DNA from: Escherichia coli phage vB_EcoS_Ace | Sequence record: MT833283.1 | Direction: 5' to 3' (one strand) | Length of the DNA stretch: 64,000 nucleotides | Part shown: one piece after another, positions 1-64,000 of the stretch | Layout: every line of letters begins with the position of its first letter | Numbering within the stretch: the first letter of the stretch is position 1 | Program-made: the position numbers and the translations under genes | The notes under the pieces: generated by a model | Told to the model about the DNA's origin: nothing | The model's database searches: none | The model's input: only the letters and a program-made list of their open reading frames with translations

Positions 1-39
1 TGTTATCATTACACAGTGTGACTATTTTATTTTTAATTG

Positions 40-774
40 TTAGGCAACTTTTAATTTATCAATGAATTGTTGCGGAGTGGTACTATATTCCGCGCGTTCT
101 TCCTCGGTCATACCTTCCCAACACATTTTTAAACGTTCGGCTAGGAATTGATAATCGTTATCATCATCAAGCGATTCATCAATAAAGGTTTCACCGATCA
201 ATGTTACGCCGATTGATAGGATATCATTAACGGCTTGAGCGTCCAGCGTTTTAAATCCAGCACTTGCCGCCGCCGATAATACACCTTTATGATCATCAAT
301 CATTGTAAAATCAGCGTTAGGATATAGCTGTTTAAACAGTTCAAAGTAATAAGATTTATATACAGCGTCTTTGCTGTGATATATTTCGCTAACCTTATTT
401 GCATCAAAGTATTTATGTAATGTATCGCGGGAAAATACGCGAATATTACTATTTCCGCGCCCTCGCAAGCCTTGTTTGCGTAAATAAAAATAATCGCTTT
501 TAGACATTAAGCGCGCGGTACAAATTATATTTAATGTATTTGCATCATTCATACATTGGCGCATATATTCAACCAACGGCAATAAAGAATCTTGCATAAT
601 TAAATCATGTTTGCAGGCTTCGCGGGAATACTTAACTAAATCTAAATTCCCGTTATCATCAAAGCAAGGTGCTACACGATGGAAAGAATTTATAATCGTT
701 CCGTCTAAATCCCAAATCATAACGCGGGAAATATGCGGGAAAGCGCGGGTAATATTCATGTTGACTTGATTCAT
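40..774 (-). CDS. dmp: 5'-deoxyribonucleotidase, HAD family (T5 Dmp-like)
   Basis: 244-aa ORF; HAD motif I (IWDLDGTI); position and size match T5 pre-early dmp as recalled. Confidence 0.75.
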   Translation of the reverse strand: MNQVNMNITRAFPHISRVMIWDLDGTIINSFHRVAPCFDDNGNLDLVKYSREACKHDLIMQDSLLPLVEYMRQCMNDANTLNIICTARLMSKSDYFYLRKQGLRGRGNSNIRVFSRDTLHKYFDANKVSEIYHSKDAVYKSYYFELFKQLYPNADFTMIDDHKGVLSAAASAGFKTLDAQAVNDILSIGVTLIGETFIDESLDDDNDYQFLAERLKMCWEGMTEEERAEYSTTPQQFIDKLKVA

Positions 775-861
775 TTGTTACATTCTCCATTTAAGGGATT
801 TAGGTTAATTCAATCTTGCCAGCTAATTATATTAGATTAGCTGGCAATGTTCAATTAACTA

Positions 862-1254
862 TTAGTTAGTGAGGCCATACGCTAGCGCGTCACCGATAAA
901 GGAAAGATCTTCACCATGTACGCTAGAACGGATACCCGCGCAAGTATAAACCATTGCGCTAGCTTCGGGATTGCAGACCGGACACGGCTTAACAACTGCA
1001 AACGCTAGACCTGATTTAAGCGCATCAATAATGATTGTTTGCACTGTCAAAGTATCAGCGTAAACGCCTTTTGCTTTCGTATGGCTTGCCACTTTGCCGG
1101 TATCATAAGCAAAGGTAGTAACCTGCAAAGCGTCGTTATAATTCAGCAAATCGAAATTAACTTGCCCCGCTTCGACGTGATAACGTTCGCCATTAGAGTA
1201 AACTAGAACGATGGAAGAAGTAGCGCGATCAAAAGGAATGTTTTGGTTTTTCAT
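862..1254 (-). CDS. hypothetical pre-early protein (130 aa)
   Basis: ORF in track; same strand and tight spacing with dmp/A1; no recognisable motif. Confidence 0.5.
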   Translation of the reverse strand: MKNQNIPFDRATSSIVLVYSNGERYHVEAGQVNFDLLNYNDALQVTTFAYDTGKVASHTKAKGVYADTLTVQTIIIDALKSGLAFAVVKPCPVCNPEASAMVYTCAGIRSSVHGEDLSFIGDALAYGLTN

Positions 1255-1290
1255 GTTTATGACTCCAGATTGTTTAATTACGGGATTAAT

Positions 1291-1569
1291 TTATTTATTG
1301 ACTTCTAAACTTACAACAAAGTTTAAATTTGTTTCTTTCCACACATCGGGAATATCTTGTTCCTGCAAATAATCCCTCGCTTCATAATCAGTTTCAAAGG
1401 AATAAAAATCCCCTGATTCAATTATATAAGAATGACCATTTATCGGATTTTGATAAATATAACAGTCACCATCTTTTATATTACGGTATACAGTGCCATG
1501 CCCGATATTATCAATGGCATATGTATCAGACATATTTTTACTAGATGGAAGATTAATTTTAATCGTCAT
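1291..1569 (-). CDS. hypothetical pre-early protein (92 aa)
   Basis: ORF in track directly downstream of A1 on the same strand. Confidence 0.5.
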   Translation of the reverse strand: MTIKINLPSSKNMSDTYAIDNIGHGTVYRNIKDGDCYIYQNPINGHSYIIESGDFYSFETDYEARDYLQEQDIPDVWKETNLNFVVSLEVNK

Positions 1570-1621
1570 TTAATTATCCTTTTATTAATGGCGGCATATT
1601 TCAACCGCCGATTAAATTTAA

Positions 1622-3286
1622 TTATGCAAAGAATTTACCGTTTTTGAAATCAATCAAAGTACGTTGCCCGTTTGCATAGGTAATTAAATGCGTTTGCGTC
1701 CAGCTTGACGCGCCCACGTTGTAGCCCATATCAAGGGAACCAGCAACGCCAGCGGTATAAACGCCGCCGTAAATGCTAGCCGTGTGAGTGTGACCAGTGT
1801 TAAGGCGTCCCAACTTTTTAAACTGCTTAGGATTGCCCCGACTGCCGTTAATGCCATTGTGACCATGTACGCCGCACTCAATGCCAGCGATTTTAAATGA
1901 CTGGTCAGTAGTCAGGAAAATGGCGTTAAATACACATCCTGCAACGTAGCGGAGGGCGTAATCCAATACGTTAAAGGTATCATTCTGTTTTGCAATTGCA
2001 GAGTAAATCGCAGCGTTTAAGCTGTGGTATAGTTCGGCGTTTGCGGGGTCGTCTTTAATGTTAGCGTTACGATCATCTAGCCAGCGTGAAAGAGCTAAAT
2101 CATGGTTAGATTCAACAATGATTGTTTGAGAGAAATCACGCTCCATTGATTCTAAAACGCGTCCAGTATCGATAAGATCATCTAAAACCTTGTCACGTCC
2201 TGCGGCGTACTGTTTAGCAAGGAATACACCACTTGCGCGGTTATGATGATTGCGGGATGTAAAATCGTGTACGTCATGGATAAACTGATATTTCGGTTTA
2301 AGAATATCAAGCAATGAATTTTCACTAGCCCATGACGCAATGGCGCATTCATCATCTAATTTTTCGGCGTGAATATCGCCATATTGCAGACCTAAAACAT
2401 GATCAGATGTTTCAAAACATCCGGTAGGCATAGCGCAAATATTCAAATCGTAGAACATCCCGCTTTCGTCCATTGTTTCAAGCTGGCGAACAAAAAATTC
2501 GCCGTCGTCGTCAAATTCTACTAATAAAGCGCCGTAATTATGCAGCGCCTCAGCTTTTTGACCTGCTTTCTGCTGAATATAGTTTTTAAGTGTAGCCGTT
2601 CCGGTGGAGTACATACGGCGTACTACTTCACCTTTTAACGCTGGCACACTTTCAGCGGTGATTTTAGCGTGACCAATTGCCAGACCTTCGATATTTAAAG
2701 CGGTGGCGGTTTCTGCGAATCCTGAAAGCGGATAATCAGCCGTTGGCAAAACGTTAATTTCAGCCATGAAAGCAAAGCGGCGGTTATTTAAAAATACGTT
2801 TTTATCACAAACATATTTATCAAATGCGGGATCGTATTTAATACCGTTTGCACCTTCCCCGTTCTGGAATCCATTTTTATTATAAATGAATTTACTGATT
2901 AGCAATTCAGCGCCGATATATTCAGCGAATTTTTCCAGACTTGCTAAAAAGTTTTTATGCGGGAAAGTATTATTTTGAACCGACGTTAGAATAAAACGGC
3001 GACCGGATTTAACTTCCCATTGTTCAACGGTACTAGAAACAATCCCCGCCGCTTCGGGGCGATCATCATTTTTAATCGCCTTTTCAGCTTTTGCCGCTTT
3101 CGGTTTCGCTGGCTTATTTGCTTCCAACCAGTCACAAATTGCGGTCGAATGTTTCGGCGTATCATAAACAGCTTTTGAAATATCGTCGCAAACTTCCAAT
3201 TTAGTAGCGCGTAAACGCTTACCGTAGAAGTTAAAATCTGCGGCCATTTTCAAAATTTGAGCTTGTTTTTCTGCGGAAATATTCAT
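1622..3286 (-). CDS. A1: A1-like pre-early protein with C-terminal calcineurin-like metallophosphoesterase (Mre11/SbcD-type nuclease) domain
   Basis: 554-aa ORF; motifs GDIHAE, VESNHD, GHNGINGSRGN, GHTHT in the order expected for metallophosphoesterases; size matches T5 A1 as recalled. Confidence 0.7.
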   Translation of the reverse strand: MNISAEKQAQILKMAADFNFYGKRLRATKLEVCDDISKAVYDTPKHSTAICDWLEANKPAKPKAAKAEKAIKNDDRPEAAGIVSSTVEQWEVKSGRRFILTSVQNNTFPHKNFLASLEKFAEYIGAELLISKFIYNKNGFQNGEGANGIKYDPAFDKYVCDKNVFLNNRRFAFMAEINVLPTADYPLSGFAETATALNIEGLAIGHAKITAESVPALKGEVVRRMYSTGTATLKNYIQQKAGQKAEALHNYGALLVEFDDDGEFFVRQLETMDESGMFYDLNICAMPTGCFETSDHVLGLQYGDIHAEKLDDECAIASWASENSLLDILKPKYQFIHDVHDFTSRNHHNRASGVFLAKQYAAGRDKVLDDLIDTGRVLESMERDFSQTIIVESNHDLALSRWLDDRNANIKDDPANAELYHSLNAAIYSAIAKQNDTFNVLDYALRYVAGCVFNAIFLTTDQSFKIAGIECGVHGHNGINGSRGNPKQFKKLGRLNTGHTHTASIYGGVYTAGVAGSLDMGYNVGASSWTQTHLITYANGQRTLIDFKNGKFFA

Positions 3287-3394
3287 AACTAAATCAACTC
3301 CTATAAAGGGATAAATATTAATACTGGCAATATTGCCAAATATAACGCCTTACCTGAAGTGAGGACAATTTAAAAGGCGTTATAATTTGCAATA

Positions 3395-3640
3395 TTATTC
3401 TAGAATTGGCATAAGACTAGAACTAAAACCGCAACTAATAGCCAGCGTTAAAAATATAATCGCTAGATATTTTTGTTTATTAGCTTGACGTTTAAACATA
3501 TCAGCGGCATAAGCTGAATTAATGCCGATAATAGAGATTATATATTTGCCGTAATTAAATATAAATATAGCGGCAACTATAAATAAACCTAAAATAAACG
3601 CTTCACTAGGGAAGAAGATCATTTTAATAACTCCGGTCAA
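3395..3640 (-). CDS. small hydrophobic membrane protein (81 aa)
   Basis: ORF in track; two predicted hydrophobic helices; between A1 and A2. Confidence 0.45.
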   Translation of the reverse strand: MTGVIKMIFFPSEAFILGLFIVAAIFIFNYGKYIISIIGINSAYAADMFKRQANKQKYLAIIFLTLAISCGFSSSLMPILE

Positions 3641-3680
3641 AGGGAAATTATAGCGGGGAATAATCCCCGCTAATTAAAAT

Positions 3681-4097
3681 TTATTCACCTGCGGCCTGTT
3701 TTACTTCCTCCGCTACGCCTAACAATTGCGCTACGGCTTCCAGCGTTTCCAGTTTTGCACTTTCCAGACTTGCCAGATCATCAGCGTCTTTGATAACGCC
3801 AGCATCAATGGCATGTTTAGCCATAACGCGCACATAGTGAGCTTTACGGACACTAGACCCGCCGCCAACTTTACGCGGTTTATCACTTTTCTGGTACGCT
3901 TTTGCGCTTGTCAGTTTAGAACGTACAGAAACAGGGCTTGCAGCGCCAACGGCGGCGGCAATTTCTTTCAGGCCGTCACTGTTAGCAAATTCAATTCCGC
4001 TTTTAGCGACCATTTCAGAATACATAGAAACAGCCTTTTCGGTGTTTTCTTCGTTCCAAGAGAATTTTGCGGTTTTTTCGGTTTTAACGTTAGACAT
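3681..4097 (-). CDS. A2: A2-like pre-early DNA-binding protein (138 aa)
   Basis: ORF size and position right of A1 match T5 A2 as recalled; Ala/Lys-rich; assignment by synteny only. Confidence 0.45.
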   Translation of the reverse strand: MSNVKTEKTAKFSWNEENTEKAVSMYSEMVAKSGIEFANSDGLKEIAAAVGAASPVSVRSKLTSAKAYQKSDKPRKVGGGSSVRKAHYVRVMAKHAIDAGVIKDADDLASLESAKLETLEAVAQLLGVAEEVKQAAGE

Positions 4098-4383
4098 AAT
4101 TTAATACTCCATTCAATTATTAATTAAGGGATTATGATTAACTAAATGTTAATCGCTATATATTCTATTAGCTAGAATATATAACGGAAACATTTTATTT
4201 TTATTTCCAGTTTCAAGCAGTTTATTAGTTCCCGAATATATTTATATTCTCACCTTATCCGGCTTGCCAGAGAATTAATAAGGCAACATTGTATTTATAC
4301 GCTGTTTATTATTCCGTTCACGCTAGGAATATTTCGAGTTATCTTTATTGCCTAACTAAGCATGATATGTAAGGCGCATTAAT

Positions 4384-4635
4384 TTATGCGATAGCTTGCC
4401 ATTTATCATCTTTCTGAATGATTTTTACAACGTCGCCAGATTTAACACGGACGTTATAAATAGGCTTGCCGTGGTTACTGCGTTCCGTTTCCGCATAGAC
4501 CGCTTCAATCTTATCAAAGGGATCAAGCGCCGCACCTTTAATACGTTCGGCTTTTCCGGTTAATTCATCCGTTTTAGTTACAAAAGGAATGAATACAGAT
4601 TGACCTACTTTCGGCGCGGTAATAACGTTTTGCAT
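4384..4635 (-). CDS. hypothetical protein (83 aa)
   Basis: ORF in track, minus strand, pre-early region. Confidence 0.45.
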   Translation of the reverse strand: MQNVITAPKVGQSVFIPFVTKTDELTGKAERIKGAALDPFDKIEAVYAETERSNHGKPIYNVRVKSGDVVKIIQKDDKWQAIA

Positions 4636-4767
4636 TTTTAATACTCCGGTTTATTGGGGATTATTCCACAATAGCGCCTCGATACTTTGAAACGCTATTA
4701 GATTATAATCCGCTAGGAGTTAGCCTAAACATTACCGTTATCCAAATTGTTAAAGAGCAGTTACTAT

Positions 4768-4790
4768 GGGGAACATCTTAAAACCTATCG
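4768..4790. repeat. inverted repeat arm (GGGAACATCTTAAAACCTATCGG)
   Basis: 22/23 match to reverse complement of 5051-5073. Confidence 0.6.
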
Positions 4791-4799
4791 GCTAGCGTG

Positions 4800-5018
4800 T
4801 CAAGCGTTTTTTAAACTTTTTTCGATTTGATGTGAGTTATATAAATCAATCATTATATTACGCCACACCATTTCCAGACCTTGCTGCTTACCTTTCTTGT
4901 ATTGCTTGAATCTGTATTTTACAGATCTTTGCGCTACTGTCAACAAATTTTTTGTTCTGCTATCCAGTGGGCTAGCAGGTTTTGCACTAATCACTAAAGC
5001 GTTTTTTGATTTGATCAT
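4800..5018 (-). CDS. small basic protein (72 aa), flanked by 23-bp inverted repeats
   Basis: ORF in track; Lys/Arg-rich; bracketed by IR 4768-4790 / 5051-5073. Confidence 0.4.
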   Translation of the reverse strand: MIKSKNALVISAKPASPLDSRTKNLLTVAQRSVKYRFKQYKKGKQQGLEMVWRNIMIDLYNSHQIEKSLKNA

Positions 5019-5050
5019 TATCGTCGATTCCTTATAATATCTAAGTTTAC

Positions 5051-5073
5051 CGCCGATAGGCTTTAAGATGTTC
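5051..5073. repeat. inverted repeat arm (CCGATAGGCTTTAAGATGTTCCC)
   Basis: partner of 4768-4790; the two arms bracket ORF 4800..5018. Confidence 0.6.
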
Positions 5074-5770
5074 CCTAATTTTTAAAGAGCATGGCAGGGT
5101 TTTGAAAGGTCAAACAGACTGTCAATCGCTGTTATCCCCGCCGTGTAGTTCGTCATTGCCGCCCTACGTGATAAATAATAGGAGAATACCGAGAAGGGCG
5201 CAAGCGTATTTTTGTAAAGAAACGTAAAGAAAACCACTACTCGCAAACTTCCAGCGGCGCATTAAATTTAATGAAACGGGCGCGCGAATAACACCAAAAC
5301 AACCATTTTAGCAAGTAATTTTTTCATTTATATCTGCTCTAGGGTACTTGACAAAATCTAAAATCCTCGTGGTGAGGTTTTCTCGGTGTACCCCTTATGA
5401 TTGCCTATCTTTTCCTTTGAGGCGCTTAGAATGCGTTACAGAGCGTTTTAGACCCTGTTAATAACTTATACAAAAAGCAAAAATGAAATTTAATGAGTTA
5501 TCCACTTGATTTTTCAAAAAAGTATTTTCTGCTGTTATTTTTCATTGACAAATAAGTCTGGACGTGCATCAGAGCATTAGCAGACTAATAATCGCTAGGA
5601 TGATAATCACGCTGGTGGATTGTAACAGCCGAAACAGTTAGTAGACTATTAATACTCTAAAAATCTATTAGCCAACTAACTATTTCATAATATATAATAT
5701 ACACATAAATTAATGAGAAATAATAACTATGAGAAACTATCGGGCTAAGTGAGAACCACTATCATTTAGG

Positions 5771-5840
5771 TTATGCACAAAGCTATCCACAGCACAAAAT
5801 AACTTGACGCAATAGGCGACGTTTTGGCGACTTATCCACA
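5771..5840. promoter_or_regulatory. cluster of DnaA-box-like 9-mers (TTATGCACA, CTATCCACA, TTATCCACA)
   Basis: three matches to TTATNCACA within 70 bp; further copies at 9460-9468 and 9521-9529. Confidence 0.5.
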
Positions 5841-5880
5841 GACTTATATACAGGTTATCCTACTGTATAAATATACAGGG
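5831..5880. repeat. left arm of ~50-bp inverted repeat carrying DnaA box TTATCCACA and LexA-box-like palindrome CTGT-N8-ACAG
   Basis: about 45/50 identity to reverse complement of 9421-9470. Confidence 0.7.
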
Positions 5881-6127
5881 TAGAATGGTAGCAGTAACAA
5901 CCGCAATCAAATTTAAGCGGCCTAGAACGCGCTACACGGCGTTTTCTCACTGCTACCCTTATTATAATAAAGCCTTGTGTACGCTTACAGAGAGCTAGAA
6001 ATAGAAAACGCGCGATTATCATAAAAATGGGCAGTAGGCAAGGAATAAAAAACCTTTTCTTTTTTCTTGCCCCTAGCGAACAATTATCTATATCATTCAC
6101 TCACCGATTAACGAGGGAGACAAAGAA

Positions 6128-7129
6128 ATGTCTACTGTAAGAATTGCAGTACCAGCAAACGCCACTATTATTAAGGGTAGTTTGCGCAACCTGATAGACG
6201 GATCAAGTCCAGCAAGCCTACAACATACGGCGGCAATGGTTGAAAAGATTCACTATGATATTTTAGATAATAATGATACTCATTATTCAGTCGATGATTT
6301 CACGCTATTACTAGACCAGACAAGGGCGCTAGTAATTTTCAACCGTGATTATCATATTTTCCGTAATAGTCGTGGAACTGATATTGATTTTATCATTGTT
6401 GGCTATAGTGAGTCTCATAGTGGTTACATTGCGCGATTATATAACGTGCAAGAAAAGGAGCAGGTAACAGCAACAAAAGTAAATAATATCCTGCTGGATA
6501 GTGTCGGATCGTTATTAAATAGTATCTGGCGTGAATTATCATCCAGTTATAAAGGTGCGGATAGTGACGCAATCGAAACAACTGGCGTATTGTGTTTTGA
6601 ACGCGCTAGCGGTAACATGTTGATTCCTAACGATTATTTAGAGAATGGGAATGAATCAAACGTTGTAAATGCTGGATTTACACTTTTACCGCTTGACATT
6701 GTAACAAAACAGGCTGTACAATCTCAAACTTCAAGCGCAAATGCGCAAACTACTGAAAATAAAGGAAATATTATGTCTAAAGTATCTTCTATCGTTGCCG
6801 CTAATAAATCCGCCGTTGTAAACGCTGCTAAACTGGAAGCAGGTAAAATTGCACTGACTCAAATCACAAAAGTAGCGGCGAAAAAAGCGCCGTTTATTAT
6901 CAAGGGTTATATTGATACGCCTATCGGTCGGGTAGTTATTGCTAACCTGCTGAGTGTAGCAGTTGACCAGTACGCCCCGAATAACGCGAAAGCAAAAGCG
7001 GTAGCAGGCGCGGCAATGGAAGCGGCAATGCTAGAAATGGTACAATCTTTTAACATCGCTGAAATGATCGACGAAATGGTAAAAGGTATTGACATTTCCA
7101 CCTTTACCCAAAACGCTGAAAGCGAATAA
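6128..7129 (+). CDS. hypothetical protein (333 aa), Ala-rich C-terminus
   Basis: ORF in track; GAGGGAG Shine-Dalgarno 6 nt upstream of ATG; first gene of the plus-strand block. Confidence 0.6.
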   Translation: MSTVRIAVPANATIIKGSLRNLIDGSSPASLQHTAAMVEKIHYDILDNNDTHYSVDDFTLLLDQTRALVIFNRDYHIFRNSRGTDIDFIIVGYSESHSGYIARLYNVQEKEQVTATKVNNILLDSVGSLLNSIWRELSSSYKGADSDAIETTGVLCFERASGNMLIPNDYLENGNESNVVNAGFTLLPLDIVTKQAVQSQTSSANAQTTENKGNIMSKVSSIVAANKSAVVNAAKLEAGKIALTQITKVAAKKAPFIIKGYIDTPIGRVVIANLLSVAVDQYAPNNAKAKAVAGAAMEAAMLEMVQSFNIAEMIDEMVKGIDISTFTQNAESE

Positions 7130-7183
7130 TAATATTTAGCGGGGATTATTTCCCCGCTTTCCCTTTTAGTTAGGAGACTAATT

Positions 7184-7678
7184 ATGTCGGAAGAAAAATA
7201 TGGCTTTTCGCTAGAAAGTGTGAGTGAAGCTAAACACGATATGATCGTTTTAGTTGATTGTCACACTGGCTATTGTGGAGAAAGGAACACTGAGGAACAT
7301 TTTGTTCCCGCTGGATGTGATCTGGACGCGTTCACACATGAAATGGCTATTGATAATGCTTCTAGTTTCGGTAGTGATGGCTATGAAGATGAAGAAACAG
7401 GGGAATGGATTGAAAATGATAATGTATATGCGAGTCTTTATCATTATCAATTGAGTAAGTCCGGCACTTATGTAAATGGCGGCGATCCTATTAATACCGT
7501 TATGAAACTAATTATTAAACACGGTGGCGCGGAAATAATTGGTAACAAGGCGTTATTATATGCAAATCGATTAAAACAGCTTGTTTATATTCCTGATAAT
7601 TCCCGTTGGGATGAATATGCCGTTTTACAGAAAGAACTAAAACGCTGTTTCAATATTGAAGCATTAGAAATAGTCTAA
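7184..7678 (+). CDS. acidic hypothetical protein (164 aa)
   Basis: ORF in track; AGGAG upstream; followed by hairpin plus T-run terminator at 7694-7720. Confidence 0.6.
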   Translation: MSEEKYGFSLESVSEAKHDMIVLVDCHTGYCGERNTEEHFVPAGCDLDAFTHEMAIDNASSFGSDGYEDEETGEWIENDNVYASLYHYQLSKSGTYVNGGDPINTVMKLIIKHGGAEIIGNKALLYANRLKQLVYIPDNSRWDEYAVLQKELKRCFNIEALEIV

Positions 7679-7693
7679 TGTAAAGTCTTGTAA

Positions 7694-7720
7694 AGGTCGC
7701 CTATGTTGGCGGCCTTTTTT
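7694..7720 (+). terminator. rho-independent terminator
   Basis: 8-bp GC-rich stem (AGGTCGCC/GGCGGCCT) followed by T6. Confidence 0.6.
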
Positions 7721-7786
7721 GTTATAATGCCTTTACACCGAAACGGTGGATTGAAAATTTTTCCCTGATTTCTAGGAGGCGTTAAA

Positions 7787-8014
7787 ATGGTATATTCATC
7801 ATCTTCTGCAATTTTTAACGGTATGGAATGGGTATCCGTTCCCGCTATTGTCAGCGTTATGGTTTCTGAATTTGGGATTGGTAAAACTTATGTTACCATT
7901 CAGGGGCTTTACGACAATGACAAGATTGATCAGCAAACCGCCGGATTTTTGCTGGATGAATTGAAAGCTAACCATTGCACTAAAAAGCAAGCGGCAAAAA
8001 TTGTTTTAATGTAA
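7787..8014 (+). CDS. hypothetical protein (75 aa)
   Basis: ORF in track; AGGAGG upstream of ATG. Confidence 0.5.
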   Translation: MVYSSSSAIFNGMEWVSVPAIVSVMVSEFGIGKTYVTIQGLYDNDKIDQQTAGFLLDELKANHCTKKQAAKIVLM

Positions 8015-8212
8015 TTATTAAAGGGGATATATTATCCCCTAATTTCTAGGAGCTAATAAAATGGTTATTTTTCGATCTATTCTGGCTAGTATCTTGGGCG
8101 CTATTTTATCGCTGTTTGTAATAGCTTTCGGCGTTCACGTGGTTATTATTGGAGCAGGTATCGCGGGGTTTTCTTACTTGTTAGGCTGTATGACTGGTAA
8201 AGGGGAATAAAA

Positions 8213-8425
8213 ATGTTAAAAAATGTAAGCCTTGCCCGTTCAAAAGGTTTTAAGCTGGTGGATGTTAACACGTTTGAGCGTACAGATTGTAAAATCGAAT
8301 ATGTACCGCGTAACAAAAACGCTTTCCGTGTTACAGAAAAGAAATTTGACAAGCGCGGAAATTTGGTAGCCGAAACGGTTAAACACTTTGCCACCTTTTA
8401 CGCTGCGTTTCGGGGAGTGTTATAA
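8213..8425 (+). CDS. hypothetical protein (70 aa)
   Basis: ORF in track; stop 1 nt before next ATG. Confidence 0.5.
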   Translation: MLKNVSLARSKGFKLVDVNTFERTDCKIEYVPRNKNAFRVTEKKFDKRGNLVAETVKHFATFYAAFRGVL

Positions 8426-8426
8426 A

Positions 8427-8771
8427 ATGGTAATTTACGAGGGCAATCGCTTTGTAACTAATTGCCGTCCGGCATTATTAGCAAACTATTTAAATCAGCT
8501 TTCACCAGTTTATAAAGGCGTGGTTAATATCTATGAGGGCAAAGCACATTATAAAATTTCTGCCGTTGTCGCCCGTGAACTAGCGTTTCAATTTTTAACT
8601 TTTGGGTCTTGTGACGTTCAGGTTATGGGGGAAGCGTTAATAGCGGAAAATGAAAATGAATTTATTGACATTTTCCGCAAAGTATGTACAGAGCGCCTGA
8701 TTATGAAAGGCGCGTATATTCAATCAACCGCTGAAAGTATCGAAACAGCGTTTCGAAAGGTGGCGCAATGA
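8427..8771 (+). CDS. hypothetical protein (114 aa)
   Basis: in-frame ATG at 8427 immediately after upstream stop; track ORF 8388..8771 trimmed to this ATG. Confidence 0.5.
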   Translation: MVIYEGNRFVTNCRPALLANYLNQLSPVYKGVVNIYEGKAHYKISAVVARELAFQFLTFGSCDVQVMGEALIAENENEFIDIFRKVCTERLIMKGAYIQSTAESIETAFRKVAQ

Positions 8772-9079
8772 CTAGAAATGAAGCTGTTAAAGCTATGTTA
8801 GAAGGTAAAAAAGTAACTCATCGTTATTTTTCCATGCATGAATATTTATTCATGAAATATGAAGTGATCACCACGGAGGATGGTTATAAATTTAATCATG
8901 AATTTTATAGCCGTGAAATGTTTAATGATGGCTGGTAGCTTTATTATGAATAGCTGGTGGCGAAAAACACAAAGCCATAAATCTAATAATACCGCTGGGA
9001 AACATTCCCAGCGTTTACGATTTGGTAATGGCTTCACAATGATATTGATAATCATTCTCATTCTAGGAGCAATGGCGTT

Positions 9080-9274
9080 ATGAGTGATAAAATTGTTGTA
9101 ACTAAAACTACTGTTACCGTTGATACTTTCTTTGTGCCTGATACGCTGGAAAATCGGCAAGCGGTGGAGCGTGGCGATTATGATAAAGTGATTTATGATA
9201 ACGATGGTTACTATCAACATTTGGTAGACTCCTACGGCGAAAGCGAAAAGATCACACATCGACTACCAGACTAA
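9080..9274 (+). CDS. hypothetical protein (64 aa)
   Basis: ORF in track; last gene of the plus-strand block, followed by terminator 9280-9308. Confidence 0.45.
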   Translation: MSDKIVVTKTTVTVDTFFVPDTLENRQAVERGDYDKVIYDNDGYYQHLVDSYGESEKITHRLPD

Positions 9275-9279
9275 TAATA

Positions 9280-9308
9280 ACGGGGCGCAACTATCGGCCC
9301 CGTCTTTT
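9280..9308 (+). terminator. rho-independent terminator closing the plus-strand block
   Basis: stem ACGGGGC/GCCCCGT followed by CTTTT. Confidence 0.6.
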
Positions 9309-9420
9309 CTGGCCTTCCTCAAATTTCCCCTTATTAAAATACCTCCCCCAAAAATAAACGCGTTCTAACGCGTTTGAGAGCGTTTTAGAGCTATATTAGA
9401 GTTATTCACTACGCAGGAAT

Positions 9421-9470
9421 ACTGTATAAATATACAGTAGAATAACCTGTTGATAAGTCTGTGGATAACG
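9421..9470. repeat. right arm of ~50-bp inverted repeat (TACTGTATAAATATACAGTA plus DnaA box TGTGGATAA)
   Basis: reverse complement matches 5831-5880. Confidence 0.7.
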
Positions 9471-9554
9471 CCTCAAAATCACTAGGATTTTGTCAAGTCA
9501 GATCGTGCTGTTAATAAACCTGTGGATAACTTAAATAACAGTGTTTCTCACTTC

Positions 9555-9700
9555 GCTTTGTAAATGCGAGTCATTCTCATTATCATTAGCGTTTCCCTTC
9601 CTAAATGCAAATCATTCTCATTCGTATTCCGGTAGTCAAATGATAACTGTTCTCATTCGCATTCAACTTCTCAAATGCGAATCATTCTCATTATCATTCG
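9555..9700. repeat. three direct copies of ~25-bp motif AAATGCRARTCATTCTCATT(ATCATT)
   Basis: copies near 9563, 9603 and 9672 plus a partial copy near 9640. Confidence 0.6.
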
Positions 9701-9735
9701 CATTTCGGCAGGCAGGGCAATTTGCCCTGCGCTTT

Positions 9736-10476
9736 TGTGCAAATCCGACATTTGCCCCCACGGATTACGTGCCAGTGTGCATGTGCGAATCCGACAATTT
9801 TTGGTAGTGTGCAAATCCGATGGGAAATATTTTTTATATGTGCGAATCCGACAATGAATTTTCCTAAAAACTCCAGCAATCCACAACTGCGATGCAATCC
9901 AGCTGGATTTACTAGAATATGTGCAAATACGACAAGTGTTAAGGTGTGCAAAACCGACAAGATTTTTGTGACTTCGATGAGAGGGTGTATGATTGTGTGA
10001 GTTTGGGGAGAAGTGCGAATCCGACGAGGTTTTTGGGAGGAACTATGGAGGGTGCAGCTGTGGTGGTGCTTCAGCACCGGTTTGCTGCGTTTTTGGGGAT
10101 AATGTGGGATGTTTTGGCTAGAATTGAGATTAGTGGAGATAAAGCGAAATTTTATTAGCAAAATGGGGCAAAATCGCTTGACAAGTGAAAATTCCTGTGG
10201 CTCTAAAAACTCAGGCAAATACGGGCCTTCGGCCCGAAATAATGCTGCTATTTTCAGTGTTCCTAAAAACTTTGGAGACTCCTATCAATGTGCAAATCCG
10301 ACCATAAATTTCTAGAAACATAGTGTGCAAATCCGACAGTAAAATCCAGAAATGTGTTTTGGAAAAATGTTGTCTAGAAATAACCGCCCTCCCCATAACC
10401 GCCCTGTATTAAACCGCCTATTGCTGGAGTTTCTAGGAACAGGAGAAACTGCCCTATAACATGGGCAAATACGACA
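9736..10476. repeat. iteron-like array, about 10 same-orientation copies of 15-bp motif TGTGCRAATCCGACA
   Basis: copies start near 9736, 9782, 9808, 9839, 9920, 9945, 10012, 10289, 10324, 10463; irregular spacing; interleaved TTCCTAAAAAC/TCTAGAAA motifs and three AACCGCC repeats at 10381-10420. Confidence 0.65.
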
Positions 10477-10813
10477 GGGTTTTCCTAGAAACTTAGGAGT
10501 CTACTAGAAAGTGTTGTGCCATCCTAGGAAGAGTGGCGGCAACAAGTGTATCATCTTGAATGTGAATTATGTGGTCAAAAGTTTTACCTTTAATTTAAGT
10601 ATAAGATCCCCAAGGATTGTGAGAGATGCTCCACCCCTGGGATACGAATTGCGTGAGATGGTACAAAACTTCTGAAGATTTCCCTAGCCCTCCGACGAGC
10701 TACGGGGGAAATAGAAGTTTCCCATCCACCATCCGTATCCGGGTGGATCTCTTTATTCTATGTTATTTCATAGAGTTATTATAACATGCAGAAATCATAA
10801 CGTCAAGTAGAGT

Positions 10814-11704
10814 TTATTCATCGAACATGAGGTTTCCTTTCATCCCCATCTCCGCATACTCCATGAGTTCTCCTAGGGATCTCACAGGGTAATCTACTTT
10901 ACTGAAGTTATCATAGATCTTACATGAACTCTCGTACAACTCGTTAGGTATCTGCAATTTGTTATCAGTTAGCTTCTCATAACGTGTAGAAGATTTTGTA
11001 CCTTCAAACAGAACTGCAATAACTGCGGCGATTTGTTTGGTAAGATCATCTGCTCCTAGAATTATTCTATTAATAGCAATCGTTACTTCATGCTTAGGTT
11101 TCACAGGTGGAAGGATAGGCTTGAGATCCTTAGGTAAAGGTTCTGTTCCTAGGAATCCTTCTTTTGTGCGGAACCAATAATTATCTAGATCAGATATTGT
11201 CTTAGACTTATTCCATATAGTGAAGCAAGGTTTATTTCCTTCACGATCTCTGTATTCACGAACTGGAAGATAATGATCAGGGAATGAGTTGAGTGCATCA
11301 TGCATTGGTGAGCCTGTCTTTTTAAATGACAAACCGTACAACTCATTATAATTCATAACTTCATCTTCATAAACATGGAAATCTTTATATGCTGGAAGAT
11401 TAAACCATTCCTGAAGTGAATGAACTGCAAAACGTTGTGCCCAAGCATGCATCACAAGAACTCTGTACTCTTTTACTTCATCTTTTGGAGAAGTACCTCT
11501 AACTGTTCTAGCTGACCGAATACAGAACATCTCAACAACACGTTTCTCGTTTAAAGAAAGCTCAGAGTAACAACGTTCATGGCAACCTTCTAGCATTTCT
11601 AGAAGTTCACATAGTTTCTCTACATCGACCGGTGGAAAAGGTCTCTCTTCCACCGCGAATTTACCAACTACACCTTTCGGCTTTCTATTACTATAAAATC
11701 CCAT
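10814..11704 (-). CDS. hypothetical protein (296 aa)
   Basis: ORF in track; stop/start overlap with next gene on same strand. Confidence 0.55.
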   Translation of the reverse strand: MGFYSNRKPKGVVGKFAVEERPFPPVDVEKLCELLEMLEGCHERCYSELSLNEKRVVEMFCIRSARTVRGTSPKDEVKEYRVLVMHAWAQRFAVHSLQEWFNLPAYKDFHVYEDEVMNYNELYGLSFKKTGSPMHDALNSFPDHYLPVREYRDREGNKPCFTIWNKSKTISDLDNYWFRTKEGFLGTEPLPKDLKPILPPVKPKHEVTIAINRIILGADDLTKQIAAVIAVLFEGTKSSTRYEKLTDNKLQIPNELYESSCKIYDNFSKVDYPVRSLGELMEYAEMGMKGNLMFDE

Positions 11705-12315
11705 TAACGACCTCTAGCCTTATCTGCATCAATAGCTTCGAATACTTTCGTTAACATTTCTTCAAGCTCACCTTCTTTGCTAGGATTGCTCAAACGAATT
11801 GTGTATGAGTTCCTAGAAACTCCGGAGTCTTCTTGTGCTCCGCGATCTTTTGCAAAGCCCATCATTGCAACGCCAGCTTTATTCCACTCGTCTACGCTAG
11901 ATGCTTCCCCAAATTTATATGATTGCGTATTGCTTACCACGCCACCACAAGGAACATTGTGCATATCCGACATTAATCTTTTATCGGAATTATTCAGCAT
12001 TGCGATTGGTCCTGACTGCCACGGATCCCGAATAGTCACTGGAGTACTAGGGCGATTCACCTCAGTCTTCACGAGTTTGTATCCAGCATCGATTAGTGCA
12101 TTAATTAGATTATCAGCCGGGATGCGAGCCGTGCCAAAGATAGCACGAGCATTCATGAGCTTAGCCTGAAATTCCTTGCAACCTTGAAGATCAGTGTGCA
12201 AAAACGACAGTTGCATAGATTTAAACTGTACTGTAGCAGTCAGATCTTTAAAGCTGTAATCCCATGTGTCGAGTTCATGATCTGCTACTACTTTAATGGT
12301 TTGTTGTGTAAACAT
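11704..12315 (-). CDS. hypothetical protein (203 aa)
   Basis: ORF in track. Confidence 0.55.
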   Translation of the reverse strand: MFTQQTIKVVADHELDTWDYSFKDLTATVQFKSMQLSFLHTDLQGCKEFQAKLMNARAIFGTARIPADNLINALIDAGYKLVKTEVNRPSTPVTIRDPWQSGPIAMLNNSDKRLMSDMHNVPCGGVVSNTQSYKFGEASSVDEWNKAGVAMMGFAKDRGAQEDSGVSRNSYTIRLSNPSKEGELEEMLTKVFEAIDADKARGR

Positions 12316-12420
12316 TATTTATTCTCCAGTTTATCTAACAGCTTACAAGCTGCGATATTGTGTTGTTTAATTTCTCGGTTAAGAATTTCATTTTCACTAT
12401 TTAATTCTAGATTCTTAACG

Positions 12421-12969
12421 TTAAGGCGACTGCAAATCAGTATCAGCCCCAGGATTGTCAGGAGTGACACGCCAAGTATTACTAGTAATAAGGTTTCCAT
12501 CGTTTTTCCTCAATTCTTGTTTTAACTTTTGATCTTTATTATACCAAATTATATGCTCACCGTCAACTACAAATTTGTGGAAAGGTGCTGGTACGGTGTA
12601 CACTCCATATTCTGTTAAGCGTGTTACAACTTTATGAGCACATAATCGGCAACCATGTCCTTCTAAGTGAGACCGTGCAGTTTGTAAGAAGTAACCATCG
12701 TGATCTGGGCAATAGATCTCAACCTGCTGTTGCATAGTTCTATACTTAACTCTTTCATATCCAAAGAACTTACCATGTGCTTCTACAGCTCTCCTAATAA
12801 AAATAAGATTAAGTGCATCTTGCTGGAAATCTGGATGAAGTTGTTTGAGCTTAGTTCTATTAATAGATCCATCTGATTTAGTGAATCTATTTATGGGGAA
12901 TTGTAATGCTTCCTCATAAAGTAATTCGTTTATTTTATCTCTCATAGTATACACGAAAGGCCAGAACAA
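12421..12969 (-). CDS. hypothetical protein (182 aa) with Cys/His cluster
   Basis: ORF in track; CPDHDG...HGCRLCAH cluster. Confidence 0.5.
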   Translation of the reverse strand: MFWPFVYTMRDKINELLYEEALQFPINRFTKSDGSINRTKLKQLHPDFQQDALNLIFIRRAVEAHGKFFGYERVKYRTMQQQVEIYCPDHDGYFLQTARSHLEGHGCRLCAHKVVTRLTEYGVYTVPAPFHKFVVDGEHIIWYNKDQKLKQELRKNDGNLITSNTWRVTPDNPGADTDLQSP

Positions 12970-12989
12970 TTAAGTCCTGGCCTCTAGGA

Positions 12990-13373
12990 TTAGTGAAGTT
13001 GCTTGCCGTTTAAGGCCATATCAGCAGTTTCCAGAAGAGATTCGGTAATCTCACGAGAAACTAGATATTCATCAATTGAGTGGCGGCGTTTATAGGCATA
13101 AGCATTAACAATCAGATCTAGAGCACCAAGAACATCATGAACAGTTACTTCTTCATTATTATCTAGCTCTTCTTGTGTAATCTCAATTAACTGGCCAACT
13201 GCCATTAAAAGCCCAAGAATATCTGCTGTTTCACCTGCCACCAGCGGATTAGCACATCCTACTGTAAGATCGAAAGCATGATTGACAATTGACTGTCCAT
13301 CAACGCTTCCTTCCTCAATCTGCTTCTCCAACTGCTTCATCTGCTCTAGCACTGGATTTTTCTTTTGTGTCAT
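12990..13373 (-). CDS. acidic hypothetical protein (127 aa)
   Basis: ORF in track; start may be an internal Met because of overlap with upstream ORF. Confidence 0.45.
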   Translation of the reverse strand: MTQKKNPVLEQMKQLEKQIEEGSVDGQSIVNHAFDLTVGCANPLVAGETADILGLLMAVGQLIEITQEELDNNEEVTVHDVLGALDLIVNAYAYKRRHSIDEYLVSREITESLLETADMALNGKQLH

Positions 13374-13782
13374 GGTAAAGATTTCCTGTATCAGTTGGAA
13401 GGAATGCCGACTGTGCCTTCGGCGGATGTTGTTTAGCGATCCAGTTGAGGATCAGTACACGGCTAGGAACGATATCAGTGTTATACCAGAAGTCATGAAC
13501 CCAATGTCGTGCATCTTCGAACTTACCGAACTTATACGCTTTCTTAAACAGTTCAAAACCAAAACAATCAGGTGCAAAATCTACATCACGATAAGGAATT
13601 ACCTTAGAACCGGTGAGATCTTGAATCGCAGCGTTAATCTCTGTATGCGAGAACTTCGTTTCATGGAAAGTATTAAAGAAGCGGTAATTAAAACGTCCGT
13701 TCGTTTCGACAAACAACTGGATGAATAAATCATTAAATTGGCCATCAAACCAGTAATTCTGTAATCTTTGCAGTGCTGTCAT
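13315..13782 (-). CDS. hypothetical protein (155 aa)
   Basis: ORF in track. Confidence 0.5.
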   Translation of the reverse strand: MTALQRLQNYWFDGQFNDLFIQLFVETNGRFNYRFFNTFHETKFSHTEINAAIQDLTGSKVIPYRDVDFAPDCFGFELFKKAYKFGKFEDARHWVHDFWYNTDIVPSRVLILNWIAKQHPPKAQSAFLPTDTGNLYHDTKEKSSARADEAVGEAD

Positions 13783-13979
13783 TTACGAACTCCATTTATT
13801 GCTGCGATAACGCCTTCATACATGAAAGGAAGAACTTGTGAAATGTGGAAATCTTGAACTGTCCAACCAGCTTCTTGATACATAATATTAATGATTGCAC
13901 AGCTTAGCATGAAGGCTGGCAGGATTATGAAGTAATCCCATGTTGCTTTTTGCAACCGAGGGTTATAAAAATTGATCAT
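13779..13979 (-). CDS. small hydrophobic protein (66 aa)
   Basis: ORF in track; overlapping stop/start with neighbour. Confidence 0.4.
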   Translation of the reverse strand: MINFYNPRLQKATWDYFIILPAFMLSCAIINIMYQEAGWTVQDFHISQVLPFMYEGVIAAINGVRK

Positions 13980-14079
13980 CTGTTTTTAAGTCTCCTTATT
14001 ACTTTGGCCTGCTCCACGATAATGAAAACGGCAACCACTAAACCGAAGACTAGGATTGCCGTAACAGTTGATAATTCAA

Positions 14080-14409
14080 TCACGGGAGGCGCCATTTGTA
14101 ATGGGCTGTCCAGAGGGTTTCTGGTTCATCGTCGTGGTGCATAACCAGAGAAGCTGGAGAATAGCTATCCGCGTACTCTTTACGGATCATTTCACGTTCT
14201 TCACCAGTCTCGATATCTTTAACAATTACCTTCAGTTGAAGTGGTGGTAATTCAGATAGTGGACGCCAGAAATCTTCCAACGTACCTTCTAGCTTTCCAC
14301 GAATCCGCCCGAGAACTTCGGTAGTTTGGGCATCTGTCTGGATGAAACCATCAGTAACAAAACCCAGGAACTCGTGCAGTAAAGTTGCTTCTAAGTGATT
14401 AAGCTTCAT
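14080..14409 (-). CDS. hypothetical protein (109 aa)
   Basis: ORF in track. Confidence 0.5.
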   Translation of the reverse strand: MKLNHLEATLLHEFLGFVTDGFIQTDAQTTEVLGRIRGKLEGTLEDFWRPLSELPPLQLKVIVKDIETGEEREMIRKEYADSYSPASLVMHHDDEPETLWTAHYKWRLP

Positions 14410-14644
14410 CTTTCAGGATATCCTCGATTAGGTCAGAAGATTGCTGGATTTCGTCGATAATACGTTTAACATTAGTCTTAGTGATCTTACCTGCAATCAT
14501 CGTGAGAACTAATGCAACGATAAGAACCGGAACTGGAATAATAAACAGTGCTACTTTCGCAACGTTCTTAATAGACCAAGTGTGGTACTTTTGAACCAGA
14601 ACCGCAGTAACAACAAGGTACATCGCTAGGAGGAACATAATCAT
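14399..14644 (-). CDS. membrane protein (81 aa)
   Basis: ORF in track; two hydrophobic segments. Confidence 0.5.
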   Translation of the reverse strand: MIMFLLAMYLVVTAVLVQKYHTWSIKNVAKVALFIIPVPVLIVALVLTMIAGKITKTNVKRIIDEIQQSSDLIEDILKDEA

Positions 14645-14922
14645 TTCTTAATCTCCGTAATAATCTGTGCGCGTAGTATTTTAACGGGCAGTTTAACGTT
14701 TCCAGCTAGGGATTCGATGTTTGTGAGCTTTTCTTTCAGAAGGTCTGAACGTCTTTGTGCGTCCTCAATATCCTTCTCAGCAGCTACATACTTCTCCCAG
14801 AGACCATTATTGGTAAGCTTCATAGCTTCCATATTTTTATTAGCATTAATAATGCCGATTATACCACCGATTGCTGCTATTGTTGTAATTACTAGCAATC
14901 CAATTAGAATTTCTGTTATCAT
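14641..14922 (-). CDS. membrane-anchored coiled-coil protein (93 aa)
   Basis: ORF in track; N-terminal TM segment. Confidence 0.5.
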   Translation of the reverse strand: MITEILIGLLVITTIAAIGGIIGIINANKNMEAMKLTNNGLWEKYVAAEKDIEDAQRRSDLLKEKLTNIESLAGNVKLPVKILRAQIITEIKK

Positions 14923-15152
14923 TTAACTACTCCATGACCACACTCAATATATGGGCTTATAGTTCTATAGAACGTGATTTTTTCTAAAGATTGGTCAATT
15001 GATTTACAAAATCTTTTGGCCTCTTCAATTTGATGCTTTATTTCTTCTAAATCCTTTAGAACATGCGCATCTTTTATTTCAGCACCTGAATATGCCGAGA
15101 GAGCTTTATCAAACTCTGCTTGATTAAGCACAAGGTTTGCTTCTGCGAGCAT
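14919..15152 (-). CDS. hypothetical protein (77 aa)
   Basis: ORF in track. Confidence 0.45.
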   Translation of the reverse strand: MLAEANLVLNQAEFDKALSAYSGAEIKDAHVLKDLEEIKHQIEEAKRFCKSIDQSLEKITFYRTISPYIECGHGVVK

Positions 15153-15316
15153 TTTATTACGTTCTGCCTGTGCTTTAATTTCAGGGCTAATATATACTTG
15201 TTTAAGAGCTTATTGCTTTTCACGTTGGTTGAGCATATAGTCTGTTACACCGAGCGTGATAGCTACAGAAACTAGGGCATTCAGCCCTAGTACAAGCAAG
15301 AATTTTCCGTTAGTCA

Positions 15317-15568
15317 TTATTTCTTACCTTTCAGTTGTTTAACTTCACGCTCAAAGGAAGCTGCACGACGTTCAGCAGTTGCCTGATGCTCTTTCGCAAA
15401 ACGTGCTTCTTGTTTAGCGAGATTGAATGCCATAGCGTTCTTGTTCAGAGAATCATACATCTTCTTCATTGCCGGAATGGACATCTTCATCAGCTGACCT
15501 TCCAGACCCTGCATATCCAGCAGGATAGCCAGTACGTTTGCCATTTCGTTTTTAGTCATGTTTTCCAT
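15317..15568 (-). CDS. hypothetical protein (about 83 aa)
   Basis: track ORF trimmed to ATG at 15568, which sits 6-8 nt after the GAGAGG Shine-Dalgarno of the promoter cassette at 15601-15629. Confidence 0.55.
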   Translation of the reverse strand: MENMTKNEMANVLAILLDMQGLEGQLMKMSIPAMKKMYDSLNKNAMAFNLAKQEARFAKEHQATAERRAASFEREVKQLKGKK

Positions 15569-15600
15569 GTTTGAATCCTCTCTCATTAATTTATGAAGCT

Positions 15601-15629
15601 ATTATACAGCATTCTGAAGCATCAAGCAA
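15601..15629 (-). promoter_or_regulatory. sigma70 promoter (-10 TATAAT, 17-bp spacer, -35 TTGCTT-like), T5 early-promoter type
   Basis: read on minus strand; followed by conserved leader and GAGAGG SD. Confidence 0.6.
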
Positions 15630-15646
15630 GTGAATTTTTAAATTAA

Positions 15647-16078
15647 TTACCAGTCATTCACAAAACCGGAGAACTCAGAAGCAAATACCATTTCAAACTT
15701 TTCCGCAATCTCAGGATAATCTTTGCAGATCAGTTCGATGCACTTCTCAGGTTCCATACCATCTTCTTCAGGATCACCGTAATACTTGTCCCAAAGATCA
15801 TCAGGTATAACTTGCTCAGCCAGATCTTGGAAGTTCACTAACTGATAGCGTGGAGTATCTTCATTAATAAAGATCTCGTGTAACTCCTCAGATACTTCTC
15901 CCTTATAATCGGAAATTAGCAGAGCATTACAAGCAAAACATTCCCACATCATCAAACGTTCAGAAATAGGGTTTGATTTGTCTTGAACATAGGTCTGGAA
16001 GACTGCTCTAAAAGTAGCTTTAACTTGTTCAAACTTATCTGCTGCTGCGATTAAAAGTGCTTTATCAACCTTTTGCAT
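15647..16078 (-). CDS. hypothetical protein (143 aa)
   Basis: ORF in track; promoter cassette immediately upstream. Confidence 0.55.
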   Translation of the reverse strand: MQKVDKALLIAAADKFEQVKATFRAVFQTYVQDKSNPISERLMMWECFACNALLISDYKGEVSEELHEIFINEDTPRYQLVNFQDLAEQVIPDDLWDKYYGDPEEDGMEPEKCIELICKDYPEIAEKFEMVFASEFSGFVNDW

Positions 16079-16108
16079 TTTGTTTCCTTCTCATCAATTT
16101 ATAAAGTA

Positions 16109-16137
16109 ATTATACAGAAATTAAGGCGTTTTAGCAA
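16109..16137 (-). promoter_or_regulatory. sigma70 promoter (TATAAT / TTGCTA)
   Basis: minus strand; 17-bp spacer. Confidence 0.6.
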
Positions 16138-16239
16138 GTGAAGTTTTAAAATAAAAGGCCTAATCCTAGGCCAGTAAAGAAAGAAATAAGAACTACTATT
16201 GCTATCGCAATAAATATTTCACGAGCCATTCCATCAAAA

Positions 16240-16830
16240 TCAAACATTCGTTTCACCTCGCAGTACAGCAGCCACATCTTCCCCTATTTGTAGAACTTCT
16301 CCAGTAGTGGCGTTAACCACTTTGTCATAGCTTGTAAACTTGCCAGACACGATATCTTCTAAGGGAATCGGTGTCTTACTCATTTCAAATGAGACGTTGA
16401 TATAACGTGGGTCACGCACAGAATTGGTGTGCACATGTCCATGAATGTTCAGCTTACCACGAAGTTCCTCTGGGTGTAAAGGACAATGTGACAGCCAAAA
16501 CTTCTTGCCACCACCTGTTTGCTTACCTAGAGCCTGAATATCATCATAAACGTCTATAAGATCTTTAATATGCAGACCCTGACGTTCAGCATCGTGGTTG
16601 CCCATAATAAGCTGGTTAGGAACGTTGTGGATAACCGACTTCAACTTGGCCAACCCTTCTCGCCCCACGGCACTATCTCCTAGCAGCACAAGTTTTGTAC
16701 GCTTGCCAATGTGCTTGGACAAAGTATCCAGAATATATTCGTCATGCTCTTTCATGTTCTTAAACCACGGACGGAAGCGAAGAGTTCCAGGGTGGTCTAA
16801 GTGCAACTCCGACCAGAATTTAACTTTCAT
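16240..16830 (-). CDS. calcineurin-like metallophosphoesterase (196 aa)
   Basis: motifs LGDSAVG, MGNHDAE, HGHVH. Confidence 0.65.
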   Translation of the reverse strand: MKVKFWSELHLDHPGTLRFRPWFKNMKEHDEYILDTLSKHIGKRTKLVLLGDSAVGREGLAKLKSVIHNVPNQLIMGNHDAERQGLHIKDLIDVYDDIQALGKQTGGGKKFWLSHCPLHPEELRGKLNIHGHVHTNSVRDPRYINVSFEMSKTPIPLEDIVSGKFTSYDKVVNATTGEVLQIGEDVAAVLRGETNV

Positions 16831-17036
16831 TATTTATTCCTTACACATGTGGATGTAATAGTATAACTATCGTAGAATATACCTTTTGTGAGTCCAATTT
16901 GAATACTGGAATAATCTAGCTCACCTCCAGCTACATCACATAAGTGTTTTGTATCTTCTGCAGTAAATCTCATATTATCATCGTAGGAATCACATCCAGC
17001 TAGTATTAGTACTGATAATAGTAGTAATCTCTTCAT
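16830..17036 (-). CDS. small lipoprotein (68 aa)
   Basis: signal peptide with lipobox ILAGC. Confidence 0.5.
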   Translation of the reverse strand: MKRLLLLSVLILAGCDSYDDNMRFTAEDTKHLCDVAGGELDYSSIQIGLTKGIFYDSYTITSTCVRNK

Positions 17037-17404
17037 TACAGAACTTCCTCCGCATATTTATTCCAACCCTGACAATAACTACTAATACCACGAAGTTTGA
17101 ATATTTCATCATAAACCTCATGGTGCTCTTTCGCTTCTTGATATCCTTTGTCAAGTTCTTCCTGTCGTGCTTGCTCAAAATCAACACGATTCTCTAGCAT
17201 TTTCCAGACTTCTTCGTACTCTGGCCAATCATGCTCTACCACGACGGTTTTGAGATCTTCTTTACCACGTTGTGCTCGACTATACCATAGTTTGGACAAG
17301 ATATGTTCCAAAGTGGTAAAGTTACTCTGAGTGATATGCCCTAATTCTAGGGCTTTCTCAATATCAGACAGCTTTATAACTACATAACGTTCTTCACGTT
17401 CCAT
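17036..17404 (-). CDS. hypothetical protein (122 aa)
   Basis: ORF in track. Confidence 0.5.
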   Translation of the reverse strand: MEREERYVVIKLSDIEKALELGHITQSNFTTLEHILSKLWYSRAQRGKEDLKTVVVEHDWPEYEEVWKMLENRVDFEQARQEELDKGYQEAKEHHEVYDEIFKLRGISSYCQGWNKYAEEVL

Positions 17405-18282
17405 TATAGAATCCTCTGTACACCACAGCTATCATCTTTGTCAGTGGTAAATGTCATAATCTTACCAGCTTCATCATTAACTTGCGCAACCGTCAACTGC
17501 CCGTTGAAAACACCGCCAGTATCGAGATAAACACGGTTCTTGTACAGAATTGGGTAAGGAACATCAGTGTGACCATGGAATACGAAATCTACACTTTCAA
17601 CTTCTGGCACTTCCACAGTCAGTTCATCTTTAAATCCTGCATAACGCTGGAAATAGGGGTGCTCTGCACCTTGCTTAGACAGATGAAAACCAATTTCCTG
17701 AATTACATCACGATCCCATAGATATGGCTCAATGTAATAACTAGGATGATCATTAGGATCATTTTCACTTGCAGCGATATGATCAATAATATCGTCCCAA
17801 TTAGGTGTATGTACATCGAATCCCGCATCTTTATATTGGAATGGTATTCCACCATGAACAACACCGTATTTCTTGCCACGATGGAGTACAGTCATGAATA
17901 CTGGCATTTTAACTGCCATATCTTCTGCGATACCTTTAATTGTATCGGTATCCAGATCATTCATTGCCCACATTCCACCATTATACATCCAGTTGGCATA
18001 GTCACCAGCAATCATAAACTGATCATGGTTGCCACGAACGCTACGGAAGCGTGGGTTATATAAGAATTTGGCTAGAACCTGTAAGTTCTGCGGGCCACGG
18101 TCAATTAGGTCGCCAACACAGACAACATAATCACGCTTCTCTTTATACCCTGCTAGTTTAAGAGCATCTTCCAGCATATCATTACAGCCGTGAATATCTC
18201 CTACGAAGAACAGGTTAACATCATCTGGTACTACTAACATTTCATGCAGGTTAAATTCTTTTTTCATTATCGAGTCATCCAA
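17404..18282 (-). CDS. Ser/Thr protein phosphatase (PPP family, lambda-PPase-like)
   Basis: motifs GDIHGC, GDLIDRG, RGNHD. Confidence 0.7.
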   Translation of the reverse strand: MDDSIMKKEFNLHEMLVVPDDVNLFFVGDIHGCNDMLEDALKLAGYKEKRDYVVCVGDLIDRGPQNLQVLAKFLYNPRFRSVRGNHDQFMIAGDYANWMYNGGMWAMNDLDTDTIKGIAEDMAVKMPVFMTVLHRGKKYGVVHGGIPFQYKDAGFDVHTPNWDDIIDHIAASENDPNDHPSYYIEPYLWDRDVIQEIGFHLSKQGAEHPYFQRYAGFKDELTVEVPEVESVDFVFHGHTDVPYPILYKNRVYLDTGGVFNGQLTVAQVNDEAGKIMTFTTDKDDSCGVQRIL

Positions 18283-18647
18283 TTAGTGTGTTTTTCAGCT
18301 TCTGTATCGTTTGGCTCAAAGACAACGTGACAGTCTACTGCTTCCCAGAAAGATTGACGGATGATAGCATTTTGTTCTGCAATATCCAACTCTTCCCATT
18401 CTTCAAGTGTTTCTAGATCTGTATCAACTTCGGTATCACAGCCCACCAGCCCCAGAGTAACAACAATAGTAACACGGCCTTCACGTTCTTCGGGATAAGC
18501 CTCAGCATATTCCCAAGCAGCTTGCTCAACATAATATTCTTGCTCCTTTTCAGGCAGTGACCTATATTTTTCTTCTGTGATTCCCATTTCTACAGCACGA
18601 GTACCACAGACCACGTTGTTATGTATTATAAGATATGCGTAATTCAA
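18267..18647 (-). CDS. hypothetical protein (126 aa)
   Basis: ORF in track; probable TTG start 7 nt after GAGAGGAG SD. Confidence 0.5.
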   Translation of the reverse strand: MNYAYLIIHNNVVCGTRAVEMGITEEKYRSLPEKEQEYYVEQAAWEYAEAYPEEREGRVTIVVTLGLVGCDTEVDTDLETLEEWEELDIAEQNAIIRQSFWEAVDCHVVFEPNDTEAEKHTNWMTR

Positions 18648-18678
18648 TGTGATACTCCTCTCATCAATTTATACATAT

Positions 18679-18707
18679 ATTATATCAAAATTTTTAGCAG
18701 AAAGCAA
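18679..18707 (-). promoter_or_regulatory. sigma70 promoter (TATAAT / TTGCTT)
   Basis: minus strand; 17-bp spacer. Confidence 0.6.
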
Positions 18708-18748
18708 GTAATAAAAAAGCCTAGTCAGCTAAGACTAGGCTTTGGGTA

Positions 18749-19039
18749 TTAATCTTCTGGATTATCTTCCAGGAAGTTTTTGATTGCATCGTGCATAGTT
18801 TCCTTACGAAGCTGACGACCAATCAGAATGTGGTTGGCTTCCACACGACCATTCGGGAGACGATCTGCTAGAACTACTACAGGAACCTGACGAACGCCAA
18901 ATTTCTGCATAAGTTCTGTGTTATCAGTCTCTTTATGAACTTCTAGACTGTAGTCCTGTACTACTTTATCAAATACAGGCTCGAACATTTTGCACGGATT
19001 GCAGGTAGATCCCTTTAATAGATATACTAATTTACTCAT
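18749..19039 (-). CDS. thioredoxin/glutaredoxin-like protein (96 aa)
   Basis: CxxC motif (CNPC) near N-terminus in a thioredoxin-like context. Confidence 0.5.
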   Translation of the reverse strand: MSKLVYLLKGSTCNPCKMFEPVFDKVVQDYSLEVHKETDNTELMQKFGVRQVPVVVLADRLPNGRVEANHILIGRQLRKETMHDAIKNFLEDNPED

Positions 19040-19442
19040 GTTTATTAATGGCCTCCAAAAATGCCTTCATCACTTTAACAGTTGCAGTGCTAAGATCTAA
19101 GGTAGCACCTAAGCACTCAGATACAGCAGCCTGATAAGGGGCTTTTAGCCTGCCTTCCGGTACTTGTACTTTCTTATAGGTTTTCTTTTTGACTTTATCC
19201 AGCATCGTTTCAAGAACATTGAGAGGCAACTTCTGACCTTCAATATTCACGCCAAGCTCTTCCATTAGCATGGTATTTAAGTCAATACGAGTAAGTTTCT
19301 TGCCATTGCTAGACATACGAATTCCCGCCTTTTTCTCAAGTTTTGCACGCTCTGGTGAATCGAGGTCACGTAATGCGATGTTCAATTCATACGGAGCCAT
19401 ATTGTAATGGTTAGCCATCTGAGTATAGTAACGATCTGACAT
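19032..19442 (-). CDS. hypothetical protein (136 aa)
   Basis: ORF in track; promoter cassette upstream. Confidence 0.5.
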   Translation of the reverse strand: MSDRYYTQMANHYNMAPYELNIALRDLDSPERAKLEKKAGIRMSSNGKKLTRIDLNTMLMEELGVNIEGQKLPLNVLETMLDKVKKKTYKKVQVPEGRLKAPYQAAVSECLGATLDLSTATVKVMKAFLEAINKHE

Positions 19443-19475
19443 TTGTGAAACTCCTCTGATTCAATTTATACAAAT

Positions 19476-19504
19476 ATTATATAAAAATTTCAGCGGAAAG
19501 TCAA
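19476..19504 (-). promoter_or_regulatory. sigma70 promoter (TATAAT / TTGACT)
   Basis: minus strand; 17-bp spacer. Confidence 0.6.
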
Positions 19505-19517
19505 CTACTTTTTTATA

Positions 19518-19934
19518 TTAGTGTGCTTGATGTGGGAATCTCTTCCTAACTAAGTACATAGTTATTGGATATATTGAATACATAAGTATAGGGGAGAAAA
19601 GGGTGAAATAAGCCGTGACTCCCCCAGCTAACATCAGTGGTATCAATGCTAGAGTAAGGGCCATAAGAATCATACCGAATGAGACAGCCAGGGCTACTGT
19701 GATGCAGTTCTCTAACTCCATCCAAAGCCAACAATATTTCGTATTCCTCTGGCAGTTGCATTTGCAAACGCCGAATGTGCCCATAATTATATACTCTAGC
19801 CCATGAACGACTTTCTTTAATGTATCATTTTGGGTAACTAGTGCGACAACAGTGAGAATTATCATTAAGATGAAAACTACTAGGCTTATTTTCCATATTC
19901 CTAGTAATATCATGGTGAATAGTTCTGCAAACAT
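19518..19934 (-). CDS. multi-pass membrane protein (138 aa)
   Basis: ORF in track; several hydrophobic helices. Confidence 0.5.
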   Translation of the reverse strand: MFAELFTMILLGIWKISLVVFILMIILTVVALVTQNDTLKKVVHGLEYIIMGTFGVCKCNCQRNTKYCWLWMELENCITVALAVSFGMILMALTLALIPLMLAGGVTAYFTLFSPILMYSIYPITMYLVRKRFPHQAH

Positions 19935-20009
19935 GGCTTTCTCCTATCATTAAGTTTTTAAAGCCCCCTTTGCTTTAAAAGGCGGGAATTACCCCGCCTT
20001 GATTTATTA

Positions 20010-20423
20010 TCAGACTAATTCTACGTGACCACCGTCGTAAGTACCACGATCGATCTCATCATGATAATCACCAGAACTATTCCAGTCGGCACCAAAACGA
20101 AGTTTGACACCAAGTTCCTTACCAGCTTGTTCAAAAGCCTTCTTAACAGCCCAAAATGCTTCCAGATCTTTCCAATCAATCTTACCATTAATATATGGTG
20201 CAAAATCGATAGCGTCTCCAGTTACATGCTTACTTTTGCTAGGGTCTTTCAAAAATGAAGTACCATTAGCAATGTTTTGGGCACTTTGTGCTACTGTACG
20301 AATACCTTGTACGATTGTGAAATCATATGGGGATAGTTCTAAAGCCCTACGAGCTACCTTTTGTAGCTCGGGCTTAACAGTTGCTAATTGTTTTTCGCTA
20401 TTTTTACCAAATTTAAAACTCAT
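20010..20423 (-). CDS. lys: endolysin (L-alanyl-D-glutamate peptidase-type, T5 Lys-like)
   Basis: 137-aa ORF matching T5 endolysin size and sequence as recalled; directly downstream of holin-like gene. Confidence 0.7.
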   Translation of the reverse strand: MSFKFGKNSEKQLATVKPELQKVARRALELSPYDFTIVQGIRTVAQSAQNIANGTSFLKDPSKSKHVTGDAIDFAPYINGKIDWKDLEAFWAVKKAFEQAGKELGVKLRFGADWNSSGDYHDEIDRGTYDGGHVELV

Positions 20424-21076
20424 ATAGATCTACCTAATGATCTTTGCTGCGGTGAGCAAAGCTTTGTTAAGTACTCCTTAAATTGTTCCGAGTCAGCTGT
20501 ATCTACGGGTTTATCCTTCCAGGCAATACCTATGTATCCAGCATAGATATTATTTAGGTTGAAATACGGACAAGTATAGACGTAATTAAAAGTAACGTTC
20601 TTAAACGCGGGTATATTTGACCCCATATATTTATTTACTTTTACACTTAAATCCGAAGCGTAGTTAAAGCCTTCCAGGTGACGTCTATAAAGTTCAGACG
20701 TCTTGTTTACTGCTTTATCGGCCAAGTCAGCCCTATCCAATTGCGCATTGCTTTCCCATGCAATAATGTTAGAATAATCGTTTATAGCATCGGGTTTATA
20801 CTTGACTACAAAAACAGCATCCGCACCCGTCTGAGAGAAAAGGACCATGCTCTTTTCTCGTGCTACATTAGGAAAGTTATCTATCCTTTGGGTTTGAACA
20901 TCCTGTAAAACCGCAGACGTGGAGAAAGTCTTTAAAAATGACATCACCTCGCTAGTGTTACTTACAAACAAGAAAATAATGACAGCAACTAAGATAGTTA
21001 GCAGACGTTTTAGTAGCGAAGCTGGATCTTTCGCTTCTTGGAGCAGTACCGTTAATAGTTGTAGAAACTTTTCCAC
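20420..21076 (-). CDS. hol: holin-like membrane protein (218 aa)
   Basis: N-terminal TM segment; ATGA overlap with endolysin gene; T5 holin-like size. Confidence 0.55.
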   Translation of the reverse strand: MEKFLQLLTVLLQEAKDPASLLKRLLTILVAVIIFLFVSNTSEVMSFLKTFSTSAVLQDVQTQRIDNFPNVAREKSMVLFSQTGADAVFVVKYKPDAINDYSNIIAWESNAQLDRADLADKAVNKTSELYRRHLEGFNYASDLSVKVNKYMGSNIPAFKNVTFNYVYTCPYFNLNNIYAGYIGIAWKDKPVDTADSEQFKEYLTKLCSPQQRSLGRSI

Positions 21077-21232
21077 TTGTAACCTCCTCTAACCATTACC
21101 ATTATACTAATTCTAGAGGAAAATTACAACGTGTTTTTAAAGATCACTTCTGGAGCATAATTTTTTGTCGTTGTCAAGAAGAATTTTAGGCAAAAGAAAA
21201 GCCAGAGTTGTTAAACTCTGGCTTAAAACTAC

Positions 21233-21832
21233 TTACACTTCTCCATGTTCTTCTGGATGCGGAGCTTGAGCTTTACTATATTGCTCTTTGCGATAATTCG
21301 CCAAAATTTCAATACGCTTATTGATTTCTTTGCTGTTGAGGTAGATATTCTTATTCTCTTTTACCATGTCCTCGATCTCGTCAATAGAGAAGAACGGGAA
21401 GTAAACATCGAGCATCATATCTTCTACAAACTGGTTGTAAGATTCATAGGCTTTCTTGATTTCTTGACCTTTCTCACAGAATCCGCCAGAGAACGTATGT
21501 CCCATAAGCGTAGCATGTGGATGTACAACCCAACCGTGGCAAGACAGGAAGATTGTGCAGTAAGCAGAAGCACTAGGACCGAGCAGGTGTCCAATAACCG
21601 TTCCACGACAGTTAGCGATTAGGTTAGATAGTTGTGCAGCAGTATCAACGTAACCACCAGGCCCATTAATCATCAGATTAATTTCATCATCTTCACCAGC
21701 CTGCATCAGTATCATGGATAGGTCACGATACTCATCCGGTGAGCCTAATTCTTCATCAAAGAAAAAGGTATATTCGTTAGATTGGCGAACAGTGTGAAAC
21801 AGGTTAGTCTTTTCTTCTTTCTTATTAGTCAT
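21233..21832 (-). CDS. ClpP-like serine protease (199 aa)
   Basis: ClpP-like core (NGPGGYV...LGPSASAY). Confidence 0.55.
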   Translation of the reverse strand: MTNKKEEKTNLFHTVRQSNEYTFFFDEELGSPDEYRDLSMILMQAGEDDEINLMINGPGGYVDTAAQLSNLIANCRGTVIGHLLGPSASAYCTIFLSCHGWVVHPHATLMGHTFSGGFCEKGQEIKKAYESYNQFVEDMMLDVYFPFFSIDEIEDMVKENKNIYLNSKEINKRIEILANYRKEQYSKAQAPHPEEHGEV

Positions 21833-21844
21833 AGTGATCCTTAA

Positions 21845-22597
21845 TTATCCAACTAGTGGTTCTAGCTCTAAGTCACAGAAGTGGTACACATCGGTACGAA
21901 GTGCATCAAGTCCGTTGAAGGTATTCTCAAATTTATGAGAAATGTATTTTTCAGGAATACCGCTTTCAGACGGATGATCTGTCTCGATGCGATACTTATT
22001 AGTAATACCAGATTCAACCTTAATAAGCATGGAATCCATATCTAGAGTATTGGTTTCCATGATTAGCTCTCCCTCATTGGGGAAACGCACATCGGTAACG
22101 ATTGCGACGTCTGGGTAGTCTTTATCGATGGATTGCTCCAGAATTATGAGCCAAATGCGTTCATGCACCAGCTGCCTTCCTAACTCAGTACCTACAAGCT
22201 GTAGCATTTTTCTTGGGGAGATAAATACGCTATACAGCGCATCATCAGCTTGCCCAATTAACTGCTGAGGATCAAGGTATTTTCCTTCAAATATCGGCCA
22301 AACGTACGAGAAGTCCTCAAACTTATCGATACCATACTTAAACCATACGTCTCTAGCTAGCTCCAATTGAGATTGTGTGACTGTAAACCATTGGTCAATC
22401 TCTTTTCCCCTGCGCTCTCCCAGAAACTCTGGAGTTACCCCGAGGATTACGGATGCAAGTTCGTAAACGGGTTTAGCAAAACTGTAACGACGGGATAAAC
22501 ACGTTGGGAACGTGTCATTACACCAGTCAATCATTAATTCTGCAACGGTATCTTTTCCCGCACCAGCCTCACCATGTAAACCGACTAATACTGACAT
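21845..22597 (-). CDS. dnk: deoxynucleoside monophosphate kinase (P-loop)
   Basis: Walker A GEAGAGKDT at N-terminus; 250 aa as for T5 dNMP kinase as recalled. Confidence 0.6.
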   Translation of the reverse strand: MSVLVGLHGEAGAGKDTVAELMIDWCNDTFPTCLSRRYSFAKPVYELASVILGVTPEFLGERRGKEIDQWFTVTQSQLELARDVWFKYGIDKFEDFSYVWPIFEGKYLDPQQLIGQADDALYSVFISPRKMLQLVGTELGRQLVHERIWLIILEQSIDKDYPDVAIVTDVRFPNEGELIMETNTLDMDSMLIKVESGITNKYRIETDHPSESGIPEKYISHKFENTFNGLDALRTDVYHFCDLELEPLVG

Positions 22598-22950
22598 TAA
22601 TCTTTCCTATTTGTAATGGGTGGATAGTAAACTAAGCAACGTTTTTCTTGTAAATCTTGACGATAGAAGCAAACCATACCGGTCAGTCGTGAAATGTAAG
22701 AGTAAACTGCTTCCTCGCATTTTGCTTTTGCATTCCAATCTTTGTAAGGTACAACAACTACTACGCCATCTTCACCATTTGTAGCTAATTTCTTTTCGAA
22801 TTTGAAATCAAAACTACAAGGCTGAAGTCCTTTAGGCCAATCGACATGAGCTTGCTTTAACTCATGGGATGGCTCTGGTTTTATTTCTTCTGCACAGCCT
22901 GTGATTGTGATTGCGGCTGCGAGCAGTACTCCAAGTTTCCAGTTAAACAC
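22597..22950 (-). CDS. lipoprotein (117 aa); candidate o-spanin
   Basis: lipobox ITGC after signal peptide; start embedded in the 3' end of the upstream TM/coiled-coil ORF. Confidence 0.4.
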   Translation of the reverse strand: MFNWKLGVLLAAAITITGCAEEIKPEPSHELKQAHVDWPKGLQPCSFDFKFEKKLATNGEDGVVVVVPYKDWNAKAKCEEAVYSYISRLTGMVCFYRQDLQEKRCLVYYPPITNRKD

Positions 22951-23330
22951 GCTAATCTTTCCTCGAACTCTTTATTCTGCTTTTTAGCAATTAATGTTAC
23001 CAATCCAGGCTTTGCAGCGATAACATCTTGACGATTAAGAGCTTTATCTAACTGCTTAATCTTTTTGTCTAGATCTGCTTGCGAAATATTATTCATTGTG
23101 AAATACTGGTTCATTCGAGTCTCCCGAAGTTCACTTTCAGTTTTCACCTTATTAAGGGAAGTCTCTAGAGAGGAGATCTTTTTAGCCGCAACTGCAAGAT
23201 CACCTGCTAGAGTCTCAACCTTATTTACTAAGTGATAAGCACCGAATCCGATGCCTATCGCTAGACCTGCTCCCAGGATATACCACTTACCTTGCCATAT
23301 TCCTGAAAGAAGTTTTTGTATCAAATCCAT
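22881..23330 (-). CDS. N-terminal TM plus coiled-coil protein (149 aa); candidate i-spanin
   Basis: single N-terminal TM helix followed by coiled-coil-like periplasmic region. Confidence 0.4.
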   Translation of the reverse strand: MDLIQKLLSGIWQGKWYILGAGLAIGIGFGAYHLVNKVETLAGDLAVAAKKISSLETSLNKVKTESELRETRMNQYFTMNNISQADLDKKIKQLDKALNRQDVIAAKPGLVTLIAKKQNKEFEERLACLTGNLEYCSQPQSQSQAVQKK

Positions 23331-23985
23331 GCGCTGCTAACCTGTCTTTATCTGATACGGTAATCATATCAGGCTCACCAGTTCCTAGTACACCGAAGAT
23401 ATACTGTTCGAGAACTTGGTGTAAACGGTATAAGTTACTTTCAATTTCCTGCCATGGAATACCTGACTGGTGGAAACGAATGTTTGTCTGAATTACGAAG
23501 TTACGAACATCATCGTTATCGTTTTTCTTAATACCTTTCACATATGCAATTGGTACGCGCAGTTCAGATAAGATACGTTCTGCTTTAGGTTTTGCTTCAA
23601 CCAACATATCTCGCATGGTTTCACGAACATCACCACGATTCTTGTCTAGTAAGTAAGAACGGGCATATAATCCCATTTCTTCCATTTTATCAAATACAGC
23701 ATCGATGTTGAACGTTTTGAAACTGAATGCCGGATGCCAGCAGGACAGCTCATGTAACCAGTAAACTTCACCTGCAATAAACAGCGGATTTACTGAGTAT
23801 TCGAAATCACCACGGAAGGATAAGGAACCTTCACGAAACACCTGACGATTATGAACAATATTCTTTTCTACATCGTCGGTTACTTTTACTAGCAGCTCTT
23901 CAGTTTTACGCTCCCAGACACGATCTGGATCAAATAAACTATTCTGCAAATCGTATACATCATTGAACTTTGAAATGATTCTCAT
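23287..23985 (-). CDS. hypothetical protein (232 aa)
   Basis: ORF in track; promoter-like cassette 24017-24045 upstream. Confidence 0.55.
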   Translation of the reverse strand: MRIISKFNDVYDLQNSLFDPDRVWERKTEELLVKVTDDVEKNIVHNRQVFREGSLSFRGDFEYSVNPLFIAGEVYWLHELSCWHPAFSFKTFNIDAVFDKMEEMGLYARSYLLDKNRGDVRETMRDMLVEAKPKAERILSELRVPIAYVKGIKKNDNDDVRNFVIQTNIRFHQSGIPWQEIESNLYRLHQVLEQYIFGVLGTGEPDMITVSDKDRLAAHGFDTKTSFRNMAR

Positions 23986-24016
23986 AAATTATCCTTTTGC
24001 CTCAATCTATAAACAT

Positions 24017-24045
24017 ATTATACAATACTTGTGGCATCTGAGCAA
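24017..24045 (-). promoter_or_regulatory. sigma70 promoter (TATAAT / TTGCTC)
   Basis: minus strand; 17-bp spacer. Confidence 0.5.
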
Positions 24046-24130
24046 CTGAAATTTTATTACAAAAATAGCCCAGTCGCAAAATTGCAGGCTGGGCTTTGTC
24101 ATTATTATTCTTGCTAGGAGGTGATTATCA

Positions 24131-24520
24131 TCACTCTTGTTTACTTAATTCTCTAGCACGACGTAGCGATCCAGCGGTTCTCCATAGTTTAATGTCGTCA
24201 ACAACTTCTTTGTAGGGAGCAATAGTAAGACCTAGCGGCCCCGCTACCAACAGTCCAAAGAAACCAATTACACGCATGTAAAGCAAGCATTCTTTGGGAG
24301 TCATTGACTGGACAGCCTGTCTTTCCTCAGCACTGTCGAACTCGTGTTCTCGATCGTCTAAACGTAGGTACTTAATAAACCATTCAGCAGAATATTCATC
24401 CAGATGACGAATAACTGCAATAGCATAGCCTAAACCAATAATAAACCATGCTGCTACAATGAATAAAATAAAGCTCATGATATCTCCAGTTAAAGTTGAG
24501 GTCAGCGACCAACTCACCAC
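24131..24520 (-). CDS. membrane protein (129 aa)
   Basis: ORF in track; hydrophobic helices. Confidence 0.5.
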   Translation of the reverse strand: MVSWSLTSTLTGDIMSFILFIVAAWFIIGLGYAIAVIRHLDEYSAEWFIKYLRLDDREHEFDSAEERQAVQSMTPKECLLYMRVIGFFGLLVAGPLGLTIAPYKEVVDDIKLWRTAGSLRRARELSKQE

Positions 24521-24595
24521 TTACCGCACTAAAGGGGCACGACTCCCTTATCCGTAACAGTTGCAGGTGACGCAACTCGGTCCTACGCGAGTTCT

Positions 24596-24880
24596 TTACT
24601 TGCTCTGCATTTCAGCGCGAAACTTTTTCATCTTACGAGTTTTACGGAAGAAGAAGTAAGTAGCTACTGGCCCGAACAAGGTGTCCATGATAAGCATACC
24701 TGACATAATGAATTTGAACATCTTTTCATTGTCAAATTCTGCTAATTCTGGTGGACGATATTTGTTTATAACATAAAGAATAACATCTTTATTTTTAGAG
24801 ATATACAGATCATCAATCAGGCTGTAAATCGCGACAACTGCACCAATAACAAACCACAAAGCAAATGGAGAGATAATCAT
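24596..24880 (-). CDS. membrane protein (94 aa)
   Basis: ORF in track. Confidence 0.5.
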   Translation of the reverse strand: MIISPFALWFVIGAVVAIYSLIDDLYISKNKDVILYVINKYRPPELAEFDNEKMFKFIMSGMLIMDTLFGPVATYFFFRKTRKMKKFRAEMQSK

Positions 24881-25170
24881 TTAAGATCCTTTTCATCAAT
24901 TAGAATAGTAACAAACAATGGTACACAACCTGGGCACAAATCTTTACCAAACTTTTCCATCACATCCCAAAGTGGTAAAGTAATCACACCATTCTTAACT
25001 CTAGGATCTGTATACTCAGCTATTCGTTTATTTGCAAAATCAGTAGCTAAATCTGAGTTATGCTCGTAGCTATAATCAGTCCAGAATTTAACATGATCCT
25101 TTCTAAGATATTCTAGTACAGCATCAGTTGCTGGAATCTGTACTAGACTGTTGAGATTTAGCTCTTTCAC
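24877..25170 (-). CDS. hypothetical protein (97 aa)
   Basis: ORF in track. Confidence 0.5.
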   Translation of the reverse strand: MKELNLNSLVQIPATDAVLEYLRKDHVKFWTDYSYEHNSDLATDFANKRIAEYTDPRVKNGVITLPLWDVMEKFGKDLCPGCVPLFVTILIDEKDLK

Positions 25171-25621
25171 GTTCTTCTCTCCGACGTTTGCGTTCTTTCA
25201 TCATGTAAGCTGCTACAACTTCATGATAGTAGTCATTAATGTTATCTTCTGGCAAGAAATGTTTAATTGTTTCTAGCTGACAGATAACACGGTAAAGATG
25301 TTTATTTGGTAGACATAGTTTCATGCCCATAACAAATCCAGAGAAGCCTGGAACACTGAACATGGGTTGGGCTTCTACGTTGCCCTCTGGATTGATACTA
25401 AGTTCAATCGAGATGCCCATTTTCATGCTATAAAGCTGACAGCCTTCACCATTGCCAAATCTTGACCAAACAGTGAAGTCCTCATCTATCTGATCTTGGA
25501 TTTCTTCGACTGCATGTTTAATTCTAGGGTCTAAATTACTCATCTTCACCTTCAAAGCCGCAGTCATAACGGCAAGTAAAAGAATCAGAACTATTAGTAC
25601 GTTGAGTAGTGATTTCACCAC
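25124..25621 (-). CDS. hypothetical protein (165 aa), N-terminal hydrophobic segment
   Basis: ORF in track. Confidence 0.45.
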   Translation of the reverse strand: MVKSLLNVLIVLILLLAVMTAALKVKMSNLDPRIKHAVEEIQDQIDEDFTVWSRFGNGEGCQLYSMKMGISIELSINPEGNVEAQPMFSVPGFSGFVMGMKLCLPNKHLYRVICQLETIKHFLPEDNINDYYHEVVAAYMMKERKRRREERERAKSQQSSTDSSN

Positions 25622-25835
25622 GTTTACTAACAGTAACAGCCGGAGTAGAGAAGTTTTTATTAGTATATATTTCTACTTTGCCATTACGTTCTTTTACATC
25701 ACGTACTTTACCATATTCGGTGGTAATGCCATTCTGCTGAACTTTAACATTACCATTTTTCATAGAAACTTTGGTAGATGCCAGAGAACCGAAACTAACT
25801 GCTGAAATTACTAGAGCAATAATAAACTTATTCAT
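25536..25835 (-). CDS. secreted protein (99 aa)
   Basis: N-terminal signal peptide. Confidence 0.45.
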   Translation of the reverse strand: MNKFIIALVISAVSFGSLASTKVSMKNGNVKVQQNGITTEYGKVRDVKERNGKVEIYTNKNFSTPAVTVSKRGEITTQRTNSSDSFTCRYDCGFEGEDE

Positions 25836-26107
25836 TATTCTTCTCCTTCACAATCGGAACAGTAGGAACCTTCTTCAGAACGATCATGCTCTGGACACCA
25901 CCAATTACAGTTACCACACTGGAAGACTTCAGCACTACTACAAGTTTCCATTAGAAGATCTTCAATTTCAGTATCTTCCATATGTACGCCTTTCTCGGCT
26001 AACATTTCCTGAAATACTATAGCAGACTCGAATAAACTATTGCAACTGCCTTGCATATAGGAAACGATGAATATTCTAGCCATTTCATTAATTTCTGCTT
26101 CTTTCAT
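25835..26107 (-). CDS. Cys-rich protein (90 aa)
   Basis: CGNCNWWC...CSDC cluster; promoter cassette upstream. Confidence 0.5.
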   Translation of the reverse strand: MKEAEINEMARIFIVSYMQGSCNSLFESAIVFQEMLAEKGVHMEDTEIEDLLMETCSSAEVFQCGNCNWWCPEHDRSEEGSYCSDCEGEE

Positions 26108-26137
26108 TTCAAAGCCCTCTCATCAATTTATATAAAT

Positions 26138-26166
26138 ATTATATCAAAAGGAGAGGGTTTTAGCAA
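26138..26166 (-). promoter_or_regulatory. sigma70 promoter (TATAAT / TTGCTA)
   Basis: minus strand; 17-bp spacer. Confidence 0.6.
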
Positions 26167-26183
26167 ATGAATTATTTACGAAA

Positions 26184-26579
26184 TTAGTCGTAGCACCACC
26201 ATAACCCACGCTTACGCAGATCATGATCGCGATTATAGTCGTAATTTTCTGGATCTTTCATCACACGATGAAGTTCGCGATGGTTTCCCTGACGAACCAT
26301 TTTGTTAGAATGCCACTTAACATTCCTACTAACAGAATCCCACCAGTGCCCATCTTTCTTCTCGTTACGGATGATATTTTCCTGAATCTCCTTCTCAATT
26401 TCATCCCAAGTTTTAGCCCATGCTTCATTGGATCGAACTTGATAATACTTCCACTGCTTACCCTCCCTATCCGTGTAGATATACGGAATACGGATATTAG
26501 TGCTATGAAAATTATAAGTAGAACGATGTGCATCACGCCAGTGACGATCACCAGATTGTTTACGATATGTACGGCTCAT
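26184..26579 (-). CDS. basic Trp-rich protein (131 aa)
   Basis: ORF in track. Confidence 0.5.
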   Translation of the reverse strand: MSRTYRKQSGDRHWRDAHRSTYNFHSTNIRIPYIYTDREGKQWKYYQVRSNEAWAKTWDEIEKEIQENIIRNEKKDGHWWDSVSRNVKWHSNKMVRQGNHRELHRVMKDPENYDYNRDHDLRKRGLWWCYD

Positions 26580-26637
26580 ATTACCTCCATTAAGTCTTTT
26601 AAATTAACTTAATGTGGGCGAACTTCAAAATATAACA

Positions 26638-26823
26638 TCAGTAATCTCCGTTGTCGTTGTATACTACCACACCACTCGGGAGTTCTTCTACTGTCACATC
26701 CTCGAATTCTATAGAACTTCTATGGTTTCTAGCCAGTTCGATTGCTTCTTCTGCAGTTTCTGCAACGACAATAGCTGTACCACCTAACCACGGGCCGCTA
26801 TAGTTCACTTTAAAAATTTTCAT
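26638..26823 (-). CDS. hypothetical protein (61 aa)
   Basis: ORF in track. Confidence 0.4.
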   Translation of the reverse strand: MKIFKVNYSGPWLGGTAIVVAETAEEAIELARNHRSSIEFEDVTVEELPSGVVVYNDNGDY

Positions 26824-26888
26824 TTCGAAAATCCTACATACAAGAAAACCCCAGACTACCTATTCAATAGCTGGGGGTTTATTATTAA

Positions 26889-27188
26889 TTAGATAATTTC
26901 GACAATATCCTGAGTTACAAAACTGTCGAATTCATCAGAGATACCACCTGTAAAGGTGATGCCCATAATCATTGCATCCATCTTTTTAATCTCCGAGATT
27001 TTCATACCTGCTTTACTATTCTTATAGTATTTGCGAGGATTCCCACACATCCAACAAGAACAGATGCAAGGAGTGGTAGTGATAATGCCTAACCGCTTAG
27101 GACTTTCTTCATGTGGGAAGACTGTCCAATACTTTTTGCGATTGTTTTTCACACGTTGCCGGTGATGGCGTCTTAATGCTCGATCCAC
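26889..27188 (-). CDS. Cys-rich protein (99 aa)
   Basis: CICSCWMCGNP motif. Confidence 0.45.
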   Translation of the reverse strand: MDRALRRHHRQRVKNNRKKYWTVFPHEESPKRLGIITTTPCICSCWMCGNPRKYYKNSKAGMKISEIKKMDAMIMGITFTGGISDEFDSFVTQDIVEII

Positions 27189-27269
27189 ACATTTCTCCTA
27201 AAACTTGGGAGATAAATGGAGTTTGCTCGACTACCTTGCGTAGCTGGGAGAAATCGTATCCAAACCCCA

Positions 27270-27638
27270 TTATATCGCCTGAGTAAATGTACGACTAATA
27301 ACGTCGTTCTGTTGTTCACGCGTCAATGCGTTAAATCGAACAGCATAGCCAGAGACACGGATGGTCAACTGAGGATATTTTTCAGGATGTTTCTGTGCAT
27401 CCAAAAGCTGATCACGGCTTAACACATTGACATTTAGGTGCTGACCACCCTCGACTTGAGGAACCACTTCCACATCTACAATGCGAAAGGCCTCAGGGTC
27501 AAAGTGAGGTGTGATACCTTCTAGATCTTCGACTAGAACTTTCTGTTTAAGTTCACCATCTTTAGAATATAGTTGAATGATCTGATTGTTATGAACAATG
27601 TTAATTACGCCAGACTTAAGACTTTGATATGCTTTCAT
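27270..27638 (-). CDS. grcA: autonomous glycyl-radical cofactor (GrcA/YfiD-like)
   Basis: C-terminal block [11 protein letters not shown]...[20 protein letters not shown] nearly identical to E. coli YfiD as recalled, including glycyl-radical motif RVSGY. Confidence 0.7.
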
Positions 27639-28000
27639 TAGATCTCCCTGATGTTAGAATTTGGCTCAGCTTTTTGTTAACCCAGAAGCAAGATAAAAAC
27701 TGGAAGGCAGGCTTGCTTATTATCTAATCACTAGCTACTGTTGGGGTGCTAGCATTCCGGTGAGATTGATGGTCTCGATTAGATAAATAAGCACTGGAAC
27801 TTTGATTTTAACGTTGCGATCTTCCAGGTCTGTTGCAACTACGTGATTGCTCACGCTAAGACAATGGCTATCTAAAGTCCTAGCTTCTACATTTATACTC
27901 CTGGATAGCATGGAGTTGCAGTCTACTTCCTGCTGTCACGCCCGGCCATTTATAGAATGTGGACTCTCTTCTCAGCAGGATCTGGTACAATGACCTGATC

Positions 28001-28073
28001 CTCTGTTTAGTAGTTAGTAGTGGATTTGAACCACTGTAGTCACTCCATATGAAGGAGGTGCATAACCACTCTG
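28001..28073 (-). tRNA. tRNA-Met or Ile-lysidine (anticodon CAU)
   Basis: cloverleaf by hand; acceptor AGTTAGT/ACTAACT; T-loop TTCAAAT; anticodon loop TTCATAT; CCA not encoded. Confidence 0.6.
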
Positions 28074-28079
28074 CCAACT

Positions 28080-28155
28080 AACTATAATTTGGTACTCCGA
28101 CTTGGGATCGAACCAAGATTTGACGATTATCGGTCGCCTGTTCTAACCTGTTGAA
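28080..28155 (-). tRNA. tRNA-Ile (GAU)
   Basis: cloverleaf by hand; anticodon loop CCGATAA; T-loop TTCGATC; CCA encoded. Confidence 0.65.
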
Positions 28156-28166
28156 CTATCAGAGCA

Positions 28167-28460
28167 TTACATCATTTCATCTAAGTAAGAAGTATACTGG
28201 TATTTAGCTTCACCAGTCTTATCTACTTCTACCTCAGTTCGTGGTACTTTACGAACTAGACCGTGAATCATCTTATAGTTAATAGACTTAGATGGTTCGT
28301 GATCTTTTGGAAAGACTTGTTTAACCGTTACTACTTTGAAGCCTTCACGAGGTGTTAATACAACAACTTGATCACCTTCTTTAATTTTCCAGGACTCAGG
28401 AAATTCATAAGTGTAGCGTTGACCACCCGTTTGGAATACGACAGAAAGATAACGTTTCAT
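28167..28460 (-). CDS. hypothetical protein (97 aa)
   Basis: ORF in track; promoter cassette upstream. Confidence 0.5.
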   Translation of the reverse strand: MKRYLSVVFQTGGQRYTYEFPESWKIKEGDQVVVLTPREGFKVVTVKQVFPKDHEPSKSINYKMIHGLVRKVPRTEVEVDKTGEAKYQYTSYLDEMM

Positions 28461-28490
28461 TTGGTTTCCCTCTCATTAATTTATATAAAT

Positions 28491-28519
28491 ATTATAACAA
28501 GAAATAAGAGAGAAGGCAA
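28491..28519 (-). promoter_or_regulatory. sigma70 promoter (TATAAT / TTGCCT)
   Basis: minus strand; 17-bp spacer. Confidence 0.55.
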
Positions 28520-28534
28520 ATGAATTTTTAAATT

Positions 28535-28609
28535 TGGTGCTCCCACCAGGAATCGAACCCGGTTCAGATGCTTACAAGGCAACTGCATCGCCAGCAATGC
28601 TTTAGGAGC
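28535..28609 (-). tRNA. tRNA-Thr (UGU)
   Basis: cloverleaf by hand; anticodon loop CTTGTAA; one mismatch in anticodon stem. Confidence 0.55.
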
Positions 28610-28776
28610 AATAAACCCATTATTTCAACGGGATTTCTTTTTCATATACAGGAGACTTATATGATATTACTGTCATAGCCAACTGCTGTAGAAATTCGAA
28701 TGAGAGTTTTAAACGCTCTTCTCCTAACCCAACCTCAACGCACTTCATTCGTTTATCTACTTTTAGCTTTAGATTA

Positions 28777-28998
28777 TCAGCCATCTTTGGATTCTCTTTG
28801 CTCAGCTATTGCTAGCCAGTCTGGTAAAAGAAACTTAGTACGAAATTCTTCATATGTTTCTTCTGGATGAAAGCTATAGCCTTGCTTTTCATCATTTAAT
28901 AAAACCGAACCATCTTCTTGCTCATAAGCTCTATATGTTTCACCAATAATTAAAACTCGTCTATTGGGGTTTTTATTACGAAACTCAAAAACGTCCAT
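28777..28998 (-). CDS. hypothetical protein (73 aa)
   Basis: ORF in track, between tRNA genes. Confidence 0.4.
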   Translation of the reverse strand: MDVFEFRNKNPNRRVLIIGETYRAYEQEDGSVLLNDEKQGYSFHPEETYEEFRTKFLLPDWLAIAEQRESKDG

Positions 28999-29014
28999 AA
29001 CGTTTCCTTATATT

Positions 29015-29089
29015 TGGTGCGGGATACGAGAGTCGAACTCGTGTCTACTGGTTGGAAGCCAGTTATTCTAGCCACTGAACTAATCACGC
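29015..29089 (-). tRNA. tRNA-Gly (UCC)
   Basis: cloverleaf by hand; anticodon arm ACTGG-CTTCCAA-CCAGT. Confidence 0.6.
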
Positions 29090-29095
29090 ATAAAT

Positions 29096-29171
29096 TGGCT
29101 GGAGAAGGAGGAATCGAACCTACCATTAACGGAGTCAAAGGCCGTTGTGCTAACCGTTACACTACTCTCCA
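29096..29171 (-). tRNA. tRNA-Gln (UUG)
   Basis: cloverleaf by hand; U1-A72, G73; anticodon loop CTTTGAC. Confidence 0.55.
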
Positions 29172-29177
29172 ATTGTT

Positions 29178-29253
29178 TGGCTGGGATGCCACGGATCGAA
29201 CGTGGAACCTTCGGAGTCAGAGGCCGACGATCTGCCAATTGATCTACATCCCA
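29178..29253 (-). tRNA. tRNA-Gln (CUG)
   Basis: cloverleaf by hand; U1-A72, G73; anticodon loop CTCTGAC. Confidence 0.55.
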
Positions 29254-29260
29254 ATAATTT

Positions 29261-29461
29261 TTATTCTACAGGAACCGTGGCAATTGGATCTGGTTCTTCT
29301 AGACGTTTACCATTATGGTCAACACGAATAATACCACAACCTTCACAGATTACAACAGCACCATAGCCTTCTTTAACTTCGGCTTCTGTAATCAGACCAG
29401 AAAGATCACCAGTATCTTTGCCCCACATATCGATAGAGCATTCTTTGCAGAAATCAGCCAT
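29261..29461 (-). CDS. Cys-rich small protein (66 aa)
   Basis: CKEC...CEGC pairs. Confidence 0.4.
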   Translation of the reverse strand: MADFCKECSIDMWGKDTGDLSGLITEAEVKEGYGAVVICEGCGIIRVDHNGKRLEEPDPIATVPVE

Positions 29462-29485
29462 ATTTTAGTTCCTGTATAAGTTAAT

Positions 29486-29560
29486 TGGTGCATCCTCAGG
29501 GAATCGAACCCCGATCGTAAAGTTCGTAGCTTTACATTCTTTCCGTTGAAATAAGGACGC
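29486..29560 (-). tRNA. tRNA-Arg (ACG)
   Basis: cloverleaf by hand; anticodon arm GTAAAG-CTACGAA-CTTTAC. Confidence 0.6.
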
Positions 29561-29565
29561 ATATT

Positions 29566-29642
29566 TGGGGTGGCTAGTGGAATTCGAATCCACATAGGCC
29601 TGATTCACAATCAGGATCATTAACCAATTATGATATAGCCAC
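29566..29642 (-). tRNA. tRNA-His (GUG)
   Basis: cloverleaf by hand; anticodon arm CCTGA-TTGTGAA-TCAGG; discriminator C. Confidence 0.6.
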
Positions 29643-30007
29643 AATTGAAAACTCGCAGGGTTAGCGAAACCATCCTCAAATAGCATTTTCTAGAATACTA
29701 ATCAAGTTATCTCCTATTGCACGCAGCTCAAGACGAGTACGAATTTTCAATTGTGGCGGCTCTCCGAAACTCTTCTACTCTAGCCTTAGCAGCTTACTCC
29801 CGAACGCATGTCGGGAAAGTCTTACTAAGAGCATCAAATAGCACCGTTACTCTTTGAGCCATTGAATATCAAGAAGCAGAAGGACTTGAACCTTCACGAG
29901 ATAGACCATTTATCTCAGCCTCGTTTTCGGGTATCTTATGAGGAGTGGATGTTCCCCTTACGCCCTTTAGGAAGCCCCGTCTACCGATTCCGGCATACTT
30001 CAAGATT

Positions 30008-30097
30008 TGGCAGAAGATAATGGAGTCGAACCATCACCATATCACTACAGCGGGCCGGTTTTCAAGACCGGTTACGTACCACTACGTCCTATCTTCT
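30008..30097 (-). tRNA. tRNA-Ser (UGA), class II
   Basis: long variable arm; anticodon arm CCGGT-CTTGAAA-ACCGG; acceptor AGAAGAT/ATCTTCT. Confidence 0.6.
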
Positions 30098-30452
30098 ATT
30101 GTTCGTATATTACAAAGTTTACAGATTCAGAGTAATAACCATTACTAGAACCATGCCATTTAACGGTTACACAGCCTTTAGCTGTGGCAAACTTATACCA
30201 TGTATGGGTTACTGAATCCCAATCTTCTGTAGCGTGTGTGATTACTTCCTCTGCTTCTATGATTGGATAACCTAAAAGGTCATGTAAATCACCAATAATA
30301 TCATCTATATGAACATCTTCACAGCAGTCCTGCTCATGATAAAACTTATAGTTCTTACCATCAGTACAAATGAAGATAAGAGTATCCTGGTCTTGGCATA
30401 CACTAGTAAAAATTTTGCCAAGCATTTCATTATAGATTGTCACTTCTGACAT
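30096..30452 (-). CDS. hypothetical protein (118 aa)
   Basis: ORF in track. Confidence 0.45.
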   Translation of the reverse strand: MSEVTIYNEMLGKIFTSVCQDQDTLIFICTDGKNYKFYHEQDCCEDVHIDDIIGDLHDLLGYPIIEAEEVITHATEDWDSVTHTWYKFATAKGCVTVKWHGSSNGYYSESVNFVIYEQ

Positions 30453-30474
30453 ATTAGTTTCCTAGTAAGTTGTT

Positions 30475-30566
30475 TGGCGGAAGAAGAGAGATTCGAACTC
30501 TCAAGCCTGCTTTCACAAGTCAGCCACTTTCCAAGCGGTTTTCGTCACCTATCGATTTGCTCTTCC
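30475..30566 (-). tRNA. class II tRNA, probably tRNA-Ser (GGA)
   Basis: acceptor and T-arm clear; anticodon arm assignment (loop TTGGAAA) tentative; atypical D-arm. Confidence 0.4.
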
Positions 30567-30745
30567 GTAGATCTCAGGATTAAATCATAAACTTCATTAG
30601 CGGATACTGGAAGTATGAGATTATACATCTTTTGGTCATACCTCTGACCATACTCTATAAACACATACTCTTTAGTTAATGTATTAACAGCTAACCAGAT
30701 ATCAGTTATAGGAGTTATAGGAGTTTTCATCATGAGTTGATCCAA
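30545..30745 (-). CDS. hypothetical protein (66 aa)
   Basis: ORF in track. Confidence 0.4.
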   Translation of the reverse strand: MDQLMMKTPITPITDIWLAVNTLTKEYVFIEYGQRYDQKMYNLILPVSANEVYDLILRSTEEQIDR

Positions 30746-30749
30746 TGTT

Positions 30750-30830
30750 TGGTAGGGATGGAGGGACTCGAACCCACACCCGAAGACTAGAACCTAAATC
30801 TAGCGCGTCTGCCAATTTCGCCACATCCCC
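30750..30830 (-). tRNA. tRNA-Leu (UAG) with short UUCG-type variable hairpin
   Basis: anticodon arm CTAGA-TTTAGGT-TCTAG; A73; 81 nt. Confidence 0.5.
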
Positions 30831-30837
30831 ATTTGTT

Positions 30838-30913
30838 TGGTGGAGTCACTCAGAATTGAACTGAGTTCCACTGCTTGCAAGGCAGTAAGTTTAACCAAAT
30901 AACCTATGACCCC
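30838..30913 (-). tRNA. tRNA-Ala (UGC)
   Basis: G3-U70 wobble; anticodon loop CTTGCAA. Confidence 0.6.
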
Positions 30914-30918
30914 GAATT

Positions 30919-30997
30919 TGGTGGAGAATAAGAGATTCGAACTCTTCTGATATCCTCGGTGCAAGCGAGGTGTCCACTCCAAGCAGACCCATTCCCC
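30919..30997 (-). tRNA. second tRNA-Ala (UGC)-like
   Basis: G3-U70; anticodon arm CCTCG-CTTGCAC-CGAGG; 7-nt variable loop. Confidence 0.45.
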
Positions 30998-31006
30998 AAA
31001 ATTTAT

Positions 31007-31270
31007 TTATTCTCTATACATATCGAGAACAGTTGCTACAATCTGAGCTTCTAGCCTAGCAATATCTTTATTCACTATATCAGATTCTACTACTAAGTGA
31101 TTATATATTGCTTCAGTTTTAGCAAGATCTACATCAGATAGTTTATTAAGACTATTATAATACTTAGCATTATTGCAACGTTTCTTCGTATCGGAAACTC
31201 GTTTATGGAGTGTTCTTTGTTGATAACGTTGCGACATTAGTTTCTTAGCCATATCTTTAAGATCAAACAT
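31007..31270 (-). CDS. hypothetical protein (87 aa)
   Basis: ORF in track; fed by promoter 31513-31541 through a ~235-nt leader. Confidence 0.45.
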   Translation of the reverse strand: MFDLKDMAKKLMSQRYQQRTLHKRVSDTKKRCNNAKYYNSLNKLSDVDLAKTEAIYNHLVVESDIVNKDIARLEAQIVATVLDMYRE

Positions 31271-31512
31271 AGATATTCCTTCTAGTTTACTAAGGCTATT
31301 AGCTCGGTGTGCGTATTACCCTCAGACATTAGCCAGTAGAGTATAACCGCTCTTCACAAACCCGATACACTATTCAGTTGCCACTGAATCTAGTGGACTA
31401 ATCTAGAACTTCTCCCAAGTCGTAGGGATCGTGCTTTTGGCAGCCAGCCCTAGGTCGAGCTAATACCTTAGTGAACTTTGATGAGGATTTCTCCTCATCA
31501 ATTTATATAAAT

Positions 31513-31541
31513 ATTATAACAAGAAATTAAGCATCAAGCAA
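31513..31541 (-). promoter_or_regulatory. sigma70 promoter (TATAAT / TTGCTT)
   Basis: minus strand; 17-bp spacer; overlaps 3' end of ORF 31534..31893. Confidence 0.55.
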
Positions 31542-31893
31542 GTACATTTTTAGCAATTTCTTGTAGTTCCTTAACGTCGCTAACGAAAAGGTAATCAGAG
31601 CTTCCAGAGTGCATACTCTGCATAACCACACCATCCTCTGGTGCATCTTCCTTCAAAGTAAGTCCTAACCAGAACTCGGCAAAACTAGGTGTTACCTCAC
31701 CTTGACTTGCCTTGAACACATCACCTTCTGTGATCTCTTGACCAGTAGAGAGTCCCATGTATGGTACGTTCAGATCAATATCTTTGTAGAATTCAGCTAG
31801 ATCTTGTTCGAAGTCCCAACCTTTAGAGATAGCGAACTCCATTGTTACATGACCGAAATAGCCTTGAACCTTGCTTGATAATTGCATTTGCAA
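31534..31893 (-). CDS. hypothetical protein (119 aa)
   Basis: ORF in track. Confidence 0.5.
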   Translation of the reverse strand: MQMQLSSKVQGYFGHVTMEFAISKGWDFEQDLAEFYKDIDLNVPYMGLSTGQEITEGDVFKASQGEVTPSFAEFWLGLTLKEDAPEDGVVMQSMHSGSSDYLFVSDVKELQEIAKNVLA

Positions 31894-31911
31894 TTCCTTA
31901 TTTTGAGTTAA

Positions 31912-31985
31912 TTGGTACTCGGTGATAGAATCGAACTATCGCAACCGCCGTGTAAAGACGGGGTTCTACCATTAAACTAACCGAG
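31912..31985 (-). tRNA. tRNA-Val (UAC)
   Basis: cloverleaf by hand; anticodon loop TTTACAC. Confidence 0.6.
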
Positions 31986-31989
31986 CAAT

Positions 31990-32067
31990 TTGGTGGATTG
32001 CCTGGGATTCGAACCCAGAACTGACGGATTAAAGGTCCGCTACTCTTATCCAGTTGAGCTAGCAATC
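31990..32067 (-). tRNA. tRNA-Lys (UUU)
   Basis: anticodon loop CCTTTAA (C at position 33). Confidence 0.55.
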
Positions 32068-32700
32068 CAATTTTTCTACTAATAATTTAAAAGCATCTAG
32101 TACAGGTACTTCAAACCACTCTCCAGATACTCTATAATCTTTAAGAAGATTATGTAATTCTTTCTCTGTACGTCTTTTATCCGACGAAAATCTGAAATGG
32201 TATAGCTTGTAGTCTCTATTAGGTGAATAAGTTTGATAACTTGCTAACCTCTCATTCACATCTATAGTCATACCTATTTTATACATGCCTGGCCATGCTG
32301 GATTACCAATTACATATATAAAACCTTCCGTTATAGGTATTTTATGCTCCCTTTTATACTTTAAGAGATTTAAGGCTGCCATTCGATAACAGAATCTAAA
32401 CTCTGAAGTTTTTAACTTACCTTCTTTACCCGAAATTTCGTTATATTTGCTCATATAAGCTCTTATGAGCTTATCATCTATAATGAAGTTATCAGGAAGG
32501 TTTAAGGCAGCTAAAACTTTATTAATTAGCATAGACTTCCTTAATAGAGTATCCTTAATAGAGTAGACTTTCAAGTAAGGATGATTGATTCCTAATTCCG
32601 CCATCACTTCGTTTTTATCTTTACCGTAATGGGCTAGTGGATACTTCTTACGATCTTTGCTAGATCGTAGATCACTTACCTTTAAACGAAATAATTTCAT
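32059..32700 (-). CDS. T5orf172-domain protein (GIY-YIG-like), putative homing endonuclease
   Basis: GFIYVIGN...YKIGMT motif; paralog of ORF 35847..36377; embedded in tRNA cluster. Confidence 0.6.
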   Translation of the reverse strand: MKLFRLKVSDLRSSKDRKKYPLAHYGKDKNEVMAELGINHPYLKVYSIKDTLLRKSMLINKVLAALNLPDNFIIDDKLIRAYMSKYNEISGKEGKLKTSEFRFCYRMAALNLLKYKREHKIPITEGFIYVIGNPAWPGMYKIGMTIDVNERLASYQTYSPNRDYKLYHFRFSSDKRRTEKELHNLLKDYRVSGEWFEVPVLDAFKLLVEKLDC

Positions 32701-32721
32701 TTCGAAATCCTTCTATTAAAT

Positions 32722-32799
32722 TGGAAGCGGGTGTAGGAATCGAACCTACCTCTTTCTAGCTTATGAGACTAGCGATCTCTACCAAAGATCTAACCCGCA
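32722..32799 (-). tRNA. tRNA-Met (CAU), possibly initiator-like
   Basis: anticodon loop CTCATAA; U1-U72 mismatch at top of acceptor stem. Confidence 0.55.
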
Positions 32800-32805
32800 A
32801 TTGTT

Positions 32806-32882
32806 TGGTCTCCAATGAAGGACTCGAACCTTCAACCCCACCGCCCCAAACGGTGTACTCTAGCCAATTGAGCTAATCGGAG
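32806..32882 (-). tRNA. tRNA-Pro (UGG)
   Basis: anticodon arm CACCG-TTTGGGG-CGGTG. Confidence 0.6.
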
Positions 32883-32891
32883 AATATTATT

Positions 32892-33089
32892 TTATTGTGG
32901 TGGAATATTAATATTCCGTCCATCTATGCAGTAAATGGTACTAGGAATTGTAGAGTGTATACTGAAGTTTTGTATTTTACTCTCTCCACCACAGAAATTT
33001 TTTGCAAATTCATACTCCTTGTTAATGGTTGAATCAAATTTAAAGCAACCAGTGAGTAAGAATACAGATAGTAACATAACTTTTTTCAT
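32892..33089 (-). CDS. small lipoprotein (65 aa)
   Basis: signal peptide with lipobox LTGC. Confidence 0.45.
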   Translation of the reverse strand: MKKVMLLSVFLLTGCFKFDSTINKEYEFAKNFCGGESKIQNFSIHSTIPSTIYCIDGRNINIPPQ

Positions 33090-33121
33090 TTTGCTTTCCT
33101 TCTCAACACTTTATAAGATAT

Positions 33122-33150
33122 ATTATACAGAGAATTAAGCAAAATAGCAA
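33122..33150 (-). promoter_or_regulatory. sigma70 promoter (TATAAT / TTGCTA)
   Basis: minus strand; 17-bp spacer. Confidence 0.6.
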
Positions 33151-33408
33151 ATGAATTTTTAATAAATTTACTTATTGCGTAGGCCACCTGGAGGGTTCAA
33201 GCCCCACGTCTGACAAAGAAGTTTGCGAGACTTCTCTTAAACGCCAGAATAGACCCGCCGATCTATCGGAACCTACTCAATAAGTAAACTTTCGTTTACC
33301 TACACCTACCTGGTCGGGAGGATTTTCAGCTACTAGAACCGGCCGGAAACTCATCGCCTTGTTTACCTTGTAGTCCCACTATAAGTGACGCGACCTACAA
33401 AGATTTTG

Positions 33409-33479
33409 TGCGGTCGGAGGGAATCGAACCCTCAACTTCTGGTTGGCAACCAAAAATTATACCTTTTAACTACGAACGC
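33409..33479 (-). tRNA. tRNA-Gly (GCC)
   Basis: anticodon arm TTTGG-TTGCCAA-CCAGA; one acceptor mismatch; CCA not encoded. Confidence 0.5.
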
Positions 33480-33692
33480 ATAATGAGTCAATCTAGGTAG
33501 GACTTGAACCTACTATCACTTGTGCGGATTTACGAGAACCATTCTTTCACTCGAATCGAACGAGCTTCTACCCTCGGCAAGCTGGTGTCCCCTCTCCACC
33601 ACGCTAGAATGATAATTAATGCCTGCTCCTTTGAATCAAGAAGTCCACCCCGGACTTTGGGTCTTTGCAGTACATCACGCTGCTCTGATGTT

Positions 33693-33769
33693 TGGTACAC
33701 CCACTAGGACTTGAACCTAGAACCTACCGCTTAAGAGGCGGTAGCTCTAACCAATTGAGCTATGGATGT
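33693..33769 (-). tRNA. tRNA-Lys (CUU)
   Basis: anticodon arm ACCGC-CTCTTAA-GCGGT. Confidence 0.6.
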
Positions 33770-33775
33770 ATAATT

Positions 33776-33850
33776 TGGCGGTACTAAGGGTAATCGAAAC
33801 CCTACCTCTCCCGTGACAGGGGAGTATCCTAACCGTTAGACTATAGTACC
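33776..33850 (-). tRNA. tRNA-Asp (GUC)
   Basis: anticodon arm CTCCC-CTGTCAC-GGGAG. Confidence 0.65.
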
Positions 33851-34371
33851 TTTAACTTTTTAAGTTCTTTAGGATTGCCTCCTAAAGAAGTGTATCTTTT
33901 ACGCAACCCATTATCTGAATAACTTAACTTTCTCCCTGCACCTGACCAGCCTAGCTCTCTTACTGTAACCTCGATTATTTCTTTAGTTATAGAGATATCT
34001 TTTGGTTTATGTGAAGAGCACTCCTGACATTTTTCAGCTTTTAAAGAAATAGCTTTACCACAATCCTTACAACAATTATCATGGTTTAGTTTACTAAATC
34101 CTTTATCTTTTAAAGTCTTTTCTAGATGCTGCTCTTTTGTGAGCACTTGTAAGTTATTAAGACCCCAATAAGTAATGTCTGTGTTAATATGGTCAACTTC
34201 TAGTTCAGAGTCTAGACTTGGTAATTTCTTAAATGCACATGCTAAAATCCTATGTACACCAGTATTTCTCTGTTGACCATTTTTATGGAGACGTATAGAT
34301 AAGTATCCGTAATTACTGGTTATTGGGGTTAGTATTTTGTTTGATTTGATACTAAATACTAACCCATCCAA
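33841..34371 (-). CDS. HNH homing endonuclease (176 aa)
   Basis: HNH motif (VHRILACAF...EVDHIN...N...H); within tRNA cluster, as for T5 F-Tfl endonucleases as recalled. Confidence 0.65.
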   Translation of the reverse strand: MDGLVFSIKSNKILTPITSNYGYLSIRLHKNGQQRNTGVHRILACAFKKLPSLDSELEVDHINTDITYWGLNNLQVLTKEQHLEKTLKDKGFSKLNHDNCCKDCGKAISLKAEKCQECSSHKPKDISITKEIIEVTVRELGWSGAGRKLSYSDNGLRKRYTSLGGNPKELKKLKVL

Positions 34372-34425
34372 ACTTACTAAGTACTTCTCAAACCCTGGAA
34401 TGGGTAAGGATATTCAGTGCATAAT

Positions 34426-34611
34426 TTACTCAGTTTTGAGTTTTTCGATAGCTTCCTCAACCTCTTTTAGAGCTTCACGACGCTCTACTTGACCTTGAAG
34501 TTCTTCAAGAAGTTCAGCTTTCAGAGCCTTAATAATATTACCACGAACCTTAATATTATTAATCAGATTATCACGATCAGCTTCTAGTCGAGCAATTGCA
34601 CGAGTTGTCAT
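34426..34611 (-). CDS. coiled-coil protein (61 aa)
   Basis: ORF in track. Confidence 0.35.
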   Translation of the reverse strand: MTTRAIARLEADRDNLINNIKVRGNIIKALKAELLEELQGQVERREALKEVEEAIEKLKTE

Positions 34612-34714
34612 ATCTATTTCCTCAGTTGTTAATGAAAAATGGTATCTGTGACTGAATTCGATATCAGCAATGATAGCTGGTTGGCTACCGGTTTACTTAA
34701 CTCTACACAGAATA

Positions 34715-34797
34715 TGGCGGGCCGTGTAGGATTCGAACCTACGTTGTCTTTCGACATGGATTAACAGTCCACCGCCAAACCGCTTGGCTAACGACCC
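34715..34797 (-). tRNA. class II-like tRNA with anticodon GUU (Asn)
   Basis: 3-bp D-stem and 13-nt variable hairpin (Tyr-like scaffold) but anticodon loop CTGTTAA and discriminator G. Confidence 0.45.
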
Positions 34798-34804
34798 TAA
34801 AATT

Positions 34805-34880
34805 TGGACGACCGCATGAGATTCGAACTCACATAAGGAGGTTTTGCAGGCCTCCGCCTAAGCCATTCAGCCAACGGTCG
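34805..34880 (-). tRNA. tRNA-Cys (GCA)
   Basis: anticodon loop CTGCAAA. Confidence 0.55.
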
Positions 34881-35058
34881 ATTTATCTTGCTTTTCGAGA
34901 TTAGTAAACTCTAGATCTATAGAATGTCCTATAGATCTAGCATAATAGCCATCTCCAGCATCATAGCCTGACTTACCACACTCACACATCTTAAACTCTC
35001 TATAACGAGTGAAAATATGTTCAGAACCACAACACTTAAATTTAACTAACATTTTCAT
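34867..35058 (-). CDS. Cys-containing small protein (63 aa)
   Basis: ORF in track; CC...CEC motif. Confidence 0.4.
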   Translation of the reverse strand: MKMLVKFKCCGSEHIFTRYREFKMCECGKSGYDAGDGYYARSIGHSIDLEFTNLEKQDKSTVG

Positions 35059-35297
35059 TTAACACGCTCCGGTAAATCTTCGAGTTTATATTGAGTAGCC
35101 ACATTAGCAGCATCTAGTAACAAACCCATATGTTTAAGAATCCTAGTGATAGCCTCGCCTTCTGCTTCTTCTACAAAAGTGCGTAGTTGAATGAAGTCAA
35201 TACCACCATCCATACCAGAGAAAATGTTAAGTAAGCGAAGCATTACCAGCTTACGTTCTTTCAGTTCTTGTTCTATCATGTTGCTTCTCCAGTTCAA
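35055..35297 (-). CDS. hypothetical protein (80 aa)
   Basis: ORF in track; promoter cassette upstream. Confidence 0.5.
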   Translation of the reverse strand: MNWRSNMIEQELKERKLVMLRLLNIFSGMDGGIDFIQLRTFVEEAEGEAITRILKHMGLLLDAANVATQYKLEDLPERVK

Positions 35298-35308
35298 TTT
35301 ATGTAATA

Positions 35309-35337
35309 ATTATACAGAACTTTAAGGATTTAAGCAA
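35309..35337 (-). promoter_or_regulatory. sigma70 promoter (TATAAT / TTGCTT)
   Basis: minus strand; 17-bp spacer. Confidence 0.6.
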
Positions 35338-35668
35338 CTACATTTTTCAGAAATTTGATGCCTTTCTTACACTTCTTATACCACCACGTCTTAGAGTTTT
35401 GTCGATTATGAACGCTTGAGATCTTCGCCTCATTAAAGTGCTTCAAAAGCATATAATCAGCCCCTAATTGCTCAAGTGGAATGTGATCTCCACTAGAATC
35501 ATAAACATAAGGCCGTTGATTAGCTCTGTAGTGATATACCTTATTAATCCGGCGTTTAAGCAAAGGACTAGTACAGTATATAAAGAAGTTTTTAGGATGC
35601 ATCAGCATCTCCTTCAAAATTGGTGCACCCCGTTGGTAACGATCCAACCTCTCAAGCTCTTCAGGCAA
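35330..35668 (-). CDS. hypothetical protein (112 aa)
   Basis: ORF in track. Confidence 0.45.
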   Translation of the reverse strand: MPEELERLDRYQRGAPILKEMLMHPKNFFIYCTSPLLKRRINKVYHYRANQRPYVYDSSGDHIPLEQLGADYMLLKHFNEAKISSVHNRQNSKTWWYKKCKKGIKFLKNVVA

Positions 35669-35786
35669 GCGCTAATCCATCTCAGCTAAAGGTGCAAATA
35701 TTGGCAAACCTACTAGGACTCGAACCTAGACCGTACGGTTTTGGAGACCGACATGCTGTCCAGTAACACTCTAGGAATGCAGAAAT

Positions 35787-35861
35787 TGGTATTCTCACAC
35801 GGATTCGAACCGAGATTTCTGGAGTGAAGTTCCAGTGACCTAACCATTAGTCGATGAGAAC
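35787..35861 (-). tRNA. tRNA-Glu (UUC)
   Basis: anticodon arm CTGGA-ACTTCAC-TCCAG; one T-stem mismatch. Confidence 0.5.
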
Positions 35862-36377
35862 ATTATATTCTTTTGCTTTCTCTAATTTTAGAAAAGACTT
35901 TAATTCTTCTAAGTTAATTATATTAAACCATTCACCTTCTAGTGCAAAAGGTTTAAGAAACTTATGTATTTTTGATTCTACCGCACGTCTATCGGAGTAG
36001 AATTGATAGTGCTCCAGAGTAAAATCTCTGTAAGGACTATATGTTTGATATGACCTCAGTCTTTCATGGACATTTACTGTCATACCTATTTTGTAACAAT
36101 TAGGCCATGCTTTATTGCCAATAACATATACCATACCTTCATACACAGGTAATTTATGCGCTTGTTTATACTGAATAAGATTTAAAGCAGAAATTCTATC
36201 ATACTGCATTATTCTTTTAGTATTCTTCTTTTCAGTACAAGTACCTTTTATCTCATTATAGATTTCTCGATATTTAGCAAGTAAATCTACATCAATAACA
36301 AAAGGTATAGTAGGAGAGATAATATCTCTTTCCTCCATAGCGCTAATTACTATTTTTGGTATATCTGGTATTGCCAT
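35847..36377 (-). CDS. T5orf172-domain protein (GIY-YIG-like), putative homing endonuclease
   Basis: EGMVYVIGN...YKIGMT...GEWF motifs; paralog of 32059..32700. Confidence 0.6.
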   Translation of the reverse strand: MAIPDIPKIVISAMEERDIISPTIPFVIDVDLLAKYREIYNEIKGTCTEKKNTKRIMQYDRISALNLIQYKQAHKLPVYEGMVYVIGNKAWPNCYKIGMTVNVHERLRSYQTYSPYRDFTLEHYQFYSDRRAVESKIHKFLKPFALEGEWFNIINLEELKSFLKLEKAKEYNVLID

Positions 36378-36398
36378 TTTTAGACCTTAGTTAAATTT

Positions 36399-36486
36399 GG
36401 TGGGCGTTAATGGAGTCGAACCACTCGAGTCGCAATGACCAGGGATTTACAATCCCCTCCGCTACCACTTACGGAATAAACGCCCA
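36399..36486 (-). tRNA. tRNA-Tyr (GUA), class II
   Basis: long variable arm; anticodon arm GGGGA-TTGTAAA-TCCCT; A73. Confidence 0.6.
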
Positions 36487-36616
36487 TATTTAGAAGTATT
36501 CAAAAAATTCTCATTTAAACACTTTTAAATATGTTTCCAAATTAGATAACTATTATATCAAGTTTTATGGCACTGAGCAAGTCAGATTTTAAAGAACTTG
36601 CTCAGTGCTGTATTAG

Positions 36617-36892
36617 TTAGTCGAACTTAGGAGTGACAGTTAAGGAGAACGGAAGTTCAAAAACTTCTTCACCCTCATCACTAACAGTGATTACCCGACC
36701 CTCTAACTTATTCATGCTAATCTCAACATCAGCCGTAGCATCTGGAGCCATGCCAGCTTCAACACATTTAGCTTTAATTTCCGGCAGAAGTTCTACATCA
36801 TAGAAATAAAGCCATTCAATCTCACCTTCCCAGCCTTCCCAGGATTTACAGATTGCACTTTCAATACCAGTTGTTATAACACGATTTTGCAT
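36617..36892 (-). CDS. hypothetical protein (91 aa)
   Basis: ORF in track; promoter cassette upstream. Confidence 0.5.
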   Translation of the reverse strand: MQNRVITTGIESAICKSWEGWEGEIEWLYFYDVELLPEIKAKCVEAGMAPDATADVEISMNKLEGRVITVSDEGEEVFELPFSLTVTPKFD

Positions 36893-36922
36893 TCGTTAAC
36901 TCCTTCATCAATTTATATAACT

Positions 36923-36952
36923 ATTATAACAGAAATCTTAAGTAAAAAGCAA
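36923..36952 (-). promoter_or_regulatory. sigma70 promoter (TATAAT / TTGCTT, 18-bp spacer)
   Basis: minus strand. Confidence 0.55.
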
Positions 36953-36982
36953 GTACATTTTTAAAATTTCTGCTTGGAGGAG

Positions 36983-37255
36983 TTAAACTCCTGATTCTTC
37001 AGCCAGATCAAGCCCAACCAACGTGATTGCCATAATAGCCGCGCCATGTTCCTTCTCTCCTAGCTCTTTAGCTTGAGTGAGAATATTGAGGAATTGCTTT
37101 TGAAAATCTGTAACTTCTTCTGTCATGCCTGCTTCAGCAATAATTCCTTTCAGCATAAAGCGTTGTGCCGTAATTTCAGGATTAGCCATTTGTTTTCTCC
37201 AGTTATTTAGAATGTAAGCCAAACTTAGGATCATAGCGATCATAAGTCGTACCAT
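36983..37255 (-). CDS. hypothetical protein (90 aa)
   Basis: ORF in track. Confidence 0.45.
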   Translation of the reverse strand: MVRLMIAMILSLAYILNNWRKQMANPEITAQRFMLKGIIAEAGMTEEVTDFQKQFLNILTQAKELGEKEHGAAIMAITLVGLDLAEESGV

Positions 37256-37341
37256 TAGTTGAAGCCTTGATGCTATGAAAACGACAGTACATAAATTTAC
37301 GTAGTGCTTTATTAATAGCTTTCATTTTATTTCCTTTTATT

Positions 37342-37418
37342 TGGTAGGGGTGGTGGGATTCGAACCCACAAAACCTGAATTTTAAGTCCAGTACCTATGC
37401 CAATTCGATTACACCCCC
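37342..37418 (-). tRNA. tRNA-Leu (UAA)-like with class I architecture
   Basis: anticodon arm CTGGA-CTTAAAA-TTCAG; A73; only 4-nt variable loop; D-arm atypical. Confidence 0.4.
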
Positions 37419-37426
37419 ATGTAATC

Positions 37427-37768
37427 TTAGCGAATCTCTAAACCCTGGAAATATCGAGGGAATGGAGAGCCAACTTCAAAATTAATACCCCAATTAAGTT
37501 CAACGAGTTCAGATTTATTAAGATCCAGACCATTACCTTCAAAGATATAGCCGTAAACCGCAGGGAACATAGCTGCTAGATCTTCCATATCGGAATGAGC
37601 ATTGTGTTCTTCACGAAACTGCTCAAACTCTTCAAAGAACTTTTCTAGGAAGAACTCTGGTACAATGAACGTTACTACATCTGTGGTATCATCAATACGA
37701 TAGATGGTAGCTTGGAATAGACCTACACCTAAAAGGTTGACTGCCGGAGTTGTAAAAATATCCATTTT
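37427..37768 (-). CDS. acidic hypothetical protein
   Basis: track ORF 37427..37876 trimmed to internal Met that overlaps the upstream stop. Confidence 0.4.
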   Translation of the reverse strand, partial: KMDIFTTPAVNLLGVGLFQATIYRIDDTTDVVTFIVPEFFLEKFFEEFEQFREEHNAHSDMEDLAAMFPAVYGYIFEGNGLDLNKSELVELNWGINFEVGSPFPRYFQGLEIR

Positions 37769-37952
37769 AGCCTCGCTCAATATCAAAAGAAATTGCATAA
37801 TTAGGGTTAATGCCAGAACCTTTACAGGTAGGACATTCCCATTCGTTATAGAAAATGTCCCCAGGTTCAGCATCATTTTGAGTGCCAGAACCCCAACATT
37901 CAGTACACATACATTCTTCTAGCTCTTGAGCAATTTCTCGAAAGCGTGACAT
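37767..37952 (-). CDS. zinc-ribbon protein (61 aa)
   Basis: CxxC...CxxC (CTEC, CPTC). Confidence 0.45.
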   Translation of the reverse strand: MSRFREIAQELEECMCTECWGSGTQNDAEPGDIFYNEWECPTCKGSGINPNYAISFDIERG

Positions 37953-37969
37953 ATAGTCTCCTAATTAAT

Positions 37970-38047
37970 TGGTGGCTCCCGGAGGATTCGAACCTACCTA
38001 CCTTTCGCTTATGAGGCGACGGCTCATACCAAATGAGCTTGAGAACC
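37970..38047 (-). tRNA. tRNA-Met or Ile-lysidine (CAU)
   Basis: anticodon loop CTCATAA; D-arm GCTCA...TGAGC. Confidence 0.55.
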
Positions 38048-38052
38048 AAATC

Positions 38053-38146
38053 TGGAGGAAGATGCCAGATTCGAACTGGCACACCGTGTTTCCACAGCTA
38101 CTGGCTGTTTAGCAAACAGCTCCCTTACCATTAGGGTTAATCTTCC
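38053..38146 (-). tRNA. tRNA-Ser (GCU), class II
   Basis: anticodon arm GCTGT-TTGCTAA-ACAGC; long variable arm; acceptor GGAAGAT/ATCTTCC. Confidence 0.65.
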
Positions 38147-38160
38147 GAATTTATGAATAT

Positions 38161-38189
38161 ATTATACAGAAAATTTCGACATTAAGCAA
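38161..38189 (-). promoter_or_regulatory. sigma70 promoter (TATAAT / TTGCTT) reading into tRNA cluster
   Basis: minus strand; 17-bp spacer; next downstream genes are tRNA-Ser(GCU) and tRNA-Met. Confidence 0.6.
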
Positions 38190-38197
38190 GTGAAATT

Positions 38198-38494
38198 TTA
38201 CTGAACCTTGCACTGATATACTTGTTTGATACGTGTCACTGACTTCTTAGTTGGATTGATAGAAGAACCCTGCCACCAACGTGATTCTGAGCTGAGAACA
38301 GTACCAGGAACAGCTTGTTCTTTTGGCAGAACAATATCAAAACACTGTTCACCCATATTATCTTTAATGTGCGACCAAATGTCTAGAGTAAATCGTTCTA
38401 GCTTATTACAAACTTGAACTTGACAAAGTTCCTGTTGTGGAGCAGCAAATACAGAAGTAGATACTAGAGTCAATGCAAGTACAATGCGTTTCAT
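38198..38494 (-). CDS. secreted protein
   Basis: track ORF trimmed to Met after SD; N-terminal signal peptide. Confidence 0.5.
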   Translation of the reverse strand: MKRIVLALTLVSTSVFAAPQQELCQVQVCNKLERFTLDIWSHIKDNMGEQCFDIVLPKEQAVPGTVLSSESRWWQGSSINPTKKSVTRIKQVYQCKVQ

Positions 38495-38524
38495 ATTTGA
38501 TTCCTCTCTCAAATTTATAAATAT

Positions 38525-38553
38525 ATTATACAGAAATTTTCTATATTAAGCAA
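38525..38553 (-). promoter_or_regulatory. sigma70 promoter (TATAAT / TTGCTT)
   Basis: minus strand; 17-bp spacer. Confidence 0.6.
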
Positions 38554-38571
38554 GTGAAAATTTCTGTATAA

Positions 38572-38591
38572 TAGCCCTCGCTTAGAGGGCT
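38572..38591 (-). terminator. GC hairpin, possible terminator after pnuC
   Basis: stem AGCCCTC/GAGGGCT immediately 3' of pnuC stop; U-tract weak. Confidence 0.35.
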
Positions 38592-38600
38592 ATAGCTACT

Positions 38601-39293
38601 TTATTTGTTAACGCGTACAAAGTATCCTTTATATGCCCCAAGAATAGAGTTACCTAAAAATACTAGCCACATTGCTAGGATTGCATAAGATGCACCTGTA
38701 GATTGAGCAGTTACAAGCCAAATGTATACAGTACCAATGTTAATAGCAATCCAGATCAGCCACTGCTCGGCATACTGCTTAACCATAAGCCACATAGCGA
38801 TCACACTACCTACCGCAGTAAATGCATCCAACATTGGGAATGGATCAGCCGTAGTAGTTAAGAAACTACCATACCCTAACGTGGCTACTGCTAGAATCCC
38901 TAGAGTCAGCAGAGCTTGGACTTTAGTCAGAATCTTAGTTGGAACATCTGGCAGATTACTTGGCTTATTTTTATGCCATAAGTACATTCCATAAAACTGC
39001 ATAGGAACGTAGTATAGCAGGTTTAGTGCAGCGTTACCATAAAGATCTTCGTTTAAAGCTGTAATACCATAGGTAAGAACACCAACTAAGCCCCAAATAT
39101 AGTTAGAAACACGTCCTTTAGCAACCAAAATAACACAAACTACGTTGGTTATCGCAGTAGCCCAATCTAGAGGTGTACCATTATAGTTAGCTAAACTAAT
39201 GAAGGCAACCGCTATGAACAGCCACAGATATTCCAGAGGTTTCCAGTTTTTAAAGTCATTTACGAGATAGTTAGTCATATTAAAACTCTCCAA
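38601..39293 (-). CDS. pnuC: nicotinamide riboside transporter (PnuC family)
   Basis: 230-aa multi-pass membrane protein with PnuC-like conserved blocks; immediately downstream of NadR-like gene. Confidence 0.6.
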   Translation of the reverse strand: MESFNMTNYLVNDFKNWKPLEYLWLFIAVAFISLANYNGTPLDWATAITNVVCVILVAKGRVSNYIWGLVGVLTYGITALNEDLYGNAALNLLYYVPMQFYGMYLWHKNKPSNLPDVPTKILTKVQALLTLGILAVATLGYGSFLTTTADPFPMLDAFTAVGSVIAMWLMVKQYAEQWLIWIAINIGTVYIWLVTAQSTGASYAILAMWLVFLGNSILGAYKGYFVRVNK

Positions 39294-39903
39294 CGTTAAA
39301 GTGATGAATCAGCCAGTCTACTGCGTTTACTGCTTCGTCCATACGAACTTTGTAGTCCGGGGAGTCGATGTACACAGTACGCCCTTCAGGGAACTGATTT
39401 GGAAATTCTTTCTTCATCTGCTCGAACAGTTCAGAAGTAATTGAACGATCGGAGTTAATACGTAAACCATCATCTACCCACTTGACAGTGGGCGCTAGAA
39501 CAATTACTAAATCGTAATGTTCTTCTTTTGCAATTGCTGTAACCACAGGGTTCTTACGATGTTCATAAAGTCTGTGGTAGAACTCAGTAATAAAAGCATT
39601 TGTATCCACAAACATGATCTTATTTGCAGTACGTTCTGCCTCAAACTCTAGCTCTTTGTGTCTGAACGCAATTTTACTATAATCTTCGCTGGTAAGCAGA
39701 TTTTCGTTACCAACTAGATCAACTTCACAATACGTTCGACCATATTCTTCTACCCACGAAGTGTTGTATAGCTTCGCAAGGTATTTTGTTAAAGTAGTCT
39801 TTCCTGAGCTTTCAGTCCCAATGATTACAACCCTACGCACGTAATCTTTACGAACTACGCTAGGAAGAAACTCCCAATACTTCATAAGATCATTACGAAT
39901 CAT
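39280..39903 (-). CDS. nadR: NadR-like protein, C-terminal ribosylnicotinamide kinase domain (part after in-frame TAG)
   Basis: Walker A GTESSGKTT; collinear with E. coli NadR C-terminal domain; same frame as 40117..40335 across a single TAG. Confidence 0.6.
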   Translation of the reverse strand: MIRNDLMKYWEFLPSVVRKDYVRRVVIIGTESSGKTTLTKYLAKLYNTSWVEEYGRTYCEVDLVGNENLLTSEDYSKIAFRHKELEFEAERTANKIMFVDTNAFITEFYHRLYEHRKNPVVTAIAKEEHYDLVIVLAPTVKWVDDGLRINSDRSITSELFEQMKKEFPNQFPEGRTVYIDSPDYKVRMDEAVNAVDWLIHHFNVGEF

Positions 39904-40116
39904 TGTAGCTGAGATTGGAACACGAGTCCGATCAGAATCTACAATATAATGACCAAACTTCGGCAGATATTTCTTATATTCTGCATCATAGTCTAGTTCG
40001 CTAGAGAAAATGGTGATCTCAGGTAAATGTCCGTAATTTTCATTAAGGATTCTAGCATATTCCGGCCAACCATTCGGATATTCAGGAATATCATCTTCAA
40101 TAATATACTCTACCTA

Positions 40117-40335
40117 AACGTGCTCAATATCCGCGTAAGTTTGTTCTAACCAACGAAGACGATTCTTTAACTGTAATACTTCCTGATCACGTGTGTTCTG
40201 CTTATCCAGCCAACGATTATCATGACTAACTACAATAATAACTCGTTCACACATAGTTGCTGCTGTATTTATTAGGTTAATATGGCCACGCGTTAAGGGT
40301 GCGAACTTACCAATTACTAGACCAGTCTTAATCAT
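40117..40335 (-). CDS. nadR: NadR-like protein, N-terminal NMN adenylyltransferase segment ending at in-frame TAG
   Basis: nucleotidyltransferase motif GKFAPLTRGHINLI; start set at Met after SD because the track ATG at 40386 lies inside the promoter. Confidence 0.55.
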
Positions 40336-40365
40336 GTTTGATTCCTCTCTCAAATTTATAAATAT

Positions 40366-40394
40366 ATTATACAGAGAATTTAGCATTCAAGCAA
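40366..40394 (-). promoter_or_regulatory. sigma70 promoter (TATAAT / TTGCTT) for nadR-like/pnuC
   Basis: minus strand; 17-bp spacer. Confidence 0.6.
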
Positions 40395-40598
40395 ACGAAT
40401 TTTTAAACTTTTTAGTGGAAAAATCTCAGGGCATTTAATGGTAGCACGTTGTTGCAGCAACAATAGTATGCGATTCTAAAGAATTAAATACTAAAGACCT
40501 TAGTTGAATAACTTATGGGCTTTTCTTTTGCCTTAAATACAGAAAAGCCCGCGCTCTCGGAGGGAACGCGGGCTTGGTTCGAAGATTACGTGTAACTA

Positions 40599-41543
40599 TT
40601 ACTTGTTACGCATATCCATGATCATTTGACCATCGTAGCCAGTACCAACAACAGTCTGCGGTACACCACCTTGGTATTTTTCAGCACGAAGCATTTCAAC
40701 TTCCAGCTGCTTCCAACGAATCATTTCAGGAGTAATGGTACGTTGCAGCGCGGCGTTAGCTTCAGCTTCTTTCTTAGCTGCGTACAGTTTAGCATCTGCG
40801 TCACGTTCGTTAGCTACTGCCATGTTTTCACGAGCAGAACGATCAGCTTCAGCTTGCTTAACTTTCTGCTGTGCTTCTTGTTCAACACGAGCCAATTCAG
40901 CTTTTGCAGCGTTAACTTGTTCTTCACGAACTTTAGTGTTCTGTACCTGTTCCATGATTACCGGTGGCAGAGTAATATCCTGAAGGAATACTTGCTTAAC
41001 CGTGTAACCATAAGGACGCGCGTACTCTTCTACCTCTTGCTGAATAGCAGTTTGCAGTTGAGCCTGAATCTTAGCGTCGAACAGATCTTGTGCTTTTGGT
41101 ACGGACTTACCAAACTCACGAATCGTAGACAGCATCTTCTCTTCAACGTACTTGTTCAGAGCTTGATCCTGAGTACCTGCGTTAACACGGTTCATAGGAG
41201 CTTTAGCACCATCAAACTGCAACATAACGGTAATGTCAACAGTAGACTTAAACTTATCCTGGCTAGGAACCTGAAGTTTATCCAGTTTCATGGAAATATC
41301 TTTCGTACTAAAAGTATCAAAAGAAGCAAATGGGTTAACAATATGGAAGCCTGGCAGTACAGGGTTCGGGCTAACTTTACCCAGGAAGGTCTGAGTCTTT
41401 ACAGTACCATCCTGAACAACTGTGTAGGAATTGAGAGCCAGAATAAGAGCACCAAGACCAACTACAGCACCAACACCCCAACGTTTAATAGTACGAATTA
41501 CTTTTTGCTCAGAAGTCAGTTCTTTAGTGTTTTTAGTAAACAT
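40599..41543 (-). CDS. SPFH/band-7 (prohibitin/HflK-like) membrane protein
   Basis: N-terminal TM, SPFH-like core, long Ala/Glu/Gln-rich coiled-coil C-terminus. Confidence 0.6.
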   Translation of the reverse strand: MFTKNTKELTSEQKVIRTIKRWGVGAVVGLGALILALNSYTVVQDGTVKTQTFLGKVSPNPVLPGFHIVNPFASFDTFSTKDISMKLDKLQVPSQDKFKSTVDITVMLQFDGAKAPMNRVNAGTQDQALNKYVEEKMLSTIREFGKSVPKAQDLFDAKIQAQLQTAIQQEVEEYARPYGYTVKQVFLQDITLPPVIMEQVQNTKVREEQVNAAKAELARVEQEAQQKVKQAEADRSARENMAVANERDADAKLYAAKKEAEANAALQRTITPEMIRWKQLEVEMLRAEKYQGGVPQTVVGTGYDGQMIMDMRNK

Positions 41544-41554
41544 ATATTTCCTTA

Positions 41555-41755
41555 TTATTTAGAAGAGTTAGCTACTACAGTTACTTTAGTTGCAGAAATA
41601 AACAGGCCAGCATCCACAGCAAATTCAGGAGCTTTGATATCTCCATTATGAAATATGACTATACCGGAGATTACCTCAAATGCTAGTGCTGTAACATCGG
41701 TGGTATTTACTTGTGAATGTTCACCTACTACTTTTACTATATATCGTGTTTTCAT
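41555..41755 (-). CDS. hypothetical protein (66 aa)
   Basis: ORF in track. Confidence 0.4.
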   Translation of the reverse strand: MKTRYIVKVVGEHSQVNTTDVTALAFEVISGIVIFHNGDIKAPEFAVDAGLFISATKVTVVANSSK

Positions 41756-41781
41756 TTTATTTTCCTAACAGTTAATAAAAT

Positions 41782-41856
41782 TGGCCGAGGTGACAGGATT
41801 TGAACCTGCATAAAGGAATTTAGAAGACTCCTGCCTATCCCTTAGACTACACCCCG
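41782..41856 (-). tRNA. tRNA-Arg (UCU)
   Basis: anticodon arm AGGAGT-CTTCTAA-ATTCCT; isolated from main cluster. Confidence 0.55.
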
Positions 41857-41864
41857 AAAGTTAA

Positions 41865-42374
41865 TCATTTAATGACTTTATTCAATTTAGTTTGACTTTC
41901 AACAGCTTCTTTAGCAGATTTCTCAGCATTTTTAGCTGCACGTTGTGCTTTAGAGTCAATCAATAGCTTGTCATACTTGATATTAACGAACTCTTTAATA
42001 TCGTGGTAGAAACGTTGATGTGCCATGTATTCTTGTGCATCTGCGTCATAACAGCGCATATAGAAGTAATCACTAGGCTCTCCGCGAAGTGTACTCTCTA
42101 GAATCTGCGGGCGATAACGACGTAATGTATCTTTCGCCATTTTTACTTCATCAGTTTCTTCACCAAGCTGAACTAGGTGATAAAGACGAGTATTGTCGAT
42201 GTAATCCAAAGCTACGCTAAAGTATTCACCTTCTCGAAGATTATATCCTGTAATCTCACTCATTTTCTCGCGAGCTTGATCAAGTGTCAATCGTTCAGAG
42301 AAATGTGCTATATGCAGAATACGAGGGCAACACATTTCTTGAAGATCAAAGATACAAGTTGTTCCTAGATTCAT
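41865..42374 (-). CDS. hypothetical protein (169 aa)
   Basis: ORF in track; lies downstream of the ~870-nt ORF-free transcribed region. Confidence 0.5.
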   Translation of the reverse strand: MNLGTTCIFDLQEMCCPRILHIAHFSERLTLDQAREKMSEITGYNLREGEYFSVALDYIDNTRLYHLVQLGEETDEVKMAKDTLRRYRPQILESTLRGEPSDYFYMRCYDADAQEYMAHQRFYHDIKEFVNIKYDKLLIDSKAQRAAKNAEKSAKEAVESQTKLNKVIK

Positions 42375-43247
42375 ATTGATTCCTTTTGTTAGGTATTTTT
42401 AAGAACTCTCGAAAAAGCTCTTAAAGATACCCGGCGGTAGGTAGGGTCAGCCCCCTCAGATTAAGCTCTGCAGCCCTTCCGTCAGACAATATCCTCCAGT
42501 TTAAGTCAGGGTGACTTTGTGGTTATGTTCTCCGTATGTGAAGAACTCGGTTAGGCTTAGGTCATGACTCCCAGCCTACTGCTGCCACTCAACAGGAATT
42601 ATCGCGAATTACCTGTACTATTGGGCACCATTAGTGACATCTCTCATGCCAGCATTTCCCACTCTCATATTCACGCGGTCTGGTAGAATCACACCTCCGA
42701 TTTTCGATGCGAAGCTGGATGCCTAGTCTCTATGTTAAACGGGGCACACACTAGGCAGTGATCCCGAGTTCCGAGTTTGGTTGAGGCCGTCAGGTTTCCT
42801 CGTGGTTTAGCTGTTTCGATTCTAACCTAATACTGATCAGGCGGCGTACCTCCTGAACCGTCATAGTATGTACTCCAGCAGCGAATGCTTATCCGGTATA
42901 AGCCCGAGTTATCCGATTCTTTCCGACCGCAGGATTCGAACCTGCATCTTCCACCAGTTACGGTTTAATATTACCGTTTATACTAGGACGGCAGTGTTAT
43001 CACATAAGTCAGTTCGACACCCCACTAACATAAACTAGAGAAGAGTTTACGAGATTTCGGGACAGCTCCCGTGTTTTCCGCAGATTTTCAGTTCCCTATC
43101 AATAGCAATAAGCGTTAGCTCGTAGCCTCTCTCAGAGTACTTACTAGTCTCCAACTCACCGACTCTATTCAGTGGAATAGCTATCCTAGTAGGAATCACT
43201 AAACTCACTCAGCGTAATCGGCTCGCTGTTCTCTACTTTATGAATTT

Positions 43248-43276
43248 ATTATACAGAATTTTGAAGCGTTTAGCAA
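43248..43276 (-). promoter_or_regulatory. sigma70 promoter (TATAAT / TTGCTA) reading into ORF-free region 42375-43247
   Basis: minus strand; 17-bp spacer; no SD/ATG follows. Confidence 0.6.
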
Positions 43277-43284
43277 ACCAATTT

Positions 43285-43728
43285 TTAATTAAATTCGCCA
43301 GCAACCTGAGCAGCAATGCCACCGTCGTAACGACCAGGAAACTCTTCCTTAATCGCTTTCATCAGCATACCCTTTGTAATCCCAGGATTCAGCTTAACTA
43401 ATTCTGCGAAGTATTTGCGAATCTCAGTAGGAGATAACTGAGGCGGCAGATACTGCTGTAGCCATTTGTTCAGTATATACTCATACTGAGCAGACTGCAA
43501 GCTATAATTATCGAGGTCTTGACCGTGAAGTTTAGCTTTCGTATGATTAATGCTTTTCAGTTGAGCTTTTAGATAAGATACAAACTGTTCAGAAGTTATG
43601 AAGTCTTTATCAATACGCTGAAGATCTCCGATTATGGTCTGGTAGCTTTTAGCTACTTCTTTATCAGAACCATCAACCTTAGATTCCTGCAAAACTCTAC
43701 GCAAAACAGATAGAATATTCTCTTCCAT
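43285..43728 (-). CDS. GatB/YqeY-domain protein (147 aa)
   Basis: C-terminal GMLMKAIKEEFPGRYDGGIAAQVAGEF resembles YqeY signature. Confidence 0.5.
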   Translation of the reverse strand: MEENILSVLRRVLQESKVDGSDKEVAKSYQTIIGDLQRIDKDFITSEQFVSYLKAQLKSINHTKAKLHGQDLDNYSLQSAQYEYILNKWLQQYLPPQLSPTEIRKYFAELVKLNPGITKGMLMKAIKEEFPGRYDGGIAAQVAGEFN

Positions 43729-43898
43729 TATTTAATTTCCAGTGCTTGGTTAAAAGATTGTTCTGTCATAACTGCTGAGACTTTGGCGAAATCAAACTTC
43801 TTAGGGTTTGTAGTAATTTCAGCAACGTTAGTAGTTTTAACTGTTTTCGTAGTACGGATACCACGAGTATTAACACCAATAATTACAACTGATTTCAT
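43728..43898 (-). CDS. small protein (56 aa), not in ORF track
   Basis: ATG 6 nt after GAGAGGAAG SD of promoter cassette 43930-43958; stop overlaps next ATG (TAATG). Confidence 0.45.
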   Translation of the reverse strand: MKSVVIIGVNTRGIRTTKTVKTTNVAEITTNPKKFDFAKVSAVMTEQSFNQALEIK

Positions 43899-43929
43899 AT
43901 TTCGCTTCCTCTCATTAATTTATGAAAGT

Positions 43930-43958
43930 ATTATACAGAAATTTAAGGCTTTAAGCAA
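43930..43958 (-). promoter_or_regulatory. sigma70 promoter (TATAAT / TTGCTT)
   Basis: minus strand; 17-bp spacer. Confidence 0.6.
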
Positions 43959-43966
43959 TCGAATTT

Positions 43967-44467
43967 TTAAGTTTTCTTAACCACAGGCTTGTAGAACGTA
44001 TGGCCTTGAATCTTCGTTGTTTTCTTAAACTTCTTTGTCCAGTACGGTTTATCTTTACCACTATGGAAGTATAACGCTCCATGTGTTGGATCTTGTGGTA
44101 AATCAACGTAGTATATCACTCTAGCTAAATTCTTAGCAACTTGCCAAGCCTCATCGGTTTTATCAACTTTTGGTCTCTTGGCCACCCAAGAGAACTGGTT
44201 AGACTGATATACTACTTTACAGTAAGAATCAGGAAAAGTACCAGAGTTAACACGATTTTTAGTAACCTGTGCAACTGCGATCATTCCTTTAGTGCCCTCA
44301 CCACGACTCTCAAAATAGATGTTTTTTGCAATACAGTCTATCTCTTTAGCATCATGTGTGGCATAAGCAGGTAAGCTACTTATAGTAGTGGCCAGCAGGA
44401 GTAATACTTTCAACATAGTATCACTCCTTATACGGCTGGTATAGGGCAAATTCACCGAATAGGTCAA
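43967..44467 (-). CDS. SleB/CwlJ-like cell-wall hydrolase with signal peptide
   Basis: blocks NIYFESRGE, AVAQVTKNRV, SYCKVVYQ..QFSW. Confidence 0.55.
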   Translation of the reverse strand: MTYSVNLPYTSRIRSDTMLKVLLLLATTISSLPAYATHDAKEIDCIAKNIYFESRGEGTKGMIAVAQVTKNRVNSGTFPDSYCKVVYQSNQFSWVAKRPKVDKTDEAWQVAKNLARVIYYVDLPQDPTHGALYFHSGKDKPYWTKKFKKTTKIQGHTFYKPVVKKT

Positions 44468-44945
44468 ACCTTAAATCATTTGCTACATCTACCGCTTCTT
44501 TTAGACTAAGAAAGGTTCCGCCCTCTATAGGCTTTTTATCTTTCTTTACAATAACCCTCCACCCTTGAGGTGTTTTATACACATTTTTATAGCCAGAAGT
44601 ATTGGCCTTCCCAATATCTTTATTAGCATTATTTTGTGAATGAGTGGCGTCTCTGAGATTTTCTATTTTATCGCAGAAAGGATTAGTGTCATGCCTAGTC
44701 CTATCTTTATGATCAACTTGTACTGGTAAGTATCCTTTATGATATAAAAATACTAATCTATGGTGTCTGTATGATTTATTATCAATGGACACTACTATTG
44801 ATTTCCCATCTTTAGCCCCAGCAGGCTTATCCGCCCATTTGGCATTCCATGCAGGGGCTTTATTGGGATTAGCTTTCCAGTACAATCTACCTTCCTCACT
44901 ATTGTAGTGAAATAAGGATAATAGGTTTTCCTGGGTTATTTCCAT
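44421..44945 (-). CDS. HNH endonuclease with AP2-like DNA-binding domain
   Basis: HNH motif (HHRLV...VDHKDR...N...H) plus AP2-like C-terminus; 3' end overlaps SleB-like gene start. Confidence 0.6.
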   Translation of the reverse strand: MEITQENLLSLFHYNSEEGRLYWKANPNKAPAWNAKWADKPAGAKDGKSIVVSIDNKSYRHHRLVFLYHKGYLPVQVDHKDRTRHDTNPFCDKIENLRDATHSQNNANKDIGKANTSGYKNVYKTPQGWRVIVKKDKKPIEGGTFLSLKEAVDVANDLRFDLFGEFALYQPYKE

Positions 44946-44949
44946 TTAT

Positions 44950-45267
44950 TTACTCCTGCCAATCGTACTCAATACGATTGGGGTTTTCTTGATAACCAGC
45001 TGTTTTTAACTGTTGGCGCATATTTTCTGCAGCAACAGAATTGCTGGTGACTAAAACCACCTTTTTAGGGTACAAATCTTTATCTTCTAGGATACGACTT
45101 AACAAATGGTGGCCTTCTACTTTACTACCCATGTCATTATCTAAATAAAGATAATTACCCTGGAGTTGTAACTGATAGAGCATTTCGTACGCTACATCAG
45201 GGTTTCTGATGATGATATCCATTCCATTTAAGTCACGTACATCATCAAACAAAATATGTAAAGTCAT
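44950..45267 (-). CDS. hypothetical protein (105 aa)
   Basis: ORF in track; promoter cassette upstream. Confidence 0.5.
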   Translation of the reverse strand: MTLHILFDDVRDLNGMDIIIRNPDVAYEMLYQLQLQGNYLYLDNDMGSKVEGHHLLSRILEDKDLYPKKVVLVTSNSVAAENMRQQLKTAGYQENPNRIEYDWQE

Positions 45268-45295
45268 AGGAGCCTCGTCTCATCAATTTAAAAAT

Positions 45296-45324
45296 ATATT
45301 ATACAGATAATTAAACTGTTTTGC
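45296..45324 (-). promoter_or_regulatory. sigma70 promoter (TATAAT / TTGCAA)
   Basis: minus strand; 17-bp spacer. Confidence 0.55.
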
Positions 45325-45711
45325 AAATACATTTTTAGATTGAGAGAACTAGTAAACCGATAAACAGCCTAGAGGCGCCACAGGCCATATCTTATGAGCC
45401 ATGTACCTTTGATCTAGGGTTTGAATCATCAACGAATACTTTGCATCTTTTAGCTTTAGAAGGTTAGAAGTTTGAGTGCTTTTAACTTTTCAGCTTTCAT
45501 ACTTGAGCGTTGATCTTTGAAGTTGTGTTGGTACTACCAACGACCTTTTGTTTTTACGTGTCAGATTAAATGTCTGATGTAATAAACATAATCTCCAATA
45601 GATTATACTTTATAGTATGGTCAGCGGTCTTATTTAACCTCGTATTTCAACCGCTGCTGCGAGGTAAGATGCTTGGGCTTTCGTCTACCGATTTACTAGT
45701 CTTTTAAATTA

Positions 45712-46350
45712 TTACTCTACTTCGATAAAAGTAGAGGCGTTGGACTCAGACAGAACAAAGTCAACGTTAGTTGCAAAGTCCTGGTACTCTTCGTCGTGTT
45801 GCTTGATCAGCTTTTCCAGCTCCAGCGGATCGATCAGGAACGGAGTGTTCTTGAGTTCCAGCAGGTTAAGCTGCATCTTAACTTCATCCTCGGAAGTCTT
45901 CTTGTCGCGGGTAGCCATGGTATCCTGCAAACGCTCATACTTAGCATCAAACTGAGCTTTCTGAGTGTTAAACTTAACAGTAGCAGCATGGAACTGCTTA
46001 CGCATGTTAGCCAGCAACTGAGCTTTGAGTTCCATAGAACGCTTAGCTTCGATTGCTTCCGCAACAGTCATAGAGCGAGAACCGATCTCTACAACAGTTT
46101 CAGCATTGCTCTTGATCAGCGCAGCTTTCAGACTATCACGCTGGGACATCATATCCAACAGAGACTGGAAATCAGTCTTAATACGAGTAGACAGAGCATC
46201 TACTTCGATTGCAGCGCCAACTACAACTTGGTTCTTATCCTTACCTTCACCAACAGCAATCAAAAGCTGTTGTTCAGTAGCTTTACGGATTTTAGCTTCT
46301 AGAGACTTGATAGTTGCCAGAGCACGAGTTTTAGAGATACGAGTAGTCAT
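45712..46350 (-). CDS. hypothetical protein (212 aa)
   Basis: ORF in track. Confidence 0.55.
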   Translation of the reverse strand: MTTRISKTRALATIKSLEAKIRKATEQQLLIAVGEGKDKNQVVVGAAIEVDALSTRIKTDFQSLLDMMSQRDSLKAALIKSNAETVVEIGSRSMTVAEAIEAKRSMELKAQLLANMRKQFHAATVKFNTQKAQFDAKYERLQDTMATRDKKTSEDEVKMQLNLLELKNTPFLIDPLELEKLIKQHDEEYQDFATNVDFVLSESNASTFIEVE

Positions 46351-46403
46351 TATTTCTTCCTTATATGAAGTTTGAGATTTGAATTTGTTTTAAAAATGGT
46401 CTA

Positions 46404-46586
46404 TTACAGACCGATTGCCAGCAGAGTGCGCAGAACAGTATCAGAACTGTTATCAATATTCGGGTTGGCGCGATTCAGCACATTAAAGATTTTCTGGATG
46501 CCGGACTGACGCTCAGCCATACGACGCAGACCCAGGTTACGTTTTGCTACTTTACCATTTTTACGGACGTTTTTAGATACTGGCAT
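46404..46586 (-). CDS. small basic protein (60 aa)
   Basis: ATG directly after SD of promoter cassette. Confidence 0.5.
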   Translation of the reverse strand: MPVSKNVRKNGKVAKRNLGLRRMAERQSGIQKIFNVLNRANPNIDNSSDTVLRTLLAIGL

Positions 46587-46626
46587 AATTATTTTCCTTT
46601 TGTTGTTCTCTCAAATTTATGAATAT

Positions 46627-46655
46627 ATTATACAGAATTTTGGAGCTGAAAGCAA
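46627..46655 (-). promoter_or_regulatory. sigma70 promoter (TATAAT / TTGCTT)
   Basis: minus strand; 17-bp spacer. Confidence 0.6.
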
Positions 46656-46656
46656 A

Positions 46657-47358
46657 TCAAATTTTGATTTTTTTGATCATGACGGCTACACAATAACTTT
46701 CAACTAAAGCATCAAATGCTGGATCATGCTTCACAGGATAGATTCCATAACGAATGGTGTCCATCTTTTCCATTTTAGCTTTTGCCCAGCTAGCACCTTC
46801 GGCTTCTAGATCTTTATAGCTATAACCAGCTTGCATCCACTGATTACGGAAAGATCGAACGTTACCTAAGTTCCAGAATTTCCACGGAACTATTTCTTCA
46901 TGGGTTCCGGCATGGAACGTATTTGCAGAGTAGATTGTCATATCAAACTCTGGGCCATTGCCGTAATACAGAGCATTATCTCCTAGAGACAATTCCATAA
47001 TGTTCTGAGCCATAGAGAAGGCAGCATAATTAGAGCCTACGTCATTAGTGCAGTGATGCTTACCATCACGGAAGGCAATTAGTTTAGGATTACGACCATT
47101 TAGAGCCTCCATAATATGGAGCGCAGATGGACTGTTTTTAGCTTGATCCATCCAGAATGCAATAGTAGAGGCAGTTACCTTAGCACCCGCATTAAGCTGA
47201 TCTTGAACGTCTAGAGTAACGAATACCAGATCAGGATCTTTATCAATTCCGTGCATCGCTACAAAAGCGAAAGAAGGCATTGCAATATGAGTAGTACCGC
47301 AATTTCCTGGAGTACCTAGAGATTCAATGTCCAGCATACCAAAGGGCTTGAATTTCAT
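46657..47358 (-). CDS. putative DnaQ-like 3'-5' exonuclease (233 aa)
   Basis: LDIESLG (Exo I-like) near N-terminus and H-x4-D (HDPAFD) near C-terminus; tentative. Confidence 0.4.
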   Translation of the reverse strand: MKFKPFGMLDIESLGTPGNCGTTHIAMPSFAFVAMHGIDKDPDLVFVTLDVQDQLNAGAKVTASTIAFWMDQAKNSPSALHIMEALNGRNPKLIAFRDGKHHCTNDVGSNYAAFSMAQNIMELSLGDNALYYGNGPEFDMTIYSANTFHAGTHEEIVPWKFWNLGNVRSFRNQWMQAGYSYKDLEAEGASWAKAKMEKMDTIRYGIYPVKHDPAFDALVESYCVAVMIKKIKI

Positions 47359-47388
47359 AATTATGTCCTTTATTGTTGTAGAAAACTA

Positions 47389-47601
47389 TTAAAGAGCTGT
47401 CTCTTTAATAGACTCCCACTGTTTGGGGTCTTTCAGAGGAAGTTCCTCTTCTTCAAACAGGTCTGTTCCATTTTCACTAACATCCCAGTTTTCTTCCATG
47501 ATTTCTTCTAGAAGCTCATGTTTAGAAAGACGAGTGTAGTCTCTAGCAGACTTGTGAGTGCTAGCACGGTTAAAATCATTCTTTGCAACGAAGTTACGCA
47601 T
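47389..47601 (-). CDS. hypothetical protein (70 aa)
   Basis: ORF in track. Confidence 0.45.
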   Translation of the reverse strand: MRNFVAKNDFNRASTHKSARDYTRLSKHELLEEIMEENWDVSENGTDLFEEEELPLKDPKQWESIKETAL

Positions 47602-47642
47602 AGTTTCTCCAAATAAGAGGGGCTTTCGCCCCCTGATTTAAA

Positions 47643-47858
47643 TTACTTGCCCAGCAGTTTAAGGATATTTTCCTTAATAGTTTGAGCAGATTTTTCACTC
47701 TTATTGGTTTCAGCCAGTTTCAGAGCGAGTTCTTCCTGCTGTTTCTGAATATCAGCAGCAGTTTTCTGGTCAGCTTCAATACGAGCTTGAAGTTCATCAG
47801 TAATAGTGGTAAAGGAAGCAACGATTTCAGTAACGGAACGTGGTTTCTTAGAGAACAT
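47643..47858 (-). CDS. hypothetical coiled-coil protein (71 aa)
   Basis: ORF in track. Confidence 0.45.
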   Translation of the reverse strand: MFSKKPRSVTEIVASFTTITDELQARIEADQKTAADIQKQQEELALKLAETNKSEKSAQTIKENILKLLGK

Positions 47859-47919
47859 AAAAATATCCTTGATTAGTCAGAGAAAGAGTTAGTATATGGG
47901 GCTTTCGCCCCCTCAATCA

Positions 47920-48435
47920 TTACTTCGCTTTACGCTTACGAGTAGGTTTAGCGGATTTACGATCAGAAGCACCAGTAAACTTAATACCGATACCGTAGCA
48001 CAGAGCGCGAACGTTGTCACGGCTATACTCTACACCTAAAATATTCGGTTTAACGGAGCCAAACTGTCCACGGGATTCACGCATTACGTCAGCCATTGGC
48101 TTACGCTTCTGATTGACTGCTTTTTCGTAGTCTTTCAGAGCCATACCGTTGCGGGCGAACATCTCAGCACCGCCGTTAAAGCTCAGAGTTACAGGTACAG
48201 ACTTATGACCTTCACCCTTGATGAACACAACCTGCTTAGCAGTTGCGCGAGTAGAGTTCTTGGCCTTCGGCTTCTGGCGAACCGGAGCCGCAGACTTCAG
48301 GGCAGTCTGAGCCTGAGCATCAGTAGGATGCTTACGCAGATGACGTTCCAGACGAGCCTTACGATTGGCCTCGGTCTGAGCGAAAGTTTTAACTGCCGGA
48401 GCTGCCTGAGTTTTTGCGTTTTTCTGCTTAGCCAT
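47920..48435 (-). CDS. basic Ala/Lys-rich protein (171 aa)
   Basis: ORF in track; promoter cassette upstream. Confidence 0.55.
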   Translation of the reverse strand: MAKQKNAKTQAAPAVKTFAQTEANRKARLERHLRKHPTDAQAQTALKSAAPVRQKPKAKNSTRATAKQVVFIKGEGHKSVPVTLSFNGGAEMFARNGMALKDYEKAVNQKRKPMADVMRESRGQFGSVKPNILGVEYSRDNVRALCYGIGIKFTGASDRKSAKPTRKRKAK

Positions 48436-48473
48436 TATTTGTTTTCCTTTTTGTTGATCAATTTATGAGATAT

Positions 48474-48502
48474 ATTATACGAAATTTTGAAGCGTTTAGC
48501 AA
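48474..48502 (-). promoter_or_regulatory. sigma70 promoter (TATAAT / TTGCTA)
   Basis: minus strand; spacer nearly identical to promoter at 43248-43276. Confidence 0.6.
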
Positions 48503-48518
48503 ATGAATTTTTTAAAAA

Positions 48519-48797
48519 TTATCTGCCGATCATCTTAGCTTGTTCCTCACTGGAAACGTACTGATAACCACCCTTGTTATATGCAGGAGCAGTACACAGT
48601 TTCTTGCGCTCAATTTCTTCTTGAGCTTTGCGTTCCCTTTCGGCTAATTCTTCATCTAGATAAACTAGACGCTGCTCCGGAGGTGGTGGAAGCCTAGTTT
48701 CTGGCTCACCAATATTTGCCTTTCTGATCTGACGCGGAGATTGTGCGCGTTTTCTCAAAGGTTTAAATCCTAATGAATTTGAGTTGTAAATTCGCAT
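48519..48797 (-). CDS. hypothetical protein (92 aa)
   Basis: ORF in track; promoter cassette upstream. Confidence 0.5.
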   Translation of the reverse strand: MRIYNSNSLGFKPLRKRAQSPRQIRKANIGEPETRLPPPPEQRLVYLDEELAERERKAQEEIERKKLCTAPAYNKGGYQYVSSEEQAKMIGR

Positions 48798-48824
48798 AAA
48801 GCCCTCCTCACTTTCAATACGAAT

Positions 48825-48853
48825 ATTATACTAAATTCGAGGGCTTTAAGCAA
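48825..48853 (-). promoter_or_regulatory. sigma70 promoter (TATAAT / TTGCTT)
   Basis: minus strand; 17-bp spacer. Confidence 0.6.
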
Positions 48854-48873
48854 GTGAATTTTTAAATTATTTA

Positions 48874-49362
48874 TTACATCTCAGCAAGTTCTTGCTCAGT
48901 AATTACAGTATTGCATAGAGCATCAACTTCTTCATTACCACGAATACCTGAGTGACCTTTAACCTTAACAAAGGTTGGATTGGTATCATGGAAGTTAATA
49001 TACTGTTGAGTTAGTTTAAATGCTTCTTGCCAGAGTTCTAGATTAAGAGGAGTTTCACCATCTCCCTTCTTCCAGCCTTTCTTCTGCCAAGACCACATCC
49101 AGCTTTCCATACCATTTTTGCAGTAAGCAGAATCAGTGTAGATAATTACTGGACGATTATCTTTCTTAGTAGACCAACGAAGAACTTCTACAATTGCAGT
49201 AAGTTCCATTTCGTTATTAGTAGTTTTAGGGCTGAAGCCAGATTTAGAGCCAATACGATCATCATTATCATTATAGACAACGAATCCCCACGCACCTAAA
49301 CCAGGATTGCCTTTACATGCACCATCTGTATATATGTGGAAAACCGACATTATTTGCTCCAA
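48874..49362 (-). CDS. rnh: ribonuclease H (RnhA-like)
   Basis: YTDGACKGNPG, ELTA, DS.Y, HSG..GNE.D motifs. Confidence 0.75.
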   Translation of the reverse strand: MEQIMSVFHIYTDGACKGNPGLGAWGFVVYNDNDDRIGSKSGFSPKTTNNEMELTAIVEVLRWSTKKDNRPVIIYTDSAYCKNGMESWMWSWQKKGWKKGDGETPLNLELWQEAFKLTQQYINFHDTNPTFVKVKGHSGIRGNEEVDALCNTVITEQELAEM

Positions 49363-49619
49363 TCAATTTCAAGCCAAAAACCTTCACGTTGCTCATACTT
49401 AGCTTCCACAACATAACCTAGTTTGCTAAGTTTTTGCATGACGCTATTTCTAGCGTTTTCTGAGTATTCAGTTAATCCCTGGATGTGACAATTAAATTCT
49501 TTATCTTTAATAGCTTTGTCAATCTCTACGGCAATAAGTGATTCTAGGTCAATTACTTCCTTTTTAATGCTAGCAATAGTATTTTGTTTTGCTTCTAGAG
49601 CAGATAAAAGAATAGACAT
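49350..49619 (-). CDS. hypothetical protein (89 aa)
   Basis: ORF in track. Confidence 0.45.
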   Translation of the reverse strand: MSILLSALEAKQNTIASIKKEVIDLESLIAVEIDKAIKDKEFNCHIQGLTEYSENARNSVMQKLSKLGYVVEAKYEQREGFWLEIDWSK

Positions 49620-49621
49620 AT

Positions 49622-50200
49622 TTATTCTCCAATTACTAAAACATCATGTTGAGAAGATACACCACACATATAATCTGCACAATGCGTAAAAGCCAGATCA
49701 ATGATTTCAAATATATCATCTACATCTAAATCTGTGGCTCGACAATACGCAATAGCTAAACCTGTACGAATACTGGAAAGTACATCTTCTCCTCCACAGC
49801 CTACACCGGCATATTCAACTTCTAGAATAGAAGCATTAGATTGGAAAATAAAGATTCTTCCTTTGTAGAGCATAATAAATTGTCCCAGATTAGGTTCAGC
49901 ATATTTTTCATTTTTCTTTTCGCCAAAATCTTTCTGGTTAAACATATCACGTAATTTAGGTACTATTTCCGTGTATAAATATTTATCATCAGAAATATCT
50001 GCTAAACGTGGTGGTACAGTAAAGCTATGCTCTAGTAATTGTCCCATGTAGAAGGAACTAGTGTATCCGAAGTACAAATCATCAGAGATTTTGAATACTT
50101 TCGGATTTTTAACCAGCAGTTTCGTATAGCCATTAGAACCCATACGATCACCAGCTAAGTATACTTTATCTTTATATTTAAATGCTACTATGGCTGTCAT
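49622..50200 (-). CDS. Ntn-hydrolase, HslV/proteasome-beta-like (192 aa)
   Basis: N-terminal MTAIVAF...VYLAGDRMGS pattern resembling HslV; tentative. Confidence 0.4.
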   Translation of the reverse strand: MTAIVAFKYKDKVYLAGDRMGSNGYTKLLVKNPKVFKISDDLYFGYTSSFYMGQLLEHSFTVPPRLADISDDKYLYTEIVPKLRDMFNQKDFGEKKNEKYAEPNLGQFIMLYKGRIFIFQSNASILEVEYAGVGCGGEDVLSSIRTGLAIAYCRATDLDVDDIFEIIDLAFTHCADYMCGVSSQHDVLVIGE

Positions 50201-50230
50201 TATTAAATCCTTCTGTCAAATTAGAAGTAT

Positions 50231-50259
50231 ATTATATTTAAATTTCACTCAGTAAGCAA
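50231..50259 (-). promoter_or_regulatory. sigma70 promoter (TATAAT / TTGCTT)
   Basis: minus strand; 17-bp spacer. Confidence 0.55.
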
Positions 50260-50277
50260 ATGAAATTTAAATATAAT

Positions 50278-50295
50278 AGCCCCGAAGGGCTATTT
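50278..50295 (-). terminator. GC hairpin, possible terminator
   Basis: AGCCCCGAAGGGCT hairpin (GAAG tetraloop-like) between two minus-strand genes. Confidence 0.4.
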
Positions 50296-50298
50296 GAA

Positions 50299-50652
50299 TT
50301 AGATTATAATCAAGATTATTAGGGCGTATGTCAGATAATGCAGTAACTGATCAAATCCTAAAGCTATCCAAAACTTAGCATCGCTTATAGCGTATTTACA
50401 GCGTTGTGCTTTCCAATAATCTATAATAAAGTGTAGAATTAATTCCATAATAGCTAAAGCTATAGACATTCCTGGTGATGTGAATAGGATTAGAATTGCA
50501 AATGTTAATCCAGCATGTACTAGCGAATGGGTTAATAATGGAAGTTTCCACCCTATTTTATGCGTCTTTCTTAGCATATATGGTGTTTGGAGTGGATAAT
50601 CGGCCATAAAATGTTTTAGAAATAATATGACAAATAATAGTATAATTAACAT
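50299..50652 (-). CDS. multi-pass membrane protein (117 aa)
   Basis: ORF in track; strongly hydrophobic. Confidence 0.5.
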   Translation of the reverse strand: MLIILLFVILFLKHFMADYPLQTPYMLRKTHKIGWKLPLLTHSLVHAGLTFAILILFTSPGMSIALAIMELILHFIIDYWKAQRCKYAISDAKFWIALGFDQLLHYLTYALIILIII

Positions 50653-50655
50653 ATG

Positions 50656-51510
50656 TTACACCGTAAATGGATATGCAATAGCAGGATGGTGTTCATAGCC
50701 ACGAACAGTAAAATCATCCTTACTTACCCACGTTAATACATCATCCAAAGTTCTAATATTTGGATTGATTTCTAAAGTAGGAGGTGCAAAAGGTTCACGA
50801 TCGAATTGCTTGTGCTCCATCAGAACATTATACTGATCTTCATAGATATGAAGATTAATAATCTTTTGACGAGCAATACCTGGCTTAAGACCTGTAATCT
50901 GTGCCATAATAGCTAGAAGTGCATAGCATTGCACCATATTAAATACTTGGCCCAGCAAGAAATCATTAGACCTCTGGAAAGAGTTTAGGTATAGTGTATC
51001 ACCTAAAATAGAGAATTGATGGGTATGCATACACGGACGTAGGCATCCTTTACGAAATTCCCCAGGGTTCCAAAAAGTTAAAATTTCTCCACGATCGTCA
51101 ATCCCTCTTTTCAAATTATGATAGACTTTGGCTAACTGATCAAATACCATACCATCAGAATTAGTCCAATGACGTCCTTGAACACCATAAACTCGTCCCA
51201 TATCATCCTCGCCTTTACGGAATGGATTACCTAGCCAGGCAATATTTTCATTTGCATTAGCATTCCATGTATTAACACCAATAGCGCGGAATTGTGCTGC
51301 TGAGTCGTACCCACGGAGATATCCGATCATTTCCATTATTGCTTGTTTAGCAAATGCTTTACGAGTAGTTACTAGCGGCAGTTCTCCTGCTCCTACGTTA
51401 AAGGTAAAGTCTGCATCAATAATGGTTAGGCAACGAACCCCTGTTCTAGGATTCGTTACCCATACACCCTCTTCAAGAATACGTTTTCCAGTTTCAATAT
51501 ATTGCTTCAT
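50656..51510 (-). CDS. thyA: thymidylate synthase (ThyA family)
   Basis: 284 aa; ThyA-like blocks including catalytic Cys region (RPCMHTHQF). Confidence 0.7.
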
Positions 51511-52037
51511 TTAAATATCACCAATTCTTGTAAGAATGAAAGCGTTTTATCTGCATTCTGTCCTGCCACATAGTCCATTCTAGTTGCCATTGAATTAGTT
51601 AAAGTAATATGATGATGCAGATGTACATCAGCAGATAATGGTGTGGCTGAAGTAATAGTAGAGATATACGCCATATCTAGATGATTTTTGACATACATTT
51701 CAAGAAGCAGAGTTGCTCCCCCTAATACTACAGTTACCTCTTCCTTGAGAAAATCAGGCAGACGGTATCCAATGTTGCTTATGCGTGTAGCTGATCCTAC
51801 AGAGTTAGGTAGTGGTCTATTTGCATAAATAAATAGGTCAGAATCTCCTAGTATTCTTTTTTGCAGAGTCTCAGGGAAGGCTAACCAAGTTCCTGCTCCT
51901 ACAATAATATTATCAGGTGCTAGAGAATCCAAAGTAGCATAGAAAGTATTTAGTTCTTCTTTGAAAGAACCCCAAGGGAGTTTACCATTGAGGCCGAACT
52001 CCCCATTCGGCCCAGTTGCATAGATTGCTGCTATCAT
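51507..52037 (-). CDS. frd: dihydrofolate reductase
   Basis: 176 aa; N-terminal MIAAI...GKLPW motif; overlapped stop/start with thyA and nrdB. Confidence 0.65.
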
Positions 52038-53182
52038 TAGAACATGCCCTCAAATTCGTTACCCAGATCTTTCAGGGTATCAGCAGAAGTTTCAGTTACC
52101 TGACCCACACGATATGCTGCACCAATCTGGATTTCTTGTGGGGCAGGCTGTAAGGAAGTAGTATCCAGCCAGTTCATAATCCACGGAATAGGGTTCTTAG
52201 TAATTACAGGTAAGTGGCTTGGCCATTCTACACCAATGTGCATAAATGCGTTACGTCCTACAAAGTAAAGGTATTCTTCAAGCAGTTCTGCGTTCAAACC
52301 AATCAGACTACGGCCTTTAAAGATAAAGTGACCCCATTCAATCTCAGTTTTCAGAGTTTTTAGGAGTTGTGTTGGTGCTTTAGCTAATGCTTCATCTACC
52401 AGATCTTTATCAAACTGCTGGAACATAATCTGGATGATAGCTTTAGACATTTGAGTATGTAGAGCTTCATCTTTAGCGATTAATTGCAGGTTCTTAGCAA
52501 TACCTTGCAGAATATCGTTCTCTGCTAGAGCAAAGGTACATGCAAAGGATGCGTAGAACTGCATTGCTTCTAGACCGTAGATTGCAAAGTAAGCGTCTAA
52601 CAGTTTAGCCTGAGTTTCACGTTTAACTTCAGGGAACTCAGTTTCTGGATAAGTATTATCACCACGATGATCACGTACTGCAAGGAAATACTGGCCTAAC
52701 AGATACAATTCATCAAACAGTTCAACAGAATCTGCGATACGTGCAAATGCTTCTTGGTTTTTAGTTACAGAATCAATAAATTCTGCTGGATCAGTCAGAA
52801 CGTTACGAATAATGTTACTATATGCACGGCTATGCAGATCTTCGAAGTAGCTCCACTGCTTGAGCATACCCTCCAATTCAGGACGGCTTACAAGCGGCAT
52901 AATAGCTGCTTCAGGAGCACGGCTAATGAAAGAATCTGTTTGGGTCTGCCATGCTAAGTTCAGGAGAGTAATTTCCTGAATATCACGCGGAAGGTTTGGC
53001 CATTGTTTCTTATCAGCTTCCAGACTGATTTCAGTTTCAGTCCAAAATTGAGAACGTTGCAGAAGTGCTAGACGCTCAAGTTCAGGATGTGCTACACGAA
53101 CGTAATCTGCGATACCAAGAGAATCGCCCAGGAAAAGGTCAGCGTTAGTATGATCCCAATTCAGGTTTAGTAAAGTAGTCAT
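52037..53182 (-). CDS. nrdB: ribonucleotide reductase small subunit (NrdB)
   Basis: 381 aa with class Ia R2-like conserved regions. Confidence 0.75.
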   Translation of the reverse strand: MTTLLNLNWDHTNADLFLGDSLGIADYVRVAHPELERLALLQRSQFWTETEISLEADKKQWPNLPRDIQEITLLNLAWQTQTDSFISRAPEAAIMPLVSRPELEGMLKQWSYFEDLHSRAYSNIIRNVLTDPAEFIDSVTKNQEAFARIADSVELFDELYLLGQYFLAVRDHRGDNTYPETEFPEVKRETQAKLLDAYFAIYGLEAMQFYASFACTFALAENDILQGIAKNLQLIAKDEALHTQMSKAIIQIMFQQFDKDLVDEALAKAPTQLLKTLKTEIEWGHFIFKGRSLIGLNAELLEEYLYFVGRNAFMHIGVEWPSHLPVITKNPIPWIMNWLDTTSLQPAPQEIQIGAAYRVGQVTETSADTLKDLGNEFEGMF

Positions 53183-53213
53183 TGATTTTCCTCTTTCTCA
53201 CTATTTCAGGAAT

Positions 53214-53242
53214 ATTATAGCAAATCTGGTAGCGATTAGCAA
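53214..53242 (-). promoter_or_regulatory. sigma70 promoter (TATAAT / TTGCTA) for nrdB-frd-thyA
   Basis: minus strand; 17-bp spacer. Confidence 0.6.
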
Positions 53243-53260
53243 GTAAAATTTCAAAGAAAA

Positions 53261-53287
53261 AGGAGACCCGAAGATCTCCTTGTTTTT
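53261..53287. terminator. bidirectional hairpin terminator downstream of nrdA
   Basis: stem AGGAGA/TCTCCT with A-run on one side and T-run on the other. Confidence 0.55.
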
Positions 53288-53288
53288 A

Positions 53289-55619
53289 TTATAGGTTACA
53301 ACCACCGGATGCACAACCTGCTGCTTCTTCACCAGCTCCACCACCATTTTCAGTGTTGAAGTTAGCGTAGTACCAAGTTTTCCAACCGTACTTAACAGCA
53401 GTCATGAAATCACGAACTACTACTGGACCAGGAATGATTTCATTCTCAAACTTGGTGTAGTCATAGTACATATTCGTACTGATAGACTGACTGAAAAATT
53501 TCTGCATGGTTGCTACCCATTTGATCCACTCGATACGATCTACATCATAAGCCAGTTTATAGCTCATTAATATATCCCAATCGGTTGCACCTGGAGCAAT
53601 TGCAATTACTTTATTCACTGCACTACCCTTGATAGATACAATCTTACGAGGTGGTTCAATAGAGTTAGTAACACCTAGCAGTACAGAGGAACTTTCACCC
53701 GGCATCTGAGCAGTCAGAACAGAGTTACGCATACCGTATTTCAGGATATCTGCACGCAGAGATTCCCAATCCATTTCTAGACCTACGGTTACCAGTTCAT
53801 CAACAGTTTTCTTGTACGTGTCGATTACCAGAGTTCCTTTGGATGGCTTAGTACGATTAAACCAGTCACATGCACCTTGTTCTTTAGCCAGACGTACAGA
53901 TGCTTTGTGCAGGAAGTAAGACAGTTTTTCAGCTTCACGGTGAATCCAGTTACGAGCTTCAACACCTTCGTAAGCCAAACCTTCTGCTGCCATTGCACCT
54001 GCTGCGTTCATCAGGCCAATACCAACGTTTCGACGTTTCTTAGCCGTGTATTCCATAGTTGGGAATGGGTAATCCTGAATCTCGATGATTGTATCAACTA
54101 ATTTCAGAAGGATGTAGCAAGTTTTCTCCCATTCAGCCAGAGATTCCATGCGGCCTAGTACAACACCACCTAAGTTACACAGAGATACTTCACCAATATC
54201 TTCTGGACGCATATCGTCTAACTGATCTTGGGTTTTATACAGTTCCGTAATGTGATGGAATGGACGGGTTGGCTGAGTAATTTCAACACAAAGGTTGGTC
54301 ATACGAATCGGGTCAAGGAAGTTACCATGACGGTTAGATTCACCAATGTGATGAGCATACATACGCCCTGTTTCCATACGGATACGTAACCAAGTATCTA
54401 GGATTTCTTTTGCAGAGATTCTAGGAGCTGCTGGAATTGTTTTTCCTTCGTGGTCGGTCTTTGTAAGAGATGCCACACGTTTCTCCGCTGCCACGTAGAT
54501 TTCTTCAAACTTAGCCTCATCTTCACCATAAAACGCTTCATGAACTTCTGGTGCGTAGAAGTAGGACATTAGCGTAATATCTTCGTTTTTCAGGTAACGT
54601 TTTAACAGAAGGTTGTTAAAGCTCAGAGAATAATCCATCTTATCGATTTTATTCTCGTCTGTAGCACGTTGCTGCTTAACCTGCATCAACTGAATGATTT
54701 CAGGATCGAAGTATGGATAAGACACAGTAGCAGAACCGCCACGGGTTTGCTGAGTGTTAGCTTTTACTGAACGGTCAATGTGTCTATAATATGGCAGTTT
54801 TCCGGAATGCGGGAATGCCCCATTTCGCACCGGATCAGCAATTGATCGGCTTTCAAGATGATACCCGATTCCCGCTCTGGCTGCGACCATTTTGAAGACG
54901 ATATGCTCGGCTGTGTCGATTGAATCGAGGGTATCAGTACTATCAACAAGACAACAAGAAGCAAAACCGCGGTCGCTGCTCCTAAGACCCACGAGAGGTG
55001 GAGTAGGAACGTTGATTTTGTGGAGCGACATTGCATTGTAGAGGTCGATTGCATCTAGAATTGTCCAGTTAGGTTGAGATAACATCGCCATTGCCATACC
55101 CATGTAAGCAAACTGCGGGGTTTCATAAATTTCACCAGTTGCAATATTACGACGGGAATACTTGTCGAAGAACTGTTTCAGCCCACCACTGGTGAATAAA
55201 CGATCGCGATCATGATCAATAACTTGATTCAGAGCATCAAACTGATCATCGCTAATCCATGCACTCATGTCTTCCCAAGCTCCAACACTAACCATATGAT
55301 CGTGGAAGAAACGCAGAGAAGGAGGCTCGAAGGAGTCATATAGACGTTTACGCATCTGCGCAAGACGTAATTCCTTAGCTGGCACATCATATGCTGGGTT
55401 ATCTTTGATAAGACCTTCAGCGGCTTTAATTAACGCATCCATTAGGGTGTCGGAGTCTACAACACCTTTAGGTAGAGTTTTTTGAGCAGCCATAGTGATG
55501 GATGACCAGCTTACATCAACTGTTTTGCAGCCATACACTGCCCAACCATTGAGTTTTTCAGGAGCAAAGTCTTCTACAGTACCGTCACGTTTGATTACTT
55601 TTTCTATGCGATGGCTCAT
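53289..55619 (-). CDS. nrdA: ribonucleotide reductase large subunit (NrdA)
   Basis: class I RNR alpha with ATP-cone (VIKRDGT) and C-terminal Cys pair; start set at ATG 55619 after AAGGAAAG SD rather than the longer track ORF. Confidence 0.75.
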   Translation of the reverse strand: MSHRIEKVIKRDGTVEDFAPEKLNGWAVYGCKTVDVSWSSITMAAQKTLPKGVVDSDTLMDALIKAAEGLIKDNPAYDVPAKELRLAQMRKRLYDSFEPPSLRFFHDHMVSVGAWEDMSAWISDDQFDALNQVIDHDRDRLFTSGGLKQFFDKYSRRNIATGEIYETPQFAYMGMAMAMLSQPNWTILDAIDLYNAMSLHKINVPTPPLVGLRSSDRGFASCCLVDSTDTLDSIDTAEHIVFKMVAARAGIGYHLESRSIADPVRNGAFPHSGKLPYYRHIDRSVKANTQQTRGGSATVSYPYFDPEIIQLMQVKQQRATDENKIDKMDYSLSFNNLLLKRYLKNEDITLMSYFYAPEVHEAFYGEDEAKFEEIYVAAEKRVASLTKTDHEGKTIPAAPRISAKEILDTWLRIRMETGRMYAHHIGESNRHGNFLDPIRMTNLCVEITQPTRPFHHITELYKTQDQLDDMRPEDIGEVSLCNLGGVVLGRMESLAEWEKTCYILLKLVDTIIEIQDYPFPTMEYTAKKRRNVGIGLMNAAGAMAAEGLAYEGVEARNWIHREAEKLSYFLHKASVRLAKEQGACDWFNRTKPSKGTLVIDTYKKTVDELVTVGLEMDWESLRADILKYGMRNSVLTAQMPGESSSVLLGVTNSIEPPRKIVSIKGSAVNKVIAIAPGATDWDILMSYKLAYDVDRIEWIKWVATMQKFFSQSISTNMYYDYTKFENEIIPGPVVVRDFMTAVKYGWKTWYYANFNTENGGGAGEEAAGCASGGCNL

Positions 55620-55740
55620 TTGGCTTTCCTTTTTGTAGTTATCAGGATTTAGGAAATAGTTTACTTTATTCTCAGTCATTTGGCAAATAAAATTTTCTGA
55701 TAGAAAAGGCCCGAGTATTTTCATACCCAGGCCTTCTATA

Positions 55741-55983
55741 TTACCAGTCTAGTTTTTCGGCTTGATTAATTACTTTTGCTTTCGCATTCGCCCTCAGAAG
55801 AATATCTACTGATGTTGAAAGTTCATTATAATTAAAAGGCCGATTTGGATTAGAGGCTACAATTTTCCACGCTAGGGTAGTCTTAGGACTTTCTTCCCCT
55901 TCCTTACGTGTAATCATATTAGCAGCACTCAGTGAAGTACGGTGGATCTTAGTTTTGCGGTGCAGATGTACGACGTTTCCCAT
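55741..55983 (-). CDS. hypothetical protein (80 aa)
   Basis: ORF in track between phoH and nrdA. Confidence 0.4.
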   Translation of the reverse strand: MGNVVHLHRKTKIHRTSLSAANMITRKEGEESPKTTLAWKIVASNPNRPFNYNELSTSVDILLRANAKAKVINQAEKLDW

Positions 55984-55984
55984 A

Positions 55985-56746
55985 TTACACCTTCCCCATA
56001 TCCTTAAAGATATCGTAGAATGCTTTAGACTCTGGTGAGCGAACGTTGTCGATCAGTTCGATCATAGAGAAAGGAGAGTTTTCATACTTCTCATAGACTT
56101 CCATAAGAAGTGCTAGACCTGAATCACCCTTGATGTCTTTCTGAGCTATATCTCCACAGATAATTAAACGACAATCTTGTCCTACACGAGTCAAAAGACA
56201 GATCATTGCTTCAACGGAGATATTCTGAGCTTCATCGACAATTACATAGGAGTTGTTGAAAGTTCGGCCACGGGCATGTTCGATAGCCAGGAATTTGATT
56301 TTCTGACGTTCGACATATCCTTTGTAGGCATGATCACCGATTGCCCATTTCATACCATCGGCTATTGGTTCCAACCAAGGCTCTAGCTTTTCTGCTAGAT
56401 CACCTGGGAGCATACCAAGAGATTTACCTAGAGGTTCGTTCGGACGCACGAGGATCACTTGCTCAATATCTGAGTGAATGTCTACGAGTTCCTGAGCTGC
56501 AAGAACGGATGGAATAAAGGTTTTACCAGTACCTGGTTCACCTATACCCACAGTCACTGTGTTGTTCTTGATCATATTGATATATGATTTTTGCTCACGG
56601 TTTTTACCAACTAGGGATTTAGCAACTGGATTGGCGTAATCACCAGAGAAATCTGCTTGAATTACGTTACTCTCGTACTTGTTGCCACGCTTTCTTGAAC
56701 CATTGCGGTTCTCTCTTTTTTGACGTGCTTTTCCCATAAATAACAC
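55985..56746 (-). CDS. phoH: PhoH-like ATPase
   Basis: Walker A GEPGTGKTF and PhoH-like core. Confidence 0.75.
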   Translation of the reverse strand: MLFMGKARQKRENRNGSRKRGNKYESNVIQADFSGDYANPVAKSLVGKNREQKSYINMIKNNTVTVGIGEPGTGKTFIPSVLAAQELVDIHSDIEQVILVRPNEPLGKSLGMLPGDLAEKLEPWLEPIADGMKWAIGDHAYKGYVERQKIKFLAIEHARGRTFNNSYVIVDEAQNISVEAMICLLTRVGQDCRLIICGDIAQKDIKGDSGLALLMEVYEKYENSPFSMIELIDNVRSPESKAFYDIFKDMGKV

Positions 56747-56810
56747 TCCTATAGTGTACTTCGCTAACAGAGGATCAACAAAAAGATCTTGTTTATCAAC
56801 TTACAAATAT

Positions 56811-56839
56811 ATTATACCAATATATACGGGAGAAAGCAA
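56811..56839 (-). promoter_or_regulatory. sigma70 promoter (TATAAT / TTGCTT) for phoH
   Basis: minus strand; 17-bp spacer. Confidence 0.6.
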
Positions 56840-57030
56840 CTACAATTTTAAATAAGCCTATGATATTGCATTTAAATAAAAAATTTGCTTGCTTTTATTG
56901 GGAAATGTATGGTACTAGATAATCATTTTATATCGCGTACACGGGTGCGTGATTATACTATTTTTAGTAGAGGTTGGCAAATAAAATTTTTTGACTCAGA
57001 TCAATTTACAGAATGTTATAGTAAAATATT

Positions 57031-57059
57031 GTTGACATCCGCCTTCGAATGAGTTATAA
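57031..57059 (+). promoter_or_regulatory. consensus sigma70 promoter (TTGACA-17-TATAAT) for nrdD
   Basis: plus strand; perfect hexamers with 17-bp spacer, 30 bp upstream of nrdD SD. Confidence 0.7.
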
Positions 57060-57089
57060 TAGTAGTCTTAGTTAGAGAAGGAGAGTATA

Positions 57090-58964
57090 ATGAATCGCAA
57101 TGAAGAACTAAAGTATAAAGGAATGCAGTCCTTGATTCGAAACTGCAAAGAAATTATCGAAGGTTCAGCAGATGAAGAGCTGCTGTTTAATAATGCCAAT
57201 AAGCCCTCAGAACGTTTCCCTACACAAAGGGATATGCTTGCAGGGGAATTGAGTAAATATCTGATTCTGGAAGAAATGCCAATCCAGATTCGAAATGCTC
57301 ACATGATTGGTGATATTCACTTCCATGATGCTGATTACGCTGCATTAGGTATGACTAACTGTTGCCTGGTTGCTTTGGAAGATATGTTGAAAAACGGTAT
57401 GAAGGTTGGTAATGCTGAAATCAGTACGCCAAACTCCATTACTACTGCGGCTGCTATTACAGCTCAGATTATTACTCAGGTTAGCTCCCATCAATATGGT
57501 GGTACTTCTGTAGACCGATTAGATGAAGTACTGGCTCCTTATGTTCGTAAGTCTTATGATAAGAATCATGCGTTTGCAAAACGTTGGACTAAGGATGAAG
57601 CCAAAGCATCTGTAATGGCTACGGAAATGACTGAGAAAGAAGTTTACGATGCCTGTCAGGGCCTGGAGTATGAAATCAATACGATGTTCAACTCTAATGG
57701 TCAAAGTCCGTTTATTACCTTTGGGTTTGGTCTAGGAACTTCTTGGGAAGCACGTCTTGTACAGAAAGCAATCCTAGAAGTGCGTATGGATGGTTTGGGT
57801 ATCAATAAACGTACAGCTATCTTCCCTAAACTGGTATTTGTTTTGCGTGATGGCGTAAACATGAAACCTGGTGATGTTAACTATGATATCAAGAAGTTAG
57901 CTATGAAATGTACTGCTGAACGTATGTATCCTGACTACATCAGTTATGATAAGGTTGTAGAAGTTACGGGAGACTACAAAGTCTCTATGGGCTGTCGTTC
58001 ATTCCTGGCTGCTGCGGAAGATGGTGAAACTTCTGGTCGTAACAACTTAGGCGTTGTTTCCGTAAACCTTCCTCGAATCGCTATCGAAGCGGAAGGAAAT
58101 ATTGATCTATTCTTCGATCTACTTGAGCTGCGTGTGGATACCGCGTTAAAAGCATTGGAGTGGAGGGTTGATCGCTTAAAATACATTCAAGCTAAAGCTG
58201 CGCCCATCCTCTATATGTCAGGAGCCTTTGGATTACGTCTGGGGCCAGATGAATATGTATTTGATCATTTCTACAAGCGTGCTTCCGTATCTCTAGGATA
58301 TATTGGTTGCCACGAAATGTTGCAGCTCATGTTTGGTAAAGATGTAGATACAATGTCTGAGTCTTGTATCAAGTTCGTTCAACGTGTGCTACAATATATG
58401 CGTGATCGTGCTGATCAGAAGAAGGAAGAGACTCAGTTAGGTTATAGTCTGTATGCTACACCATCTGAATCTCTGTGTGATCGCTTCTGTCGTCTAGACC
58501 GTGAGTACTTCCCAGAGCATGAGGATATTCTGGCTAAAGGATATTACACTAACTCCCATCACCTTGATGTAGAACGTAAGGTTGCTCCAAATGTGAAATT
58601 TGATTATGAGTCTAACTTTACTCCTATTGCTTCTGGTGGGTGCATTTCCTACGTGGAATTACCTGACATGAAGAAATTCCCAGATGCCCTAGAATGGGTA
58701 ATTAACTATGCTGCAAGTAAAGTTCACTACTTTGGTATTAATACTCCAGTTGATTCTTGTGGTGAGTGTGGATTCTTAGGCGAAACAATTGCTTCTGAAG
58801 ATGGATTTAAATGCCCAATTTGTGGCAACCATGATCCTGAGACTCTTGAGGTAACACGTCGTGTTTGTGGGTACCTTGGTAATCCAGGTGCACGCCCATT
58901 TAACCCAGGTAAACAGCATGAGGTTATGGGACGAATCAAGCATGCAGATGTAAGAGCTAAATAA
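57090..58964 (+). CDS. nrdD: anaerobic ribonucleoside-triphosphate reductase (NrdD)
   Basis: 624 aa; C-terminal Cys cluster and glycyl-radical motif RVCGYLG; consensus promoter and SD upstream. Confidence 0.8.
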   Translation: MNRNEELKYKGMQSLIRNCKEIIEGSADEELLFNNANKPSERFPTQRDMLAGELSKYLILEEMPIQIRNAHMIGDIHFHDADYAALGMTNCCLVALEDMLKNGMKVGNAEISTPNSITTAAAITAQIITQVSSHQYGGTSVDRLDEVLAPYVRKSYDKNHAFAKRWTKDEAKASVMATEMTEKEVYDACQGLEYEINTMFNSNGQSPFITFGFGLGTSWEARLVQKAILEVRMDGLGINKRTAIFPKLVFVLRDGVNMKPGDVNYDIKKLAMKCTAERMYPDYISYDKVVEVTGDYKVSMGCRSFLAAAEDGETSGRNNLGVVSVNLPRIAIEAEGNIDLFFDLLELRVDTALKALEWRVDRLKYIQAKAAPILYMSGAFGLRLGPDEYVFDHFYKRASVSLGYIGCHEMLQLMFGKDVDTMSESCIKFVQRVLQYMRDRADQKKEETQLGYSLYATPSESLCDRFCRLDREYFPEHEDILAKGYYTNSHHLDVERKVAPNVKFDYESNFTPIASGGCISYVELPDMKKFPDALEWVINYAASKVHYFGINTPVDSCGECGFLGETIASEDGFKCPICGNHDPETLEVTRRVCGYLGNPGARPFNPGKQHEVMGRIKHADVRAK

Positions 58965-58970
58965 TGAATC

Positions 58971-59001
58971 AGCCAGGTCGCTAGTCGATCTGGCTTTTAT
59001 T
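58971..59001 (+). terminator. rho-independent terminator downstream of nrdD
   Basis: stem AGCCAG/CTGGCT followed by TTTTATTTT. Confidence 0.55.
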
Positions 59002-59005
59002 TTAC

Positions 59006-59034
59006 TTGCTTTCTAGCTAAAACTTATGTATAAT
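59006..59034 (+). promoter_or_regulatory. sigma70 promoter (TTGCTT-17-TATAAT) with plus-strand copy of the early leader/SD cassette
   Basis: followed by TGATTTATAAATTTGAGAGGAG and ATG at 59064. Confidence 0.6.
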
Positions 59035-59063
59035 TGATTTATAAATTTGAGAGGAGAAAACGA

Positions 59064-59282
59064 ATGGCAAAAGTACCACAAGAATTTACGGATGGAATTA
59101 AGGCAGATCTAGATGTAATGCTAATGGCCCAATGGGAGTCTGGCTTCCGAGATGGAATTGATTGTTGTGTGGCCGTGCTCGATACTATTAGTTGGCAGCT
59201 TATTCAATCTGGAAATGATGCAGAAGGCAACCTTCTAGCTAACCTTTCTAAACAAATTAGGGAAATGAAATGCGCAGATTAA
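59064..59282 (+). CDS. hypothetical protein (72 aa)
   Basis: ATG after GAGAGGAGAAAACGA leader of plus-strand promoter cassette; overlaps start of next gene. Confidence 0.45.
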   Translation: MAKVPQEFTDGIKADLDVMLMAQWESGFRDGIDCCVAVLDTISWQLIQSGNDAEGNLLANLSKQIREMKCAD

Positions 59283-60112
59283 TTATTGTTAGTGGTGCAG
59301 GTTTGAGTGTAGATAGTGGTGTTCGTGCTTTCCGTACTGATACTGCTAGTGGGAAATCCTTGTGGGATGAGTACGATCTAGAGGAAGTATGTAGCTTGCC
59401 TAACTTTGAAGCTGGCTTCCGTCGCTTCTGTGGTGAAGATGATCCTAACTACTTCAGTGCTCGTTTCCCTGGCATTGATGAAGATGGTAACGATCTGTAT
59501 CTCAAGACTCATGAGTTCTACAACATGCGTCGTCAGGAATTACAGACTGTTGAGCCTAACATTGCCCATCTGCGAATTGCAGAATGGTTCCAGCGTTATG
59601 ATGCGGATAGCGTGAAGAACTTCACTACTAACGTTGATGACCTTCTGGAACGTGCTGGTATCCCTCGTGATGAAATCATTCACGCTCACGGGTACTTGAA
59701 AGAGGTGATCTATCGTCAGGGTCGCAATCAAATCATCGAAGATGTTGGGTATACTGCGATTGCCCCTGAAGATTACGAATGGGTAAAACCAAACGTAACA
59801 TTCTTTGGTGAGACGGCTCCGTGGTATATGGGTCAGATTAACCTGTTTGATACGCTTACTAGCAATGATATGGTTATTGTGGTAGGTTGTAGCAACCAAG
59901 TGATTGACTTCAACTGGGAACTATTCCCTGCTGTATGTCGTGGAACTAAGATGATGGTTGTTAACCCTCAAGTTCGCTATGATGAACAGCTTGAATATGA
60001 GAAACGTGGTGTTACTGTATGGCGGGCTGGAGCTGCCGAAGTTTTTGGTAACAAGCATTTCATTGGTCAAGTAGAAGCCTTTATGGAAGGAACTATTTAT
60101 GTCGCATCCTAA
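59270..60112 (+). CDS. Sir2-family (sirtuin-like) protein
   Basis: GAGLSVDSGVRAFR, TTNVDDLLERAG, HAHG, VTFFGE, VVGCS blocks; no Zn-ribbon Cys pairs seen. Confidence 0.6.
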   Translation: MRRLIIVSGAGLSVDSGVRAFRTDTASGKSLWDEYDLEEVCSLPNFEAGFRRFCGEDDPNYFSARFPGIDEDGNDLYLKTHEFYNMRRQELQTVEPNIAHLRIAEWFQRYDADSVKNFTTNVDDLLERAGIPRDEIIHAHGYLKEVIYRQGRNQIIEDVGYTAIAPEDYEWVKPNVTFFGETAPWYMGQINLFDTLTSNDMVIVVGCSNQVIDFNWELFPAVCRGTKMMVVNPQVRYDEQLEYEKRGVTVWRAGAAEVFGNKHFIGQVEAFMEGTIYVAS

Positions 60113-60314
60113 TAAGGGTAAAATGGGAGATATGGGATCAGACCCCCGATTTTACAAATCGCCTAAAAGACACCCTGATGATATAATTGTATGGCCAGAT
60201 AAAACATGGTGCTATCGTGAAGAGTTGTGGGAAATGGATTATATGTCAGATGATTTCTGTGTAATCTATATCGACACACCGGAACATAAAGCGTTCCTAG
60301 AGGAGAACGAATGA
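60099..60314 (+). CDS. hypothetical protein (71 aa)
   Basis: ORF in track. Confidence 0.4.
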   Translation: MSHPNKGKMGDMGSDPRFYKSPKRHPDDIIVWPDKTWCYREELWEMDYMSDDFCVIYIDTPEHKAFLEENE

Positions 60315-60496
60315 TAAAGAAGATTTTTAAGGGTATCTGGAAAGGTCTAGTATGGTTTGTCAACCTAATCGGTATGATTACCATTTATTCTCTGTTCCTA
60401 TCTGTTATGTGGGGTAAAGGTGAATTGAAGGTTCCGGTTCCTTTTACTGAGGAAGTTAAAGTCTGGACGTGGGATGCTACTGGTGGAAATAAGTAA
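60311..60496 (+). CDS. small membrane protein (61 aa)
   Basis: ORF in track; hydrophobic. Confidence 0.4.
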   Translation: MIKKIFKGIWKGLVWFVNLIGMITIYSLFLSVMWGKGELKVPVPFTEEVKVWTWDATGGNK

Positions 60497-60989
60497 TACT
60501 CCTGTGATTTTCCTGGATATTGATGGGGTGCTCAATTCGAGCATCTCTCACCATCATGCTCCAGACAGTGAAAAGCTGTTCTTTGGCAGTGATTGGGTTT
60601 ATAAGCCATTACTCCAGGCTTTTCAGAACTTTCTTAAACCCTCCCCAATAATGATTGTTGGGGTCTCTTCATGGTTTTCTGTACGAAATGAAATGGAGAA
60701 CGTTCAGATTATGACCGGACTCGGTTTGATCGATCGTTTCCTTGGTACAACAGATTTTACTGGAGGTGGTTTATCTCGGGGTAATTCTGTTTTACGTTTC
60801 GTCGAAAAATATAAGCTCAAGCATTGGTGTGTCCTAGATGATGCTGGTGCTATGATGTACCAATTCCCTACTGTTATTGTAAATGGCAGGACTGGAATAA
60901 ACCTTCAAGATTTAAATGCTATCAGCTATATGCTGGAGTTTAGTCCAGATCTTGAAATGTGTAAGGCTCTTCAGAAACTTAAGGTGTAA
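60474..60989 (+). CDS. HAD-superfamily phosphatase-like protein
   Basis: HAD motif I FLDIDGVLN; start codon uncertain. Confidence 0.5.
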   Translation: MLLVEISNTPVIFLDIDGVLNSSISHHHAPDSEKLFFGSDWVYKPLLQAFQNFLKPSPIMIVGVSSWFSVRNEMENVQIMTGLGLIDRFLGTTDFTGGGLSRGNSVLRFVEKYKLKHWCVLDDAGAMMYQFPTVIVNGRTGINLQDLNAISYMLEFSPDLEMCKALQKLKV

Positions 60990-60991
60990 AT

Positions 60992-61420
60992 ATGTTCGAT
61001 AATCTTTTCATGAAAGAGGTAAACCCTATGCTCCTCAACTTCTGGCGTTCTCTCCCTAATGGTATGTATAATGAAACCATCAATCTGCTTAAGATTTGGT
61101 GTGAGAATAACGATATCTTCCTATCCTTTAAAGGCCCACTAGAGGAAGCTCCATGTATTGGAGTTAGCGTGGATTTAGGTGAGGGAGTAGAAGAAATTGT
61201 AGACTGGAAAGAACTCGATGAAATGGGTCTGGTTTTTGCCTTGAACCATAAGCTGTTTATGCCTGCAAATCACCGTCTTATTGTAAACTATCGCACTGGT
61301 GAAGCTCCTGCTTTCCAGGTAAATGAACGTGAGGGCTGGTCATATTCGCCCAAAGAAGTAAATGAGGGGATTCAGAAACTTCGTCGTTTCGGGTATATGA
61401 TCCCAGGTTTAACTGCTTAA
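60992..61420 (+). CDS. hypothetical protein (142 aa), paralog of 61430..61825
   Basis: shared C-terminal block (W.EL..MGL..ALN...F.P......TGE.P...V......Y......E....L.R.G...PGL). Confidence 0.55.
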   Translation: MFDNLFMKEVNPMLLNFWRSLPNGMYNETINLLKIWCENNDIFLSFKGPLEEAPCIGVSVDLGEGVEEIVDWKELDEMGLVFALNHKLFMPANHRLIVNYRTGEAPAFQVNEREGWSYSPKEVNEGIQKLRRFGYMIPGLTA

Positions 61421-61429
61421 GGAGGCAGA

Positions 61430-61825
61430 ATGGAACAAGTATTTTGGCGTCAGATAGATCCTAGTTTGGTAGAGCGTGCTGAAGGGCTCCTTGCACGTTG
61501 GTTGGGGGTTGACAAGGTTAGTGTAACATTTCCGTTTACTTCTGTAACAGACCCTAGTGTAGGTGTCTTTGTGGACGAAGATGAAGATGATGGTTGGGAA
61601 GCTGACTGGAATGAATTGTCCAGTATGGGCTTGATTGTTGCCCTCAACTTCTCTATATTCCATCCACGTGGCTTAGCCATTACACGTGACCCCGAAACTG
61701 GTGAATCCCCTTATCTTTTGCAAGTAGAAGATGATATTTGGGAGTACACCGAAGATATTCTCGAAGAAGCTAAAGGTCAATTAAATCGCATTGGGATCTA
61801 TGTTCCAGGCCTAAATGATGATTGA
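61430..61825 (+). CDS. hypothetical protein (131 aa), paralog of 60992..61420
   Basis: tandem duplicate; GGAGG SD upstream. Confidence 0.55.
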   Translation: MEQVFWRQIDPSLVERAEGLLARWLGVDKVSVTFPFTSVTDPSVGVFVDEDEDDGWEADWNELSSMGLIVALNFSIFHPRGLAITRDPETGESPYLLQVEDDIWEYTEDILEEAKGQLNRIGIYVPGLNDD

Positions 61826-61916
61826 TTTTCATTAGTCCAATCCTGATTACCGAGTCATTTTGGCTCGGTTTTCTCTGTGCTCAAAGACACTGATAGCACC
61901 TTCGGAAAAATTTTAC

Positions 61917-61945
61917 TTGCAGGATGCTCAAAATCTTGATATAAT
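61917..61945 (+). promoter_or_regulatory. sigma70 promoter (TTGCAG-17-TATAAT) heading a ~500-nt ORF-free leader
   Basis: plus strand; A-tract upstream; no start codon follows the leader. Confidence 0.5.
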
Positions 61946-62438
61946 ATTTATATTGAATTGAGAGACATTAGTAAAAATTGATTTTGCTAATTTTTCTTGT
62001 TTACAATCCGCAATACGGAACAGTTAGGCTGCCCCATTAAGGGTTGTTTTAACTATTACTAGTGTTTATACTGCATTAGTTAATTATCAATTAAGTGATC
62101 TGCGTACCCTGAATTCGGAAAGGTAAATCCAAACCGTGCATATTTAGCTCGTTATATAGGCAGAGCTTTATATGGGGGTGCGAACGAAAAGAGCAGCGAA
62201 TGGTGACACGTCCAGTAGCCACCTACCAATAGGATAGTGAGGGCAATCAGAATAGGCTTAGCGGCCAATGACCTAGGTTCTGATCTGGATAAGAGTTAAG
62301 AGAGCGCAGCACTGAGGTATGATAACTTATTCATACTGCTTGATGATTAATGTTTGTGTAAATGGTAGTAATAGTTGTTCTATTCTTTTGAATAGTCCTA
62401 AAGAAAGATATCCGAATAACCAACATAGGAGTATTGTT

Positions 62439-64000
62439 GTGTTCTCAATCCTACAAGGTCACGCAGGATTTTCCAGAGATAAAGCCACTGGCATCTGGAA
62501 AGAGATCAAAGTGGAAGATTACACCTTTGCAAAGCGATTCTCTAAAGAGCATCCAGAAGGTAAACCAGCTTCCATGCCCTTCAAATTTGATGTACTTGAA
62601 GAACTTGACCCGCAAAACCTTGCTGAAATGTTACCTATCATGCGTCGTCTTACCAAAGACCCGCATATTGTAGCTATTCGTGGTAAATGTCTAGCTCCAA
62701 AAGATAATGTGCGTCGTACCAGAGGAAACTTTAACGTATCCAATCCTAGTCATATTATCGCTATGGACGTGGATGGTATTGTAGATACTGGTGGCTATGA
62801 CAAGTTTAATCTTGTTGGCATGGCACGTCATATTATTAAGATGTTGAATAGTATTAGTGAGGATATGTTTCCTCTTGATGCAGGGTTTATTGCTCATGCA
62901 TCGTCTTCGGCTGGATTAAAACCAGGTATCCGAATGCACTTAATGCTAGAATCTAATGTCAAGGTAACGCAGGGGCAATTAAAATTCTTATTTACATCCA
63001 TCAATGACAGTAGTAAGCAAAAGTATGGCTTTGATATTGCTGACTTAGCTTATTATTCTTCTGTTCAGCTTCACTATTTCGCAGATCCCTTATTTGATGA
63101 TGGTATAGTCGATCCGTTTAAAGCGGAGAATAAACCACGTCTTGTGTATGTTAAGGGTTCGAAAGTGAATCTACCCAATAACCTAGTTGACTTTGAAACA
63201 ACTAGAGGTGAGTTTAAAGAAGAATTCTACTCCTTACTTGACCAAATTAAAGGCAAGAAGGCTGCATCTGATAAAGTGGAAGAAACCATCAGCGAACTAG
63301 AAGAAGCTGAGGATGGGGTGTACCTGCGTATTATCCCAAAACTTTATCACAGAGCGTTAGAAGATGGTGTTGACTTTACGTGGTTAGAACGTGAGATTAA
63401 ACCAGCTTTATCTGAATATATTGCAACTAAAGATAATAGTCGTAATATTCAAGATTACTTTAATAACGGTCGTAAGCAGGCTCTAAAAGCCTTTGTGAAT
63501 AACTCCAAACGTGAGATTCCACCCAACTTAAAAGGTGTACCACTAAAGCGTCTGGACACAGATTCACCGCCAGAAGTTCCATACTTGAAGATTAACATTG
63601 TACCCCCAAAAGGACATTTAACATTTGTTAAGGCAAGTCTTGGTACAGGTAAAACCACAGCAGTAACTAAGTGGCTAGATGCAGGTGTTCTTCCAGGAAA
63701 CTTTATTGCAATCACGAATACTAGGGCACTTGTATCTTCAAACGCGAAGAAATTCGGTGCTGGTCAGTATGATAAGTCAGTTGATATGCTGAACTTCAAA
63801 CGTGGTGCTATTGATCGTATGTCTTCAACTATTCACTCTATCCATAAGTTCAAGAGCTTTGTGGGTCAGATTGATACGATCTTTATTGATGAATGTGACG
63901 CAGTAATGAATGATCTGTTATTCGCCCCGGTTGTTAAAAACCGTCGTGAATGTATTCAGGTTCTTCGCGATATTCTTATTACTGCAAAAACGGTTATCTT
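62439..64000 (+). CDS. putative replicative helicase-like P-loop NTPase, 5' partial (runs off window)
   Basis: open frame from GTG at 62439 (AGGAG 7 nt upstream) to window end; Walker A LGTGKTT and IFIDECD (Walker B/DExx); not in ORF track because it has no stop. Confidence 0.55.
   Translation, partial: MFSILQGHAGFSRDKATGIWKEIKVEDYTFAKRFSKEHPEGKPASMPFKFDVLEELDPQNLAEMLPIMRRLTKDPHIVAIRGKCLAPKDNVRRTRGNFNVSNPSHIIAMDVDGIVDTGGYDKFNLVGMARHIIKMLNSISEDMFPLDAGFIAHASSSAGLKPGIRMHLMLESNVKVTQGQLKFLFTSINDSSKQKYGFDIADLAYYSSVQLHYFADPLFDDGIVDPFKAENKPRLVYVKGSKVNLPNNLVDFETTRGEFKEEFYSLLDQIKGKKAASDKVEETISELEEAEDGVYLRIIPKLYHRALEDGVDFTWLEREIKPALSEYIATKDNSRNIQDYFNNGRKQALKAFVNNSKREIPPNLKGVPLKRLDTDSPPEVPYLKINIVPPKGHLTFVKASLGTGKTTAVTKWLDAGVLPGNFIAITNTRALVSSNAKKFGAGQYDKSVDMLNFKRGAIDRMSSTIHSIHKFKSFVGQIDTIFIDECDAVMNDLLFAPVVKNRRECIQVLRDILITAKTVI

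Follow-up and report, generated by a model that had tools for sequence, protein, structure and literature searches.

A probable tRNA-Leu(UAA) without the class II variable arm in a T5-like phage, and the mostly phage-borne class I family to which it belongs

The element at 37342-37418 on the minus strand of the window (the whole 64,000-nt stretch of Escherichia coli phage vB_EcoS_Ace, MT833283.1, that was analysed) is probably a functional elongator tRNA-Leu(UAA) belonging to a class I family that is mostly phage-borne. ARAGORN predicted 29 tRNAs on the minus strand, spanning 28010-41856, which Rfam confirmed, adding two weaker matches in the window. An earlier sequence-only reading, which proposed the ARAGORN check, had stated that the canonical class II arm is missing from these Leu-anticodon tRNAs; ARAGORN called both genes (UAA at 37342-37418, UAG at 30750-30830), and the statement is fully true of Leu(UAA), with its 5-nt loop, and largely true of Leu(UAG), whose variable region is 9 nt long with a stem of at most 2 bp around a UUCG loop. 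It did not see that the feature marks a large conserved family and is not an oddity of one genome.

Leu(UAA) is 77 nt long including the encoded CCA and scored 57.4 bits against Rfam RF00005 (E ~1e-10; gathering score 29). It parses as 7/2/3/11/3/1/5/7/5/5/5/7/5/7/1/3, that is, GGGGGUG UA AUC GAAUUGGCAUA GGU A CUGGA CUUAAAA UUCAG GUUUU GUGGG UUCGAAU CCCAC CACCCCU A CCA. All four stems are intact, the acceptor stem having a G1.U72 pair and no G3:U70, and the D stem comprising A10-U25, U11.G24 and C12-G23. The D loop contains A14, A15, G18G19 and A20a, and U8, A14 and the U54/U55/C56/A58 bases of the T loop (UUCGAAU) are all present; the tertiary pairs A26 with G44 and A15 with U48 are in line with family-wide covariation. 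The variable region has no long arm of the class II kind (more than 10 nt, forming a stem-loop) and shows the type I combination of a Leu anticodon with a 4-5-nt loop; the loop, given as 4 nt in the sequence-only reading, in fact comprises 5 nt (positions 44-48). A73 was correctly assigned to both Leu tRNAs (A at 37345 in UAA and at 30753 in UAG). The suggestion that a class II geometry might be hidden in an alternative fold was followed up for Leu(UAA) and such a refold is excluded, the 74-nt body being too short with every other arm at full length. Single-sequence minimum free energy (MFE) folds were not cloverleafs (z-scores -1.2 and -0.7), but MFE folding is uninformative for tRNAs and covariation was therefore preferred as structural evidence.

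The D arm, earlier described as irregular, is of the class II tRNALeu type (3-bp stem, 11-nt loop, G18G19 following A14 A15 N16 N17, and A20a). The same 3-bp stem and 11-nt loop (RAAYYGGYAKA) occur in leuZ (UAA) and leuW (UAG) of E. coli and Salmonella, the E. coli D arms reading GUG GAAUCGGUAGA CAC and GCG AAAUUGGUAGA CGC, respectively, and the T5 Leu(UAG) has the same layout. U8, A14, A15, G18G19, A20a, U48 and A73 are common to leuZ, leuW and the window tRNA, and leuZ additionally shares with Leu(UAA) the G1.U72 pair and the A36-A37-A38 motif of the anticodon loop. The differences lie in the end of the D loop, which is AUA in the class I family and AGA in leuZ and leuW, and in the variable arm, which has 15 nt in leuZ and 13 nt in leuW as against 5 nt (UAA) and 9 nt (UAG) in the window. 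The leucine-type D arm is our main reason to infer that Leu(UAA) has retained its leucine identity.

Table 1. Positions of the tRNA features discussed, numbered from the first base of the window.
Feature	Position	Strand	Details
tRNA-Leu(UAA), class I (armless)	37342..37418	-	74-nt body + encoded CCA; ARAGORN, Rfam
Leu(UAA) D arm, leucine-type	37393..37409	-	3-bp stem AUC/GGU + 11-nt loop GAAUUGGCAUA
Leu(UAA) anticodon UAA	37382..37384	-	loop CUUAAAA; U33, A36-A37-A38 motif
Leu(UAA) variable loop GUUUU (G44...U48)	37370..37374	-	5 nt replacing class II arm
Leu(UAA) discriminator A73	37345	-	A
tRNA-Leu(UAG), truncated variable arm	30750..30830	-	78-nt body + CCA; ARAGORN, Rfam
Leu(UAG) variable region UCUUCGGGU	30778..30786	-	9 nt, mini-hairpin around UUCG
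tRNA-Lys(UUU), C33	31991..32068	-	loop CCUUUAA, C at 32034
tRNA-Glu(UUC), C33	35787..35861	-	loop ACUUCAC, C at 35829
tRNA-Ile(GAU), C33	28090..28165	-	loop CCGAUAA, C at 28132; absent from the sequence-only reading
tRNA-Phe(GAA)	35621-35695	-	Rfam 33.4 bits; missed by ARAGORN
tRNA-Asn(GUU)	34715-34797	-	83 nt; 13-nt variable hairpin GUC-GAAA-GAC, ~34743-34755
tRNA-Ala(UGC), two adjacent, dissimilar genes	30838-30913 and 30919-30997	-	76 and 79 nt
Weak tRNA-like match	42921-42992	-	Rfam 29.7 bits; canonical T arm, odd anticodon region

The 1.4 kb around Leu(UAA) showed 99.1% identity to Salmonella phage vB_SenS_SB13 and 93-98% identity to many Epseptimavirus/T5-like phages infecting Salmonella or E. 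coli, with 98.4% for Bas29 SuperGirl, which carries the gene; the window is thereby identified as a T5-like (Demerecviridae) tRNA region. In 292 phage records, nearly all of which annotate it as tRNA-Leu, the 77-nt gene itself was conserved at 99% identity or more, while its 1.4-kb surroundings were mostly 80-95% identical in the same phages, a pattern that points to strong purifying selection on the gene. The rare variants fit selection for the fold: in phC17, wobble pairs have become Watson-Crick pairs (U11.G24 to U-A and G1.U72 to G-C), and in EC148 position 20 of the D loop alone has changed. T5 has no Leu(UAA) gene, its sole Leu tRNA being an 85-nt Leu(UAG) that its annotators noted to be convertible to an amber suppressor, and mutants of T5 that have lost many tRNA genes remain viable (PMC12409363); Leu(UAA) is thus not essential in laboratory hosts. 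A host origin was not upheld, as BLAST of 5,426 E. coli genomes returned no homologue, only 23-nt T-arm matches on plasmids. In Escherichia phage phiAPCEc03 (L285, KR422353.1 1293-1369), in which the tRNA cluster is reduced, an unannotated mosaic of class I Leu(UAA) and Ob_P-type class I Leu(UAG) segments was found, with acceptor strands that do not pair; it looks like the product of recombination or gene conversion between two paralogues.

BLAST also reached more distant matches in Vibrio phage JSF12, Obesumbacterium phage Ob_P and Aeromonas phage LAh_8, each a 77-nt Leu(UAG) gene that shares the D loop and has a variable loop of 5 nt. IMG/VR was scanned with the pattern GAATWGGYATA-N9-YT-anticodon-N8-TTYTGNGGGTTCGA, which fixes four elements (D loop, Y32-U33, variable loop and 5' T arm) and leaves A73 unconstrained, so that conservation of the D loop, variable loop and 5' T stem among the matches is not independent evidence. 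The scan yielded at least 120 stretches with UAR anticodons, 97 with SAR anticodons, one in which position 35 was not A and none with NAY anticodons, giving in total at least 217 stretches and at least 152 unique 74-nt sequences. The 152 unique matches listed carried the anticodons CAA (53), UAG (48), UAA (40), CAG (6), GAG (4) and GUG (1), with A73 in 151 and an encoded CCA in 134; the phenylalanine anticodon GAA, though permitted by the pattern, had no match on the scaffold in IMG/VR. An origin of Leu(UAA) from tRNA-Phe by a change of GAA to UAA was rejected, given the Leu-type D arm, the complete absence of GAA from the scaffold and the separate tRNA-Phe gene at 35621-35695. The lone non-Leu member (viral locus L221, 10425-10471, minus strand) combines the anticodon GUG with C73, the histidine discriminator, its anticodon and discriminator having switched jointly to the histidine combination.

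Covariation within the family supports the class I cloverleaf. Among the 88 UAA/UAG members listed, 98.6% of cells were paired in this fold compared with 32-46% when the partners were slid by 1-3 columns, 472 cells carried double changes and 16 of the 20 pairs showed compensatory change, including pairs of the D stem. RNAalifold independently returned the class I cloverleaf from the family alignment; both marks expected of an Rfam RF00005 member, a score above threshold and helices with compensatory change, were found. Tertiary positions covaried as in real L-shaped tRNAs: among the 152 sequences listed, G9 accompanied G12:C23 in 127/127 and A9 accompanied C12:G23 or A12:U23 in 24/25, and positions 26/44 were A/G in 84 and G/A in 57.

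These data bear on the possibility that Leu(UAA) is a decaying or non-translational tRNA-like element (a pseudogene, a processing signal between small ORFs, a decoy or a recombination site), which we regard as very improbable. The T5 tRNA region does include several annotated tRNA-like stable RNAs of unknown function, weak tRNA-like matches occur in the window, phiAPCEc03 harbours the non-pairing mosaic, and the single-sequence MFE fold is not a cloverleaf. However, the four intact stems are accompanied by a canonical T loop, U8, A14, G18G19, U33, A73 and CCA, the gene is near-invariant across hundreds of genomes with diverging flanks, and compensatory and tertiary covariation together with anticodons restricted to Leu are the outcome expected if decoding and charging were under selection.

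Run with the anticodon left open on one genome per species for 185,579 bacterial species, the scaffold pattern gave 61 stretches, all with Leu anticodons (CAG 15, CAA 14, UAG 14, AAG 11, UAA 6, GAG 1) and 60 with A73, mostly on Clostridia MAG contigs or in tRNA arrays; none came from Enterobacteriaceae. In Tumebacillus avium (NZ_CP021434.1; L228, L239, L281), multi-copy class I Leu(CAA) genes lie within rRNA-5S-tRNA operons and adjoin an 86-nt class II Leu(UAA), and several copies occur within strings of tRNA genes in Tumebacillus lipolyticus and Effusibacillus consociatus (L231, L259, L267; L224, L238, L280). The density of the scaffold was at least 217 stretches in 2.9 M viral contigs compared with 61 in 32.2 M genome contigs. 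Judged from these genomic settings, the scaffold is a genuine leucine tRNA that serves as a housekeeping gene in a few Bacillota and is far commoner per contig in viruses. The presence of UAA, UAG, CAA, CAG, GAG or AAG anticodons on all but one (His-like, with C73) of 213 unique or listed copies is indirect but strong evidence that the scaffold specifies leucine. Class I tRNALeu is already known from mitochondria and Streptomyces coelicolor, whereas the phage family is little described; the literature searched contained no description of it, or of the T5-like Leu(UAA) as class I.

In the viral loci, the lengths of Leu tRNAs were bimodal (74-75 nt and 81-85 nt, with some intermediates), and in the 70 loci with both class I and longer Leu tRNAs an anticodon was shared between them in only 5, suggesting that the two forms in one locus act as complementary isoacceptors. 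Long arms were kept in 173 of 177 unique Ser and 57 of 68 Tyr tRNAs from the 216 viral loci with class I Leu. Seryl- and tyrosyl-tRNA synthetases use the long arm, and its retention beside class I Leu provides an internal control that fits the arm being dispensable for leucine.

Studies of E. coli leucine identity found A73 to be crucial and, by SELEX, A15-U48, G18G19 and A20a to be essential, whereas neither the sequence nor the folding of the long arm correlated with leucylation, and both the variable arm and the anticodon arm could be dispensed with (PMC9976931). Leu(UAA) contains every element reported as required by E. coli LeuRS (PMC9976931, PMC6614811), namely A73, A15-U48, G18G19, A20a, U8:A14 and the T-loop bases. 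Minimalist E. coli tRNALeu constructs without variable and anticodon arms were charged by EcLeuRS given A73 and the D/T-loop contacts (PMC9976931); the phage tRNA keeps these elements, although it is a natural conserved gene and the constructs were engineered in vitro substrates. Leu(UAA) is a natural test case for identity rules drawn from engineered minimal tRNAs. Animal mitochondrial tRNALeu(UUR) is likewise class I with the anticodon UAA and, having no long arm, takes its identity from A73 and A14 (PMC9976931); however, it is floppy and is served by a dedicated mitochondrial LeuRS, whereas the phage tRNA, with its fully canonical core, has to rely on a bacterial LeuRS whose substrates include class II tRNAs.

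The closest bacterial precedent, the type I tRNALeu(CAA) of S. coelicolor, also has a 5-nt loop, the minimum length for good charging in that study, and occurs alongside class II isoacceptors with a single LeuRS (PMC6614811). It carries C48, and ScoLeuRS does not use A73 for identity (PMC6614811), whereas the phage family keeps A15/U48 and a near-invariant A73; the genome scan with the scaffold pattern did not pick up the S. coelicolor tRNA. That tRNA could not be charged by E. coli LeuRS, which was called type II-only (PMC6614811), but since the tRNA has C48 in place of U48 the negative result may not transfer to Leu(UAA). The EcLeuRS-tRNALeu crystal structure, as summarised in PMC6614811, has the C-terminal domain in contact with variable-arm nucleotides 47f-47i, so that an armless substrate may be charged less efficiently. 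A short-loop tRNALeu(UAG) has also been mentioned in passing, as unlike the chromosomal isoacceptor, in mycobacterial tRNA clusters, where it lies in a mobile-looking array with an HNH endonuclease gene (PMC6582537); the host belongs to another phylum.

That Leu(UAA) is charged by a synthetase other than LeuRS, with UUA read as another amino acid or deliberately mischarged, appears extremely unlikely. Its class I shape removes the feature that textbooks tie to tRNALeu, and EcLeuRS failed on another type I tRNALeu; nevertheless, by established identity rules, in part those in PMC9976931, a tRNA with the anticodon UAA lacks the anticodon determinants of the other A73-type class I systems (Phe G34; Lys U35, U36; Ile, Val, Met), G3:U70 is absent, and the scaffold tracks six Leu anticodons and never GAA, which is expected only if the body specifies leucine. 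Enterobacterial LeuRS probably charges a natural class I tRNALeu. In textbooks and in the 2019 S. coelicolor study, bacterial tRNALeu is class II apart from rare exceptions and E. coli LeuRS is type II-only; the presence of the identical gene in hundreds of E. coli and Salmonella phages, with at least 150 distinct viral relatives, would imply that natural class I tRNAs are routine substrates of ordinary gammaproteobacterial LeuRS enzymes.

On the reading of Leu(UAA) as a functional elongator, the gene would be transcribed in the leftward tRNA/small-ORF units of the T5-type tRNA region. It is flanked by small same-strand ORFs without a nearby terminator, as in the T5 tRNA region; a scan of 36300-38400 gave 3 promoter-like sites against 5.5 expected and found no terminators. 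The transcript would be processed by host enzymes, charged by the host's single LeuRS and modified in the anticodon loop by host MiaA and TrmL, the latter of which does not need the long arm (PMC4615657). The mature tRNA would decode UUA (and UUG), with Leu(UAG) predicted to do the equivalent job for CUA. The arm would be dispensable here because it is not a LeuRS identity element, and the Ser and Tyr tRNAs of the same genomes would keep theirs where the arm contributes to identity. Among Leu codons in 26 long window ORFs, UUA made up 21.7% and CUA 17.4%, compared with roughly 13% and roughly 4% in E. coli, and the phage G+C content is 39.6%; the two phage Leu tRNAs thus read A-ending codons that are used more by the AT-rich phage than by its host.

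The second Leu tRNA, Leu(UAG), is 81 nt long (Rfam 53.5 bits, gathering 29; E ~1e-9). Its 9-nt variable region (UCUUCGGGU, 30786-30778) had been correctly measured, and its T stem has a U50.U64 mismatch. Apart from the arm, its body is identical to that of the gene in Klebsiella phage Boggle_ER46 and close to that of the Salmonella phage UTK0010 gene, the U50.U64 mismatch being common to these relatives, which have 15-nt variable regions (UGGUGAAAUAUCCGU and CGUUGAAAUAUACGU, respectively) compared with UCUUCGGGU in the window; the 9-nt form is identical in 139 records. By these comparisons Leu(UAG) is, to all appearance, a class II tRNA caught part-way, with its arm cut from 15 to 9 nt. The equivalent cluster position is occupied in T5 by an unrelated gene of 85 nt and in Ob_P by a class I gene of 77 nt, and hence both truncation in place and gene replacement have occurred. 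The D arm and anticodon loop of Leu(UAG) match those of E. coli leuW almost base for base. G37, which is usual in bacterial Leu tRNAs reading CUN, is kept by the 81-nt Leu(UAG) of the window, and class I Leu(UAG) mostly has A37 (39 of the 48 listed).

The simplest view of arm loss is neutral streamlining followed by horizontal spread. An alternative is that armlessness is a selected counter-defence, the arm having been removed as a handle or cut site of host tRNA-directed toxins and nucleases, so that an armless Leu tRNA would sustain UUA/CUA decoding once the host class II tRNALeu is inactivated; we consider this rather unlikely. Precedents exist for the long arm as a target, as MenT3 depends on arm length and orientation, AbiEii appears to favour class II tRNAs and human SLFN11 is described as preferring type II tRNAs. 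The alternative would also accommodate the far greater density of the scaffold in viral than in genome contigs, the independent shortening of the arm in Leu(UAG) of the same lineage, and the presence in the same cluster of C33 anticodon-loop oddities and T5-type resistant tRNAs. The phage enrichment could, however, reflect mere horizontal spread of compact tRNA genes, the Tumebacillus rRNA operons use the scaffold as a housekeeping tRNA, making a defence context unnecessary, and no known bacterial effector targets the tRNALeu variable arm. Those bacterial Schlafens that have been characterised cleave within the anticodon arm or the T loop, show no class II preference and were on this account rejected as a class II-specific threat. 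RecA-dependent anticodon nuclease(s) of Salmonella cut host tRNALeu(UAG) in the anticodon loop; they were rejected as a cause of arm loss, the anticodon loop of the window Leu(UAG) being identical to that of E. coli leuW.

The T5 tRNAs acting against host immunity, tRNALys(UUU) against AriB of PARIS and tRNATyr against PtuAB of Retron-Eco7/Septu, are phage versions of host tRNAs encoded in this same cluster. Their structural differences, including a changed tRNATyr variable loop, block the defence nuclease, and resistance has been demonstrated; the armless tRNALeu, in contrast, has no known cognate nuclease. Phages might be spreading the armless tRNALeu as a portable, defence-proof leucine decoder, a proposal that we advance as doubtful. 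It would have LeuRS ignoring the arm, while SerRS, TyrRS, PtuAB, nucleotidyltransferases of the MenT/AbiEii type and Schlafen-type RNases use class II arms, so that deletion of the arm would be free in terms of charging, would carry no risk of cross-charging in a new host and would go unseen by arm-directed immunity. If this were true, a class I tRNALeu would be among the natural substrates of enterobacterial LeuRS, at odds with the description of the enzyme as type II-only. Leu(UAA) is a candidate case of tRNA-targeting immunity shaping phage tRNAs by loss of a domain and not by point changes in the anticodon loop, and it might also offer synthetic biology a compact, orthogonal-looking Leu scaffold. 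If charging is ordinary and no effector tells the two forms apart, it would be merely a compact variant of a housekeeping molecule.

The sequence-only reading had also reported C in place of U at position 33 of Lys(UUU) and Glu(UUC), and this was borne out (C at 32034 and 35829, respectively); tRNA-Ile(GAU) is a third case (Table 1). The T5 tRNA-Lys and tRNA-Glu have U33, and the CCGAUAA loop occurs in 7 other phage Ile(GAU) tRNAs. Across the surveyed viral loci, C33 was present in 33 of 2,437 unique phage tRNAs, mainly Val(GAC), Ile(GAU), Glu(UUC) and Lys(UUU), and CCGAUAA and CCUUUAA were among the recurring loops; the C33 feature is real, rare and recurrent. In tRNALys, position 33 adjoins the cut site of PrrC-type anticodon nucleases, so that a link between C33 and nuclease evasion is plausible.

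Several other tRNAs of the cluster were unusual. The tRNA-Phe(GAA) matches T5 tRNA-Phe as far as the T arm, where its loop is AUCGUUA and not UUCAAUU, positions 54 and 58 being swapped to A54/U58; with this gene included, the cluster covers all 20 amino acids. The tRNA-Asn(GUU), normally a class I tRNA, has gained an arm, the opposite of what was seen for Leu (T5 tRNA-Asn has 78 nt), and four other long Asn tRNAs were present in the surveyed viral loci. The two tRNA-Ala(UGC) genes lie side by side; a 2026 paper reported that a bacterial Schlafen cleaves T5 tRNA-Ala(UGC). The weak tRNA-like element at 42921-42992 has a close relative in IMG/VR locus L049 (14152-14225), which ARAGORN called as 'Ser(ACU)'. 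Finally, 31 unique phage tRNA-Ile(UAU) sequences of 92-99 nt had class I bodies apart from an insertion of ~20-25 nt in the variable region (IMG/VR examples: L010 4722-4815, L014 5458-5550 and L023 12285-12379).

What the first reader, a model, noticed from the sequence alone, without database searches (positions are those of the whole stretch)
38601..40394. Phage-encoded NAD+ salvage pair (PnuC transporter plus NadR-like NMNAT/NR kinase)
A PnuC-family transporter gene and a NadR-like gene sit in one promoter-driven unit. Together they could import nicotinamide riboside and convert it to NMN and NAD+. In light of published NAD+-depleting bacterial defences and phage NAD+-reconstitution pathways, this pair is a candidate counter-defence or metabolic-boost module, although the NadR-like gene carries the amber codon in this sequence.
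Basis: partly seen in the sequence, partly recalled or inferred. Interest (0 to 1): 0.6.

Follow-up and report, generated by a model that had tools for sequence, protein, structure and literature searches.

The report
Known phage NAD+ salvage operon, amber-broken
This is the two-gene NAD+-rebuilding operon (NARP3: a nicotinamide riboside importer plus a NadR-like enzyme) already characterised in a near-identical T5-like phage, but in this genome a single-base change puts a stop codon into the enzyme gene, so here it is probably switched off.

Summary
On the minus strand a promoter (40394-40366) precedes a NadR-like gene (40335-39280). One base after its stop comes a PnuC gene (39278-38601). 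The window is a T5-like Epseptimavirus, about 97% identical in DNA to phages S116, 26175I and TrudiRoth (Bas30).

Yan et al. (Sci Adv, Aug 2026, PMC13464706) named this pair NARP3. They solved the Bas30_86 structure (PDB 9x6f/9x6h) and showed nicotinamide riboside import, conversion of NR to NMN to NAD+, and rescue from Sir2-HerA and DSR1. The window's proteins differ from Bas30_86 at 4 residues plus the stop, and from Bas30_87 at 7 of 225 residues.

The one local peculiarity is the amber codon:
- It is codon 74, TAG where three aligned relatives have TCG (Ser).
- No record among 50,697 phage genomes carries it.
- It recurs exactly in Logan assemblies of several runs.
- Nothing downstream has decayed, no amber-suppressor tRNA is encoded, and no other substantial gene is broken.

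The best reading is a recent spontaneous nonsense mutation that makes this phage a natural, suppressible NARP3-null. Interest is low.

The parts
40545..40575 (-). Intrinsic terminator that ends the upstream SPFH/Band-7 gene unit and insulates the operon
   Evidence: 12-bp stem with 8 GC pairs and a T-rich tail.: -22.6 kcal/mol. Conserved in relatives.
40366..40394 (-). Sigma-70 type promoter TTGCTT-17 nt-TATAAT (T5 early-promoter style)
   Evidence: Read from the sequence. Both hexamers are invariant in the window, 26175I, S116, Bas30 and the paralogous copy. The generic scan does not list it.
40337..40375 (-). 39-nt cassette holding the -10 element, the 5'UTR and the Shine-Dalgarno GAGAGAGG; exact copy 1, in front of nadR
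   Evidence: two exact copies in the window, none in 100 shuffles.
39280..40335 (-). NadR-like bifunctional gene (NMNAT domain plus ribosylnicotinamide kinase domain, no HTH), 351 codons, interrupted by an amber codon at codon 74
   Evidence: PDB 9x6f (Bas30_86) E=3.9e-240. Of 17 published site and mutagenesis residues, 16 are identical and one is K168R.
40114..40116 (-). In-frame amber codon TAG (codon 74); three aligned relatives have TCG (Ser)
   Evidence: Absent from 50,697 phage records. Present in Logan contigs L004 and L005.
39280..39903 (-). Longest ORF after the amber codon (starts at Met145, 207 aa, kinase domain only). It is a possible but unlikely restart product, because no Shine-Dalgarno sequence lies upstream.
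38601..39278 (-). PnuC-family nicotinamide riboside transporter gene, 225 aa, starting 1 nt after the nadR stop
   Evidence: Differs at 7 of 225 residues from Bas30_87.
38571..38593 (-). 9-bp GC-rich hairpin directly after pnuC; a probable operon end, but it lacks a good U tract
   Evidence: -17.1 kcal/mol. Not called as a terminator.
38496..38534 (-). Exact copy 2 of the promoter/5'UTR cassette. It drives the next gene (38494-38198, a 98-aa protein with a signal peptide) and so marks the start of a separate unit.

Best explanation
The locus is an orthologue of the published phage NARP3 operon in a T5-like Epseptimavirus.

Intended mechanism: an early sigma-70 promoter drives a bicistronic mRNA. 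PnuC lets nicotinamide riboside (NR) into the cell. The kinase domain of the NadR-like enzyme phosphorylates NR to NMN, which traps it. The NMNAT domain then adenylates NMN to NAD+. This refills the NAD+ pool that defences such as Sir2-HerA and DSR1 destroy.

In this genome a single C-to-A change (TCG to TAG) at codon 74 ends translation inside the NMNAT domain. In an ordinary non-suppressor host the enzyme is therefore not made, and the module is expected to be inactive. The mutation is recent and probably spontaneous. It makes the phage a natural NARP3-null that a suppressor host could rescue.

Shown here: gene identity, operon anatomy, the nonsense codon, its rarity, and its recurrence in independent assemblies.
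Taken from the literature: the biochemical activities and the counter-defence effect of the 99%-identical orthologue.
Inferred: loss of function here, and that the mutation is recent.
For: Identity of the module:
- Pfam and NCBIfam hits.
- PDB 9x6f/9x6h at E=3.9e-240, and 4QTN for PnuC.
- 96.9-97.9% DNA identity to TrudiRoth, S116 and 26175I, with the same gene order.

Function of the orthologue:
- PMC13464706 shows NR import, conversion of NR to NMN to NAD+, and a 10^3-10^4-fold rescue of T7 and lambda from Sir2-HerA.
- Neither gene alone suffices, and NMNAT-site and kinase-site mutants are inactive.

Amber codon:
- Present in the translation. The three aligned relatives have TCG.
- The 45-mer centred on the TAG has no match in 50,697 phage records.
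- 21 records match the TCG version of the 91-mer exactly.
- The same TAG occurs in Logan contigs from ERR7888529 (a contig seen in 4 samples) and ERR7888521, both 100% identical to the window.

Recency:
- Changes private to the window in nadR are 8 synonymous, one K168R, and the stop. There are no frameshifts or further stops.
- 16 of 17 published site and mutagenesis residues are identical.

Isolated event:
- Among TrudiRoth ORFs mapped onto the window, nadR is the only substantial annotated gene with an internal stop.
- TAG ends three other long ORFs in the window.
- None of the 29 tRNAs has a CUA anticodon.
Against: - No expression or activity data exist for this phage.
- The Logan runs may be the very data the window was assembled from, or the same phage stock, so they may not be independent.
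- Low-level natural readthrough of UAG, or growth on a supE, supF or supD host, would give some full-length enzyme.
- Position 74 is not conserved (Phe in H. influenzae NadR), so any inserted residue would probably be tolerated.
- pnuC has its own Shine-Dalgarno sequence and may still be made.
- The published NARP3 work was done with plasmid expression and heterologous phages, not in the native phage. The contribution of the module to a T5-like infection is therefore itself unmeasured.
Confidence: 0.72

Rival explanations
1. The module is still functional because the amber codon is read through. This could happen through a host suppressor (supD, supE or supF in the propagation strain) or through near-cognate decoding, possibly boosted by the phage's own tRNA-Gln(CUG). 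That would give reduced but sufficient NadR-like enzyme.
For: The reading frame downstream of the stop is perfectly preserved and its catalytic residues are intact. Position 74 is variable in the family. The phage encodes tRNA-Gln(CUG) at 29178-29253. Many E. coli K-12 laboratory hosts carry supE44 (general knowledge).
Against: No CUA-anticodon tRNA is present, and the extra tRNA-like gene at 42921-42992 has no CTA in its anticodon region. All relatives examined use a sense codon, so this is not a programmed feature. TAG ends other ORFs in the window. Preservation downstream is equally expected for a very recent knock-out.
Confidence: 0.12
2. The TAG is a sequencing or assembly error, and the real phage has an intact NARP3 operon.
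For: It is a single-base difference that no other record in a large collection shares.
Against: The same base appears in Logan assemblies of at least two named runs, and one of those contigs occurs in four samples. All are 100% identical to the window over 1.7-1.9 kb. No other substantial gene in the 64-kb window shows an internal stop, so the sequence is not generally error-prone.
Confidence: 0.08
3. Partial function: PnuC, together with a kinase-only product restarted at Met145, still imports NR and traps it as NMN. Host enzymes (NadR NMNAT, or PncC with NadD and NadE) then finish NAD+ synthesis.
For: The 207-aa ORF from Met145 contains the whole kinase domain (AAA_28, residues 168-314). E. 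coli can convert NMN to NAD+ through NadR or PncC (stated in Osterman et al.).
Against: Met145 lies 71 codons after the stop and has no Shine-Dalgarno sequence upstream. In the published assay, NMNAT-site mutants with an intact kinase domain failed to restore NAD+ even though host NadR was present.
Confidence: 0.05
4. In T5-like phages the main role of the module is not counter-defence. It is a general supply of NAD+ for the phage's own NAD+-consuming enzymes, or a metabolic boost. Its loss would then cost little under laboratory conditions.
For: The same window encodes a Sir2-family protein (59270-60112; annotated 'Sir2-like protein' in TrudiRoth). The module's function in the native phage has not been tested. 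A null allele persists in several sequenced samples.
Against: The orthologue clearly counters Sir2-HerA and DSR1 when expressed. The two roles are not mutually exclusive.
Confidence: 0.2

Closest known systems
NARP3 (Bas30_86/Bas30_87 of Escherichia phage TrudiRoth; Yan et al., Sci Adv 2026, PMC13464706; PDB 9x6f, 9x6h)
   Same: Same genus (Epseptimavirus), same position between the SPFH gene and the tRNA cluster, same two-gene order and the same promoter. DNA identity is 96.9%. The enzyme differs at I34V, V73I, R168K and R260S (window residue first), and the transporter at 7 of 225 residues. The published site residues are conserved, with K168R the only change.
   Different: Codon 74 of the enzyme gene is TAG instead of TCG, so the NMNAT domain is truncated after 73 residues unless the stop is suppressed.
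Bacterial NadR plus PnuC (Haemophilus influenzae, Salmonella, E. coli; PDB 1LW7, 4QTN)
   Same: The same two catalytic domains and the same transporter fold, and the same route NR to NMN to NAD+.
   Different: The phage enzyme lacks the N-terminal HTH repressor domain: it matches profile positions 65-407 of 411. It scores below the TIGR01526 equivalog cut-off (273 against 341). The two genes are fused into one operon, whereas in E. coli they lie at separate loci.
NARP1 and NARP2 (Osterman et al. 2024)
   Same: Phage-encoded two-gene pathways that rebuild NAD+ to defeat NAD+-depleting defences.
   Different: The substrates and enzymes differ. NARP1 uses ADPR and nicotinamide (Adps and Namat). 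NARP2 uses nicotinamide and PRPP (Nampt and NMNAT). NARP3 needs external nicotinamide riboside and a transporter.

Membership tests
NARP3 (phage NadR-like + PnuC operon) | Adjacent, co-oriented NadR-like and PnuC-like genes in a phage genome, in one transcription unit | tested here: met
   There is a 1-nt gap between the genes, a single promoter upstream, and hairpins on both sides.
NARP3 (phage NadR-like + PnuC operon) | The enzyme has NMNAT and RNK domains and lacks the HTH domain | tested here: met
   Pfam CTP_transf_like at 7-147 and AAA_28 at 168-314. The NF005988 match starts at profile position 65.
NARP3 (phage NadR-like + PnuC operon) | Published site and mutagenesis residues present (K10, F11, S37, E80, P84, G89, F110, S112, D115, V139, I141, K163, D164, R167, K168, E230, D275) | tested here: met
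   16 of 17 are identical and K168 is R.
NARP3 (phage NadR-like + PnuC operon) | Uninterrupted reading frame that gives the full bifunctional enzyme | tested here: not met
   TAG at codon 74. This is the same gene, but a null allele in a non-suppressor host.
NARP3 (phage NadR-like + PnuC operon) | NR import, NR to NMN to NAD+ activity, and rescue from Sir2-HerA or DSR1 | not testable with these tools
   Shown only for the orthologue Bas30_86/87.
Bacterial NadR (NCBIfam NF005988 / TIGR01526) | Score above the curated cut-off | tested here: inconclusive
   NF005988 scores 253.9 against 201 (passes). TIGR01526 scores 273.3 against 341.15 (fails) (the query had Ser put in place of the stop).
Bacterial NadR (NCBIfam NF005988 / TIGR01526) | N-terminal HTH DNA-binding domain (the trifunctional regulator) | tested here: not met
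   Profile positions 1-64 have no counterpart.
PnuC nicotinamide riboside transporter (PF04973 / TIGR01528) | Score above the curated cut-offs, and homology to the solved PnuC structure | tested here: met
   PF04973 scores 147 bits against 27.3. TIGR01528 scores 119 against 42.45. 4QTN gives E=1.8e-32.

The most novel reading that the evidence does not exclude
The amber allele may be more than a dead gene. It could be a naturally occurring, conditionally suppressible NARP3-null in a native T5-like phage. It might also be kept at a low leak level through near-cognate reading by the phage's own tRNA-Gln(CUG). If so, this phage and a one-base revertant would give the native-context test of NARP3 that the discovery paper said it could not perform. 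The allele's persistence in several samples would indicate that NARP3 is dispensable or costly in some hosts.
Probability: 0.1. Interest if true: 0.35.

Novelty: already known. Interest (0 to 1): 0.2.

Why it matters
The module matters because it is a third route by which phages rebuild NAD+ against NAD+-depleting immunity. That has now been published, with structures, for a 99%-identical protein pair, so this window adds no new biology about the system.

What it adds is small and practical. It is a natural single-base nonsense allele of the enzyme gene in an otherwise intact T5-like phage. The discovery paper never tested NARP3 in its native phage. This phage, compared with a revertant or grown on suppressor against non-suppressor hosts, would be a ready-made reagent for that test.

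It also gives a warning for annotation. One public gene-calling pipeline reports a full 351-residue product straight across the stop codon.

Tried and rejected
- Amber-suppressor tRNA. ARAGORN finds 29 tRNAs and none has a CUA anticodon. Rfam finds one more tRNA-like gene at 42921-42992, but its anticodon region has no CTA, and its homologue in phage 26175I is annotated with anticodon tca. Rejected.
- Genome-wide TAG recoding or a poor-quality sequence. TrudiRoth ORFs were mapped onto the window. Only nadR, plus codon 3 of a homing-endonuclease gene (TGA), have a stop inside an annotated gene. The other hits are spurious overlapping frames. TAG ends three other long ORFs. Rejected.
- Looking for the amber allele elsewhere. 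It is absent from the 50,697 phage records and from IMG/VR (the sense allele matched only one contig there, so that scan says little). The exact 207-aa ORF after the stop is not on record. The exact PnuC look-up did find two Logan contigs that carry the TAG.
- Generic promoter scan. It shows no enrichment and misses the TTGCTT promoter. I relied instead on conservation and on the exact 39-nt duplicate.
- Internal restart. The first in-frame start after the stop is Met145, with no Shine-Dalgarno sequence. Judged unlikely.
- Relaxed selection on pnuC after the nadR knock-out. Window-private changes are 4 nonsynonymous to 5 synonymous in pnuC, against 2 to 8 in nadR. These are too few to conclude anything.
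- Structure prediction and the large homology searches were not run. A crystal structure of a 99%-identical protein already exists.

Full report
**What is in the sequence**

All features lie on the minus strand.

- The NadR-like gene starts at ATG 40335 and ends at TAA 39282-39280. It has 351 codons, and codon 74 is an in-frame TAG at 40116-40114.
- One nucleotide after its stop, a 225-codon gene runs from ATG 39278 to 38601. A GGAGAG Shine-Dalgarno sequence sits 7 nt upstream of that ATG.
- With Ser put in place of the stop, the first protein hits Pfam CTP_transf_like (residues 7-147) and AAA_28 (168-314). It also hits the NCBIfam NadR model NF005988 at 253.9 bits against a cut-off of 201.
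- That NadR match begins at profile position 65, so the N-terminal HTH domain of bacterial NadR is absent. The protein falls below the stricter TIGR01526 cut-off, 273 against 341.
- The second protein is a clear PnuC: PF04973 at E=6e-43, TIGR01528 at 119 bits against 42, and PDB 4QTN at E=1.8e-32.

**Operon anatomy**

- Upstream of nadR the minus strand reads TTGCTT, then 17 nt, then TATAAT (40394-40366). A 5'UTR with GAGAGAGG and the ATG follow.
- Both hexamers are invariant in the window, in phages 26175I, S116 and TrudiRoth, and in a paralogous copy.
- A 39-nt stretch covering the -10 element, the UTR and the Shine-Dalgarno sequence occurs twice in the window without a mismatch. One copy is at 40337-40375, before nadR. 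The other is at 38496-38534, before the next gene, which encodes a 98-aa protein with a signal peptide.
- The generic promoter scanner does not list the TTGCTT promoter and shows no enrichment. The promoter call therefore rests on conservation and on resemblance, from memory, to T5 early promoters such as PN25.
- A strong intrinsic terminator at 40575-40545 ends the upstream SPFH/Band-7 gene.
- A 9-bp GC-rich hairpin at 38593-38571 follows pnuC. It folds at -17.1 kcal/mol but lacks a proper U tract.

**Where the window comes from**

The window is a T5-like phage of the genus Epseptimavirus (Demerecviridae). The 2.6-kb region is 97.9% identical to E. coli phage vB_EcoS-26175I, 97.2% to Salmonella phage S116, and 96.9% to Escherichia phage TrudiRoth (Bas30). 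Gene order is the same, and 421 phage records match. No record in the collection reaches 99% over the long queries.

**What is known about the module**

- A PDB sequence search returned 9x6f/9x6h, 'Nicotinamide-nucleotide adenylyltransferase', at E=3.9e-240. These are the structures of Bas30_86 from Yan et al., Sci Adv, Aug 2026 (PMC13464706).
- That paper names the Bas30_86/Bas30_87 operon NARP3. Bas30_87 imports nicotinamide riboside. Bas30_86 converts it to NMN and then to NAD+.
- Co-expression restores NAD+ and NADH depleted by Sir2-HerA, and also counters DSR1. It raises T7 and lambda plating 10^3-10^4-fold.
- Neither gene alone suffices, and mutants in either the kinase site or the NMNAT site are inactive.
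- The idea was stated earlier. Iyer et al. 2022 listed NadR among phage NAD+-synthesis domains. Osterman et al. 2024 pointed to a NadR plus PnuC operon in BASEL phages as a probable further pathway.
- Compared with Bas30_86, the window's enzyme differs at I34V, V73I, R168K and R260S (window residue first), plus the stop. The transporter differs from Bas30_87 at 7 of 225 residues.
- Of the 17 site and mutagenesis residues named in the paper, 16 are identical and K168 is Arg.

**The amber codon**

- Codon 74 is TAG in the window and TCG (Ser) in 26175I, S116 and TrudiRoth. This is a single C-to-A transversion.
- A 45-mer centred on the TAG was designed so that every 28-nt seed word includes it. 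It has no match in 50,697 phage records.
- 182 records match the surrounding 91-mer, and the best matches listed reach 97.8%. 21 records match the TCG version exactly.
- An exact-protein look-up of the window's PnuC found two Logan contigs, from ERR7888529 (a contig seen in four samples) and ERR7888521. Both are 100% identical to the window over 1862 and 1734 bases and carry the same TAG.
- The 1862-base contig (L004) spans window 38505-40366 and so ends inside the two copies of the 39-nt repeat, which explains its length. L005 shares the 38505 end but stops at about 40238, inside nadR.
- The stop is therefore not a one-off assembly slip. I cannot tell whether those runs are independent of the window's own data.

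**Is the stop part of a wider pattern?**

- I mapped all ORFs of at least 60 aa from 69 kb of TrudiRoth onto the window. nadR is the only substantial annotated gene with an internal stop.
- The only other case in an annotated gene is codon 3 of a homing-endonuclease gene. The remaining hits are spurious frames.
- TAG ends three other long ORFs, and the overall stop usage is 68 TAA, 19 TGA and 4 TAG.
- ARAGORN finds 29 tRNAs, none with a CUA anticodon. Rfam adds a marginal tRNA-like gene at 42921-42992 whose anticodon region contains no CTA.
- Within nadR, the changes private to the window are 8 synonymous, one K168R, and the stop. There are no frameshifts or second stops.
- This is the signature of a gene under purifying selection until very recently.
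- From general knowledge, C-to-A is not the transition that hydroxylamine amber mutagenesis produces. That favours a spontaneous origin over a classical laboratory amber mutant.

**Consequences**

- Termination at codon 74 leaves a 73-residue fragment. It lacks most of the published NAD+-site residues, E80 to I141.
- The first in-frame start after the stop is Met145, 71 codons downstream, with no Shine-Dalgarno sequence. A kinase-only restart product is therefore unlikely.
- Even if such a product were made, the published NMNAT-site mutants were inactive although host NadR was present.
- pnuC keeps its own ribosome-binding site but loses translational coupling. It may also suffer polarity across about 830 untranslated nucleotides; this is an inference.
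- PnuC alone does not rescue infection.
- My best explanation, at about 0.72, is a recently inactivated NARP3 operon. It would be null in sup0 hosts and restorable in supD, supE or supF hosts, since position 74 is variable in the family (Phe in H. influenzae NadR).
- The rivals are suppression or leaky readthrough (0.12), a sequencing artefact (0.08) and kinase-only partial function (0.05).
- A non-exclusive alternative is that the module's native role is general NAD+ supply. The same window encodes a Sir2-family protein.

**Verdict**

Novelty is 'already known'. The only new element is a natural nonsense allele. It has modest practical value, because the NARP3 paper states that it could not test the system in its native phage. 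Interest is 0.2.

Noticed in passing
window 42921-42992 (-): A tRNA-like gene that ARAGORN missed. Rfam tRNA scores 29.7 bits against a gathering score of 29. Its homologue in phage 26175I is annotated tRNA-SeC(tca), that is, opal-suppressor-like. The acceptor, D and T arms are conserved and the T stem shows compensatory changes, but the anticodon arm is completely different and pairs poorly in the window.
   Followed up: partly
window 38496-38534 and 40337-40375 (-): An exact 39-nt duplication of a promoter -10 element, 5'UTR and Shine-Dalgarno cassette sits in front of two unrelated genes, nadR and a 98-aa signal-peptide protein. The longer public de Bruijn-graph contig of this locus (L004) ends inside both repeat copies, and L005 ends inside one.
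   Followed up: partly
locus L004 32-1087 (= window 40335-39280): The public gene call for the Logan contig reports a 351-residue product straight across the in-frame TAG, although the DNA translates with a stop. An automated pipeline can therefore hide this nonsense mutation.
   Followed up: partly
window 59270-60112 (+): A phage-encoded Sir2-family protein (PF02146, E=1e-21), annotated 'Sir2-like protein' in TrudiRoth. A presumptive NAD+-using enzyme sits in the same genome as the NAD+ salvage operon.
   Followed up: no
window 40599-41543 (-): An SPFH/Band-7 family membrane protein gene lies immediately upstream of the operon (PF01145, E=3e-19). Relatives annotate it variously as a lipoprotein or an SPFH protein.
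   Followed up: no
window 40400-40545, especially 40449-40463: A conserved non-coding stretch of about 150 nt lies between the upstream terminator and the nadR promoter. It contains the palindrome TTGTTGC-A-GCAACAA. It could be an operator or a small RNA; its function is unknown.
   Followed up: no
window 33841-34371 (-): A homing-endonuclease gene in the tRNA cluster. The codon that corresponds to residue 3 of the TrudiRoth protein is TGA here, so the window's version must start further downstream, at a TTG.
   Followed up: no
window 38601-39278 (-): PnuC carries four window-private amino-acid changes (A36P, A77E, A141T, M213L) against five private synonymous changes. This is a higher ratio than in nadR and might hint at relaxed selection after the nadR knock-out, but the numbers are too small to test.
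   Followed up: partly

What the first reader, a model, noticed from the sequence alone, without database searches (positions are those of the whole stretch)
40114..40116. In-frame amber (TAG) codon splitting an otherwise intact NadR-like gene
Translation of the minus strand from 40335 to 39280 is a single frame collinear with bifunctional NadR (NMN adenylyltransferase motif GKFAPLTRGH, then ...EYPNGW..., then Walker A GTESSGKTT of the ribosylnicotinamide kinase domain), interrupted only by TAG at 40114-40116. Similarity continues on both sides of the stop. Possible explanations are a laboratory amber mutant, a recent pseudogene, suppressor readthrough, or a sequencing error. None of the ~28 tRNAs I folded has anticodon CUA.
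Basis: seen in the sequence. Interest (0 to 1): 0.65.

Follow-up and report, generated by a model that had tools for sequence, protein, structure and literature searches.

The report
Nonsense-mutated phage NAD-salvage (NARP3) gene
A T5-like phage carries a single-base change that puts a stop codon early in its NadR-like NAD+-rebuilding enzyme, part of a recently described anti-defence gene pair; it is an ordinary, very recent knockout of a dispensable accessory gene and not a recoding event.

Summary
On the minus strand, 40335..39280 is one 351-codon frame interrupted only by TAG at 40116..40114 (codon 74). The window is a T5-like phage (Demerecviridae, Epseptimavirus). The gene is the orthologue (347/351 aa) of Bas30_86, the NadR-like NMN adenylyltransferase/ribosylnicotinamide kinase of the NARP3 anti-defence operon (Sci Adv 2026; PDB 9X6H/9X6F). 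The adjacent gene is its PnuC partner.

All 16 relatives examined have an intact gene with Ser (TCG/TCA) at codon 74. A near-identical metagenome scaffold differs from the window's nadR by exactly this one base (C>A).

The allele is not a one-off assembly error, because 100%-identical DNA including the TAG occurs in Logan assemblies of several ERR78885xx runs.

No tRNA has anticodon CUA (29 ARAGORN calls plus 2 Rfam-only). TAG also serves as a normal terminator in this window. The stop removes every NMN-site residue shown to be essential and the whole kinase domain, and no in-frame start codon occurs before Met145.

The module is absent from close relatives, so it is dispensable. Two further private nonsense alleles (TAG at 8936..8938, TAA at 15210..15212) occur in other accessory genes, and the amber bias is not significant (P about 0.29).

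Verdict: a real, recent loss-of-function mutation. It is ordinary and of low interest.

The parts
39280..40335 (-). nadR-like gene (orthologue of NARP3 Bas30_86; NMNAT domain 1-166, RNK domain 167-351), now a nonsense pseudogene
   Evidence: phrog_3462, E=4.9e-153. Identical to PDB 9X6F at 347 of 351 residues; the four differences are residues 34, 73, 168 and 260. Codon 74 is TAG here.
40114..40116 (-). Premature amber codon (codon 74; TCG>TAG, C>A on the coding strand, G>T on the + strand at 40115)
   Evidence: All 16 relatives have TCG or TCA (Ser). The sister scaffold L022 differs from the window's nadR only here.
40114..40335 (-). Truncated product actually encoded (73 aa). It keeps the TRGH motif and K10/S37, and lacks E80, P84, G89, F110, S112, D115, V139, I141 and the whole RNK domain.
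   Evidence: The essential residues are taken from PMC13464706.
39280..39903 (-). Residual downstream ORF from Met145 (207 aa, RNK domain only). Met145 is the first in-frame ATG/GTG/TTG after the stop, and no Shine-Dalgarno motif lies upstream.
   Evidence: In-frame starts occur only at codons 145, 151 and 166. The sequence upstream of Met145 is GACTCGTGTTCCAATCTCAGCTACA.
38601..39278 (-). Intact pnuC (nicotinamide riboside transporter, NARP3 Bas30_87 orthologue). Its ATG lies 1 nt after the nadR TAA, and it has its own GGAG Shine-Dalgarno motif.
   Evidence: NMN_transporter, E=6e-43; phrog_1880; full-length match, no stop.
40332..40404 (-). nadR promoter and leader (-35 TTGCTT, extended -10 TGTATAAT, SD GAGAGAGGA). 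This is the upstream copy of the 73-nt direct repeat that brackets the cassette.
38491..38563 (-). Downstream copy of the 73-nt direct repeat (promoter and leader of the next gene). The perfect 39-nt core is 38496..38534.
   Evidence: 82% identity, spacing 1841 nt.
40545..40575 (-). Terminator-like hairpin (12 bp, 8 GC, T-run) after the upstream SPFH/band-7 gene. It isolates the cassette transcriptionally.

Best explanation
The TAG is a genuine, evolutionarily very recent single-nucleotide nonsense mutation (Ser74 TCG>TAG) in the NadR-like enzyme gene of the phage's NARP3 NAD+-reconstitution operon. In a non-suppressing host, translation ends after 73 residues. The product lacks most of the NMN/NAD+ site and the entire ribosylnicotinamide kinase domain, and nothing downstream can be initiated before Met145. 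The enzyme is therefore dead, and the two-gene pathway (PnuC imports nicotinamide riboside, NadR-like converts it to NMN and then NAD+) is non-functional even though pnuC is intact. The phage tolerates this because NARP3 is an accessory counter-defence cassette, needed only on hosts with NAD+-depleting immunity. Shown here: the mutation, that it is private to this lineage, that it is reproducible in independent runs, that the cassette is dispensable, and that no phage suppressor tRNA is present. Inferred: loss of activity (from published mutagenesis of the orthologue), possible polar reduction of pnuC expression, and relaxed selection as the reason the allele persists.
For: (1) TAG at codon 74, with full-length homology on both sides. 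(2) All 16 relatives have TCG/TCA and no internal stop. The metagenome scaffold L022 is 1055/1056 identical in nadR, differing only at this base, and shows 4 differences across window 42716..39049. (3) The allele is absent from 50,697 phage records, IMG/VR, JGI metagenomes and GTDB genomes. The wild-type pattern was found as a positive control. (4) Identical DNA with the TAG occurs in Logan assemblies ERR7888529_4927 (a contig seen in 4 samples) and ERR7888521_6659. (5) The orthologue Bas30_86 needs both domains: E80A/P84A/G89A, F110A, S112A/D115A, E230A and D275A abolish NAD+ restoration, and neither gene works alone (PMC13464706). (6) There is no in-frame start between codons 75 and 144, and no SD before Met145. 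(7) The cassette is missing from the close relative SUT_E1620 and from L026. (8) No tRNA has anticodon CUA, and TAG terminates 6 of 104 gene-like ORFs.
Against: No read-level data could be examined, so allele frequency within the phage population is unknown. The supporting runs belong to one accession series and may share a stock or a source, so they may not be fully independent. Loss of function is inferred from the orthologue and was not measured. A host suppressor, or low-level natural readthrough, could still give some full-length protein. Residue 74 aligns with Phe in H. influenzae NadR, so many inserted residues might be tolerated there. Two other private nonsense alleles in the same 64 kb hint at something lineage-wide that this explanation does not address, such as passage history or selection for knockouts.
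Confidence: 0.8

Rival explanations
1. The amber is phenotypically suppressed. The phage was isolated or propagated on a host carrying an amber suppressor (for example supD, supE/glnV or supF laboratory E. coli), so a full-length, active NadR-like enzyme is still made at reduced level and the allele is effectively conditional.
For: Two of the three private nonsense alleles are amber. CAG>TAG would be restored exactly by a Gln-inserting suppressor, and TCG>TAG by a Ser-inserting one. Position 74 is not conserved between phage and bacterial NadR (Ser vs Phe).
Against: The third private nonsense allele is ochre (TAA). The amber excess is not significant: P(TAG | nonsense)=0.355 and P(>=2 of 3)=0.29. 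No suppressor tRNA lies in the window, which holds the phage's whole tRNA cluster. Nothing is known about the host.
Confidence: 0.07
2. The strain is a deliberately generated laboratory amber mutant, made by mutagenesis and selection.
For: T5-like phages have a long history of amber genetics. There are several nonsense alleles in one genome, and the lineage was sequenced repeatedly in one run series.
Against: Classical amber mutants are selected as conditional lethals in essential genes. Here all three hits lie in dispensable accessory genes: the NARP3 cassette is absent from relatives, one allele is only a 5-residue C-terminal truncation of a 61-aa protein, and one is ochre. The changes are C>A, C>T and G>T, which is not a single mutagen signature. 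The nearest wild-type relative is an environmental metagenome scaffold.
Confidence: 0.05
3. The TAG is a sequencing or assembly error, and the real genome has TCG.
For: It is a single-base difference from an otherwise identical relative, and no reads were available to check it.
Against: The same base is assembled independently in Logan contigs from ERR7888521 and ERR7888529, the latter contig being seen in 4 samples. It is a substitution in non-repetitive, non-homopolymer sequence. No frameshifts were seen in 83 conserved CDSs. The other two nonsense alleles are likewise reproduced in those runs.
Confidence: 0.04
4. The TAG is decoded on purpose, by programmed readthrough or stop-codon reassignment, or the gene is a functional split with an N-terminal peptide plus an RNK-only enzyme from Met145.
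For: A Logan gene caller reported a 351-aa product across the TAG. An RNK-only protein could in principle make NMN for host enzymes.
Against: The stop is not conserved, since all 16 relatives have a Ser codon. No tRNA has anticodon CUA. Only 2 of 83 conserved CDSs contain an in-frame TAG, and those two sites correspond to different amino acids (Ser and Gln). TAG is used as a terminator. No start or SD exists for residues 75-144. Published data show both domains in one protein are required. The 351-aa call is a software choice and carries no biological weight.
Confidence: 0.02

Closest known systems
NARP3 (Bas30_86 NadR-like enzyme + Bas30_87 PnuC) of Escherichia phage TrudiRoth/Bas30; Yan et al., Sci Adv 2026 (PMC13464706); PDB 9X6H, 9X6F
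   Same: Same two-gene operon in the same order, in the same phage genus. The enzyme is 347/351 identical with Ser74 restored. It has the same domain layout without an HTH, and the same catalytic residues are encoded.
   Different: This copy has TAG in place of Ser74, so the enzyme is truncated at 73 residues. The pathway is predicted to be inactive although pnuC is intact.
Bacterial NadR (H. influenzae 1LW7; E. coli 8X7F)
   Same: NMNAT plus RNK bifunctional architecture. The (H/T)xGH, ISxTxxR and Walker A motifs are present. E=4.8e-55 and 9.2e-52.
   Different: The phage protein lacks the N-terminal HTH repressor domain. It serves as a phage counter-defence and not in host NAD homeostasis. 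It is interrupted here.
Loss of accessory or counter-defence cassettes in T5-like phages (for example SUT_E1620 and the SRR30609869 contig, which lack NARP3)
   Same: Same outcome, a phage lineage without a working NARP3. This shows the module is dispensable.
   Different: Those relatives lack the DNA altogether, possibly through the 73-nt flanking direct repeat. Here the DNA is complete and only one base is changed, so the event is much younger and reversible.
Classical amber (conditional-lethal) mutants of T4/T5/BF23
   Same: A single-base change from a sense codon to TAG, which would be suppressible in sup+ hosts.
   Different: Those lie in essential genes and were obtained by mutagenesis and selection. 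This one lies in a dispensable gene, is accompanied by an ochre allele, and shows no sign of selection for conditional lethality.

Membership tests
NadR-type bifunctional NMNAT/RNK enzyme (phage NARP3 Bas30_86 type) | N-terminal nucleotidyltransferase domain with the (H/T)xGH motif | tested here: met
   PLTRGH at residues 13-18. Pfam CTP_transf_like over 7-147, E=4e-7, 30.8 bits against a cut-off of 21.
NadR-type bifunctional NMNAT/RNK enzyme (phage NARP3 Bas30_86 type) | Second nucleotidyltransferase signature ISxTxxR | tested here: met
   ISATMIR at residues 141-147, read directly from the translation. It aligns with VSATKIR of 1LW7.
NadR-type bifunctional NMNAT/RNK enzyme (phage NARP3 Bas30_86 type) | C-terminal ribosylnicotinamide kinase P-loop domain (Walker A) | tested here: met
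   GTESSGKT at residues 172-179. Pfam AAA_28 over 168-314, E=1.3e-31.
NadR-type bifunctional NMNAT/RNK enzyme (phage NARP3 Bas30_86 type) | No N-terminal HTH domain (the phage type, as against canonical NadR) | tested here: met
   The protein starts at the NMNAT domain. It aligns 1-351 with Bas30_86 residues 1-351, and the paper states that Bas30_86 lacks the HTH.
NadR-type bifunctional NMNAT/RNK enzyme (phage NARP3 Bas30_86 type) | Operon partner: an adjacent PnuC-type nicotinamide riboside transporter | tested here: met
   38601..39278 (-) is NMN_transporter, E=6e-43, and phrog_1880. It starts 1 nt after the nadR stop.
NadR-type bifunctional NMNAT/RNK enzyme (phage NARP3 Bas30_86 type) | Uninterrupted reading frame encoding both domains in one polypeptide | tested here: not met
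   TAG at codon 74. The next in-frame start is Met145. By descent the gene belongs to the family, but it is a pseudogene.
NadR-type bifunctional NMNAT/RNK enzyme (phage NARP3 Bas30_86 type) | NR-to-NMN-to-NAD+ activity and rescue from Sir2-HerA/DSR1 defence | not testable with these tools
   Shown only for the orthologue Bas30_86/87.
Stop-codon reassignment or phage-encoded amber suppression (TAG read as sense) | A tRNA with anticodon CUA | tested here: not met
   29 ARAGORN tRNAs plus 2 Rfam-only tRNA-like elements, none with CUA. None in 10 relatives either.
Stop-codon reassignment or phage-encoded amber suppression (TAG read as sense) | In-frame TAGs spread over many genes, and TAG avoided as a terminator | tested here: not met
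   2 of 83 conserved CDSs have an in-frame TAG. 6 of 104 gene-like ORFs end in TAG.
Programmed translational readthrough | The stop codon is conserved at the site in relatives | tested here: not met
   All 16 relatives carry TCG/TCA (Ser) at codon 74.
Classical conditional-lethal amber mutant | The mutation lies in a gene essential for plaque formation on sup0 hosts | tested here: not met
   The whole cassette is absent from the viable relative SUT_E1620 and from L026.
Classical conditional-lethal amber mutant | Documented origin by mutagenesis and selection on sup+/sup0 hosts | not testable with these tools
   No provenance is available for the window or for the ERR78885xx runs. No paper cites these accessions.

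The most novel reading that the evidence does not exclude
The knockouts may be adaptive. On this reading the three private nonsense alleles (NARP3 nadR, a 61-aa phrog_3474 protein and a 132-aa membrane-anchored phrog_13127 protein) were selected, because these accessory proteins or NARP3 activity are sensed by, or costly in, the host on which this lineage circulates. That would make the NadR-like enzyme a liability or a trigger for some defence system. A weaker variant of the same idea is that the amber alleles act as host-dependent switches, expressed only in suppressor-carrying hosts.
Probability: 0.05. Interest if true: 0.5.

Novelty: already known. Interest (0 to 1): 0.2.

Why it matters
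The practical value is mainly for annotation and phenotype prediction. This phage should not be counted as NARP3-positive, and it is predicted to be sensitive to NAD+-depleting defences (Sir2-HerA, DSR1 and the like) that its close relatives overcome. Together with the sister scaffold that differs by one base, it offers a naturally occurring, near-isogenic pair for testing NARP3 function in its native phage context. The published work used heterologous expression with T7 and lambda. The finding also illustrates how quickly counter-defence cassettes are lost, here by point mutation and in relatives by loss of the whole repeat-flanked cassette. It reveals no new mechanism.

Tried and rejected
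1. Phage suppressor tRNA. ARAGORN plus an Rfam scan of the whole window, and inspection of the two extra tRNA-like hits, found none with CUA. The same locus in 10 relatives gives UCA or degenerate forms, never CUA.

2. Genome-wide recoding. A scan of 112 annotated CDSs of MK907267 and 293 gene-like ORFs of four relatives against the window found only three real in-frame stops. Most raw hits were antisense or alternate-frame ORFs.

3. Amber bias. The probability computed from codon usage and the observed substitution spectrum is not significant.

4. Mutational signature and sequence quality. The 918 window-private substitutions are dominated by transitions, like ordinary divergence, and are uninformative about errors.

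5. The first 35-mer test for allele privacy was confounded by a neighbouring synonymous difference at codon 77. It was repeated with TAG+TAC and with degenerate patterns.

6. Exact-product look-ups of the 73-aa and 207-aa fragments found nothing, because the Logan caller had read through the TAG. The PnuC look-up succeeded.

7. A suspected frameshift in the 172-aa gene at ~12.4-12.9 kb turned out to be a mosaic junction.

8. Literature searches for the run accessions, and for nonsense or amber mutations in Epseptimavirus, gave nothing useful.

9. Apparent post-inactivation drift. K168R and four synonymous changes looked private against five relatives, but all are shared with the sister scaffold L022. 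There is therefore no sign of decay after the stop.

Full report
**1. The observation**

Reading the minus strand from 40335 to 39280 gives a single frame of 351 codons plus TAA. It contains one internal stop, TAG at 40116..40114, which is codon 74. With the stop masked, Pfam finds a cytidylyltransferase-like domain over residues 7-147 and an AAA_28 kinase domain over 168-314. The gene immediately downstream (39278..38601) is a PnuC-type transporter.

**2. What the window is**

Megablast places the window in T5-like phages of the genus Epseptimavirus (Demerecviridae). The best records are about 97% identical, and no record in the 50,697-genome collection is identical. The window contains the phage's tRNA cluster. 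ARAGORN tRNAs. Rfam adds two weak tRNA-like elements: a Phe-GAA-like one at 35624..35695 and a degenerate one at 42921..42992. None has anticodon CUA.

**3. What the gene is**

With Ser restored at codon 74, the protein matches PDB 9X6F/9X6H at E=3.9e-240 and differs at only four residues. That structure is Bas30_86 of Escherichia phage TrudiRoth, the NadR-like enzyme of the NARP3 pathway described in Sci Adv 2026 (PMC13464706). [quoted passage not shown] This restores NAD+ depleted by Sir2-HerA or DSR1.

- Neither gene works alone.
- Mutants in either domain fail: K10A/F11A, E80A/P84A/G89A, F110A, S112A/D115A, E230A and D275A.
- An earlier preprint had already predicted this phage NadR-PnuC operon.

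The gene pair in the window is thus a known system.

**4. What relatives have at codon 74**

Five relatives fetched first have an uninterrupted 351-codon gene with TCG or TCA (Ser) at codon 74. A later census of 16 relatives gave the same result, with no internal stop in any. The lesion is a single C>A change on the coding strand.

The most informative relative is L022, the metagenome scaffold YOKO23-1_SAMN32383957_METAG-scaffold_85:
- Its nadR differs from the window's at exactly one of 1056 positions, this one.
- Over window 42716..39049 there are only four differences in all.
- Changes that had looked private against the first five relatives, including K168R, are shared with L022.

So nothing has accumulated since the stop arose, and the mutation is very young.

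**5. Is the allele found elsewhere, and is it real?**

The TAG allele is absent from the phage collection, IMG/VR, the JGI metagenomes and the GTDB genomes. My first 35-mer test was confounded by a neighbouring synonymous difference and was repeated properly. The wild-type pattern was recovered as a positive control.

An exact-protein look-up of the window's PnuC found two Logan assemblies of public runs whose DNA is 100% identical to window 40366..38505, including the TAG:
- ERR7888529_4927, a contig seen in four samples;
- ERR7888521_6659.

A random consensus error in one assembly is therefore excluded. The Logan gene table lists the gene as one 351-aa product. That reflects the caller reading through TAG and is not evidence of readthrough.

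**6. Controls: how unusual is an in-frame stop in this genome?**

I compared 112 annotated CDSs of MK907267, and gene-like ORFs of four relatives, with the window. This revealed three genuine premature stops and no frameshifts:
- nadR S74* (TAG);
- Q57* (CAG>TAG, 8936..8938) in a 61-aa phrog_3474 gene that is otherwise identical to the relative;
- E36* (GAA>TAA, 15210..15212) in a 132-aa phrog_13127 gene whose nearest relatives (99.1-99.3% identical) have GAA.

The same CDS set gives zero in-frame stops in the two relatives tested. Both extra alleles are also present, in 100%-identical DNA, in Logan contig ERR7888521_3181 and in three to four other long contigs. The lineage therefore carries three fixed nonsense alleles in accessory genes.

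Two of the three are amber, but this is not significant. Given the window's codon usage and substitution spectrum, P(TAG | nonsense) is 0.355 and P(>=2 of 3) is 0.29. TAG also terminates 6 of 104 gene-like ORFs. The two in-frame TAGs replace different amino acids (Ser and Gln), and the third stop is ochre. Together these argue against any TAG-specific decoding.

**7. Consequences for the protein and the operon**

The 73-residue product keeps the TRGH motif. It lacks E80, P84, G89, F110, S112, D115, V139 and I141 and the whole RNK domain, all of which are required in the orthologue. The first in-frame ATG/GTG/TTG after the stop is Met145, and it has no Shine-Dalgarno motif. The NMNAT domain therefore cannot be reconstituted from two pieces. 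An RNK-only product is possible in principle but unsupported.

pnuC is intact, with its own GGAG motif, and starts one nucleotide after the nadR stop. Reduced pnuC expression through lost coupling or Rho polarity is an inference. Since both genes are needed, the pathway is predicted to be off.

**8. Why the phage survives it**

The cassette is dispensable. SUT_E1620, the closest relative over 24 kb, lacks window 38512..40516 entirely. L026 has other genes at the site, and several relatives have insertions between the SPFH gene and nadR.

The cassette is a self-contained unit, laid out as an upstream terminator (40575..40545), its own promoter and leader, then nadR and pnuC. It is bracketed by a 73-nt direct repeat of that promoter and leader, at 40332..40404 and 38491..38563, with a perfect 39-nt core. 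This repeat explains why the k=31 Logan contigs break at 40366 and 38505. It also offers a recombination route for cassette gain or loss.

**9. Verdict**

This is a real, very recent, private nonsense mutation that turns the NARP3 NadR-like gene into a pseudogene (confidence about 0.8).

| Rival explanation | Confidence | Main objection |
|---|---|---|
| Host-suppressor-dependent expression | about 0.07 | Cannot be excluded without knowing the host |
| Deliberately made amber mutant | about 0.05 | The hits lie in dispensable genes |
| Sequencing error | about 0.04 | Largely excluded by the independent runs |
| Programmed readthrough, recoding or functional split | about 0.02 | Contradicted by non-conservation of the stop and the absence of a CUA tRNA |

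The system is already known and the lesion is of an ordinary kind. Its main use is correct annotation, and it provides a natural near-isogenic pair for testing NARP3 in its native phage.

Noticed in passing
window 8936-8938 (+), in gene 8768-8953: A second private in-frame amber: CAG>TAG (Q57*) in a 61-aa gene of unknown function (phrog_3474), just after the T5 AP-endonuclease-like gene. It is the only difference from MK907267 across 186 nt. The allele is absent from the phage collection and present in Logan ERR7888521_3181 and four other contigs.
   Followed up: yes
window 15210-15212 (-), in gene 15317-14919: A third private nonsense allele: GAA>TAA (E36*) in a 132-aa gene with an N-terminal membrane anchor (phrog_13127). 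The nearest relatives SE3 and S.Kent 1-2-1 (99.1-99.3% identical) have GAA. It is also present in the Logan ERR78885xx contigs. Three fixed nonsense alleles in 64 kb, against none in two relatives, is an unexplained excess.
   Followed up: yes
window 40332-40404 and 38491-38563 (-): A 73-nt direct repeat (82% identical, perfect 39-nt core, spacing 1841 nt) brackets the NARP3 cassette. It consists of the promoter (-35 TTGCTT, extended -10 TGTATAAT), the leader, the SD and the ATG. The junction in SUT_E1620, which lacks the cassette, reads like a nadR-type leader fused to the next gene (AAAC-ATG-AAACGC). This suggests cassette loss or gain by recombination between promoter copies. It also explains the Logan contig breaks at 40366 and 38505.
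   Followed up: partly
window 42921-42992 (-); homologous loci in L008 44244-44317, L019, L022, L024, L028, L026, L027: A variable tRNA-like locus. In the window it is a borderline Rfam tRNA (29.7 bits) that ARAGORN does not call, with a degenerate anticodon arm. In five relatives the same locus is a tRNA with anticodon UCA, called 'SeC', which would be opal-suppressor-like. In others it is 'Asn(att)', undetermined or not called. The T-stem shows compensatory changes between the window and MK907267.
   Followed up: partly
window 35624-35695 (-): A tRNA-Phe(GAA)-like gene missed by ARAGORN (Rfam 33.4 bits; mismatches in the anticodon stem). It corresponds to the annotated tRNA-Phe of relatives.
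   Followed up: partly
L015 32-1087 (Logan ERR7888529_4927): The public gene call for the identical TAG-containing nadR is a single 351-residue product. The caller read through the amber, presumably by choosing an alternative code on a short contig. Such calls can hide pseudogenes in large protein collections.
   Followed up: no
L019-L028, region between the SPFH/band-7 gene and nadR (window ~40340-40600): An insertion hotspot. Several relatives carry two extra minus-strand genes (~138 and ~330 aa) or an HNH endonuclease between the SPFH gene and nadR. L026 has unrelated 155-aa and 96-aa genes in place of NARP3.
   Followed up: no
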